A stretch of DNA of 64,000 bases from NCBI RefSeq assembly GCF_037042905.1, contig NC_087250.1, positions 26,352,001 through 26,416,000 of the forward strand, written 5' to 3'. The notes under the pieces were generated by a model. The model had not been told where the DNA came from. It ran no database searches and saw only the letters and a program-made list of their open reading frames with translations. Positions 1 through 64,000 of the stretch are shown here, one piece after another. The position numbers were made by a program, and so were the translations under genes. The DNA comes from Lytechinus pictus (lineage: Eukaryota). Numbering within the stretch: the first letter of the stretch is position 1; each line of letters opens with the position of its first letter.

Positions 1-3000
1 TCTTTCATCAATCAAAAGCTTGCTACTTGAGATTTCATAGCCAGGTAGTAAGTGTAATATAATATATAAGATTAAACATGTGGTGAATGAAATCTTAATT
101 AATTTTTGTTGAAAATATTAAGCCGATATGAGGATAAAGTAAAAGGTGTACAGACTTTCGAAAGTAAATGAGCTGATTAAAATAAGCGATATGATGTAAT
201 ACTTTTATGAATATAATAAATATGGAGCGTGCTGAGTCATTTTGAGATTGACGTCACCGGATACTACAGAATGAGAATATTCAATCGGTGTAAAGAGAAT
301 TATGGGGGAAACATATTCATTTTTGTCTGTTTTCATCATATCCATTGTGCTATGCATGCTGACTGAGCAAATATTCTATTACACAATATGAGTTTTTATC
401 TTATTTTCTGTTAACATTTATGAGAGGGACTACGTACATAAACTGCACATACAGTGTAAACAGCATGTACATGTACGCCTACGCACATCACATTTTTAGC
501 CGTTTCTTCTTCATTTGGAGGCTTGTTTTACCTGGTCGTGTCTAACCCTATGTTCATGTTGTCAGTTAACTACCATGGTAACGCTTATCAGCAGCCAATC
601 AGAATCAAGGATTCCATGCAAGTTACAATTGAATGGCAACGTTACCATAATTGTAACAGAATAGCCACAGTGTACATGTAAATGCCATAATGTGGGGTTG
701 CCTATAATCCATTCCCCTCTCCGCCCCCTGAATGAGCATATTTGACAAAACATGTCTTCAATTTCTGATACAAAACATACCGTATCTTCAATTTCTGAGG
801 CAATTAATTCAAGAGGTAATTTCTATGACACTATAGTTTATATAGATCTACCTGTAGACCTTGCCATGGTGGTCAATGCATGGACATACATGTATGCAGT
901 GCAGTATGTACAATACATTGTATACTGTATGGCACCTATGGATAATAACATTTTTTTTGTTTAATAAGATATATTTCGTAAATTTCCGTAGAACCCAAAG
1001 TAGAGGAATAAGAGCAATATATCATATGAAACTACTTGCTATTGTGGAACTTGTATCGTCCAATATCCAAGAACCACAAGACGATGAAAACTAATTTTGG
1101 GCTGAGAAATGGGTCTAAAAATGTGTAAATTTTGGTAAAATAACCCTTTAACTTTGCAAATAATGGTTTTTAAGTACTAATGTTAGGTAAAACAGACTGC
1201 CTGCCCCCAAAAACATATGAATAGACACCAAAACTAGAGAAAAAGACCAAATGAAGAAGTTGTGGCCAAAACTGTGATTTTGGGGGTTTTTGCGGCCATT
1301 TCGGATTTTGGTCCGGCACACTTTTTTCTCGGACCCGAGAAAAAATATTGTCATTTCATGTTGAGATACATTACAAGGAATATATAAGAACGGTTGCCAT
1401 ATTAAATTGACAAAAAAGTATTTTTGACCCATGTATAGCCCACTCCTACTATATAAAAAAAAATAATGAATTAGCAAATTTTGTCAGACACGTACACATT
1501 CCATGTGAAGTTTACATAAAATTTTGTTTGACCCATGTATAGCCCACTCTTACTTGAATTGTTCTGTTGTTGTTTCGTTTTAATATGTTCTCTTGTAGTT
1601 GTAGCTTTGAATTTTCCTTCTTTAAGCAAACTTTTTTTTTCAACCAAAGAATGAGAGAGCGTGTTCCCTTTTTCCAAATCATTTCATTGTGTGCTACAAA
1701 GGTTATGGTGCCTTTGAACAGTGCCATACAGATGGGAGGGGGCTCGGGGATGCTCCCCCCAAAAAAATGAAAATAAAGAAATAAATAAAAATCATGACCA
1801 AGAAAAAAATGGAAAGGAAATAAAAGGAAAAAAAATGAAAATGAACTATGATGTTATTTTCTAAATATGTCAACATCTATCACAAAATTGGATATTGTAA
1901 TACAAAAGGGGAAATCTTTGCTTGCTCCCTTCGCTCGCTCTCATCTTTTTAATACATTTTACCCGATCTGCCATATCTAGCTCCTTCAAAATTAACTCAA
2001 TACACCATTGCCATTAAAAGACATGAATCCTTTACTGTTTGTCCTGTCAAGCACATAATTAAACTTGGTAAAGGAATCAATAACCCCTTGAAAATTGATT
2101 CATGTCTTAAAAAGACACCATAACATAAATTGTTTCACACAATAAAAGGATTTTAATTATTACAAGTTATCCCACTTAATAATGCAAATCCTCTTGCTTG
2201 GGTTGGCACAAAGTCTACTTTTCTTACTCATGAAGAAAAAATCAAAGGTAAAAGAAGTTTAGATGAACAAAAATAATTCAAGTAAAAATATATATATTTG
2301 TAAATAAAATTTGACAGCATAATTCGAAAATTAGGGCAAAGATAATGAAAAGGCTAAGAGGAGGTATGTTGATTAGCAAGAAGTGTGATCACCCTATTAC
2401 TCATATTCTGCCATTTTGGCACAAGCCCGACAAAAACGTCCCTTGTTCGCTCAAGCATGAACACAATTTATTTTTAATGGCATTTTAACGAATAAGATTT
2501 CAGAGCATCCATAAACATCAAAATATAGATATCATAATTTGAAACATTTTTTTTTATAGACGCAAAACTGTCCCGTTTTTATACGCCATCTTTTGAGGTA
2601 GAATGGAAGAGCATACGAAGGGGATTTCCCCATTAGATGATAGCCGACTTCAGATCACTGCCAAATTATGGAGGTCAACAATACTGGGGCTTCTAATAAA
2701 GAAACAAATCACTTTTCAATGGGTGATTTGATAAGCCAGGTGAGTTGCTCAGTATGTCTATGCATATATTATGTTTTGTTAGATATACTTGAAGCACCCT
2801 TCCCCGTGAAAGCAGAGACAGCATCTATACCATATTTAGGAACCTTCAGACATTCACAAGCTCAGCTTTTTATGCATGTTATTTTACATATTTCACTTTC
2901 ATTTATTGCCATTGTCATTATCTTCTGTATTCTGTACATAATCAAGTGTATTTCTTGTATTGTGTCATTATGTTTTGATCAAATAGGTCCATGGTTTTGA

Positions 3001-3384
3001 TATATCATTTTGTTGAAGCGTTGAACATAATTTTAATATGACAGTGGTGTAGGTCTTTTAATACATTGAAATAACAATATGGTCACTTTTAAAAGTAAGA
3101 AGCGTTTGGATCATTCTCTTCCTCTTTCTCTCTCTCTCACTATTTTTCTCTCCCTTTCATGTTTCTATCTCTTAAATTCAATCGTTCTTGGCAAGTCTAC
3201 CCATTATGTTTCCTTTCATTTAATTTCGCAGCCAGTTCTATCTACGTAGTTCAAATTCACCCTTTCTTCAATTTTGTTATGAATTACTATGAGTAACATG
3301 GTTTGTGATATATCTAACTTTGTAATGTAATGTTATTTTGTTTCCTAAGAAAGCAAAATGCCAATACAAGCTCAATTACAAATT

Positions 3385-3715
3385 CACCCCCTCACCTCCC
3401 CCATCTCTCTCTATCAGTCCTTGTCTCTCGGTAGTTCTTTAGATCTTCTCCCTCTACGCATCTCTTTCTCACTCCTTCGCTTCTCTTTTCCTCTCTTTCC
3501 CAGTATTTATTTGCATTGTCTCTCCATGTTTGTCTATCCCCTTCTCTCTCTTCCCCCCTCTCCCTCTATCATGTCTATCATGGTTTATATCCCTCTCCTT
3601 TCCCTCTCTTTATCCATATACAATGTTCATCTTTCTTTATTTATCTCTCTCTTTCTCCGTCTTTATTCTACTTGTCTCTTTCTCTAACTCCCCACTACTT
3701 TCCCCACCCCCTTCG
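3385..3715. repeat. CT-rich low-complexity tract
   Basis: Degenerate (CT)n. Confidence 0.75.
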
Positions 3716-4785
3716 TCTGTCAACATCGTTCTATATATCATGTTCAACCATTACTTCTTGTCCTACATAATTATGTAGATGAAAAATGAACTGCATATAA
3801 CGCCTTTTGTTGTTTTACATTTAATTTAATTCATTTACGCTGACCAAATTACTTGATTATAAAATTACATAAATTACGTGATTATTTTGTCCATTAAAAT
3901 CACCCTCCTCATCACCATGACGATGACCTCAAAATAAACCCTGCAAAGATTTCGATCAAATAGATTGGCAATCCTTTCTCGAAATGTACTAAATTACCAT
4001 AACCCATAGTCATGATGGTAGAGATAATGACTTTCTATTTCCACATGACTATTTTCTGCTCTCAAGTAGGTGAGAATAATTTTGTCTTGATTAAAGTCCA
4101 TAGATCAATAAAACATGGCTTTTATCATATTCAACATTGTTAGTATGTACTTCATAACAAAGCATAATGAAAACATATTATATTTCAAGGTATTACTTAA
4201 CTTTGTGAGCAGTCGATTAAAAAAATTATCAAACCAAGATAAAACATGTGTGCAAGTACATGTATTAGAACAAAAAATAAAAACCATGAAAACAACCATT
4301 ATTGAGAATGAAAAGCTAAAAATTCAAGGCAAACCCCGATTTTGTAATTAGGCGTCTTAAAGACACTTAAAAGAACACACAATTGTATGGGATGAAATTA
4401 AGATGGTGTTTCCGGTCACTTTATTTTTCACTTTTTGAAGCACTAAATAATGATTTTCGGACGCGATTTTTTCTGGGTTTCATTTTTTAAACATATCACA
4501 GATACAAGTGACAAGTGTGACCTTCTAGCTCATATTTTTTTAAAGTCAATTCAATGTTAGCCAATCACTTTAACACAAAACGTATACTTTCTACTCATCT
4601 TGCAATGTACACTTAAAAATAATTGATCATGATATCATTATAAATCATCACATTATATCATTAATGTGTATTAATTTTCCTTATTTTATGAAGTGATTTG
4701 TAATCAGCTGTATAAGATCAAACGATAATATTTAGCAAATCAAACAAAGCTGGAATTGTCGAGCATTTCATCGGACAGTAACTAT

Positions 4786-4899
4786 CAGTGGCGGACCGTG
4801 ACTCGAAGGAGATAAATGATTGGAGGGTCACTGTATTCTTTGTGAACAATGCTGTGCCCCTCCAATGCTTTGTCTCCTCCGGGTCATGGTCCGCCACTG
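4786..4899. mobile_element. 114-bp hairpin hAT-type MITE
   Basis: CAGTGGCGGACC / GGTCCGCCACTG, nearly fully self-complementary; flanks GTAACTAT / GTTACCAT (6 of 8 match). Confidence 0.78.
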
Positions 4900-6840
4900 G
4901 TTACCATAGTAACAACGCTTCTCAGCCAATCAAAATCAAGGAAAGTTGTTAGATCTGAAAAATTATCGAGATAAATTTATATATTAAAACCCTCTCCCGC
5001 TTTCTCTTTGGGAACGAATATTTAATAGCGATTGAATTGATATTTTAAATAAAACATAAACCCTTTATAGCTAAACTCAATCTGTACAAAGTTGATTATT
5101 GTAAGAATAAATTCGGAGGATTTTTTTAAATATAAATGTCACATTTCTACATTAACACAACATATCTTAGACAATACCGACTTATAAACAACGTATTAGA
5201 GCAACATTTACAAACTAAACGCAGTATTTAATGAAAATGAAATAAGGAATTCAAATGAATTGAACGTAGTACAGCCTACTGTAACGGAATAATAATACAG
5301 GTATTAGTCTGGAGGACAGGCTAGAGAAAAGTTAGTAATGGCGTAAATACTCATATCTGAATGACACGCGCCTTAAAACCCAAGTTAACAACAACAACAA
5401 CAGGGCCACGGTGAACAACAGACCTGTTAGTCGGAATCGGACGTCAAGTGTACATTTATAAATAAAAGGTGGAATACCATTTGACATGGCGTGGTTTGTT
5501 TTCTAGAAGTTCATGAGTTTCTGAAAGGAGCTCAGGGGCCTGTTGCATGACGAGATGAGCGATACTTAGGAACGTCCTAAGACCATTCTTCCGAGATAGG
5601 AAGATTGGCGACAAATCAGCGCTTTCCGTTTCACGAAGGAAATGTTGTCTTTCAAGTCCGTACCGTGACATCATTTGATATCGATAGTATCGGAAAGATA
5701 TTTAGTCTTCATCGTCACCTGAACCTTTTATTTCTGAATAACGACTTTTCATATAAAACTGATATATGTCAATAAAAGGAGATCACATAATGTTTTATTT
5801 ATTACTGATTGTAGAATTGATGTATGGAGCTTACTTTATGAGGTAAAAAGAGAAAAAAAATTAAAAGATTCACAAACGAACTTTATAAAATCGATATTTT
5901 CATTATTTCCCTTATTTAGAACACGGTGTCCTTTTAGAGACACCTTTCATTGATATTTCAACGAAAGAGACCCTTGTCCGACATAAAAATGATTTAACTA
6001 AGTAATTTCGACATTGTATTAGTTTAATATTCTGAATTTTTATAGTATTTATAATGATAATTTGGCAAATTATGTGTTAAATGTTATTTACTGAGGTAAA
6101 ACTAGGGTTTGAATGGAGTAAACAAAATCAACAGTGTCTGATTGTATGAGACTAAAAAGGAAAATATGAGAGGCTGCGTGTGAAAAATCTATTTTTTTAT
6201 TTTTATTTGTCAGATAGAACGCCATAAATACAAATGTGAGTGGTTAGAGTATAACCATACCTCAGTTATATGATGAGTAACCGAAGAAAATGAAAATATG
6301 AAAATTGCTGCAAACATGTCCAAGTGGATAAAGTAATGCTTTGCAATAATAATTAAAACATAGAAAAATGTGTGAATCATCTACAATGGAAAAAAATATT
6401 CACGGAAATAATGCTAAAAATGACAACGATCATAAACTTTGGTCATATTTAAAGTTGATTACTTTATGGTAGTTGCAAAAGGGGCTAGGTCTACTCCAAG
6501 AATGATACCCTACCATGATAACATAAAATTGGGTATAAAAGAATTTTTAAAGATATTCTTTTCCGAAAAAAATATGTGTGGACCTAACCCCGTTTGCAAC
6601 TAAACTGAAATGGATGTAAACCCTTTTGAAAAAAGAAAACATTTTATTTTTTTTTTAAATTATAATTTTTTTTCTTTGCACTTTTAGTTCACTTTTTAAT
6701 AGGAATTTTATCTTTTCTTTGGTATCATCTTATAGAGCTACTAAAAATCTAAACTTTGAGATATAAAAATCAAATTTGATGAAAAATGGACCAAACCCCT
6801 TTTGCAAGTGAGCTCTTCAGTTGTAGTATTTTTTTATTCA

Positions 6841-7049
6841 TCAGAGCGGGGGTCGTGGGTTCGATCCTCCATGTCATCGGCCGAGTCATACCAAAGACTT
6901 CTAAAAGTTGAACCCTCTGCCTTCTTTCTAGGCGCTCAGCATTTAGATTGGAGAAGGGTAATAATAACATGTTATGTAATGCAGGGCTCCCTGGTAGAGC
7001 AGTGTCCTAACTGAAGTGCCTACCCTGGGTAAATAAAACGTTATTATTA
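6841..7049 (+). mobile_element. tRNA-derived SINE, 5' eroded; its tail also occurs at about 8641-8700
   Basis: B-box-like GGTTCGATCC, CCGAGTCATACCAAAGAC core, tail CTGAAGTG(C/G)CTACCCTGGGTAAATA..(TTA)n. Confidence 0.7.
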
Positions 7050-10000
7050 TCGTTTATGGAAATAGGAATTTGATGACGACGAAGATTCGGCCGTTGTTGA
7101 GGAATAAATGGAAGAGCTCATCTGCAAAACAAATCATTTGGATTTCAAAAATGATAGACATCAGTCAAATGGTATGGAGGAGACTAATTATCAAGTAATA
7201 ACTACGTCACACTTTCAACAGACGGCAATGGATTCTAAACTTGACAGTAAAAATCAGTGGATCAGTAAAACGGCAACATAATTATTGTACACAAAAATGA
7301 AAAAAAAATTATATTTTAAAGAAAATTATTTCAACCCGTTGCATACTGGAACTGTACAAATCTGTTCAAAACCTATATTAATAATAATAATTCAGTATTA
7401 AGAGGTTAAGTATTTATTTCATTGTCCTTTGAGAAATGAAAAGTATGCTCTTCAACAGTTCAATAACCTCTTCTCGATTACTTTGAAATTTCTTCTCTTC
7501 CTTTTCTGCCTCTTATTTGTTCTTGTTACTACCCCGAAATATTTTCCTCGTGTTGCCTTTCCTAAAATTTCTCATTCTTCTGCTCTTTTTTGATTATTTT
7601 CCATCCTCATATGAATTAATTCATATTTTACCACATGGCCCCCAAGGCTTTTGCGACGGACAGCAAATAGACGCTTCTGATTGGTTACTGGTTAGTATTT
7701 TGAACCAAATGCACGTGTTTAAATGATCTTGAATGGTTTAGTTCTTTTAGCGATTTATTGCAAACCTTTGTACGCTTCTACGAAGTCAAATATGTCATTA
7801 AGCTCATTATACTTCTCATAGCACAACTTTCTTTTATTTTTTTTTCAAGTTTTGTACAATCTTTTCGTGTCCGCTTCTACCACGATAGTGAATTTAATCA
7901 CTGATATTGTCGTGATTATGTAAGGTTAGGTATCTGAATCTGAATAGTTGGGTCAGCAAAATGTCTTGGGAGACACATCCACGCTAACTTAGTGAAGCGA
8001 GTAGCGCAACGTGTGTGGAATTACTTTTATTGAAGTTGTTTCAGTTTTAATTTTCAAATGACTCCAGAGAGGGGCAATTTTCATGAATGAAAATCGATTA
8101 GGTACTTTTCCTTAACCTGTGATTGGTTGTGCTGAGGAGTATTATAATAAACATGAAGATAAGGACGATAATAATAATAATGATAACAATGATAATGTTG
8201 AAAATGAATATCTGATGCTAGCTGGTGAAGGAATACTAAAAATAACAACGTTGATAATGATATTATATGCCAACATGGCCAACGTAGGACGTCAATACCA
8301 TATGGAGGAACTTTGAAAGGTCACATACTATAATAATTACAATCCATGTAATCCTGATGTTTGCATTTTTCATGAATGAAATCAATTTCAGTCCTTGGCG
8401 TTGAGCTTGATAAATCATGTTTTAAATGTAATCCACTCTATTGTGGGAGATGCCATGATTTGGACAAGAAATTACGGATCTGGGGACTTTTTTTTTTTTA
8501 ATATGCATAACATGCATGATATGTATTCTTATTTTTTATGATATGCGTAATATGCATGATATGTATTTTCTTTATTCAGAAAAAAATAAATAAAAACTAA
8601 ATTTTCCAATATGTTTCTTCCTCTATTAATGTTGATAAAGGAGAACAGTTCTCGGAACTGAAGTGGCTACCCTGGGTAAATATACCGTTATTATTATTAT
8701 CTTCACGGGGAATCGTTGCGCAGCCTTTTCACAAAGCCATTCGATAGACAACAGTTGGATATCTACAAGCAAGGCTGAACAAAAAACAATATTTACCCCA
8801 AAAACGAAACAAAAAATCCTGTACGATATTAGATTGCCCCAACAGTAAAGTAAAGTAAGACATCGCTGCACCACATCTGCAATTTATGTGCAACGTTCTA
8901 CAGATGAGCGCATGTCACGTGACAATGCACTTCTTACCTCGTAAACTGTACGCCTGTGCTGTGTTGAAGCATAATCGTACTTGACTGATGATACTTGCGG
9001 ATCACGTGACGAACGTCCACGGCGGATAAGTGTGTGCGCGCGTGTGTGTGTGTGTGCAGCTTGTATGAATTTATGGTGAGCTCAACGCAATGCATTTAAT
9101 GGACGTTCGCAATGCAATATATGTGCGCCATGGATGATGGCACCGCTGTCTTCTAACGTAACCGAATCCAACCTCATAACGCAAGCCATCGTCCATCCCT
9201 GATCGGGTAAGCATTATAAAATTTATTTTGAATAAAGAGAAAGAGTGTAGCTGTCTTCTGTTTGCCTGTTCGTACTTTAATAACCTGCGTGGCTTTTTGG
9301 TCGGTACATAGTGCATAGCCGTCTGCATTATAGCTAGTCGTTATGAGCTACAAGATCAGTGCACCGTATCACAAGGGGTTACAATAAATGAACATAAGAC
9401 ATTCATTGCCTTCTGAGCTCCGCCTTACAAGAAATAGCAATTGATCCGATCAACAACTATGGAAAGCCAGCAATGTTAACATACAAAATGCAGTTTTATT
9501 CAAAATGTTTCCTGAATATGATGTTCTACAGGCGTAATGAGAAAAAAAAGCTAGCGGCCCAGATTTGTCTTATCCGGTAGAATTTATTAAATGTAGCGAG
9601 CGAGAAAATGAATCCACAATTTTATTTTAATTGATATGATTTTAATTTATCTTTAACAGGCCTATATAACCCCACATCGCATCATGCATTGGCTGTTCTC
9701 GGATTGAAAGGGAAATTCGCCCGGAAGAAAAGTTCGTTTTAGAAAAAAAAAAATGATTACAAATAATAGTGAAGGTTGGGGGAAAATTATTTAACCTTGG
9801 AAATTCCAAAGTTTGAATTTGTGACGTCATAAACGAGCAGGAGCCCCATATGCTATGTTATATGAAATAAATAATTTCAATTAAATGGTAATAATGAATT
9901 ATGTTTTTGGTTTTCTTCTTAGGAACGGTCTAAAATGAGTTGTTTGTTGATATTCTAAGGGTACAGTAAAAGTATTTGTTCAATTTTCTGAGAAAATGGC

Positions 10001-10575
10001 ATTTAATTTATGTGTTGGCCATACGATGTGTAGCCGGGCAGCTCGCATATGACGTCACAAATCATATAATTGAAATTCTAATAACTATTTACTCTTTGAT
10101 GGATTTTTCTCTAACCTTCAGTAACCTTTTTTTTATCATTATTAATCTTGTGTTAGTTTTTACAATACTTCGTGATGAATTTTAATAAAATGGTGAAAAA
10201 AACATTCTTATTTTGTACCATTACTTTATTTTAAACATCTTATTAAGGGTTATAAAAAAGTTTTCTAGTAGGATTGACTAAAATAAAAAAAAACTTTTAA
10301 ACCTGCAAACGGAGGTCTCGACATAAAATCCCCCTCAAAGAAAAATATAATAAAAAATCAGCAAACATGCAAAACAAAAATGTTTATTGATCGTAACTAT
10401 TCTCAATTTAATATCATTGCAAGTCTGTCCTAACGCGCCGCATATCATACAGAGAGGGAGAAAGAGAGGGGGTGGGGGGGGGGGACTTATTGGTCAACTC
10501 AATATGAAACTTTTTTCAAAGTTCCATTCTATTTCTTTTTTAACACGTAGGATATCAGCAGGAATGCTAACTAAA

Positions 10576-12507
10576 ATGGCCACCAACGACAAAGACGTCC
10601 GACTTCAGGTACCTTTTTGTCCACTCTGTCTCGAAAGTTTCAACAAGGCAACCCTCCTCAACTGTGGCCATACATTCTGCATGAACTGCTTGGAGGTGTA
10701 CGATGACAAGAATCGCCATCTTGACCACATGGTATGTCCTGTATGCAAGGAGTGTACTAATCTTGGGGCCGAGCGGGTTGCAGAACTCGCTCCTAACTAC
10801 CTGGCCAGGAATCTGGAGGAAGATTTGCACTTGTTGACAGAGACTCTCTCGCCGAACGTTTGCTTAGAACACGGTAGGATTTTCAGGGATATCTTCTGTG
10901 AAGATTGTCAGGAATTTGTTTGCCTCTATTGCTTCATGGACTGCCATCAGGGACAAGCCATCAACAAGAAAGAGGAGTTAGATAGAGAATTTGAAGACAG
11001 GGAAAGGGCTCTTGTTCGTCAAAGCGATACCAGGAAGTCCCAGATGGAAAAGGCCATCAATAGTACTGAGCAACACAACAACAAAATATCTTCTCATCTG
11101 AACGCTTTGGAATCACAGATTAGGGACCAGTTTGAACAAAAGAGAGCCATACTCCTGAAGAATGAAACATTGCTCTTGGAAACTGTAAATGAACATAGAT
11201 CAGCATTAAACAAGGCATGTGATTACTGGGTTGATCACAACAAGCGGCTAATAGACAAGATAAACAGCTCGTTGTCGGTGATACGACGTAAAGCGACTCG
11301 CTTTGTTGATTTAACCACCCTTGAAGCCCATAACCTACTTTGTGGTAACCTAGAGAACCTACTAGCAGAAAGTGTTGAAGGAACATATTCGAGTGATGTT
11401 GGTCAAGAGATCAGGAGAATACATTTTTGTCCAGCAGATGACAAACTTCTCGAGCTTGGTCATCTGGTTTTCAGGGAAGTCAGTTACTCAGCTAGTAAGG
11501 TCCACGCTGAAAATCAGTGTAGTGAAGAAAACGATAGTACCTCCTCAAAAGAATGTAATCAAGAAGATGAAAGTAGCACCTCAACTGTTATTGAAGCTGA
11601 AGCTCCTGCAGAATGTAGCATCGAAAGTCGCGGCAATGCCATCGCTAACGGGGAATCAAGTGATGCCCAAGCGGTTGTACTGCCCTTACCAGCCCAGATA
11701 ATGAGAACCTACACACTGAGTATTGCAAGAAAGATAGATTTAGCAGGGTACATGCGAGGCATTGCTGCCCTTTCCCCTGATTCTGTCGTGGTCTGTTATG
11801 GATTGAACCGAAACGGTGCAGATCGTTTTTCGGTGTCTGGAGAAAAGAAACAATATTTGAAGGGTAAAGTCGGGCAGGTCTGGGATATTGCCTTCTTAGG
11901 CGATGGGAGGTCCGTCGTTTCGCATGGTGCTCAAGCTTGTAAGGTGTACGACGTCAACAATACATTCACCGGTCTTCAATATACCCGCAAGGAAGGCAAT
12001 AACTACTTCAGCTTATGCAGTGACCGCAACGGGAAGATCTACGCAGTCAATAACAATCCGGAGATCTACATCTTCGAAGGCACAACTGCTAACCCTCAGC
12101 AAATCGTGTCGACGGGGAACATTAAGCCAGAACACATCTGTATCACCAGATCAGGGTGGATGATCACTACCACGTGTTGCATCACACCAAGTCGGATCAA
12201 CCTCTACGATAGGCAAGGCCATGTTGGTATCTCGCTTACTGCAAGTGATAACCATGAATATCTGTATGCTGCAGTGGATAGCGAGGAGAGGGTACTGGTG
12301 GCGAGAGTTCGTGAGAGATCGACCGCGTTCAAGCTGGCGCTGTACAGAATCCAAGAAACAAGACTCGTAGAGGAAAAGGCGTTTGCTCCAATCAAACTCC
12401 CGCGACAAATCAAATGCAAATGGTGTTACATGGTAAGTCTCACACCAAACATGCTCGCGTTTGCCACGTTGGATCATCACTTGTATTTTATTGAGCTTCT
12501 GATGTAG
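10576..12507 (+). CDS. TRIM-family (RBCC) putative E3 ubiquitin ligase: RING, B-box2, coiled coil, Ser/Glu-rich linker, NHL-like beta-propeller; single coding exon, about 643 aa
   Basis: C3HC4 RING (CPLC..CGHTFCMNC..CPVC), B-box (CLEH..FCEDCQEFVCLYCFMDCH), helical coiled-coil region, C-terminal beta-rich repeats. The ORF track starts at TTG 10387, but a pyrimidine tract plus AG acceptor ends at 10550 and in-frame ATGs lie at 10564 and 10576 (AAAATGG). Confidence 0.9.
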   Translation: MATNDKDVRLQVPFCPLCLESFNKATLLNCGHTFCMNCLEVYDDKNRHLDHMVCPVCKECTNLGAERVAELAPNYLARNLEEDLHLLTETLSPNVCLEHGRIFRDIFCEDCQEFVCLYCFMDCHQGQAINKKEELDREFEDRERALVRQSDTRKSQMEKAINSTEQHNNKISSHLNALESQIRDQFEQKRAILLKNETLLLETVNEHRSALNKACDYWVDHNKRLIDKINSSLSVIRRKATRFVDLTTLEAHNLLCGNLENLLAESVEGTYSSDVGQEIRRIHFCPADDKLLELGHLVFREVSYSASKVHAENQCSEENDSTSSKECNQEDESSTSTVIEAEAPAECSIESRGNAIANGESSDAQAVVLPLPAQIMRTYTLSIARKIDLAGYMRGIAALSPDSVVVCYGLNRNGADRFSVSGEKKQYLKGKVGQVWDIAFLGDGRSVVSHGAQACKVYDVNNTFTGLQYTRKEGNNYFSLCSDRNGKIYAVNNNPEIYIFEGTTANPQQIVSTGNIKPEHICITRSGWMITTTCCITPSRINLYDRQGHVGISLTASDNHEYLYAAVDSEERVLVARVRERSTAFKLALYRIQETRLVEEKAFAPIKLPRQIKCKWCYMVSLTPNMLAFATLDHHLYFIELLM

Positions 12508-15500
12508 TTGAGCTCTCTTCATGCTTGGACTTTATATGGATGAAAGCTTGTTAATCTTCATAGATAAGTATAATCTAAGTTATGCGCAAGACGAAGAAGG
12601 ATTTGTGAAGCGCTGACTTTATTTCTCAAAATCTTGGAAGGAATTAATTATAAAGGGCTTTGGGAATTCGGATTTTTGTATCGGAAGTTTGCATAAATCT
12701 TGAGGTGAATCGGGTTAACATGGCTTGTGCTTTCGCAACCGTCTACCCCCAAAGCCAACAGTAGATTGACAGGAAAGCTTATCTTTAAAATTATTTGATC
12801 CTGAAATAATACAAATTAGGATATATATCATAGCTGAAGGAACAATTATACTTCTTCATACTTTTTAAGGATTTTAAGTATTACATTTAATACGGTAAAA
12901 AAAATCATGGCCATTTTTTTCAGACTACTTGGAAGTTTTACTAAAATCTCAGATGTACAATTTCATGCTCGAGTGAACCCAGCACGCCTAACCACTTTTT
13001 GACGTTCTTCGAAACTCTCACTGAATTCTATCTTCATTTCGATGATGTACTTGTGAGGCTAATTATTGACCAATTAAAATTTTTATGATTTTGAAGCACG
13101 CGATTTGCTTTTTTAAACCCAATACACACGGTACGAGTCTCAATATTCTCCTTGTGCGTTTAATTGTTGGTTTTGGGGTGGTGGGTAAATCATGACGAGT
13201 GGGAGCTTATATACTGTATATGAGACTGTTGCCAAAAAAATATTGCAAGTCTTCTCGTAATGAGAGCCCTCATCTAAAACACGTTAGCGTCACAAATTTA
13301 GTCATTTTTTCAGATCCTCTTTTAACGGTTAGGAAAGCGTTTGGGACGGATCTGAATTGTTAGTCAGTCATTTATCGTCATGTGTATCAATGCATAACAA
13401 CACATAAATTCGATAACTTAGCTGGCAATTTATTTTATTCAGTCGAACTAAGCCCAATCTGCATTTAACACATGCAATCATACACCTCGATTTCCAACTC
13501 GTTTCCCCCTCTTGCATGTCTATATCTGTTTCTCTCACTTCCTTTAGTTGACCTCTCCTCCACCACCCCCCCCCCCCCTCTCTCTCTGTCTATACAACCC
13601 AGTCACCCAATAGTATGAGAGACAATTACTTTAAGATTAGACACTTGCCAAGAAATTCAACAGGTAAAGTAATAAATAAATATCTTGATATGAATGCTTG
13701 TTTACAAACGGATTGGAAAACATGTTTTGTATCTCTTGTCTAAAACGATATGTTCAATAATATTCGATATTTAAGACATATATTTCATCTTTATGGAACA
13801 AGAGTTTGTTCTTTACAACGAGAGGAAAATACACTAGCTCGATTACAATCCGATGATATTGTACAAACGTTTCCGCAACTTAGTAAATTCTGGAGTTACC
13901 CTTTTATGGGGTTCTCTGAAATAATTAGATAGACAGGTGGGGTGTTTTTATTGCTTGTTTATGTATTTATTTGAATTCTAAGAGCATGGAGCTGTGAAAG
14001 TATGATATCGATAACCCATGGTTTAAAAATATTAGTTCATTAAGAAAATAAATGTTTACCATGTTTACATGCATGCCATATGTATATTACTATTACAAAA
14101 GGCATATGGATAATTGTGCAATTCCATCTAATATTACGAACCATTTTACTTCAATTTGCCTGGAGCTAACAGGATAAGTGATGTTAAATCAGACATAAAT
14201 TTTGGAATACCCAATTGTTTACACAAAATGTACAAAATGATACATTCATATCTTTTGGACCAAATCTACCTTACAACAAAATTGGAGTCACATTCGAATA
14301 CTATCACAATAATGCATAAACATTAGTCTAAATATAAATGATACATCACGCCCCTCTATATACTAGAATATAGTGTTAAAGTGAAAACACTCAATGTGAA
14401 TGGATAGGCATAGTTCTTTGTATTGTTGGTTGGTTTGTTGGCTTTAGAGATGATGGCGCTATCCCATCGACGTGATCGATATCTACAGTGATATACGCCA
14501 GGCTACGTGATTTCACCCTCCCCTGTACAGCTCTCATCATTCGATTCTGCTATTTAATTGCACTCTGTGTTATAGATAAATTCACCTGGAAAAGGCGTAG
14601 TGCAATACTTAAATGATTCACCGTTTTCTTGTGATAACATTGGTTGTTAGTTTTGACAGGTAGTACTTGTATATGCCCTTTTCCCTTCATTGACCAGAGT
14701 GACAGTAATTTTGTTGTAATTATGTGCCTTTCGAATTCAAGCGCTCCTTACATAAATTATATTCTCCATATCTTCGATTGAACACCTGAGTAAAAAGGGC
14801 CAAAGTCTAAAAGAAGTCATTTCGAGAAAATCGGAAAAAAATGATATATTTTTTTTATTTGGGTAATTGAAGTATATGATTGGCCAAAAAAAATCAGAGA
14901 ACATCATTAAACAAATATAAGTGTATTTTCTATGAACATTAATATTCACGTTACTTGTGGGCGGGGGCCATTCTTATATTCATATACATGGTAGACTTCT
15001 GTAGCTAGTACAAGAAATGAGAGAGGGCGCTATGATATAAATGTAAGAAAAACCCAAGTCCTAGACTTGGGCTTTTCTTACACTCATACCAGATATTCCT
15101 ACTTTATTTAAGGCATTACTGAGATGATTTCAGATTTATCATTTAAACACAACATGAATCATTGTATAAGGAACAATTTCCCATATTAAAATCAATTTCG
15201 CAAAAAAATTGACTTGGGCCGTTTTATATTCAAATACTCAATTAAAAAGAAGAAAGAAGTACCTCCATGGAATCTCCAGAAATATATTTGTTTTATTTAC
15301 ATAATTACATATCATACTACAAGGTATGTATATGCATTACTAGTCCAATATATAGCTAGGCCTGAAAATAAATTCATATGACTACAAATTAATGTAAGTA
15401 GCCAGCCGGAGGCAGTAGCGTCAATTTAATGTAACGCGTTGACCGGCGGAATCACGTAATTAGTATGTACGTTATTACACGCAAATCACATAACCCGTTG

Positions 15501-15843
15501 TTTATTTAGGGCGGCTATTGTCGGGTACGCCCAAAAGGCGGCAAACACTCTCTTCCTTCTTAGCATTGACGAACTTCAAGTGTTTATTCTGATCAAGTTT
15601 ACTTTTTGGACCGGTGGCAGATACAAACTCTTTAACCCCCCCCCCAAAAAAAAAAAAAAAAAAAATATTCCCCAAGAATTGGGAGAAGGGAAACTCCCCC
15701 TTGAACATTGAGGCGGACACCCACCCCCCGTGATCGCCGCCTACGGCAGGGCGTGTGATAATCAATGTGTTAAGACGTTTTTTTATAGGCGTGATACTTC
15801 TATGGTTGCTAAAATGATATCATTGAGCTATGTTTTCCCCTTC

Positions 15844-15984
15844 CTAGATGGCATTCATGGCATCTGTTGTTGGTCCAGCATGTCCATTAATGGATTCGTT
15901 GTCTTGATCATTAACATGATCCAACTCATCTTTCTTGTTGTAGACCTCTCTCATTTCTTCCTGAACGACTGGTAATTTATCATC
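15844..15984 (-). CDS. SLC5 copy 1 terminal coding exon 15 (DDKLPVVQEE...DAMNAI*)
   Basis: cag acceptor, TAG stop at 15844-15846. Confidence 0.82.
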   Translation of the reverse strand, partial: DDKLPVVQEEMREVYNKKDELDHVNDQDNESINGHAGPTTDAMNAI

Positions 15985-18900
15985 CTGCGTATGGAAATAG
16001 AGATACCACATTCCTTTTAAATGGCAAAAGTGACACAGAGCATATGACTTCGTTAAGAGGAAGGGGAGACGCAGAAGTGACCATTTTATTCATGTAATTG
16101 CAGGATGTCGTCCCTAAGGTAACTTTATACAACACACACATATTATGTTAATATGGGTATCCTCAAAGGCGACCGCACACCTTACGATTGGTCTGCGACC
16201 CGATTTCAGAATAAAATGTAGTAGAATTTGATGTTAATATTGAGACTTGGAATATCTTACTGTGTAACGTTTTAAATCATTGTACGAATTCCTATGTTCA
16301 AATCTGTGACTATGCTATCATCCTTCTTTGAATAAAAGCGAGTTTAATATATAGTCGTAATGACGTCATAGCAGTCGTACGATTGGCTACGATTTGAAAC
16401 TAATTTGGCCTTTACTCCAAAATGAAGGCTTGCAATCTTACGAAATGGTCATATTAGTAGGCCCTATTCTTTCAATTAATTTAAACCTCAAATAAAATTA
16501 TATGGTCCATTCACAAAATCGGATCGCGAACAGTCGTAAGGTGTGCGGTGGCCTTAAGAGCAGATTCCATGAATGTGCGTCACGTGATATTCAGAGGAAT
16601 CAGCTGTAGCAAGCCAACACATCAACCATGCAGTAGACAGACTCGAGTTGAATAGTCAGCGATGCAGTAGATCCCAATCTCAATGGCGATACATGCCCAC
16701 ACGCCAACGTGAATATGCAGCCACCACATACATAAATCCCCCCTAACCTTCAAATCCACACAAGATATCAGCGTGAAGTTATACCCTTGTGCAAAAATAG
16801 TGCAAATGTAAAAAAAAATGAAGAACTGAAGAAAAAAATAAATCATACCTCTTCATAGTTGATCTCGTCAATACCACACCGCATGCGCCGTTTGAGACTT
16901 CCGGGGAAACAACAGAAGAGGGCGTCTGTCAAGTGATTCTTCAGGCGATTATCAATCAATTCAGGATCTTGGAAACCTTCCGACATGCCAAAGATTAAAA
17001 TAAGGTTAATTCAGTAAAATATATGAACATGTAGGTTTTGAGTAATCGGAAATTCATTTGCACGTGGTTTACCATGTGGGTGTCGTGGTCTAGTGGTTAC
17101 GACTCTTGTCTTTAAATGTGTTGGACGTGGGTTCGATTCCCAACCACGGCGTGCGTTCTTCAGCAGGGGCCGCGGAAACTTTTTTCCACACCGTTAAAAA
17201 AAACGTAAAAATGACCATATGATTTTGACTTTTTTGCATGGTCAGCCCCCCACTTTGAAAACCGTTCCGCGGCCCCTGTTCAGTAAGAAATTTATCCACA
17301 TTGTGCTGCAGTCAACCCAGGCGAGGTGAATGAGTATCCGATAGGAATAAATTCCTTGAATGCTTGATCGCCTGTTTGGCGGCTCTGCGACAGCCGTAGT
17401 AATCATGGTAATAATTATTATGATACCAAATGTAAAGCGCAGTAGCTTAATATAGTATCTGCACTTAATAAATGGTCCATATTATAATAAGTATCTTTAT
17501 TCTTCCTATTATTATTGTCTTTATTATTATTATTATTTCATTATTATTTTTACCTGTTAGATAACTGACGATCATTGATGTGATTATACACACAATGCTT
17601 CCGATAAGTCCATAGTAAAGAAATGAAATATGATACAAGTTGGTAATTGCTGGCCTGGAAATAGAGAGAGATAGAGAGAGAGAGGGATTGTCGAAAGAAT
17701 TATTGTTTATTGAATATTACAAACGCAATGGACTTAAGCATGTACTCCGCCTAAGATAATACATTCATGGAGGGATGAGAGAAGACTTACTTTTAAAGAA
17801 AACAAAAGTCCCCAGTCAACATGCTTAAAGATGCAAAAGGTGCTAAAGCGGGGAATTTCGTCGTTCATTGGACTAGGTTATAGTTTAACTCCCCCCCCCC
17901 CCCCACGTACAAAGATGTGTACACACACACACACAAACAGACAGTTCTCATACCGGAAATTACTAATGCATAACACATACAGTGACACCTGTCTTTAGTG
18001 ACCACCAGAGGAAAACACAAAATGAGGCCTTTATAGCAAGGTGGCTGATATAGACAGGTTCGTATACACACAATCTGCCTCCATAGAATCAGTTTTAGTG
18101 GTCACTATAGGCAGGTGGCCACTTCCACATGTTTGACTGTACATTAGTGAAAATTGCATTAAAAAACAAATGAGATGCATTAGTCACAACTCCTTTGGAA
18201 GACTTAAAAAAAACAGGAGTTAAAACTCGCCGTACTTACAATTCCTCAGAGATGGTTTCCTGGGTTGAGCCTGGGAGTGTTGCCGTAGTCCATTCTGTGG
18301 TTGGGATGGTGTAGGTCGTGTATGTGCCATTGGGTACTGGACAACCTTCAATCGATAAAGGCAGTTGCCCCCTTGATGAGGGGTATATGATTGATCCTAC
18401 CTTGATCCAGACCATGACAATGAAACTGGCTACGAACCCAGTAACAGCCCCCTGGAAATACGTAAAATAAGTAATGGTTCTTCTCTTAGTTCTTTTTAAA
18501 CCTGGTTATCGGTGGAGCATAGGATCAGTCATAATGGTTATAGTCGCGTGCATTTGAGTGTCCGAAAGTCCACGCACACAGCTTCAACACAGGGAACAAT
18601 CGTTTTCATGAACGTAATATTGCAGATATCCGGTTATGTCTTTATAACCGATAATAATCTCACACCAGATTGATAATAGTGTGAAATTTTTTATCCAATT
18701 CCATTAATTTGATGTAAATATTATTACAATTAATTCACTTTTTACGTCTCGCTGTTCATTTGAAAGTGTCAATGTTCACAACTCTTGCTATGGCAAACGG
18801 TCTGAAATCACCCATATTTTCGAGACGCTGGCACCTTTGTTTTCCCACTTGAATATCCCTAAGGGTAAAAAAGGTCGAGATTGATTGTTTAATACTTTAT

Positions 18901-21900
18901 GACTGGTATAATAGTTACATCTCATTTTTCTCCCAAACTTTGAGATCGAGCAGCCAGAACACGGCATATTTCTGTGTACAACGTCACGTGACTAACGTAT
19001 GATAGTTTCCGTTCCTATATAGACCCTTTTCATTTGAAACAATTAATACAGTCCAAATAAACTTAATTAACGCATTTAATGTTGAAAGTAACAATGTTAT
19101 TGTACTAATAAGCTTTGCCTATTGATATTAATAATATGGCTACAGTTTGAGGAAGCAAATATCAAGTCCGGAATTGATTTTGAGTTACAATAGGGTCTGC
19201 GTGAGTACACTATATACTGAAATTGAAGCTGAAACTGAAACTTTATTCTGTCGACCCCTTTCGGAGTATGAGAATATACACAGTTATACAAACATCAAAC
19301 ATTCATACATAGTATGCATACGTACATAAATACATACATAACAAAACGTGAATAAAAATAAAAAGCTATAACAACGTGGCAAAAAAAGATGAAGAAAGCC
19401 TTGAATGCAAAATATAATACTGTTCAACACATGAATAACAAAAAGAGATAGAAAAAGGATATAATAACAGATTAATATACAGGTATATACATTTGGTACT
19501 TATCTACGAAAATGTGTCATAATAATATTAACAAACTTGGCAAGCTTTGACAGTGTTTTGGGAATTTTAGGCTAGCATCGTCTGCTACGTAAACCAAATG
19601 AGCGAACATGACCGAAACTAACCATTATGAAGAAAAAAAAAACACGTGGCCCCTAAAAAATTAAAGGGGGTCAAATAAGATTAAATAACAACTTTAATTA
19701 CTCGTTCGATCCAAATAAAATGTCACTTGACATGCCCACGACCTATGAACAGAGCCTGCTGACATCAGGGGGGGGGGGTCATGAAAGGTGTCAGCAATGA
19801 CAAGTTGTCTTTCTCCGACCATAGCGAAAGTCAAAGCTTCTGAGCCAATCAAAACTGAGAATTTCACAAAAATTGTCAGCGATGACCTTTTAATCAGTGC
19901 CGAAGAGTTTCGTTTTTGGAGTACCAGTCAGTTGTTCTCAGCGCAACTCTATACAACTTGCAAGCTTTCGATTCTCATCGATCAATGTAAAAAAAAAAAA
20001 AAAAAAAAAAAACGGAGATGGTTGAAATGTTAAGGAATTACTAACTCTGGAACGGACGACAAAAGCTCCCACCAAAAGTAACTTCACAGCGCATCCTAAA
20101 AAGAGTTGTCGCTTTAATTTTTTATCACTTTGTATTGGCTAAAACAAGGAAGGGGAATCCCAAGAAAATAATTTATTGCAACAAAAAAATGTAGCTTATA
20201 CGAACCTTTGAATTACAACGATGTACGAATACAGCTAAGATAAAGACACCTAGGAACCCGCCAGAGATCACCCCGACCATGCTGACGGTAAACTGAAAAA
20301 AAACACACAGACACAAACAAATTCCATGCTTATGGCGGGCGTACGACGGATGTAAATAACTGAATTCGAGAAATTTTATGCGGCGGCCGCAATGTCGACA
20401 TACGGCGGATTCATTTTTTTTACAGGCCGTCGGGGTGGCAGAAAATTTATAACGCGGAGTTCTAACATTTCTTTTATATTTCTATGCAGTGGCGTACCGT
20501 GGGTCACAGCATTGGGGGGCACCAGCAAAAATGTTAAGTCACTTAGTGAGCGCGCGAAGCGCGCTCAGATGTCAGGTATACTGATAGAGACATTTTAAGG
20601 AAGCACTTGTAGTCATTTGTAATCATGAATAAAAAAAATACGCATCTCATCAATCAAATAATGCGAGCGCGAAGCGCGAGCTGAAAATTTTTTATATTCA
20701 GACCTAAAAAGGGACATTATAATCGACTTTGTAATCACGATACGTACCTGTCTCGCTAAACAATGCGAGCGCAAAGCGCGAGCCGAAATTTTTGTATACA
20801 TTGACCCCAAACAGGGCGATCTTAAGGACTATATTATAGGAATAATCCCTTAATAGTATACATATCTCACCGTAGTCATCTAATACCAATGCCAAGTGCT
20901 TGCTGATTTTGATAGAATTACATTTAAACATTTATGAAGCACTTGTACTCATTGTAATCATGAATAACATACGCATCTCACTAATCAAATATTGCGAGCG
21001 CGAAGCGCGAGCTGAAAATTTAGACCTGAAGAAGGGCATTCTATAGCTTGGTTGTAGGAATTCACTAAGACCATACGTATTTAACTAACCAAATGATGCG
21101 AGCGCGAAGCGCGAGCTTAAAATTTTTGATATTCAGATCAGAAAAAGGGACATTTTAAGGACTGATTTTAGGAATTCACGGAGAGCAGACATATCTCACC
21201 AATCCACTGATGCGAACGTAAATCACGGACAGGAAATATTTTATATTAAAGGAGAATGAAACCCTTGAAACCAGCTGAATCCATATAAAAGAGAAAAATC
21301 AAAGAAACATATTGTTGAAAGATTGAGGAAGATTGAATGAATAAACAGCAAGTTATGAGCATTTGAATATTGAGATCACTAATGCCATGTAGATCCTCCC
21401 ATTGGCAATGCGACCAAGATCTGTGATGTCACACACGTACAACTCCCTCATTACTTTAGTACTTATTTCACTTATATTCTCACTTTTATAGAGTCTATCA
21501 CAAGGTGAGGTGTTCTCTTTATGAGAGGACAAGTACAGAGGTTCACAACATTATATAATTGATTAATCGTTTGTCATATGATTAGAATGAGCAAAAAGAG
21601 ATGTTTTGAGGTATATTTTCAGTGTCCAAAACTGGACAACTCTCCCCTTTTGGACACTGAAAATGTACCCCAAAACATCTCTTTTTGCTCATTATAATCA
21701 TATGACAAACGATTCATCATTGGTATAATGTTGTGAAACCTCTGTACTTGTCCTCTCATAAAGAGAACACCTCACCTTGTGATAGACTCTATAAAAGTGA
21801 GAATATAAGTGAAATAATTACTAAAGTAATGAGGGAGTTGTACGTGTGTGACATCACAGATCTTGGTTGCATTGCCAATGGGAGGATCTACATGGCATTA

Positions 21901-24900
21901 GTGATCTCAATTTTTAAATGCTCATAACTTTCTTATTATTCATTCAATCTTCCTCAAACTTTCAACAATATGTTTCTTTGATTTTTCTCTTTGATATGGA
22001 TTCAGCTGGTTTCAAGGGTTTCATTCTCCTTTTAAGACCTTAACATGGGGCAATCACTTTAAGTAGTCATGAAAAAGAAGCATATGTCACTGCATAAAAC
22101 AATAATATATTTGGTTTATATTGACTTGAAACGGGAGTTTTTCGTACAACATGTTTATATATCTCTTTAAACGGACAATGCGAGCACCAGGAACAATGAC
22201 ATCATAGGCCCTGAGCAAATAAAGTTTCATAAAGTTAGGATAAAAAATTTTTCTATGTAACATAACATGATTATAATATAATATACCATTATAATTGATA
22301 ATAATTTCTTCTTTCCCACTACGGTTCCTCTTCCTTTCTCCCTCTTTTTCTCCTTTTCCCAGTTTTTTTTTTGTCAGCCGATTCGGGGGGGGGGGGGGGG
22401 CACGTGCCCCCCCCCCATGCCCCCCCCCCCCCCGTAGTTACGCCACTGTTTCTATGCTTGCCGTAGTAATTAGACCATCCGTAGCCATGGCGTAGAACAG
22501 ATCATGGTGGCAGTCCGTCGAGCGCACGGTGGCCATTCGGCTGCCCAGGGGAGTGTTTCATCAAGATTTTTGTCCGACAAGTCGTCAGATCTGACAACTT
22601 TCCTTGATTCTGATTGGCTGTGAGACAGTTTTACTATGGTAACTGTCGTATAAAATAAGATTTGTCGGATAAAACGTCTGACAAGTCCTTCATGAAACAG
22701 TCCCCTGGACTCGAATGGTTTCATGGATGAATCAGTGTGAATAGATTCGAATTACCCTAATCAAGTAAAATACATGAATATCATGTTTAGATATTCTCTA
22801 ACCCATTGGTAGGTGACTGTAAAACAGTACATCCATTTATTTTGTGCATTATAACTCCCTATGAAATCTTTTACTACAATTTCATTAGAAAATGGGGTAA
22901 AATAAACTTAAAATAAACATAAAAATCTCACTTCACTCTGAGTAGTCCACGTCCTGGACGATTGTTATTAGTGTGTTTTCGCCCAGCGTCGTACGACGCT
23001 ATCAACGACGTAGAACGATCTCTTGGTTCGTGCGTCCGTCGCGCTCAACTCTCGCTTGTAAGCAGTTTCGCAAATCGCTGATCGCGGCCGGATCGTTTTG
23101 AAGCTTTCAGCTATCAGTGCAGTGTAGTCAGAGTAGAGTACAACATGTGCATATGCACGCGATGGGCGAATGTTTACATCGGCTCAGCTTGCTCACTCTA
23201 CAAGCGATCTGATTGGCTGTTGACGGCTGTTGACAAATCCTACGTTCTAATGCGGACGCCCGCTAATTTGCGGAAGAACCGTCCGTGATTTGAGCTCAAG
23301 ATCGCTTGGGCCTCTGTTTCCATGGAAGTTGGCAATTTTTGCACACGACCCTTACGTTCTACGTCGTACGACGCTGGGCGAAAACCAGCTATTGATTGGG
23401 CAAACCCTATCGGACCGTACCCCGCGCGCACACATAACCAACACACACACGCCCTCCACTGATTCTAATACCCCCAGTGATTTACCTAACCCAGTGATTC
23501 ACCTTACCCACTGATTCACTTTCCCGACTATTCAGGGGGTGTGTGTACATGTATGCGTGTTATGTGGATGTAGTGTGTTATGTGTTTGGTAGTCGTATCG
23601 TACCAACTAACAACAGTCCATGAGGTGGACTTCTCTGAGAAGAGCTAGTGTGATTATGAAATTAGATTAGCTCTTTTGCATTTAGAGAGTACGTCGTAAA
23701 TTTAAAGGTGTGGCATATTGTGTACGGTTTGCAGCGTTTATTTACTTTATCACGTCACGGTACGCTATTACGTTTTGTGCACATTCGTAACCCCCCACCC
23801 TTTAATCAACGAAGTATTGGGTTATATAACCCAACTAATCGGTTAAATTCTACAAGCAAAATAAGTATCACAACCTAACGTTAACCAGATGAATGTAAAT
23901 TGGCATTGAGAACAGACTAACACCTTCGCACGAGTCGGTATATTAGACACGTTAGATTAGATCACGCATTTGTGTACGAAAGTACTCAAAACGTGATAGC
24001 ACACCATGATCTGAAAATGTGAGTAGGCCTAAACGTTGCAAGCCTATTAGTACTTTCTCCAAACCTGTAAGATTCCGGACTGCATGAAACTAATACAAAA
24101 TGAAAACCCAATCGCCAACATGCCGTACACAAGAGCTGTAATACAAAAGAGAAAAAATATGTATTTTAAAACTTTTTGTCTGGCTGTGCAAGAGTATTTA
24201 GCCAACAATTATTTAATGAGAAAGTCTTTACAATCAATGTTTAAATGCCAACATATTTTCCCCTCTAAACGAGGGATTTATTTTAAGGGCTGTTTAATTC
24301 CTGGTTAGAATAATATGCACAGTATATCACTAATGAAAAAAATTGGCACGATATTCATAAGGACAAGCAAATTTAATTTCTAATTGAGTTGGAAACTGCA
24401 TTACCAGTGGTATTCCTTTTTTGCGCCTTTAATATATATCATCTTTATTCGCCAAATAATATACATGTAACATATATGTGGCACTTCTAAAAAAAAAAAG
24501 AGAAAAAAAATTGTACACAATAAATCACAATTAATGAAATATAGGGAGAGAAGAAAGATTAAATTGAAGCTAAGAAATACATAGGAATTCAATCAACTGA
24601 CCCACTTCTTCCCTTGTTAACGTGTTGCAGATTCTTTCCTGATTTCTTACTGCTATCAGTTCTTTCAGAACATTCACATCCAGTTCTCTACAAGCCGGGA
24701 CATCACAGTCCTTACTCTTATTACATTTACTGAGAAAATATTGCACCTCATTTAAATTATCACAAAAAGTTGAAAAAGGGTTCCTTTTGGCATATTTCAA
24801 AACCATTCTTTTGAATCTCGCTCCAGTCTTCACAATTATGTTATTCAACTTTTGAAATCTATATCTTAAAGCATTCTCAAGAGGTTGACAATCAGACAGT

Positions 24901-27900
24901 AAAGCTACCAGATCACAATGAGTCATATTATTAATTCTCCAAAATTTTCTCAGAGCTTTCCTCCAACAGGTGCATTTGTTCAATACAGCTTTACTTCTTA
25001 ATTGCCACAAGCATGCTCCACAGAAACTACAACAATATTGTTTGAATTATAAACACTGCACTGATTATTTAATATGACCAAAATCAGATCTGAGAATATT
25101 GAAACTTTTCCAGAATTTAGCAGTAGCTGATGAAACCAAGCTATTCTTGTCAAAAGTTGAAATATGGTGACCTAAGTGAACCCCACTATTGATATTTGAC
25201 ACATTAGTATCATTAATAACAACAGAATATTCCCTTGAATTGTTGTCGCCACCAGTTGGAAAGACAAGAAATTGACTTTTAGATCCATTTAAAGTATTAT
25301 CAAAATCTGTGGCAAAGTTCTCACATATTTTTATCATGGTTTGTAAGCCTTTCTTTGTTGGTGACATAAGAGGTGATATCATCAGCATATGCTAAGTATC
25401 CCGCAAAATAATTACCAATTCTACAACCAATTATTCCCCAAATTGGCCTTTTTTGTATACAAAAATAAAGTTTACCTTTTCTGTTCATTACTTGTTTTCC
25501 TTTCTTTCTTTGCGCCCCCTTTTCCCTTTTTGCGCTCCCATGAAACTGGCGGGGCACGTGCCCCTCCCTAGATACGCCACTGCTCCTCACATAAGAAAAG
25601 TACTGTTTGTTCATATCACATTCAATAAAAGCGTGTACAACGTTGTCTTTAAACATGACAGTGCGGACAATATTTTTCGTCAGCAATACCCCCCCCCCCC
25701 CTATTTAAAAAGATTACTTCTAACGGGTACTAGTGAGTTGTATAAAAGTTTATTATTAAACTCTCGTAGTAAGCGAAGCTCACCTATGCATATCAAATTT
25801 CTTTTAAACACAGAAACCAGTAAATATCAGTCTGCAATATATTTTCAAACCAGATAAAAAAAGTTTACTACTAATTGCCACCATATTGATATATGTTTAG
25901 ATCTAGTACATTGAAATAAACTTAGCTTTGTGAAATCATGAAATCTTAGCTAAATACCAATAATTCTGATGATCACGAACACAAAAATGCATATGTGGGA
26001 CAGTGTATTATTAATATTTTTGTTTAGATTGTTCTTTGGGCCTGATGTTTCCATCATAAAATGATTAAAAGTGGCACATGACCGCCACGTAAAAAAAAAA
26101 TGATATAATTAAAAGTACAAGCTTTGATATCAAGCTAATTAAAAATGAATTAACACCTAAATATTTATATGTTGGTAGCTAAATGGTATGTGTTAGAGGG
26201 AGTGACTTCCACAGCCGAGGCGTCATTGGAATATATGAAGATTGATGAAGAGAAGTATTTGACTTTGGGACAATGACTCTGTAGGGGTGGGCAGCTTGGA
26301 AAATACCCGACATTTTATGGAATTCCGTGCCTTTTATTTCTGGGCAATTACATTTATTCTTACAATTAAACACTTCGGTAGTCATTTTATTGGATTCTGT
26401 TCGAAGTCATTTTGAGATCGTTACCACAATTTCCATTTATCTTTAACTGATGAAAACAAATATGAATATCCCATTTGCAATGCGGAATATAAATGTATAT
26501 ATACATGTATACATATATACATATGTATTTGTATACATATATAATATCCTCTTTTAGAGTAGTGCATTATGGGAAATGACAATCGTATGTACTCTACCTA
26601 ATATCTTGGCTACTCTGGCGTAGTTTCGCTCACTAATATTCGGCCATATTGCTTTCACGCCATCTTCTGCCGTGATAGCTGCTAGTGCATTTACTCCAGA
26701 CGATAGCGTGCTGCAGAAAGGGATAAGATCGAAATATTAAATGATTCATCTATGATTCATCTTTCTTCAATATTTATTTTTTGTCTTCAAAATTCTGATT
26801 TTTGTTAGTCCCTTGTTATCATCCTTCTACGGATAACGGGAGTAAAACAAGAACAATCTGAAATTAGACTATTCATTTTTGAAATATAGTTCCATTTTTT
26901 GTATACACAAGAAAATGTTTCAACTGGCGCAATTAATGGTCTCCGAAATAGTGCATTTTTTTTCGTGAGACGAAATGGTTGTCAGGTTGCTTCTCCCCTA
27001 ACCCTCAATCACTAATTGCCCGAGGGTTACAGGACATGGTATTATGAATAACCGTCAAAGAATACCGGTGCTATGAATTTCAAGAGTTTTTAATTTATCA
27101 TTTCATTCATCTTTTTGCTTTTTCTTTTCCTTTTTTTCCTTTAACTTGTTTTCTTTTCCCTTTTTTACGTTGAATGTAAAGTGCAAAATATCCTTGTCCT
27201 TTTATATACTTGTCCATTTTTATGCAAATAAAGAGAATTGAATTGTGTATCAGTTAGCCTACCTCAGAGATGCACTGACAACTGATGCTAGAAATACACC
27301 AGGCAATCCGGGAATTTCGGCAAACATCTCCATCACAAAGAGAGGCATTATCTAAAAAAAAAAATATATATATAACGAAATTCGATTCCGGAAAGTAGTT
27401 TATGGGGAAAATGAAATTTCAATATAAGAGGTGGCAATGAACCGAGATGCAGATCAGCTCTAAATGATAGGAACTGAACTTAGACCTACGGATAAAGATG
27501 TAAACAAGTGTATCCAGCGGGCATTTTATGTAACGATTTTTGTAAGTGTTAAGGAGATCTTACAGCTTTTTCACCAAAGAGAACCTATCTACCCGATAGT
27601 TTATATTAAGCATCATATACCTGGTCACGTGACGAGACGACCTTCGATTTCCATGGGTCGCAGTTTACGTAGTAGGCGTACATAACCAATCCAGAGAAGA
27701 TGCATAGGGAAAGTATTATCCCCTTTAAGAGGACCGCGAGGAACAAGGCCCTACAGACATGAAAAGAAAATTAAAATTATTTCGAAACAAGAAAACAGAT
27801 GTTGTTTTGTATGTTAACTATTTACTGTTTTGAGCTTATGCCTGGAAATAATTTCAACAATTTGTTTTTCTATTCGGCATTTATATTGCATAATATTTTA

Positions 27901-30900
27901 ATATACTCATCAAGCCAAATATTTTAGTAAACAATACAATAATACATTGAGCAGTGATTTATTCTTTATTATGATTTTTATTTATTTGTTGCTGTCTTGT
28001 AATTTCATATCTTTTTTATTGATTTTTTATTTATCTATCTTTATATTTATTCATTCATCTATTTTAGTGGGGATTTGAAACATTTCTATGCACGGCGTTG
28101 GAAGAAAAAAAAAATGCGCTGGAAATACCACTACCTCACACTTACCGTGTTTACATGTGATCGGCTTTTGGTTCAGAACCGCGAGCCGATGCGAATCGGC
28201 TTTTGGGTTTATCTTGCACCGCGTTTACACGCTGCATCGGCTCGCGGTTCAGAATCGGCTCGCGTGTCAAAAACCTGAAATGATCCGCGCACCAACAGTA
28301 TACGTCATAATAAAGACAACGCAGGATCCATGCGCTTACAAGTACGTCATAATGGTAAAGTAAATGAAATGCGCTTGAATTGCCGAGGCAGAATCGGCTT
28401 TCTGTTTACACGTAGAAAAAAGCCGAATATGCATCGGCTAGCGGTTCTGAACCTGCTACTTTGGTGGTGCAAAATTGCCGATTCTGCACCGAGAGCCGAT
28501 GCAAGTTAATCGCGTTTACACGCAATGAAAAAGCCGATTCTGCATCGGCTCGCAGTTCTGAACCGCGAGCCGATGTAGCGTGTAAATTGTTGCCCATACG
28601 CCTTGTCTCACCTGCACAATGTTTGGAAGTTACTTACTGTATGGCCCTGGGCTTGGTTCCACAAGCAATAAGGCGTTGAACCTCTATTTGGTTTGGTCTT
28701 GCCTCGGTAATGGTACCTCCTATCAACATAGTCCACAGTGTATATAGGATCCTCGGATCGGGGTTCCCCCTAAACAACAGTTAAACGAAAATTTAGAACG
28801 GCAGCCTACAGTGCATATCCTATTTTTTAAGCACAATGTTGGCTAAATAAATTAAAACGATCGTTACAATCGCTTGTTCTGGGGAACAAAAGAGACGGTT
28901 GCAATTAGAATAATAGACATTTGAAGTTAACCCATCCCACTGCAACAATAATTGGATATATTTATTTTTATTTATTTATTTTATTGAAATATATTTTTTC
29001 AGGAAAAACACAAGATCAGTATAAAAACACTGTTTTACATCAGATTCCTAAAGGGTTAAAAAGTTACATCAAAATTCAAAAGTCAAAACTGATATAAGAA
29101 TACGACCAGCTGCATATAATAAGCTAAAAATATATGAATGACAATGGCAGTTCGTAATAACGCAATTTATTAATATGAATAGATGGTTAATTCAATACAA
29201 CATATATATTTGTTGCTGAACACTATACATAAATGATTAATATTAAAAGAAATTCACTCAATAATGAATAAACCAAAAATAATGGTTGACAATGATAATG
29301 ATAGCTATTAGATGATGATAATAGTAATAATGATGATAATAATTATCAAAATAATATGTTTAATGGCAACAAATAATCATATCAAATTCATGAGAAAATA
29401 TGTGATTAGATAAACCTATGGCAATAAATAATCGAATTTAAGGGTAAAAAAGGTGGTTGCTTGATTATATCAATTAATAAATGAACGCAATTAATGGATG
29501 TACTTACAGAGATAAATGAATGCAAATGATTAAATAAGTCGATCATGTAATAACACAAATTAATATGTTAATCATTTCAAATGGGGAGTTGGTAAATTTG
29601 GCCCAAAAAAATCTTTACTCTAGAAACTGGATCCGATCGCCCTGTTCAGCAATTTGCCAAACTTTGTCGAGACCGCCGACCACCATGGTCCCTTTGATGA
29701 TTAGGGCGACGACACCGACGATCATGATGATTCCTTGGAGGGTGTCTGTCCACACGACTGCCTTCAAACCACCCTGTACACATACAAAATGTATATATAT
29801 ATATATATATATATATTGTGAAAGAAATGGATGAAGAGAACAATGGTAGGCGTAGCTTAAATCAAGGTTCCCCGGAGCTATCTGCCCTTTTTTGGAAAAA
29901 AAATGGTAATGCCGAAAAAAATGTCTCTGCCGGGAATCGAACCCGGGCCCTGTTACACCCACAAATGTAATAATCGCCCACAAATGTAATAACGCCCACA
30001 AATGTAATAACACTTTACCCACAAATGTAATAATTTCACCCACAAATGTAATAATGCACTTAACCCACAAATGTAATAATTTTTGATCGCCCACAAATGT
30101 AATAATGACTTTACCCACATTTTGAAGGGATTTTTGGCGAATCCGTTCTAAACTAACATCCGATAGGAATGCGTTCAAATAGCACAAAAGTGCAAAGTCT
30201 TTTTTCCATATAAGTCCAAACTAAGGTACGATAATGATATTGCAGTGGAATAAAAATAAGAATCGAGCTTAGTCTTTTCTCCAGACCCAATTAGAACTGG
30301 TGGAATAAATGTCTTTGTTGTTGTTTTAACTTATACGGCGCGTATTGTGAATATATGCGCCAAGAGTAAATTGAGAATCAAGCGTAGTCTTTTCTCGAGA
30401 CCCGGTTACTTAAAACTAAAAACTAAAACCCTTTACCCACAAATGTAATAATTTTACCCACAAATGTAATAATGCACTTTACCCACAAATGTAATAATGT
30501 TTGATCGCCCACAAATCTAATAATGACTTTACCCACAAATGTTATAAATTTGAAGGGATTTTTGGCGAATCTGTTCGAAAGTAAAACCCTATAGTAATGC
30601 GTTCACATAGCTCAAAGTCACAGTCTTTTTTCTCCCGACCCGGTTATGTAAAACATCTTAACAATTTAGCGTAGTCTTTCCTCCAGACCCAATATTTCAA
30701 ATAACAAATAAAAAATAATAAACAATAATAAAAAAAAAGACCCCATTATTTTATTAATTTTGAACAAAATGTAAAAAGAACAAAAACAGACCCTGCAATC
30801 TTTTCAACATTGAATAGCGTGTGTGTGTGTGTGTATTTGAGTTTTGTCAGACGTGTATCAATCAGATATGATTATTTACGTCTGGGACAGACCTTTAACG

Positions 30901-33900
30901 TCACCATCCGAAAGACGTGACCAGGATTCGAACCTCTGCATCAATTTGTAACTTCCCCACGTAGCTTGGATTACAAGCGCACGCCACAACGCCCAGCATC
31001 GAAATATGGTGTAGTCTTTGTTCCAGCCCTGGTTATTTCAAAATAGCAAATCATAAAGAACAATATCAACAAAGACCCCACAATCTCATTGATGTTGAAT
31101 AACTTGAAAATATAGCGTAGACTTTCTTCAAGACCCAGTTATTTTAAAATAATAAATCATAAAAAAGATATATAATAATAATAAAACAAAGGCCCCACAA
31201 TCTATTGATGTTGAATAACTTGTCGTTGTTGTTATCTTTGGTTTTGAGGCGCGTACCATTCAGATATGAATATTCACATGGAAATATAGCGTAGTCTTCC
31301 CTCCAGACCCACTTATTTCAAAATTACAAATAATTTTAAAGAGTCAACAAGTAACAAAGACCCCCACTATCTTAATAATGTTAAATAACATGGAAATATA
31401 GCGTAGTCTTTCATCCAGACCCAGATCTTTCAAATAACAAATGATGAATAATAATAATAAATAAATAATAAGAAGAAAAACAAACAAAGAACCACGATCC
31501 TATTTATGTTGAATAACATGGAAATATAGCGTAGTCCTTCCTCCAGACCCAGTTATAAAAATCATTAAAAACACAACAACAACAACAACAAAACAAAGAC
31601 CCTGCAATGCTATCAACATTGAATAACATGGAAATATGGTGTAATCTTTGCTCCAGACCCAGTTATTCAAAATAGGAAATTATAAGAAACAATAAAAACA
31701 AACAAACAATATTTACAAAGACCGCACAATATCATTGATGTAGAATAACGTTGTTGTTGTTGTTATCTTGGGTTTTAAGGCGTGTATCATTCAGATATGA
31801 TTATTTACGCCTATGATTAATTTGCCGTTTGTGGTATGCGTTATCACAAGGTTTTTATAGTTTGGAAGATGCTGGGGTCTAAGTTTAAAGATTAATGTTT
31901 CGCTCAATTTGTATTTTTAAGAGAACTGGGTGTGGGGTAAAGACAACACTCTTAACCCAAGCATTTTAACTGGGTTTAATTTTGAAGATTGGTCTTAGCT
32001 TTCATTTTTTGTTCCATATTTATTTATCTTTTAAAAAACCGGGTCTAGACAAAAGACTAAGCATAATACTCGTGTTATTCCACAGGAATAAGAATATGAC
32101 AAAGTCTCATGTTTTTAAGATTGTTTGAATTATTTTTCAAATGACTGGCTCTGGAATAATGACAACGCTCTAAACATGTGCTTTTCTACATAGTCTCAAT
32201 CTGGAGGATTGTTGGTTCTTAGATTCGTTGTTGGGGGTTGGGTTTTATTGTTTTTTTATTCTTGAAATAAATGTGTCAGGAGGAAAGTCTACAATCGATC
32301 TTCATGTTATTCCACAGTAATTAGATTATTGGGTATTCGTTTTAGAATATTTGTAAAAACTATTTTATTTTTTTCAAATAATAACCAAGTCTGGAGAAAG
32401 GATGTTTGCTTTACCCATGCATTATTACAATGTTTTGTAGGGGTCTTAGTATCATTGAAAAAAAAAACTGGGTGTGGGGTAAAGACATATTTTTTTACTG
32501 GGTGTAACTTTTGAAGATTGGTCTTAGATTTGAAGTTTTTTTTTATTCATTTTGTAAATAACCGGGTCTGGAGGAAAGAGTACGTTTTAAAACTCGTGTT
32601 ATTCCACAAAAATTAGAATATGATAGGGTCTTACGTTAGAATATTTTTTTTCGTAAGTTTTTTTATGATTAGGTCTGGAATAAAGACAACGCTCTGAACC
32701 TTTTTAAAACAGGTTCTTAGGTTGAAAGATTGTTTGGTCTTAGATTTTGAATTTTTTAATTATTACTATTAGCGTAAAAAAAAGGGTTTGGCTGAAAGAA
32801 TATGCTATATGTCCATGTTATCCAGCATTAGTACGATTATGGGGTCTTTGTTTTTTGTGTTTTTTGTATTGTAATTTATAATTTTGGAATAACAGGGTTT
32901 GGAGGAAAGACTAAGCTCGATTTTCATTTTTATTCCACTGGAATATCGTTATGGTATCTTAGTTTGGACTTATATTATGATTTTTGAAATAACCGGGTCT
33001 GGAAAAAAAAGACTTTGGACTTATATTAAAATTTTTGAAACAACTGGGTCTGGAAAAAATACTTTGCACTTTTGTACTATATGAACACAATACTATAGGG
33101 TTTTAGTTTTTAGTTTTAAGTAACCGGGTCTGGAGAAAAGACTACGCTTGATTTTTAATTTACTCTTAGCGCATATATACACAGTACGCGCCGTATAAGT
33201 TAAAACAACAACAAAGACATTTATTCCACCAGTTTTAATTAACTGGGTCTGAAGACAAGACTAAGCTCGATTCACATTTTTATTCCACTGGAATATCATT
33301 ATCGTATCTTAGTTTAGACTTATATAATAATTTTTTAAACAACAGGGTCTGTAAAAAAGACTTTGGACTTATATTAGAAGTTTTAAATTAACCGGGTCTG
33401 GAAAAAAGACTTTTCACTTTTGTGCTATATGAACGCATTACTTTAGGATTTTAGTTTAGAACGGATTCGCCAAAAATCCCTTCAAAATTATTAAATTTGT
33501 TGGTAAAGTCATTATTACATTTGTGGGTGAAATTATTACATTTGTGGGTAAATTGTTATTACATTTGTGGGCGTTATTACATTTGTGGGTGCAACAGGCC
33601 CCCAGCTTTGAACGCCGGTGCCTTAACCACTAGACCACAGAGACGGGTTAGTGGCTAGGGCGACCCCGATCCGACTGATCATCAGATAAACAGATTTTCG
33701 ACACTAATACCAATTATAATTTCCTTTGTCGGATGTAGGTGGGTTTTGAACAATGACAAGCCGCCATTGTTATATTCATCCATTCCTTTCACAAAATATT
33801 TAAAGGACAAGTCCACCCCAACAAAAAGTTTGAATAAAAAGACAAAAATCCAACTAGCATAACACTGAAAATTTCATCAAAATCGGATGTAAAATAAGAA

Positions 33901-36900
33901 AGTTATGACATTTTAAAGTTTCGCTTAATTTCACAAAACAGTTCTATTCACATCCTGGCTGGTATGCAAATGAAGAAACTATGACGTCATCCACTCACTA
34001 TTTCTTTTGTATTTCATTATACGAAATATGAAATATTCTAATTTTCTCCTCATTGTCAAGTGAAACAACGATTAATTCCTCCCTGAACATGTGGAATTAG
34101 ATTGTTTAATACTATATGGTCCAGTCAAGTTGGTCCTTATTGTTAAATGTTTACAAAATAAAATATTGTACCATTCAAACAATAAAAAACAAAAGAAATA
34201 GTGAGTGACGGACATCATCGATTGAGTCACCTAGTTGTACATATCACTGTTTTGTGAAAAATAAGCAAAACTTTAAAATGTCATAATTTTCTTATTTTAC
34301 ATCCGATTTTGATGAAATTTTCAGCACTATACTAGTTTGATTTTTCTCTATTTATTTAAGTCAGCATTTTCCTGGGGTGGACTTGACCTTTAAATAAAAG
34401 AGTTGCCAAAGCTGTTATACATGTCTAATTTTACACATTTATATACATATATATATATGATTGGGAATCATTCTTTAAAGCGTAATACCGATCTGTGTAA
34501 TACACTACTCAAAAAAAGTTAAGGACCACTTTTTAATGTGTGTATACAATTTTCAAACCGGGTGTTGTATTTCTAGAAATACCCGAATATGGCTGTCTTG
34601 AATCTCCTCAAACACCCTGTAACAATTTCACACATGGGTGGTTTCAGTTGTTGCATGATGTCTCTCGCATTATTGCATATCCTGAAAAGTGGGCCCATTG
34701 TGAAGTGGTACAAATGTGGATTCAAATGCATTTTCTGTCTTTAGTCTCTACAATCAACAAATTGCTGACAACAGCAATGCCAAGATACAGCTGTCCAGGA
34801 TGCCATCAAACACAATGAAATCAATTTCACACATGCAGTTCTTTCATGTCTCTTGCATCATTGCAATGTGCCCGTACAGAAGTGGCTTCCAAAGCATTTT
34901 CTGTCTTTAGTCTCTACAATCAACAACTTGCTGACAATAGCAATGCCAAGATACAGCTGTCCAGAATGCCATCAAACACAATGACATCAATTTCACACAT
35001 GCAGTTCTTTCATGTATCTTGCATCATTGCAATGTGCCCGTACAAAAGTGGCTTCCAAAGCATTTTCTGTCTTTGGTCTCTACAATCAACAACTTGCTGA
35101 CAATAGCAATGCCAAGATACAGCTGTCCAGAATGCCTTCAAACACAATGACATCAATTTCACACATGCAGTTCTTTCATGATGTCTCTGGCATCATTGCA
35201 GTGGGCCATAAGACAAGTGTCTTCCAAAGCATTTTCCGTCTTTAGTCTGTACAATCAACAACTTGCCTACAACAGCAATGCCAATACACCACCTAAGTGA
35301 AACAGATGTAGCCAGAGCCCTAGGGATGCTGGAAGCTGGCCTCAGTCAGCGAAGAGTAGCCAGAATGATGGGCGTGTCACACAGTGTCATTAGCAGAGCA
35401 AATCAAAGACACCGAGAGACAGGGCTATACTCCGAGAGACCCCGCAGTGGCCGACCAGTTTCGACAACCCCTAGAGATGATCGCTACTTGACGAATCTCA
35501 GCCTCCGCAACCGCTTTCACAGTGCACGCCGCCTCAACAATGACTTCGCTGCAGCAACTGGATTGATTGTTTCCACTCAAACAATCCGTAACCGACTTCA
35601 CAGAGCCAATATGCATGCCAGACGGCCAGCTCAGTGTGTCCCACTCACCCCTGCTCACAGAAGAATTCGTCTCAACTGGGCCCGGGAGCATGTCAGATGG
35701 ACCAGACAGCAATGGCGTAGAGTTCTGTTCACAGATGAGAGCAGATTTTCCCTTGACCACAATGATGGACGTTCGAGAGTCTGGAGGCGACCAGGAGAGA
35801 GATTTGCAGACCCCTGTATTGCAGAACATGACCGTTATGGGGGAGGCAGCGTCATGGTGTGGGGAGGCATCACCTACGCCAACCGTACTCGTCTCTACGT
35901 GGTCCCAGGGGGAGCAATGACAGGAGTGAGGTACAGGGATGAGGTCCTTGAACCTATAGTGGTGCCATTTGCAGAAAATGTGGGACAAAACATCATTTTC
36001 ATGGATGACAATGCCCGTGCCCACCGAGCTAGGGTGGTGACCGAGTTCCTTGAGGGCCAGGGGATTGAGCGTATGGAGTGGCCAGCGAGGTCCCCGGACT
36101 TAAACCCGATAGAGCACGTCTGGGACATGATGGGGAGGAGTCTCGACCAGCTCGAAGCCCATCCACTTGGACTGCAGCAGCTGGGTGTGGCTCTGGAGGC
36201 TGCATGGGATGCACTGGACGTCAGAGACATCAATCGCCTCATCAGCTCCATGAGACAGCGCTGTGAAGCCGTTATTGCTGCAGGAGGTGGTCACACTCGT
36301 TACTGAACTGCCTGAAAGACACTCAGACATTCGTTTTTACCACTTCATGTCGGTAGCTGATACCCCTCGGGGCCCACTTTTCAGGATGTGCAGTGATGCG
36401 AGAGACATTGTGCAACAACTGAAACCACCCATGCGTGAAATTGATTACAGCGTGTTTAAGGACATTTAGGACAGTTGTACTGAGGTATTTCCAGAAATAA
36501 AACACCTTGTATAAAATCTTTATGTACGTTTTAAAAAGTGGTCCTTAACTTTTTTTGAGTAGTGTATAATAAATTTGGGGCGCCATAGTCTAGTTGCTAC
36601 GATTTTCGTTTTTCAATCAGAGGGACGTGGGTTCGAATCCCAGCCATGGCGTGTTTTCCTTCAGCAAGAAATTCATCCACACTGTGTTGCACTCAACCCA
36701 GGTGAGATGAATTGGTACCCGGCAGGATTAATTCCTTTAATGCATGCTAGAGCTAAACCCGGGGTAATAAAAATAAAAGAGATTAAAATCCCTTTTGATA
36801 TAACATGTACCATGTGTTTGACCTTTACTTTTTCACACAACTTTCTCATTTCCCTCTTTTTCAAGAGCATTCAACACATCCTTTTCATGAGAAAAGTTCA

Positions 36901-39900
36901 GTTTTCATCATGATGATCATATTGATCTCAATAAACATGGTAATTGTATTGGTAAGCGTGCAAATCAGAGACATATCACCTAATTCGTCCTCATGACGAA
37001 TACAAATTATAGTTAATATATATATTTTTTTTGCAACACTCCGCAAATTACTCTTATTTATTTGTGAAATACTCCTGGATGCTTACCACTGATGTATAAA
37101 ATATACACACTACTCCAGTCGATAGCATACATGTCCACATATCAAATCCAGTAACTATGGCAACCAAATGAAAAAAATAAAATAAAAGGGAAATTAATGG
37201 AAATAACACGTTGGATTTTTTTTTTGTGGGGGGGGTGTGGAGTCGTGAAATGTGCAAACGCCGGGATATGTGCAAACAACGGTATATGTGCAAAATTTCG
37301 CCGGGATTTGTACAAACAACGGAATTTGTGCAAACGCCACGCCGGGAAATGTGCAAATCTGTCAAAATTTATCAACGGCATCTGTTCAAACGTGACGACG
37401 GGATATGTGCAAATGAACAATTTTCACGGGAAAAGTGCAAACCTCTGGGATATGTGCATATCACTGCATTTATCCATATAAAGGCTATTTCTCATGAAAT
37501 GTTTCAGTCATAAAATTACTGTTAAAAATGAGAAACATGCCTGCATAAGGTAGAAGCTACAATGACATCGGCAATGAAACGCTTTTCACAGAGGCGGCGG
37601 GGGGGGGGGGGGGCACCAACCTTAAATTGAAGACCCACTATCGTTTGGAATAACATGGATGTAGAGTGTAGTCTTTTAATGCTCCAGACCCGGTCATTTA
37701 ATCATTTGAAGATCCTTCTGAACTAAGATCCTGTACTAAAGCATACATAAGGAGCATAGCCATTCAAAAATAATAAAAAAAAAACTGCAACACCTCACCG
37801 TCTACCAAATTAAGACCTTGTAGAAATGAATATAGAATGTAGTCTTTACCCTAGACCTTGTTGTATCAATAAAAAAAAAAAAAATTAATACCTCATCGTC
37901 TAATTCCTATCGAATAAGTTGTTGTTGCTGTTGTTGTTTTAGCTTATACGGCGCGTGTCATTCAGTAGTGAATATTTGCGCCAAGAAAACCACATCCACC
38001 GAGCCGGATTCGAACCAGCGACATAAGGTTAATCATCATTCATCTACAGTCCTCCGCTCTACCAACTGAGCTATCGGTGGTTACTAGGTTTAAAGTGTAG
38101 TTTTTGCTCCAGACCGGGTGATTAAACAAATTCAAAACTATTTAAGCCCCGCCATCTTCCACTACTAAGGCTCTGTTATGAAGAACGTGTATATAACGTA
38201 TTCTCAATTCTCCAGACCCGTTTATTTAAACAAATTTTCAAGACCCCACAGTCTCATTCCTGTGAAAAAGATGGATATAAAGCGTTGTGTTTTCTCCAGA
38301 CCTTTGATTAAAAAACCTTCAGAATTAAGACCCAAGACTAAGACTCCGTTATAAAGCAAGGGTACATATCGTAGTCTTTACTCCAGACCCGTTTAAAAAA
38401 ATTATGTTATAATCTAAAAAAATAAGACCCTGTAAGAAAGCATGGATATAAGAGCACAGTCTTTACCCCAGACGCTGTTATTAAAAAAATTAGGAGATCT
38501 TCAATTTGACGACCCCACCGTCTCATATCTGTGGGAAAAAATGGATATAGAGTATAGTCTTTACTCCAAACCTGGTGATTAAAAAAAAACTTAAATAGTA
38601 AGACCCCATCATCTTCCAAACTAATAGTCTATAAGTATAACAAAGCACGGGTACCTATAGCATAGCCTTTACTCCATATCCATTTATTAAAAAACTACAC
38701 TGTACACCCGCTGTACAATTACGCTGTATACCCATGTGCTACATTACAGGTTCTTAGTATTGAAGATGACGGGATTGAAGTTTCGAAGATTCTTGATTTT
38801 GTTTTTCAAATGACTGGGTCTGGAGAAAATAATAACTCTATATCCATATGCTTGATGACATGGCAATGGTTTAGAAGATGGTGAGGTTTAAATTGTAAAG
38901 TTTATTTCTCTTTTTAACCACCGGGTTTTGAGTAAAGACTAGGCTTAGCTAGTCCAGGTATAGCGTTAATCCTGTTGTTTGGAAGAATATATGGCCAAGA
39001 CTGAGTATTAAAAAGTAGACTAATAACCTTCATCTTGTAGGGTAAGGTCGCATTGGGTCTGGAAAAGGAGACTACCAGCATCGGTCGGCAGAGCAAAATT
39101 GATAGGGGTGGGGAGGGCACAGCGAAAAAGGGAACTTCCTCTTTTGAAAAGGGCACTTGAAACAAAAAACTTTTTTAAAAACAAAATAGCATAATGTACC
39201 CTAGTAGGGTAATGAGCAAAATGATTGAGTGGGGCAAACATGGCGTGTGGGGCAAAAATTATTTAAAGCTGCGAGCGAGCGAGCAAAATTTTGAAACTTT
39301 AATGAAAAAAAAAACATTTTTGATAGATTTTGACATAGAGAACTATCATATTTCACCACTTTTCTTTCCTTTTCTTCTTTTCTTTTTCTTGGTATTGAAA
39401 ACTTTTGGGGTCCATGGAACGAGGTCCATTTCTTAAGGGGGCAAGTGCCCCCCCCCCCTCTCCCTCTGCTCAGATGCCCCTGCATAAAAGAAAGGACGCT
39501 AATTGCAAATACATATACCTTATATTAGCAAATTGGACATTTGAACAAACCAGAAGAGAAGGGGCATTTATCAGAATATTCATATGGGGCACTTGATCAA
39601 AGGTGAAAATGTACACACTACAGAAGAAGAATTTCACTCTGAAAAGGGGCAACTTAACCCTATCTAGGTCGGGGTATTTTTGGAATTCATATGGCCGGGG
39701 GAGGGGGGCCTCCCAGGCCCCCCTCCCCCCCCCCCCCCCTTGAGATCTCGGCCGTCGACCGCGCAATTGCACCGAAAATTGGCACGCATGTTGTCTGGGA
39801 TATAATCTACAAAATTGTATAGTAATTTTTTTCATGCAAATTGTTATTACGTAATAATGCTAATTTATGCGTAATTAGTATGCAAAATCATACTTTTTCC

Positions 39901-42248
39901 ACTAACTCCGTAAATAAAGCTCCAAATGTTCTAATTTTTGGCATAGAAACCCTTTGTGATGTTCTTAGCAAGTGTACATGAAAAAATCGTGATATCAGAT
40001 CAATTTCTTATGTATGATATTGTTTTTTTGCAATTTCTTATATGTATTTCTTTGTTTTTTGAACTTTTGTTTTTCATTGTTTTTTCAATGAAATTCGTTG
40101 GGGACTCTTCTAAGATCATAAACAGCATAAAATACATACATTTAGGCGTGCAAAACTAAAAATAATCATACATTTATGATTTTTGGTTGAAAACACAATT
40201 TACATTGACTTTGTACACGAAATCACGTTTTTGAGCACTTACGTAACATTGCGTAACTTCGGAACCGCGTACCCGGGTGACGCAAAATTGGTCTCAAAAG
40301 GTGCGGAAGACTTAAAAGTAAAAATTCAGCGAGCAGCGCGGTAAAAAAAAATTTGCGCGACAAAAATATCGCGCGACTCGTTGAGGGGGGAGGGGGGCCT
40401 CCGAGGCCCCCCCCTCCGGCCTAGATAGGGTTAAAGGGGCGAGAGGAACATTTTAAAAGGATTTTTATTATTTAAATGTGCACTTTTAGAAGGGATAAGA
40501 ACGCGAAATAAGGAAAACGGGCAATGGCAGGGCATGTAAAGAGCGGTTTTAAGGAATGGAAACTTATCTGATACGAGAATGGGCACTTATATTTATAAAA
40601 TGGTAAAGGGGCACACTTTAACACATAAAACAGGTCCTTCTAAGATGAAAGGGGCAAAGTTCTTGGGTTATAGTTGTTGTAAAATCGAGGTGTATGAATT
40701 GCAACCTAAAAATATTTCATTTAGAGAGTAAAGTGCATCGCATTTGTGGGTATATAGTTCAAAATTAATGCCTCTTGTTGGTAAAGTGCGCTAGTATGAC
40801 ATGATTGTGTGGGAAAATATTTTTATATACGTTAGTGAGTACAGTTTTTTTACACATGTGGCTGATATTACACAAGCTGGCGTCACTTTGGGTGTGTTAA
40901 AAGAGATAGGAAACAATGTCTTGTTTGAATGTTCATAGATTCATAAAAAAATAATATCAAATGGCATAGTAATCAAGACATTTTGGGTTTATAATTAAAT
41001 TTTAAAGAAATTCGACAACTTCTGATGAAATCTGGAAATGAAATCAACAGATCAAGTTCAATGTGTGTATCAGTGGAAATCATGCTTGCCTCTCCCACCC
41101 CCTTTAATAATTGCCCCATGCAGTGTTCGAAACAGTACTAAATGTCCCTTTAAGGTGACACGACATATACTCCTGCGAAAATTGCGACAATTAATATCTC
41201 AGAAGGCATAGGATTAGTGTTAGGATTGTGATCGAGTTTTTGTTTCAGAATATTGTCATGATTACGATTAGGGTGCATTTAGTTTTTGAGGTTAGCTTTT
41301 ATGTTTCGCTTAATGTTTAGAATTTCCATCGGAGCAATTGTCGCCAGAGCAAATGTCCACTAAGCCTGGTGCCCCCCCCCCCCCCCCCCCACTGCCTCTC
41401 TGAAAAGCGTTTCATTGCCGATGACACTAGCTGTAGCTTCTCCATTATGCAGGCATGTTTCTCATTTTAACAGTAATGTTATGAGACATTTCATGAGAAA
41501 TATCCTTAATATGGATAAAAACAGTAATTTGCACATACCCCGGAGGTTTGCACTTTTCCCGTGCAAATTGTTCATTAGCACATATCCCGTCGTCACGTTT
41601 GAACAGATGCCGTTGATAAATTTTGACAGATTTGCACATTTCCCAGCGTGGCGTTTGCACAAATTCCGTTGTTTGCACAAATCCCGGCGAAATTTTGGAC
41701 ATATACCGTCGTTTGCACATATCCCGGCGTTTGCACATATCACGGCTCCACAGGGGGCTAATGATTATTTGCTAGATATTTTTCCCCTTTTTACATTGAA
41801 ACTAAAATGTTTTGAGGGGGTAATTACTTATTTAGCTAGATGTTTGGCAACATATACATTGCGCCATCCAAATAATTGCATTATTAAATTGGGTCTTAAT
41901 CACACGACTATACTACAAACATTAATGCATTATGGGTAAGGCACCTGGCAAGTTTTCAGGAGTTGATTATTGTTTATTTTGAGTAGTGATGTACAAGGCC
42001 TTCAGTTGGAATTTGCTTTAAATTGAGAGGTGTGCAGTTTAAGACATAAGCCCACCAAGAAATGAAGAAAACATACCTGCATTCAACGCTATTGCAGGTG
42101 TGTAGACCACAGATCCCAAATAGAAGAGCTGTACCGTGACAAGTATGGTAAGGCGAAAATCAAAATGAGCGTATGATTACACAATAGTATTGATGATCTT
42201 ACGAACAAAGTGAAATATAAAGAGGGAAATGGAAAAATAATAACTCTT

Positions 42249-42287
<39 letters not shown>

Positions 42288-44795
42288 ATAATAATAATAA
42301 TAATAATAATAACGATAATAATAACAATAATAATAGCAAAAAAATATATAATAATAATAATAATAATAGCAAAAATAATGATAGTAATGATAAAACAATA
42401 ATAATTACAGTATAAACAATAATGATTATAATAGTAATAATAATGAAAATAATAATACTGACAGTAATATTAACAATGGTAATGATAATAGTGGCAAATT
42501 GTTGAGCGCACACTGATCGCCAGAGATCCCGATGGGTGCTAGTTCCAATGGCGTATGCTGGGGAAACGTGCCACCTCCCGCTGTGGCAGAGGAGTTCCGA
42601 CACTAGCAAACACAACAAAATTTATACCCATTTTATTGTTTTCAACAGCTGATTTTCCAAACTTTAGTTTCATCCCCCTATAAAGATGGGTCTCCCCTCA
42701 CCATACTACTTTAGATACACCTCGGCATGATGTGCACCTCTCCATGCTCAAACAAGCCTACGCCCTTGAACCCAGGAACGATGTTCTCTCGTTCACATAC
42801 CTTCCGAAAACAATTAATGTGTAAAACATAAATATGTTACACTTTGTCAACAAACCCAAGCAAAAGGCGAACTAAGAAAAAAAAAATAATAATAAATAGC
42901 ATAAAGCATTTCTTACCCTATTCTGCACTTTTCACATTTTTAAAGGCATGAACCTTGTATTAATGTAGCTATTGCTTTCCAAATTATTGACCCATAATCA
43001 TTGTTTCTATATGCTTTGCATATTCGATGATGTTGTAAATATTCATTGTAGCCTAAATTAATTGTAAATATCATGTGTACACTCATACACCTAGAGCTGG
43101 TCGATATAGAAGATAAAATTGTACGTTATCTTATCTCATAAACGAGCTGCAGGTATAGAACAAAGTCATATAATTTTCAAAAATTGGGCTTGCAACGTTT
43201 ACTCACGTCACGACGCGCTACCACGTTCGATTACCTTCATAAAAACGCGTCGTCTATTGCACAGGAGGAAGGGTCTACACTTTGATATTTTGCACGCCGG
43301 TTAATCACGAAATATATAGCTTGTTAGTAAAAGACTATCACGACGCCACTCACCAAAATACACCAGCAGAAAGCTCGCAATGTATGTTGGCAACCAAACA
43401 TGCAACTTTGGCCTATGTCATCATCCTTTAAATAAACTTTCATAATTTTATTCTTATTTCACGTACTGGTAACCTATGAAGCAGTTCAATCTCAGATCAT
43501 AATGTGCCTTGCATGTGTTGGTAACTGTTTATGGTTTACAGAATCGAATCCGAAAAGAACCTGTGCAGGGCGGTCGGTCGGATACAGCGCCGAGGGTGTT
43601 GGACTGTTCTCAATGACAATAAACTTGTATTGTGCTAACGCAACGTTATGTTTACGTGAGGATGATGCATATCCTAACGCTTCGTAGATTAGAGGGATTT
43701 TAAAAAACAAATTTACGCAGCGAGCTGCGGCGTGATTACGTGAGTAAACGTTGAAAGCCTAACGTGTGAGGCTTGGGACGTGCGAACAATCTTCGCCGGG
43801 CTGATGCTATACCGTCTGTGCTACTCTACTGCCAATCAAGGTTAACTAAACTTTTATGAAGTGTACACATACCGTAAAAGATGAAAAAGCTATGTTTGTT
43901 ATCAGTCGTAAGGCTTTGTTGAAACGCATTTCAAAAAACTGTGAGAAAGAAAGATATTAACATGAATAATTGTTTCTTTTACTACCTTTATTTTCTGAGG
44001 GAAATATAAAATAAACGTACAACCATAACACTGCATTTGTCTTGTCAATTAAGACAATTTAGATTGAGAAGAACCTAAATTAAAACCATTTACAAAAAAA
44101 AGTCTTTGAAAATACCAGTTTCTTAATTGTTAGCGCTCTATGAATAGGGACTGACGATAAAGTATTTTTCTCCTCTCATTTTCGTCTTTGTATCGGTATT
44201 ATTTTCAATTTTTTTTTTTTTTTGGGGGGTGGGTTCTTCACTTTCTTCTTCTTCGTCGTCGTTATCATCTTCTTCTTCTCCTCCTTTTTCATCATCTTTT
44301 TTTTTCTTCTTCTTCTTCTCCTCCTCCTCCTTTTTCTTCTTTCAATCTCCCCCCCCCCCCCTCCTCTCCGTCACTATACAATTTCAACACCATAAGAAAG
44401 ATAACAATTTATCGATCGTGTCGATGGTTGCTCACCTCATAAATACTAATGACGTTTATTCTAAGGAAAGTGGGCAGGAAAAGGCGACAAAACAAGACAT
44501 CTCCTAGGGCATCTGTCACCATTATCCAGGAAAACATAGTCCCGTATACATAGATCTCACCAGGCATTGATATTACAGCTATTGCAGATATATAGCTCAC
44601 CGCCAGGGACATCGCAACAGGGAAAATACCCATTTTTCGATTACCCACTAGGAATTCGTCGGCCGTCTTTTGCTTGCCGCCGGAGCAAGCGGAGTACACA
44701 CCGATAGACGCGGACACAAGAAGCATCGCACCGAAGACGACGTAGTCCCACACGGCGAAATAGCGGGGGCCTGAATCGAGTCCTTGTTGGTCCAT
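15844..44795 (-). CDS. SLC5-family sodium:solute symporter (SLC5A8/SMCT, SLC5A6, NIS-like), copy 1, complete, 15 coding exons, 1905 nt / 634 aa
   Basis: Exons joined by hand, all GT-AG and phase-compatible: 44436-44795, 43873-43938, 42077-42128, 37087-37154, 29619-29773, 28638-28769, 27621-27750, 27263-27351, 26598-26710, 24065-24135, 20206-20292, 18240-18451, 17554-17654, 16849-16976, 15844-15984. Family motifs: WDYVVF, GGLKAVVWTD, CDP, PGLPG, SASLSTLSSGVNAL. Confidence 0.93.
16167..16554. mobile_element. Harbinger-like MITE (also at 54884-55271)
   Basis: AGGCGACCGCACACCTTACGA / TCGTAAGGTGTGCGGTGGCCT TIRs, CAA / TAA flanks. Confidence 0.8.
16849..16976 (-). CDS. SLC5 copy 1 exon 14 (GFQDPELIDNRL...CGIDEINYEE)
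   Basis: aag / GTATG, 128 nt. Confidence 0.85.
17078..17485 (+). mobile_element. tRNA-derived SINE interrupted by a 115-bp TIR element (17164-17278); duplicated at about 56107-56530
   Basis: A box TGGTCTAGTGG, B box GGTTCGATTCC, body similar to 36577-36770; insert CAGGGGCCGCGGAA / TTCCGCGGCCCCTG with TTCAG duplicated. Confidence 0.8.
17554..17654 (-). CDS. SLC5 copy 1 exon 13 (PAITNLYHISFLYYGLIG...VSYLT)
   Basis: cag / GTAAA, 101 nt. Confidence 0.9.
18240..18451 (-). CDS. SLC5 copy 1 exon 12 (GAVTGFVASF...LPLSIEGC...TQETISEE)
   Basis: cag / GTAAG, 212 nt. Confidence 0.9.
20206..20292 (-). CDS. SLC5 copy 1 exon 11 (FTVSMVGVISGGFLGVFILAVFVHRCNSK)
   Basis: cag / GTTCG, 87 nt. Confidence 0.88.
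20487..22448. mobile_element. hAT-type non-autonomous element, present only in duplicate copy 1
   Basis: CAGTGGCGTA / TACGCCACTG ends, 8-bp TSD TTTCTATG, empty site at about 58999-59006 in copy 2; internal GCGAGCGCGAAGCGCGAGC repeats. Confidence 0.93.
21250..22030. mobile_element. Near-perfect palindromic MITE (Kolobok-like, TTAA site) nested in the hAT element
   Basis: TTAA-AGGAGAATGAAACC...GGTTTCATTCTCCT-(T)TTAA; about 380-bp arms around a 16-nt spacer at about 21632-21647. Confidence 0.88.
22546..22707. mobile_element. Short MITE; related fragments near 563, 4900, 19780 and in copy 2
   Basis: CAGGGGAGTGTTTCATCAAG / CTTCATGAAACAGTCCCCTG; shared CAGCCAATCA(G/A)AATCAAGGA core. Confidence 0.7.
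22969..23391. mobile_element. GC-rich TIR element present only in copy 1
   Basis: GTTTTCGCCCAGCGTCGTACGACG / CGTCGTACGACGCTGGGCGAAAAC; absent at about 59550 in copy 2. Confidence 0.82.
24065..24135 (-). CDS. SLC5 copy 1 exon 10 (ALVYGMLAIGFSFCISFMQSGILQ)
   Basis: cag / GTTTG, 71 nt. Confidence 0.88.
24570..25435 (-). pseudogene. 5'-truncated, frameshifted non-LTR retrotransposon (LINE) reverse transcriptase fragment; duplicated at about 60729-61594
   Basis: GCRIG..LAYADD, then SPTKKGLQTMIKICENFA..VHLGHHIS..WRKALRKFW..THC across three frames; RTE-X-like by appearance. Confidence 0.85.
26179..26300 (-). pseudogene. Small LINE ORF2 C-terminal remnant; duplicated at about 62340-62460
   Basis: HPYRVIVPKSNTSLHQSSYIPMTPRLWKSLP resembles the SF.PRT.RLWNSLP end of CR1/L2-group ORF2. 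Confidence 0.55.
26598..26710 (-). CDS. SLC5 copy 1 exon 9 (STLSSGVNALAAITAEDG...AKIL)
   Basis: cag / GTAGA, 113 nt. Confidence 0.92.
27263..27351 (-). CDS. SLC5 copy 1 exon 8 (IMPLFVMEMFAEIPGLPGVFLASVVSASL)
   Basis: tag / GTAGG, 89 nt. Confidence 0.92.
27621..27750 (-). CDS. SLC5 copy 1 exon 7 (ALFLAVLLKG...CDPWKSKVVSSRDQ)
   Basis: tag / GTATA, 130 nt. Confidence 0.9.
28146..28587. repeat. GC-rich MITE-like element made of inverted GCATCGGCTCGCGGTTCAGAA units
   Basis: Multiple direct and inverted copies of the unit; GTTTACA / TGTAAA ends. Confidence 0.65.
28638..28769 (-). CDS. SLC5 copy 1 exon 6 (GNPDPRILYTLWTMLIGGTITEARPNQIEVQRLIACGTKPRAI)
   Basis: tag / GTAAG, 132 nt. Confidence 0.88.
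29619..29773 (-). CDS. SLC5 copy 1 exon 5 (GGLKAVVWTD...DRIQFL)
   Basis: cag / GTAAA, 155 nt. Confidence 0.92.
29951..33596. mobile_element. Non-autonomous TGT..ACA foldback element (Ginger-like), 3.6 kb
   Basis: Ends TGTTACACCCACAAATG / CATTTGTGGGTGCAACA, GGCCC duplicated on both sides, subterminal CCCACAAATGTAATAA arrays, internal CCAGACCC repeat arrays in opposite orientation in the two halves; no ORF. Superfamily assigned from termini and TSD only. Confidence 0.85.
30819..30997 (-). mobile_element. Short retroposon (SINE) with 7SL/Alu-like head, B box, core, 3' stem-loop and (AC)n tail
   Basis: Minus strand reads GCTGGGCGTTGTGGCGTGCGCTTGTAATCCAAGCTAC...GGTTCGAATCC...GACGTAAATAATCATATCTGATTGATACACGTC..(AC)n; cleanly interrupts a host repeat unit. 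Confidence 0.75.
33804..34389. mobile_element. Kolobok-like MITE
   Basis: TTAA-AGGACAAGTCCACCCCA ... TGGGGTGGACTTGACCT-TTAA; about 130-bp subterminal IR. Confidence 0.85.
34723..35284 (+). repeat. About 3.4 tandem copies of a 166-bp unit inside the Tc1 element, upstream of the transposase
   Basis: Unit CAAAGCATTTTCTGTCTTTAGTCTCTACAATCAAC... recurs at about 34723, 34890, 35056, 35225. Confidence 0.93.
35278..36306 (+). CDS. Tc1-family transposase, 342 aa, intact
   Basis: N-terminal HTH, SGRP linker, VLFTDESRF / FMDDNARAH / SPDLNPIEHVW with 34 residues between the second D and E, C-terminal GGHTRY; first ATG at 35278. Confidence 0.96.
   Translation: MPIHHLSETDVARALGMLEAGLSQRRVARMMGVSHSVISRANQRHRETGLYSERPRSGRPVSTTPRDDRYLTNLSLRNRFHSARRLNNDFAAATGLIVSTQTIRNRLHRANMHARRPAQCVPLTPAHRRIRLNWAREHVRWTRQQWRRVLFTDESRFSLDHNDGRSRVWRRPGERFADPCIAEHDRYGGGSVMVWGGITYANRTRLYVVPGGAMTGVRYRDEVLEPIVVPFAENVGQNIIFMDDNARAHRARVVTEFLEGQGIERMEWPARSPDLNPIEHVWDMMGRSLDQLEAHPLGLQQLGVALEAAWDALDVRDINRLISSMRQRCEAVIAAGGGHTRY
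36577..36770 (+). mobile_element. tRNA-derived SINE, same family as 17078
   Basis: B box GGTTCGAATCC followed by CTTCAGCAAGAAATTCATCCACACTGTGTTGCACTCAACCCAGGTG. Confidence 0.75.
37087..37154 (-). CDS. SLC5 copy 1 exon 4 (VTGFDMWTCMLSTGVVCIFYTSV)
   Basis: tag / GTAAG, 68 nt. Confidence 0.9.
37995..38080 (-). tRNA. tRNA-Tyr(GTA) with 13-nt intron; probably a pseudogene or SINE head
   Basis: CCACCGA TA GCTC AGTTGGTA GAGC G GAGGA CTGTAG [ATGAATGATGATT] A ACCTT ATGTC GCTGG TTCGAAT CCGGC TCGGTGG A; perfect acceptor stem, A31:A39 mismatch in the anticodon stem. Confidence 0.85.
39658..40430. mobile_element. piggyBac-type MITE nested in the 37236-41752 element
   Basis: TTAA-CCCTATCTAGGTCGG ... CCGGCCTAGATAGGG-TTAA. 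Confidence 0.85.
42077..42128 (-). CDS. SLC5 copy 1 exon 3 (LFYLGSVVYTPAIALNA)
   Basis: cag / GTATG, 52 nt. Confidence 0.9.
42249..42490. repeat. (CTA)n(ATA)n trinucleotide / low-complexity tract
   Basis: Direct reading. Confidence 0.92.
43186..43760. mobile_element. TIR element (MITE)
   Basis: GGGCTTGCAACGTTTACTCACGT / ACGTGAGTAAACGTTGAAAGCCT. Confidence 0.75.
43873..43938 (-). CDS. SLC5 copy 1 exon 2 (FFEMRFNKALRLITNIAFSSFT)
   Basis: cag / GTATG boundaries, 66 nt. Confidence 0.9.
44436..44795 (-). CDS. SLC5 copy 1 coding exon 1 (MDQQGLDSG...VISIYE)
   Basis: ATG at 44795, AG acceptor at 44804-44805, GTGAG donor; 360 nt. Confidence 0.92.
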
Positions 44796-46934
44796 GATGA
44801 TGACTGTGGATGTAATGATTAAAATGAGCTATGGGAATGTTTAAACAAAATTAGGCAGTTCTAAACATTAATAATAATACTATAAATTGCATGTCTGAAT
44901 AAATTGCCAGTGTTTTACCCTCCTTTGGATGACTGAGAGAAAAGGGGAAATAAATGGTTTGAAAAGTGTGCCCAAAAATGCGTGTAAAACGGGCCTTATA
45001 TTCTTGTTTCGCATTCATGACCCAAATATCAAAAGCCATAGGTATGAACTTAAAGAATTAATATAAGTCAAGTGTTATAAAGGTTATGCCGTTCCATTGC
45101 GTTTCTGGTATACTTTCGACCATATCTTGACTTGATTTTGGTACAACTATACAATGCATAGCTTCCATCATGTCCATTGGCATGATTGGGTTATATTTAC
45201 TTTAGAGTGCTTTATTATTTTTTTGATATAAAAAAATGTGTGAAAAAACTACAACAATTCTGTTAAAAATCACGCATTGAAAATAAATCAAATTGTGCCA
45301 TAATCACATAACATAATGAGTTACATCGGAGACAGTGCAGTATGATTAAGTCAATATTTTAGCCAAGATCCCCCAAACCTTGCCATGTGTAGTATTATGC
45401 TTTTTTCCCTTCAAGAGTACCTAATGACATTTGTGCAAATAAAAGCACCTGGATACTACTGGCTGGTAAAAAAAACACACACAAATAGAGAGAAAAAAAT
45501 GAATTTTAGAGTACTTGTAACATGCTCGTGACTAATTAAGGCAATGACTTTCAAAAATGTGTAATTGATCTGATCAACAACAGTCAGTAATTCCAACATC
45601 CACAATGCATTATTTGTTCAAAATATTATCTAGATGTGCAGAATGTGTTGAAATCTTTAGCATGTCTAGCGCATTTGTGAAAAAATAGTGTGCTTTTTTC
45701 TGTTTACAAAGGAAACTGTGTAAATTTTCTGTACAAAACTGATGACATTTTGCATTTATTTGAGGTTGAGTGGATCAATCGTTACTCTTTGTAAGACAGG
45801 GCGTGGATTTAACTAATTGTAGAGACGTCTCCACGACACCTCCTCAGTCTGGTATCTCTGAGGAGTGGCAAGTTAATAAAATATATTTCGATTTTAATGA
45901 CTTTTTGAAATTTACACTTGGAAAAGCCCTGGGAAATAAAAAAATAAACAACATGTGAGTAATTTCTTCACATATAATCTTGGGTTTTATAGGTGTCATC
46001 TATCTAATGAAAGTAAAAGTTTTGACAGAATGTTACACTTGAATGAGCACTGTCCATTTTTGCAAAGCTCGCATTAATATGTTTCTGCAGAAATTCTCGT
46101 TTTCATGCTGGGTCAAGGGGAAAAGGCGAAATCAAACTTACCCTGCGAAACATTTCTCATACATTTTCCTTGCACTTTGAGTCAATTAAAGTAAAACGGA
46201 TACATGCAAGTATTTTGTAACAATTTTGCCACCAAAATTAAAATTTTGAACACCTAGTAAGCACATCCTTAACACTTGTTGTGCCAGCTGGATCTGAGGA
46301 CATAACTGAATCTGAACAAAAGTTTATATCAGATATCTCTTACATTTTCTTCACTAAGTTTTTATCATTTAAAGAGGGCTTACATTTCATTTTTCATTTA
46401 ATACTTGTTTCTTCAAATTTTTCCCAATCTTGACAATAATTAACGAAATGAAAATCAAGCCTAAGCCAAATCATGAAAATCACAGCTCAGTGTAAAGCAA
46501 ATATCATCATGATGGCCTCGGTGTGTGGGGGAGTGGGGTGGGGCGCAATGGCACTATTCGAAGTGTTTTGGGCAAGGAAACAGGTTAAAAAATGTAAAAG
46601 ATATCTTCAAATCAATTTCACTAGCTAAATTTCATGTGTTCCTCGTGATTAAGGTCTACTTTTATTCGCATTACTATTTCAAAGCTCTGCGCAAATCATT
46701 TTCACTAACTTTTCAAAAAAAGTGGTGCTCACTCAAGCGGAAATATTTTTCGACAGTTATATCGTCATTTGCCTAAATGGATCTGTACCAATGTTAAAAT
46801 GTCGAAAAATCTTCAGGATACTACAAATGTATAATTTTACAGGACTTTTTCTAAGAGTAAACCTCTTTTTTTATACGCACTGTATAACAGTAGAAAGGTG
46901 GCAATCCAACCTTTTTTTTAAAATTAGTACGCAG

Positions 46935-47688
46935 GGGCCCGTTTCTCATCACCGTCATAAGTCTAACTTTTTGACTAAATCGGAGATAGTGAGCTACTTG
47001 TCCGCTAACCTTTTTACGAAGCCCTCTTTACCAAGATCGGGTACAACAACCTCACTAAATATTTATGACACATCCGAGCCTGTCATAACTTCTTTCTTAA
47101 TGACGTAGTGGCATCACGTGGGTAGACTATGACATGCAAAAGTGCCTAGAAATTTTAAAATTATAATCTTACGTAATCAATCATATTGATCCCCAGGACA
47201 GTACACACGAATGTGTACGGTCCTGGGGATTTGTATAAATAGACTACGTTATCAGATAATTTTCGACACTTGATAAAGAGTTGCAGCGGCATTCGAAAGC
47301 TCGTGAACTTGTAAGCTAGTGAACACTTTTTTGCGAGAGTGATCACGAATTTCCTAGAAAGGTAGTGAACACTTTTTGCGAGAGTGATCACGAGTTTCCT
47401 TGTTTACCATAGTACATTGCGAGACAAATGATACCCGCTAGCGATTATTTCAATCCGCAATAATGAACCTATTTAGTATTTGCAATTTTGTCATAATTTT
47501 TCTTTTTGAAAATTATGCTATTTTGTGACTAAGGCTACGTCTCGTCTGCTCTTTTTACCGATAGTATCGATATCAAGGTATTCTAGTGAGGAAGCCTTTC
47601 GAAAAACAGGTTTAGTAAGATTGGAAATAACTCCGTGGTTGGTGGATAAAGATATGACTAACTTGTCCATGTGTCGAGAAACGGGCCC
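46935..47688. mobile_element. Harbinger-like MITE
   Basis: CAG-GGGCCCGTTTCTC ... GAGAAACGGGCCC-CAG (3-bp TSD). Confidence 0.82.
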
Positions 47689-47947
47689 CAGGCCCTTTCA
47701 TAATTTAAATCTAATCTGAGGTGGGTGAATCACGGCTAAACATAATGAAACGCATTTCTAATTAAGTCTCTTGACCTGGATATTACAAGCATACTGAAAA
47801 AAAGATTTTAAAAAATAAATGAAGACCGAAGATGCATTTTTTTTTCCAAAACATGAAAATTAAACATTCCCTCTCTGTTTTAAAAGCATGATTGAGACTA
47901 CTGTGAAAGTAGAGGGGGGATTCAAGAAAAAAAGAAGGTAAGAAATC

Positions 47948-48322
<375 letters not shown>

Positions 48323-48443
48323 TACAGCGCATTAAATCACTCTGAAAACGAGAAGAAGATACACATCAACGCAAATCAAATCGAATCTTTTTACTCTCTT
48401 CAATCAGTGAAGATAGATATTCTCACTTTAATGTTCTTCTTAC

Positions 48444-48575
48444 CTTATTGCGGCTATTCTTGTTCCTTGCAGAGAGAGGGGTGGATTTAATATGCATCCA
48501 AATCCACTGGGTCCTGGATTTTAAGGACTTTATTCATGTTGTTGTTATCATATACCACGTGACCGCTCACGTGAT
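48444..48575 (-). promoter_or_regulatory. Candidate 5' non-coding exon / promoter of SLC5 copy 1 with paired E-boxes
   Basis: Consensus donor AAG|GTAAG at 48444/48443; coding exon 1 has an acceptor 8 nt before the ATG, implying an upstream exon; CACGTG at 48556 and 48568. Confidence 0.35.
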
Positions 48576-48579
48576 ATGA

Positions 48580-48830
48580 TAAAACGTTTGTCCCAGATGT
48601 ATCATAGCATCTGCAAAGTGATTAGAAATTTGATATAAAAAAATATACTATGTATACATAAACTTAAGTTCAAGTTCAACCTTCTTATATTTGCATTCAT
48701 GGGGCGTGGATAATAAAAACATAACATAAAACGTGTTTATGATGTATTAATTTGTAATTTCGATAAAGAATTTTCGCAAATTCAACCCAAGCACGCATCA
48801 ACTGAAATGAAAATCTAAAACAAATCACAA
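48580..48830 (+). repeat. Local direct repeat, second copy at about 50107-50363
   Basis: ATAGCATCTGCAAAGTGATTAGAAATTTG...GTAATTTCGATA near-identical over about 160 bp, then degenerate. Confidence 0.88.
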
Positions 48831-49071
48831 GTACATTTTGTTCATTCGTCATCTTCTTCATATTTATCCAAGTTGTCACATTATCAGTGATGTTCGATGT
48901 GAGCTTCTCCGATTGGTCCTCCTTTTTGAATTGGAATAATCAGGACAATGGGTTCAACATAAAATACTTAATCGTTTAGAGTGCTCAGGAAAAAGGAGGA
49001 CATTTGAATAATTGAATAATTTCCTTATCAACGCAAATTACCATGACAGGCTCACAATCTTAATGTTTTGA

Positions 49072-49647
49072 AGGGATGCTCCGGGCAGTAAAATTTGAAG
49101 ATACAAATGCTAATTTTTTTAATCAAAATCAGAAACAAATAACGAAGTTATTGCATTTTAAAGATTTGCACTTTTCCGGTGAAACAGTTCTAGCATATAT
49201 TAATGAATATTCATTAGGTGGGCTGATGATGTCATATCCCCATTTGTTTTTTTGTATTTTATTATATGAATTTGGGTTTATTCAAAATGTATCTACCAAG
49301 AAATAAAACAGTTCGATTGACAACTGATTAAGTGCATTAGATATTCATCGCTGCAATTTATTTCGTCATAATGGAGACACATCATTGACACATTTATGAA
49401 AAAATAAAATAATTATGATTTCATGTAATAACATGAGAAAAAGGAAAGTAAGGATGTGACATCATCAGCCCATGTGATGAATATTCATGAAGGCATGCCT
49501 AAAACTATTCAAACGGAATAATGCAAATATTTAGAATTCATTAACTTTGTTAATTGTTATTCGATTTTGATGAAATTTTCAGCATTTTGCTTAACGAATT
49601 TTTACTGTATTTATTTAGATATAGATATCTTCATCCTGGAGCTCCCT
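49072..49647. mobile_element. Degenerate Kolobok-like MITE
   Basis: AGGGATGCTCCGGG ... CCTGGAGCTCCCT-TTAA; internal inverted GGGCTGATGATGTCA / TGACATCATCAGCCC. Confidence 0.65.
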
Positions 49648-51045
49648 TTAAGTATTGCCCATGTTGGTAAATTTCTGTGACAAAGTTGACCATATTTTCA
49701 AAATGAACACATTGAGTCAATCTATCGGAAAGCGCCCTCAGTCGTTCTTGTTATTAATTCCAAAGCCTAGTCGTGTGTAGATGGGGGTTTTCTCTCTCTC
49801 TTGTCTATTTTCTATGATATTTATTATTTTTTTCTATTATTTCAATATTTATATATTTATATCATGTATTCTTATCATAGCTTCATTCAAATGTTTGACT
49901 ATGTTCTTCTATTAAACTTCTTACTCTTGGCATTATTATTATTATCATTATTGTTATTAACATTATCGATTGGGTTTGATTTTCTTATTCTTCTTCTGAG
50001 GGGTGGGTTCTTGTGCTAAGTTGATAGTGTTTACAATTATATCCCTTACTTAAGATCGTTGTATTGAGAGTGTACACAACGAGAAAAAGGAATAGTTTTA
50101 TTACGAAAAACGTTTGCCATAAAATAGCATCTGCAAAGTGATTAGAAATTTGATATAAAAAATATATACTTTGTATACATAAACTTAAGTTCAAGTTCAA
50201 CCTTCTTATATTTGCATTCATGGGGCGTGCATAATAAAAACATAACATAAAACGTGTTTATGATGTATCACTTTGTAATTTCGATACATAATTACAATAG
50301 AGAGTTTTTGCAAATCCAACCCTAGCACGCAGCAAATGCACTGACAATCTAAGTCAAATCACAATGAAAAGGTTGGAGGTCTTTGTCAAACATTGATGAA
50401 TCGGAACAACAATTCCGTCCTACGTTTCCGAGCTGACAAAAAAACGCAATGCCGTTTGTCCAAAGTCACGGACGAACCCGTTGTATCAATTCACAAACCT
50501 TCGACAAAGACATCATTGTCATGAATGGCATTTGATATCACATTCTCTATGTTTCAGAAGGTGTCCTGCTTAGTATTTACGAGAATGTCCTAATGTATTA
50601 TACTGTAGAAGCCTACGTTGTAAAGCCAGAGCCCTGAGAACGATAGTTTTTTTACTGGGGGTGCTGATGTAATTTTGACAAGCAAAAAAAAAGGAGGTTT
50701 TACTGCAAAATATAAGTCATTTTCCTTTCATTTATCCAATTTGAACACCTGCCATATTTGAGTGGGTACTGCCAGGGAAGAATAATACGAAAGAAATCTT
50801 GGGGGTGCTTCATCTCCCCAGCAGCCCCGCTCCCCAGGGTCATGCGCAAAGCCTTGGTCTGGGTTTACTGTATGGCAAACAAAATTTACGCGAGGAAGCA
50901 ACGAGAGTGACAGATCATGACAAAATTCCCCTTCTGGTACCTGGTATGGTTAGGTCTTATTTACCGTATGAAAATTACAAAACAAAATGAAAGTGTACAA
51001 AAGTGGATGATTGCTACAAAATGTGACCATAATGCCTATTCTTAA

Positions 51046-51476
51046 AGCCCCCATCACACTTATTCCGAATCAAGCAGAATTGGCTTGAATGAAAGGACTA
51101 TTGTTTGACCACCAGATGGTCATTTAAATCTACTTCAAACACCGTTCGAAAATATCCCTCGAATGGTTTGAACATGACCAAAACCTTCGGGACGGCCAAA
51201 AGAAATGACAAAAATATTTCGAATGCACTCAGAATGCAGTCAGGATATTTAAAATGCCCCTATAATGTCCAAGAACGTAGCACGAATTATCAATCTTACT
51301 CCATTGCGGTTCATTTTGACTAGTGTATGATGATACACCTGGTCAATTTACTGAATTTCAACTCCAGTTTGGTGAATTCATAAGTTCCTCCCAAAAATTT
51401 CTAGATTTTTTGAATATTTTTTTCTTTCCAGCTTCTGCTTGATTCCTGTTGATTCCGAATAAGTGTGATGGGGGCT
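51046..51476. mobile_element. Harbinger-like MITE
   Basis: AGCCCCCATCACACTTATTC / GAATAAGTGTGATGGGGGCT TIRs. Confidence 0.82.
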
Positions 51477-54400
51477 AAAAATACAATACTGAACGATGAC
51501 GCTTCTCTTCGCCATTGATTTCATGGTTCTGTTCTTCCTATAGAGGTTCTTTCAATATAACAGAATAAATAACATACGGATACAATTCTCAATTTTAAAT
51601 AAACCTGACAATGGTGCCGTGACCTGGAGACCTTGCTGTACAGTCCTATAGACGAAACCGACTCCAGAAAAAGGCATTGGGAAGCAGGGTTACAGGGGGT
51701 GCTGAAGCACCAAAATTTCCTTTGGGATGCTGCGTGCATTTTTTTTCATAGGCAGCATCCCAGAGTATTCTGGAAGATGTGTCGAATTTGGAAAGGGTAA
51801 TCAAAATGAAGTTCACTTTGCAGTGAAACTTTTTTTTTTTTTTTTTTTTGGGGGGGGGGGGTTGATATTACTCTGAACCGATTTGACCTCAATGTTGTAG
51901 TGAGAACCCTTTTCCCCCAATTTCTTTATGAACCAATTTGAAATCCATGTAGTAGTAAGAAACCTTTTTTTTCTCTTTTTTTTTTCATCAGAGCCCTCAC
52001 CTAAAACACGTTAGCGTCACAAATTTAGTCATTTTTTCAGATCCTCTTTTAACGGTTAGGAAAGCGTTTGGGACGGATCTGAATTTTTAGTCAGTCATTT
52101 ATCGTCAAGTGTATCAATGCATAACAACACATAAATGCGATAACTTAGCTGGCAATTTATTTTATTCAGTCGAACTAAGCCCAATCTGCATTTCACACAT
52201 GCAATCATACACCTCGATTTCCAACTCGTTTCCCCCTCTTGCATGTCTATATCTGTTTCTCTCACTTCCTTTATTTGACCTCTCCGCCACCACCCCCCCC
52301 CCCTCTCTCTCTCTCTGTCTATACAACCCAGTCACCCAATAGTATGAGAGACAATTACTTTAAGATTAGACACTTGCCAAGAAATTCAACAGGTAAAGTA
52401 ATAAATAAATATCTTAATATGAATGCTTGTTTACAAACGGATGGGAAAACATGTTTTGTATCTCTTGTCTAAAACGATATGTTCAATAATATTCGATATT
52501 TAAGACATATATTTCATCCTGATGGAACAAGAGTTTGAACTTTACAACGAGAGGAAAATACACTAGCTCGATTACAATCGGATGATATTGTACAAACGTT
52601 TCCGCAACTTAGTAAAATCTGGAGTTACCCTCTTATGGGGTTCTCTGAAATAATTAGATAGACAGGTGGTGTGTTTTTGTTGCTTGTTTATGTATTTATT
52701 TGAATTCTAAGATCATGGAGCTGTGAAAGTATGACATCGATAACCCATGGTTTAAAAATATTAGTTCATTAAGAAAATAAATGTTTACCATGTTTACATG
52801 CATGCCATATGTATATTACTATTACAAAAGGCATATGGATAATTGTGCAATTCCATCTAATATTACGAACCATTTTACTTCAATTTGCCTGGAGCTAACA
52901 GGATAAGTGATGTTAAATCAGACATAAATTTTGGAATACCCAATTGCTTACACAAAATGTACAAAATGATACATTCATATCTTTTGGACCAAATCTACCT
53001 GACAACAAAATTGGAGTCACATTCGAATACTATCACAATAATGCATAAACATTAGTCTAAATATAAATGATACATCACGCCCCTCTATATACTAGAATAT
53101 AGTGTTAAAGTGAAAACACTCAATGTGAATGGATAGGCATAGTTCTTTGTATTGTTGGTTGGTTTGTTGGCTTTAGAGATGATGGCGCTATTCCATCGAC
53201 GTGATCGATATCTACAGTGATATACGCCAGGCTACGTGATTTCACCCTCCCCTGTACAGCTCTCATCATTCGATTCTGCTATTTAATTGCACTCTGTGTT
53301 ATAGATAAATTCACCTGGAAAAGGCGTAGTGCAATACTTAAATGATTCACCGTTTTCTTGTGATAACATTGGTTGTTAGTTTTGACAGGTAGTACTTGTA
53401 TTTGACCTTTTCCCTTCATTGACCAGAGTGACAGTAATTTTGTTGTAATTATGTGCCTTTCGAATTCAAGCGCTCCTTACATAAATTATATTCTCCATAT
53501 CTTCGATTGAACACCTGAGTAAAAAAGGCCAAAGTCTAAAAGAAGTCATTTCGAGAAAATCGGAAAAAAATGATATATATTTTTTATTTGGGTAATTGAA
53601 GTATATGATTGGCCAAAATAAATCAGAGAACATCATTAAACAAATATAAGTGTATTTTATATGAACATTAATATTCACGTTACTTTTTGGCGGGGGCCAT
53701 TCTTATATTCATATACATGGTAGACTTCTGTAGTTAGTACAAGACATGAGAGAGGGCGCTATGATATAAATGTAAGAAAAACCCAAGTCCTAGACTTGGG
53801 CTTTTCTTACACTCATACCAGATATTCCTACTTTATTTAAGGCATTACTGAGATGATGTCAGATTTATCATTTAAACACAACATGAGTCATTGTATAATG
53901 AACAATTTCCCATATTAAACTCAATTTCGCAAAAAATGGACTTGGGCCGTTTTATATTCAAATACTCAATTAAAAAGAAGAAAGAAGTACCTCCATGGAA
54001 TCTCCAGAAATGTATTTGTTTTATTTACATAATTACATATCATACTACAAGGTATGTATATGCATTACTTGTCCAATATATAGCTAGGCCTGAAAATAAA
54101 TTCATATGACTACAAATTAATGTAAGTAGCCAGCCGGAGGCAGTAGCGTCAATTTAATGTAACGCGTTGACCGGCGGAATCACGTAATTAGTATGTACGT
54201 TATTACACGCAAATCACATAACCCGTTGTTTATTTAGGGCGGCTATTGTCGGGTACGCCCAAAAGGCGGCAAACACTCTCTTCCTTCTTAGCATTGACGA
54301 ACTTCAAGTGTTTATTCTAATCAAGTTTACTTTTTGGACCGGTGGCAGATACAAACTCTTTAACCCCCCCCCAAAAAAAAAAAAATTCCCCAAGAATTGG

Positions 54401-54560
54401 GGGAAGGGAAGCTCCCACTTGAACATTGAGGCGGACACCTACCCCCCGTGATCGCCGCCTACGGCAGGGCGTGTGATAATCAATGTGTTAAGACGTTTTT
54501 TATAGGCGTGATACTTCTATGGTTGCTAAAATGATATCATTGAGCTATGTTTTCCCCTTC

Positions 54561-57500
54561 CTAGATGGCATTCATGGCATCTGTGGTTGGTCCAGCATGT
54601 CCATTAATGGATTCGTTGTCTTGATCATTAACATGATCCAACTCATCTTTCTTGTTGTAGACCTCTCTCATTTCTTCATGAACGACTGGTAATTTATCAT
54701 CCTGCGTATGGAAATAGAGATACCACATTCCTTTTAAATGGCAAAAGTGACAAAGAGCATTTGACTTCGTTAAGAGGAAGGGGAGTCGCAGAAGTGACCA
54801 TTTTATTCATGCAATTGCAGGATGTCGTCCCTAAGGTAACTTTATACAACACAAACATATTATGTTAATATGGGTATCCTCAAAGGCGACCGCACACCTT
54901 ACGATTGGTCTGCGACCCGATTTCAGAATAAAATGTAGTAGAATTTGATTTTAATATTGAGACTTGGAATATCTTACTGTGTAACGTTTTAAATCATTGT
55001 ACGAATTCCTATGTTCAAATCTGTGACTATGCTATCATCCTTCTTTGAATAAAAGCGAGTTTAATATATAGTCGTAATGACGTCATAGCAGTCGTACGAT
55101 TGGCTACGATTTGAAACTAATTTGGCCTTTACTCCAAAATGAAGGCTTGCAATCTTACGAAATGGTCATATTAGTAGGCCCTATTCTTTCAATTAATTTA
55201 AACCTCAAATAAAATTATATGGTCCATTCACAAAATCGGATCGCGAACAGTCGTAAAGTGTGCGGTGGCCTTAAGAGCAGATTCCATGGCCCGTATTCTG
55301 AAGTCGGGTTTAACTTAAACTCAGGTTTAAAGTTGTGGTTTAAGTATGGACAGCCAATTGTTACATAAATCACTAACAGTAGGGATATCATATTTCAGCT
55401 CATTTGGCTCTCAAATAATTCATAATTGTCTAGGAAGTATACATAGATTATTGTCTTCACCATCGATGAATCAAGAAAGAGCACAGCAAACATAAGAAAC
55501 GTACAACTTAACAAAAAAATTGATACTTTTGGCTGTCCATACTTAAACCACAACTTTAAACCTGAGTTTAACTTAAACCCGACTTCAGAATACGGGCCCA
55601 TGAATGTGCGTCACGTGATATTCAGAGGAATCAGCTGTAGCAAGCCAACACATCAACCATGCAGTAGACAGACTCGAGTTGAATAGTCAGCGGTGCAGTA
55701 GATCCCAATCTCAATGGCGATACATGCCCACACGCCAACGTGAATATGCAGCCACCACATACATAAATCCCCCCTAACCTTCAAATCCACACAAGATATC
55801 AGCGTGAAGTTATACCCTTGTGCAAAAATAGTGCAAATGTAAAAAAAAATGAAGAACTGAAGTAAAATAAATCATACCTCTTCATAGTTGATCTCGTCAA
55901 TACCACACCGCATGCGCCGTTTGAGACTTCCGGGGAAACAACAGAAGAGGGCGTCTGTCAAGTGATTCTTCAGGCGATTATCAATCAATTCAGGATCTTG
56001 GAAACCTTCCGACATGCCAAAGATTAAAATAAGGTTAATTCAGTAAAATATCTGAACATGTAGGTTTTGAGTAATCGGAAATTCACTTGCACGTGGTTTA
56101 CCATGTGGGTGTCGTGGTCTAGTGGTTACGACTCTTGTCTTTAAATGTGTTGGACGTGGGTTCGATTCCCAACCACGGCGTGCGTTCTTCAGCAGGGGCC
56201 GCGGAAACTTTTTTCCACACCGTTAAAAAAAACGTAAAAATGACCATATGATTGTGACTTTTTTGCATGGTCAGCCCCCCCCCCCCCCCCCCCCACTTTG
56301 AAAACCGTTCCGCGGCCCCTGTTCAGTAAGAAATTTATCCACATTGTGCTGCAGTCAACCCAGGCGAGGTGAATGAGTATCCGATAGGAAGAAATTCCTT
56401 GAATGCTTGATCGCCTGTATGGCGGCTCTGCGACAGCCGTAGTAATCATGGTAATAATAATTATGATACCAAATGTAAAGCGCAGTAGCTTAATATAGTA
56501 TCTGCGCTTAATAAATGGTCCATATTATAATAAGTATCTTTATTCTTCTTATTATTATTGTCTTTATTATTATTATTATTTCATTATTATTTTTACCTGT
56601 TAGATAACTGACGATCATTGCTGTGATTATACACACAATGCTTCCGATGAGTCCATAGTAAAGAAATGAAATATGATACAAGTTGGTAATTGCTGGCCTG
56701 GAAATAGAGAGAGATAGAGGGAGAGAGGGATTGTCGAAAGAATGATTGTTTATTGAATATTACAAACGCAACGGACTTAAGCATGTACTCCGCCTAAGAT
56801 AATACATTCATGGAGTGATGAGAGAAGACGTACTTTTAAACAAAACAAAAGTCCCCAGTCAACATGCTTAAAGATGCAAAAGGTGCTAAAGCGGGGAATT
56901 TCGTCGTTCATTGGACTAGGTTATAGTTTAACTCCCCCCCCCCCCCCCACGTACAAATATGTGTACACACACACACACAAACAGACAGTTCTCATACCGG
57001 AATTTACTAATGCATAACACATACAGTGACACCTGTCTTTAGTGACCACCAGAGGAAAACACAAAATGAGGCCTTTATAGCAAGGTGGCTGCTATAGACA
57101 GGTTCGTATACACACAATCTGCCTCCATAGAATCAGTTTTAGTGGTCATTATAGGCAGGTGGCCACTTACACAAGTTTGACTGTACATTAGTGAAAATTG
57201 CATTAAAAAACAAATGAGATGCATTAGTCACAACTCCTTTGAAGACTTAAAAAAAAACAGGAGTTAAAACTCGCCGTACTTACAATTCCTCAGAAATTGG
57301 TTCCTTGGTAGAGCCTGGGAGTGTTGCCGTAGTCCATTCTGTGGTTGGGATGGTGTAGGTCGTGTATGTGCCATTGGGTACTGGACAACCTTCAACCGAT
57401 AAAGGCAGTTGCCCCCTTGATGAGGGGTATATGATTGATCCTACCTTGATCCAGACCATGACAATGAAACTGGCTACGAACCCAGCAACAGCCCCCTGGA

Positions 57501-60500
57501 AATACGTAAAATAAGTAATGGTTCTTCTCTTAGTTCTTTTTAAACCTGGTTATCGGCGGAGCATAGGATCAGTCATAATGGTTATAGTCGCGTGCGTTTG
57601 AGTGTCTGAAAGTCCACACACACACAGCTTCAACACAGGGAACAGTCGTTTCCATGAACGTAATATTGCAGATATCCGGTTATGTCTTTATAACTGATAA
57701 TAATCTCACACCAGATTGTTAATAGTGTGAACATTTTTATCCAGTTCCATTAATTTGATGTAAATATTATTACAATTAATTCACTTGTTACGTCTCGCTG
57801 TTCATTTGAAAGTGTCAATGTTCACAACTCTTGCTATGGCAAACGGTCTGAAATCACCCATATTTTCGAGACGCTGGCACCTTTGTTTTCCCACTGGAAT
57901 ATCCCTAAGGGTAAAAAAGGTCGAGATTGATTGTCATCTCAATGCTAAATATATTACCTACAAATTGATGTTTGATACTTTATGACTGGTATAATGGTTA
58001 CATCTCATTTTTCTCCCAAACTTTGAGATCGAGCAGCCAGAACATGGCATATTTCTGTGTACAACGTCACGTGACTAACGTATTGGGAATTTTAGGCTAG
58101 CATCGTATGCTACGTAAACCAAATTAGCGAACATGACCGAAACTAACCATTATGAAAAAAAAACAAGTGGCCCCTAAAAAATTAAAGGGGGTCAAATAAG
58201 ATTAAATAACAACTTTAATTACTCGTTCGATCAAAATAAAATGTCACTTGACATGCCCACGACCTATGAACAGAGCCTGCTGACATCAGGGGGGGGGGGG
58301 GGGGTTATGAAAGGTGAAGTTGTCTTCCTCCGACCATAGCGACAGTCAGAGCTTCTGAGCCAATCCAAACTAAGAATTTCACAAAAATTGTCAGCGATTA
58401 CCTTTTAATCAGTGCTGAAAACTTTCGTTTTTGAAGTACCAGTCAGTTGTTCTCAGCACAACTCTATACAACTTGCAAGCTTTTGATTCTCATCGATCAA
58501 TGTAAAAATAAACCAAAAAAAAAAATAGATCGGAGATGGTTGAAATGTTTATAAGGAGTTACTAACTCTGGAACCGACGACAAAAGCTCCCACCAAAAGT
58601 AACTTCACAGCGCATCCTAAAAACAGTTGTCGCTTTAATTTTTTATCACTTTGTATTGGCTAAAACAAGGAAGGGGAATCCCAGGAAAATAATTTATTTC
58701 AACAAAAAAATGTAGCTTATACGAACCTTTGAATTACAACGATGTACGAATACAGCTAAGATAAAGACACCTAGGAACCCGCCAGAGATCACCCCGACAA
58801 CGCTGACGGTAAACTGAAAAAAAAAACACAGACACAAACAAATTCCATGCTTATGTCGGGCGTACGACGGATGTAAATACCTGAATTCGAGAAATGTTAT
58901 GCGGCGGCCGCAATGTCGACGTACGGCGGATTCATTTTTTTACAGGCCGTAGGGGTGGCAGAAAAATTATAACGCGGAGTTCTAACATTTCTTTTATATT
59001 TCTATGCTTGCCGTAGTAATTAGACCAGCCGTAGCCATGGCGTAGAACAGATCACGGTGGCAGTCCGTCGAGCGCACGGTGACCATTCGGCTGCCCAGGG
59101 GAGTGTTTCATCAAGATTTTTGTCCGACAAGTCGTCAGATCTGACAACTTTCCTTGATTCTGATTGGCTGTGAGGAAGTTTTACTATGGTAACTGTCGTA
59201 TAAAATAAGATTTGTCGGATAAAACGTCTGACAAGTCATTCATGAAACAGTCCCCTGGACTTGAATGGTGTACTACTTCCCTCCTTGTTTTTATCAATAA
59301 TAATTCATGGATGAATCAGAGTGAATAGATTCGAATTACCCTAATCAAGTAAAATACATGAATATCATGTTTAGATATTCTCTAACCCATTTGTAGGTGA
59401 CTGTAAAACAGTACATCCATTTATTTTGTGCATTATAACTCCCTATGAAATCTTTTACTGCAATTTCACAAGAAAATATGGTAAAATAAACTTTAAAAAA
59501 CCCATAAAAATCTCACTTCACTCTGAGAGTAGTCCACGTCCTGGACGATTTTTATGAAACGCTATCGGACTGTATCCCCGCGCGCACACATAACCAACAC
59601 ACACACGCCCTCCACTGATTCACTTACCCCCAGTGATTTACCTAACCCAGTGATTCACCTTACCCACTTATTAACTTTCCCGACTATTCAGGGTGTGTGT
59701 GTGTGTACATGTATGCGTGTTATGGGGATGTAGTGTGTTATGTGTTTGGTAGTCGTATCGTACCAACTAACAACAGTCCAGGAGGTGGACTTCTCTGAGA
59801 AGAGCTAGTGTGATTATGAAATTAGATTAGCTCTTTTGCATTTAGAGAGTACGTCGTAAATTTAAAGGTGTGGCATATTGTGTACGGTTTGCAGCGTTTA
59901 TTTACTTTATCACGTCACGGTACGCTATTACGTTTTGTGCACATTCGTAACCCCCCACCCTTTAATCAACGAAGTATTGGGTTATATAACCCAACTAATC
60001 GGTTAAATTCTACAAGCAAAATAAGTATCACAACCTAACGTTAACCAGATGAATGTAAATTGGCATTGAGAACAGACTAACACCTTCGCACGAGTCGGTA
60101 TATTAGACACGTTAGATTAGATCACGCATTTGTGTACGAAAGTACTCAAAACGTGATAGCACACCATGATGTGAAAATGTGAGTAGGCCTAAACGTTGCA
60201 AGCCTATTAGTACTTTCTCCAAACCTGTAAGATTCCGGACTGCATGAAACGAATACAAAATGAAAACCCAATCGCCAACATGCCGTACACAAGAGCTGTA
60301 ATACAAAAGAGAAAAAATATGTATTTTAAAACTTTGTGTCTGGCTGTGCAAGAGTATTTAGCCAACAATTATTTAATGAGAAAGTCTTTAAAATCAATGT
60401 TTAAATGCCAACATATTTTCCCCTCTAAACGAGGGATTTATTTTAAGGGCTGTTTAATTCCTGGTTAGAATAATATGCACAGTATATCACTAATGAAAAA

Positions 60501-63500
60501 AATTGGCACGATATTCATAAGGACAAGCAAATTTAATTTCTAATTGAGTTGGAAACTGCATTACCAGTGGTATTCCTTTTTTGCGCCTTTAATATATATC
60601 ATCTTTATTCGCCAAATAATATACATGTAACATATATGTGACACTTCTAAAAAAAAAAGAGAAAAAAAATTGTACACAATAAATCACAATTAATGAAATA
60701 TAGGGAGAAAAGAAAGATTAAATTGAAGCTAAGAAATACATAGGAATTCAATCAACTGACCCACTTCTTCCCTTGTTAACGTGTTGCAGATTCTTTCCTG
60801 ATTTCTTACTGCTATCAGTTCTTTCAGAACATTCACATCCAGTTCTCTACAAGCCGGGACATCACAGTCCTTACTCTTATTACATTTACTGAGAAAATAT
60901 TGCACCTCATTTAAATTATCACAAAAAGTTGAAAAAGGGTTCCTTTTGGCATATTTCAAAACCATTCTTTTGAATCTCGCTCCAGTCTTCACAATTATGT
61001 TATTCAACTTTTGAAATCTATATCTTAAAGCATTCTCAAGAGGTTGACAATCAGACAGTAAAGCTACCAGATCACAATGAGTCATATTATTAATTCTCCA
61101 AAATTTTCTCAGAGCTTTCCTCCAACAGGTGCATTTGTTCAATACAGCTTTACTTCTTAATTGCCACAAGCATGCTCCACAGAAACTACAACAATATTGT
61201 TTGAATTATAAACACTGCACTGATTATTTAATATGACCAAAATCAGATCTGAGAATATTGAAAATTTTCCAGAATTTAGCAGTAGCTGATGAAACCAAGC
61301 TATTCTTGTCAAAAGTTGAAATATGGTGACCTAAGTGAACCCCACTATTGATATTTGACACATTAGTATCATTAATAACAACAGAATATTCCCTTGAATT
61401 GTTGTCGCCACCAGTTGGAAAGACAAGAAATTGACTTTTAGATCCATTTAAAGTATTATCAAAATCTGTGGCAAAGTTCTCACATATTTTTATCATGGTT
61501 TGTAAGCCTTTCTTTGTTGGTGACATAAGAGGTGATATCATCAGCATATGCTAAGTATCCCGCAAAATAATTACCAATTCTACAACCAATTATTCCCCAA
61601 ATTGGCCTTTTTTGTATACAAAAATAAAGTTTACCTTTTCTGTTCATTACTTGTTTTCCTTTCTTTCTTTGCGCCCCCTTTTCCCTTTTTGCGCTCCCAT
61701 GAAACTGGCGGGGCACGTGCCCCTCCCTAGATACGCCACTGCTCCTCACATAAGAAAAGTACTGTTTGTTCATATCACATTCAATAAAAGCGTGTACAAC
61801 GTTGTCTTTAAACATGACAGTGCGGACAATATTTTTCGTCAGCAATACCCCCCCCCCCCCCCTATTTAAAAAGATTACTTCTAACGGGTACTAGTGAGTT
61901 GTATAAAAGTTTATTATTAAACTCTCGTAGTAAGCGAAGCTCACCTATGCATATCAAATTTCTTTTAAACACAGAAACCAGTAAATATCAGTCTGCAATA
62001 TATTTTCAAACCAGATAAAAAAAGTTTACTACTAATTGCCACCATATTGATATATGTTTAGATCTAGTACATTGAAATAAACTTAGCTTTGTGAAATCAT
62101 GAAATCTTAGCTAAATACCAATAATTCTGATGATCACGAACACAAAAATGCATATGTGGGACAGTGTATTATTAATATTTTTGTTTAGATTGTTCTTTGG
62201 GCCTGATGTTTCCATCATAAAATGATTAAAAGTGGCACATGACCGCCACGTAAAAAAAACATGATATAATTAAAAGTACAAGCTTTGATATCAAGCTAAT
62301 TAAAAATGAATTAACACCTAAATATTTATATGTTGGTAGCTAAATGGTATGTGTTAGAGGGAGTGACTTCCACAGCCGAGCCGTCATTGGAATATATGAA
62401 GATTGATGAAGAGAAGTATTTGACTTTGGGACAATGACTCTGTAGGGGTGGGCAGCTTGGAAAATACCCGACATTTTATGGAATTCCGTGCCTTTTATTT
62501 CTGGGCAATTACATTTATTCTTACAATTAAACACTTCGGTAGTCATTTTATTGGATTCTGTTTGAAGTCATTTTGAGATCGTTACCACAATTTCCATTTA
62601 TCTTTAACTGATGAAAACAAATATGAATATCCCATTTGCAATGCGGAATATAAATGTAAATATACATGTATACATATATACATATGTATTTGTATACATA
62701 TATAATATCCTCTTTTAGAGTAGTGCATTATGGGAAATGACAATCGTATGTACTCTACCTAATATCTTGGCTACTCTGGCGTAGTTTCGCTCACTAATAT
62801 TCGGCCATATTGCTTTCACGCCATCTTCTGCCGTGATAGCTGCTAGTGCATTTACTCCAGACGATAGCGTGCTGCAGAAAGGGATAAGATCGAAATATTA
62901 AATGATTCATCTATGATTCATCTTTCTTCAATATTTATTTTTTGTCTTCAAAATTCTGATTTTTGTTATTCCCTTGTTATCATCCTTCTACGGATAACGG
63001 GAGTAAAACAAGAACAATCTGAAATTAGACTATTCATTTTTGAAATATAGTTCCATTTTTTGTATACACAAGAAAATGTTTCAACTGGCGCAATTAATGG
63101 TCTCCGAAATAGCGCATTTTTTTTCGTGAGACGAAATGGTTGTCAGGTTGCTTCTCCCCTAACCCTCAATCACTAATTGCCCGAGGGTTACAGGACATGG
63201 TATTATGAATAACCGTCAAAGAATACCGGTGCTATGAATTTCAAGAGTTTTTAATTTATCATTTCATTCATCTTTTTGCTTTTTCTTTTCCTTTTTTTCC
63301 TTTAACTTGTTTTCTTTTCCCTTTTTTACGTTGAATGTAAAGTGCAAAATATCCTTGTCCTTTTATATACTTGTCCATTTTTATGCAAATAAAGAGAATT
63401 GAATTGTGTATCAGTTAGCCTACCTCAGAGATGCACTGACAACTGATGCTAGAAATACACCAGGCAATCCGGGAATTTCGGCAAACATCTCCATCACAAA

Positions 63501-63912
63501 GAGAGGCATTATCTAAAAAAAAAAAATATATATATAACGAAATTCGATTCCGGAAAGTAGTTTATGGGGAAAATGAAATTTCAATATAAGAGGTGGCAAT
63601 GAACCGAGATGCAGATCAGCTCTAAATGATAGGAACTGAACTTAGACCTACGGATAAAGATGTAAACAAGTGTATCCAGCGGGCATTTTATGTAACGATT
63701 TTTGTAAGTGTTAAGGAGATCTTACAGCTTTTTCACCAAAGAGAACCTATCTACCCGATAGTTTATATTAAGCATTATATACCTGGTCACGTGACGAGAC
63801 GACCTTCGATTTCCATGGGTCGCAGTTTACGTAGTAGGCGTACATAACCAATCCAGAGAAGATGCATAGGGAAAGTATTATCCCCTTTAAGAGGACCGCG
63901 AGGAACAAGGCC
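54561..63912 (-). CDS. SLC5-family symporter copy 2, exons 7-15 (5' part lies beyond the window end)
   Basis: Exons 63783-63912, 63424-63512, 62759-62871, 60225-60295, 58727-58813, 57284-57495, 56597-56697, 55878-56005, 54561-54701. Same sizes and splice sites as copy 1; no stops or frameshifts seen. Confidence 0.9.
55288..55598. mobile_element. PIF/Harbinger-like MITE, present only in duplicate copy 2
   Basis: About 70-bp TIR GGCCCGTATTCTGAAGTCGGG..., 3-bp TSD CAT; empty site ATTCCATGAATG at about 16564-16575. Confidence 0.93.
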
Positions 63913-64000
63913 CTACAGACATGAAAAGAAAATTAAAATTATTTCGAAACAAGAAAACAGATGTTGTTTTGTATGTTAACTATTTACTGTTTTGAGCTTA

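Follow-up and report, generated by a model that had tools for sequence, protein, structure and literature searches.

Five retroposon insertions with a common hairpin tail share one site in the repeated units of two foldback DNA transposons of Lytechinus pictus

Retroposons that home on a DNA transposon are known from crocodilians, where SINEU families and Tx1-Mar LINEs insert into Mariner-N4_AMi (Kojima 2015, PMC4494074). SINEs with heads derived from 7SL RNA are known as well, and the SINE1 elements of hagfish and mammals retain both the 5′ and 3′ 7SL segments (Kojima 2020, PMC7245038). This article deals with a window of 64,000 nucleotides of Lytechinus pictus DNA (the whole stretch analysed), in which six separate insertions have a common tail, five of them at one site and in one orientation within two foldback hosts (Table 1); on balance, they are likely the work of one putative LINE lineage that recognises the tail and prefers the site.

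With searches by profile HMM and by covariance model (CM), the latter with filters off, the 64 kb yield seven tail copies, representing six insertion events. They score 42.7–78.7 bits with the CM, the next-best match reaching 15.1; the model was built from six of the seven, and the seventh, 31228–31283, was recovered though absent from it. All inserts named by an earlier sequence-only reading of this DNA were found, at about the coordinates it gave, and its stem sequences GGCGC..GCGCC, GGCGT..ACGCC and GACGT..ACGTC are as it read them. The plain AT-rich loop that it drew is in fact part of a two-part hairpin of ~55 nt, made of a basal 5–6 bp stem, an internal loop and an apical 4–6 bp stem, and followed by (AAC)n or (AC)n. 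This fold is retained in all five independent copies that are intact. Its proposal of a covarying stem stands in a modest form: both sides change in 3 of 11 stem pairs, and the covariation score is equalled by 8 of 500 shuffles, a figure that for six related sequences is not a probability. The covariation is real but thin. Only two of the six events carry a Pol III head, the other four being headless pieces.

Table 1. Coordinates of inserts, hosts and cores in the window.
Feature	Position	Strand	Remarks
Headless tail copy	5340..5401	+	hairpin + TAAAACCCAAG + (AAC)n; profile HMM, CM
Solo quasi-palindromic core TAGTCTG-N5-CAGGCTA	5305..5323	+	matches host-unit core; 16 nt upstream of 5340 stem
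Host 1, non-coding foldback DNA transposon	29951..33596		TGT..ACA ends, 5-bp duplication GGCCC
Headless tail insert, left arm of host 1	30311..30368	-	contig depth equals that of adjoining host sequence
Mirror copy, right arm of host 1	33161..33218	+	same event as 30311-30368; tails 93% identical
SINE	30818..30997	-	7SL head, tRNA 3′ half, Deu start, tail, (AC)n
5′-truncated tail	31220..31275	-	cut within stem; duplication 2 nt (AC)
Empty host unit, example	31378..31422	+	AATAAC ^ ATGGAAATATAGCG + core TAGTCTT..CCAGACCC
Tail + 27-28 nt upstream sequence	31750..31839	-	host 1 centre
Host 2, different foldback element	37236..41752		TGT..ACA ends, 5-bp duplication GGGGG
Pre-tRNA-Tyr(GTA) + tail	37919..38083	-	unspliced; joined via T4 run; in host 2

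The most complete insert is the SINE, whose 7SL-like head, already suspected from the letters, corresponds to the 5′ part of the Alu domain (30954–30997; positions 1–44 of Rfam Metazoa_SRP, E 2.4e-05, at 26.6 bits below the gathering score of 70). The 3′ segment that would complete the Alu domain, as in SINE1, is missing. The tRNA 3′ half carries a B box at 30924–30934, and ~35 nt at about 30884–30918 align by eye to the start of the Deu domain as drawn in Fig. S4 of PMC7245038, the remainder of that domain being absent. The insert is a Pol III SINE, having an internal-promoter head, no internal T4 run that would act as terminator, many dispersed copies and empty sites. Public contigs, drawn from 4 of 24 runs, document the latter two: in run X10 loose flanks occur at its two ends in 52 and 62 contigs, and depth at 30976 is 109k against 20–50 for single contigs, while the empty-site joint 30815>30995 is present in two runs (X7, X10). 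Head-to-tail pairs with 5 and 10 letters in between also occur in contigs. Neither the ~17-bp duplication nor the RTE tail of hagfish-type RTE mobilisation is found for this SINE.

The second headed insert does follow a tRNA-Tyr(GTA), at 37995–38080, with a 13-nt intron and three extra 5′ nucleotides; it scores 53.7 bits with the Rfam tRNA model, and a tRNA search found it with a relaxed threshold only, not at default settings. The T4 run between head and tail, together with the intron kept, argues that this copy is a chimera, and it looks like the product of a template switch, although the T4 run can alternatively pair inside the tail hairpin. The several chimeric SINEs of the sequence-only reading thus shrink to one evident SINE family, this chimera-like copy and the headless events.

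The arms of host 1 consist of 110–130-nt units, related units occupy 37625–39075 of host 2, and the units have a conserved core, GTCTGG-N5-AGACTA, for which an Academ origin is conceivable. Ginger2/TDD transposons have TGT..ACA ends with a 4–5 bp duplication and an integrase-like transposase; both hosts show such ends and 5-bp duplications, and a Pfam scan of the listed frames found no transposase in either. Two events (30316/33167 and 31750) appear to be fixed components of the host transposon family, in line with the earlier proposal that the SINEs could spread inside a DNA transposon: summed depth in X10, which is not copy number, reaches 179k across the 30316 tail, with 133k and 259k on either side, and contigs run through the 31750 centre of host 1 in three runs.

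How regular is the site? All five in-host events have the same orientation, with the 3′ junction 14–15 nt and the 5′ junction 14–17 nt from the core end. The chance of this register is 0.011 per insert, and ~2e-8 for four repeats, a post hoc figure; moreover, the window was chosen for its clustered look, which counts against the hot-spot explanation. GAATA[A/G] on the plus strand precedes all five, as first noticed, and the target duplication is 0–2 nt in all four scorable in-host events. The flanks of the 5340 copy lack GAATA/TTATTC (GTTATTC), and the motif alone is insufficient to explain the concentration in units.

The insertions are separate ones because their heads and truncation points differ, their tails are 60–95% alike, they lie in two host families, and empty sites exist, among them a joint 31203>31276 for the 31220 insert in two runs (X10, X1). 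Among the 15 of 66 joints listed, X10 gives at least three further junctions of tail or head to the host unit: at 30337>31386, with 13 known letters, the register is held and a 4-nt duplication-like TAAC is present, while at 30873>31390 and 30994>31282 head or tail is joined to the host unit through letters that were not read. Descent from one amplified insertion, which the earlier reading had named as its own refutation, is opposed by this evidence.

These features would fit a LINE endonuclease that nicks the plus strand of the unit after GAATAAC, a second nick falling 0–4 nt away and reverse transcription starting from the terminal (AAC)n/(AC)n repeat. Such a machinery would yield 5′-truncated ends, a Pol III SINE made of 7SL, tRNA B box and Deu start, and, through template switching, a chimera with pre-tRNA. 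The unit would be a hot spot and not an obligate target, the hexamer contributing and the core, 14–15 nt off, probably adding to it, and any insert that reached a master copy of the host transposon would then have multiplied along with it.

What counts against the putative LINE is that none carrying the tail was recovered, either in the window (CM, Pfam, tail inspection) or in metagenome, genome and viral collections searched with patterns of the tail, of the SINE body and of their variants, where the three matches obtained were due to chance in other sequence. Of the 158 frames listed for window positions 1–52,000, 145 were scanned with Pfam, and none showed a reverse transcriptase domain; the other 13 frames lie in tandem-repeat stretches, and the region past 51,900, mostly duplicate, was outside the scan. 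The only Pfam matches were TRIM-type RING, SSF and Tc1, and a homolog search with the SSF exon returned ~50% relatives. A decayed LINE piece at ~24430–25460 ends in a different tail and was set aside as partner. As for the LINE group, the sequence-only reading likened the tail to I/Nimb as a putative partner, and mollusc SINEs with a similar end use Nimb. The duplications of ~8–14 bp seen with such mollusc SINEs are absent: those of 0–2 nt within the hosts count against a Nimb assignment, and none of at least 6 nt was found in the flanks at 5340. An L2-type tail is less favoured, the end of the L2-related BivaCORE-SINE2 fitting less well by eye than that of BivaV-SINE3. A literature search, with Repbase and most subscription journals outside its coverage, found nothing on the tail, on the hot spot or on any 7SL SINE from echinoderms.

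Could the core itself be the landing signal? A protein bound at GTCTG-N5-(C/A)AGACTA, either a host factor or the foldback transposase, would then tether the LINE complex, and insertion would follow 14–16 nt away in any local sequence. The 5340 copy, without GTTATTC, yet has a core at the correct distance and side; by the host-unit PWM this core ranks tenth among 111,594 positions outside units, so that only ten score like it (~6e-4 for a 7-nt window). With 24 sites inside units and ~94 outside, the hexamer by itself predicts ~20% of events in units against the 5/6 seen (binomial ~0.002), and only 17 of 59 AATA[AG][ACG] sites in units are at the register. However, 5340 is a single outside site whose 5′ end is uncertain by up to 16 nt, and part of those 16 nt resembles sequence upstream of the 31750 stem; besides, 16 of 24 GAATA[AG] sites are at the register, so that the register within the hosts can follow from the local motif (0.67^5 = 0.13). 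In addition, the core is invisible in the consensus built from 52 loose flanks on the 5′ side of the 7SL head (agreement 0.41 against 0.37–0.40 at random), although in simulation a fixed-register core would show 99.9% of the time if present in 50% of flanks and 79% if in 30%. Most copies of the 7SL SINE must therefore lie elsewhere than at the unit site, and the core as an obligate target was dropped. The criterion of Kojima for a target-specific family asks that more than 20% of flanks be the target repeat; five of the six events in the window lie in it, but the consensus makes 30% or more unlikely for the 7SL SINE. Tethering to the core is, all told, an unlikely account.

Still less probable is the patching of breaks, in which the cut comes from some other enzyme, perhaps the foldback transposase acting beside its repeated binding site, and the free end then serves the LINE reverse transcriptase with no need for the LINE endonuclease. 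Duplications of 0–2 nt and the numerous short 5′-truncated pieces would suit it, as would the 31750 insert, which links inverted half-sites at the element centre (GAATAAC in the left arm, GATAAC in the right) as if both arms had been cut at one register; but every tail is 3′-complete and uniform in direction, as in ordinary target-primed insertion, the SINE forms closely spaced head-to-tail pairs, and no transposase was found in either host. Equally improbable are ordinary dispersed SINE or LINE pieces with an AT-rich bias, clustered by chance and because one or two inserts were amplified together with the host unit: two events do appear to have been amplified with the host and flank agreement is near random at both SINE ends (0.39 and 0.41), but it is opposed by the empty sites, by the further junctions and by the fact that inserts with different heads, truncation points and tails occupy one register in two host families.

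Returning to a LINE with a preferred site, the locus would hold a retroposon lineage that uses a repeated DNA-transposon unit and joins 7SL and unspliced pre-tRNA to one tail, and since these small RNAs meet the same tail at one site, stages in the birth of a SINE can be compared there. Should the partner LINE come to light, an endonuclease giving fixed-register, nearly blunt insertion would offer a testable model for the origin of target preference. A wider proposition, which we consider doubtful, is that a short palindromic motif acts as a landing signal for a LINE and the retroposons that travel with it. With a bound protein or host-transposase breaks as guide, they would insert at a set distance of 14–16 nt, in a single orientation and with hardly any duplication, so that foldback transposons repeating the motif would collect and carry retroposons.

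Several described elements resemble parts of this picture. BivaV-SINE1/3, BivaMD, BivaMeta, HalSINE1 and LitSINE1 (Nishihara 2016, PMC4824008) have a common tail of a GC-rich 5-bp stem, ~25 AT-rich nt, TAAAACCCAA and A/C repeats, like 5340 and 31750 by eye and without an alignment score, though the stem sequence differs. The Chlamys MESC SINEs have a look-alike end with duplications of 8–14 bp, against 0–2 nt here (PMC4758252 supplement). SINE1-1_EBu of hagfish (PMC7245038) likewise sets a 7SL-derived head on a chimeric SINE with an (AAC)n end; it has both Alu-domain halves, an RTE tail, ~17-bp duplications and no strong target preference, whereas in the window SINE only 7SL 1–44 is joined to a tRNA B box and the start of the Deu domain, with a duplication of 0–2 nt. 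Chimeras of the U6-L1 type (in PMC4494074), in which a complete small RNA is joined to the 3′ end of a LINE, fit 37919–38083, except that here the RNA is a pre-tRNA with its intron and the LINE is one other than L1. Tx1L of Xenopus, as summarised in PMC4494074, likewise targets a site in a DNA transposon, Tx1D; there the autonomous element is known, and the summary describes no SINE diversity. With these precedents in Xenopus and crocodilians the surprise is limited. The closest parallel is SINEU/Tx1-Mar (PMC4494074), in which retroposons with exchanged small-RNA heads sit within a non-autonomous DNA transposon at a fixed position and orientation, the preference is partial for some families (13–23%), duplications are short or missing or a truncation takes their place, tandem insertions occur and hitch-hiking was considered. 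It differs in its U1/U2 heads, where the window has 7SL and tRNA heads with a hairpin and (AAC)n tail, and in Mariner-N4_AMi as host, where ours is a TGT..ACA foldback with a repeated unit and many sites per copy; and while the partner LINE here is only putative, hitch-hiking appears real for two of the window inserts.

Searches with an HMM and a covariance model recovered seven copies of the tail, a hairpin of about 55 nt with an (AAC)n or (AC)n 3′ end, and nothing else convincing in the window. Those at 30311-30368 and 33161-33218 count once, as mirror images of a single event in the two arms of host 1, a foldback DNA transposon, which leaves six events, as the sequence-only reading had proposed. 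Tails are 60-95% alike in pairs. Three types can be told apart: 5340, 31750, and 31220 carry (AAC)n TAAAACCCAAG, 30818 carries (AC)n, and 30311 (also called 30316) and 37919 are of a GTATAAG type. In each of the five intact independent copies, the fold has a GC stem at the base and a hairpin at the apex (z-scores -1.2 to -3.8); the truncated copy and the worn mirror copy fold no better than shuffles. Pairing is kept in 95%, vs. 20-53% in slid controls. The claimed covariation of the stem holds insofar as both sides have changed in 3 of 11 pairs, but independent changes are few and 8 of 500 shuffles reach the same score. The pattern is compatible with a recognised RNA structure.

Main features of the window
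Feature	Position	Strand	Description
RING finger, TRIM-like intronless frame	10354-12507	+	717 aa
Host 1	29951-33596		non-coding foldback element, TGT..ACA ends, 5-bp duplication
SINE	30818-30997		7SL 1-44, tRNA 3′ half with B box, Deu-like start, tail
Host 2	37236-41752		non-coding foldback element, TGT..ACA ends, 5-bp duplication
tRNA-Tyr(GTA) insert	37919-38083		intron, three extra 5′ bases, T4 run before tail

The surroundings are animal DNA of 36.5% GC, with exons of a sodium:solute symporter; parts of the window also occur in sequencing runs labelled echinoderm metagenome. A large recent duplication (13260-27838/51987-64000, blocks 93-99% identical) probably holds a second copy of this gene region. 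A Tc1/mariner element (34500-36567) has an intact-looking transposase ORF (35212-36306) and, in its 5′ part, 3.5 tandem copies of a 166-bp unit; further inverted-repeat, MITE-like elements lie at 21248-22032, 33797-34396, 39655-40435, and 49118-49575. Host 1 itself interrupts a tRNA-like SINE, whose halves remain at 29920-29950 and 33597-33700. The outer repeats of the two hosts differ, but their inner units of about 130 nt are related and share the conserved part GGGTCTGGAGGAAAGACTA.

Read on the insert's strand, an empty unit consists of the core (the quasi-palindrome GTCTGG-N5-AGACTA), 14 nt, and GTTATTC. All five in-host events have their 3′ ends at the GTTATTC point, 14-15 nt from the core, which confirms the common site suggested earlier. 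Their 5′ starts lie 14-17 nt from the core, except for 31750, which on its 5′ side directly adjoins the corresponding half-site in the other arm, and target duplications are 0-2 nt. Chance would rarely produce this register: given 31 cores over 4,059 bp, the probability for a 3-nt window in one orientation is 0.011 per insert and about 2e-8 for four repeats (post hoc), while for five of six events within about 4 kb it is 6e-6 to 2e-5, in a window chosen for clustering. At the 3′ junctions 31213-31230, 31743-31760, and 37912-37930, the AATAAC target end agrees in sequence with the (AAC)n tail and is not complementary to it, so the junction forms a short palindrome. The L1 priming geometry of poly(A) on a T-tract is the opposite arrangement. 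The insert itself forms the centre of host 1 (31750-31839), with target half-sites on both sides, inverted to one another; the arrangement looks as though each arm had been cut at one and the same register and the stretch between them replaced. The right arm of host 2 (39057-39480) breaks off about 15 nt past a core into unrelated sequence, at a core distance similar to that of the insert junctions, but without a tail.

Evidence from beyond the window comes from public contigs and reads aligned to 30250-31900, with summed contig depth serving as a ratio only, not as copy number. In the DNA-type run X10, 1,949 of 8,764 aligned contigs are at least 99% alike. The inserts arrived independently. 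The empty site of 30818 is seen as the joint 30815>30995 in runs X7 and X10, and that of 31220 in X10 and X1 as 31203>31276, the two sides separated by 15 letters. At least three further insert-to-host-unit joints occur in X10 among the 15 of 66 joints listed. Joint 30337>31386 has a variant truncated tail, the register kept, and four duplicated-looking letters; 30873>31390 and 30994>31282 connect insert to host unit in a compatible, though not proven, register. Inside the DNA transposon, spread by hitch-hiking, also suggested from sequence, most likely applies to 30316 and 31750: the 30316 tail is as deep as its host (179k vs. 133k and 259k adjoining, X10) and in X1, X7, and X10 there are contigs that span the centre at 31750, so that both are most likely part of the host family.

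About 35 nt of the 7SL SINE resemble the start of a Deu domain, and the element has no T4 run. It is dispersed in public contigs and has an empty site; depth over its body and tail (0.8-1.1M) is 7-10 times that over its head (109k), and loose contig ends at 30921-30934 reveal other heads on the same body. Head-to-tail pairs also occur in X10 (30996/30823-30825), with 5 and 10 letters between. The tRNA-Tyr insert is more likely a template switch onto pre-tRNA than a SINE, because Pol III tends to stop at T4. The remaining four events are headless. "Different Pol III heads" describes the 7SL SINE and the tRNA-Tyr copy, the latter more likely a chimera.

How strict is the site preference? The + strand hexamer GAATA[AG] occurs 24 times in units and about 94 times outside, and so by itself would lead one to expect about 20% of events in the units, against five of six observed. 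Fifty-two contigs run from the 7SL SINE head into unlike sequence, with a flank consensus agreement of 0.41 (0.37-0.40 for random AT-rich flanks). The core is absent from this consensus; in simulations it was visible in 99.9, 79, and 36% of cases when half, 30%, or 20% of flanks carried it at a fixed register. Depth, 109k at 30976, has dropped to 1.9k by 31030, and most 7SL SINE copies are accordingly placed elsewhere than at the unit site. The proposed insertion-motif preference is partial. On the insert's strand, the two consensus flanks (..CTATAA before the head, ATAGTTATAATC after the tail) give a hint, faint at best, of the GTTAT site. The core itself may contribute to site choice: the 5340 copy lacks a GTTATTC flank, and a solo core lies 16 nt before its stem (rank 10 of 111,594 outside positions). 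Against this, 16 of the 24 GAATA[AG] unit sites stand at the register anyway, and 5340, whose 5′ end is uncertain, is the sole example.

We infer that one LINE lineage lies behind the inserts, as we do its nick position; for its clade, we take Nimb to be a lead. No LINE with this tail was found in the window or in the metagenome, genome, and viral collections scanned. A decayed LINE ORF2 end with a YADD motif (24430-25460, -; copy near 60590-61620) was rejected as partner, its AATAAA-type 3′ end being unrelated to the tail. The tail's end resembles by eye those of mollusc BivaV-SINE3 and relatives (PMC4824008). Mollusc MESC SINEs also end similarly, but with 8-14 bp duplications (PMC4758252), and the hagfish RTE partner makes one of 17 bp (PMC7245038), compared with 0-2 nt here. 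One published table lists CR1/L2-type partners for sea-urchin SINEs (PMC3747384). The closest parallel in way of working, with no membership claimed, is SINEU/Tx1-Mar in Mariner-N4, where retroposons with exchanged heads likewise target a DNA transposon at specific positions, though only in part (PMC4494074).
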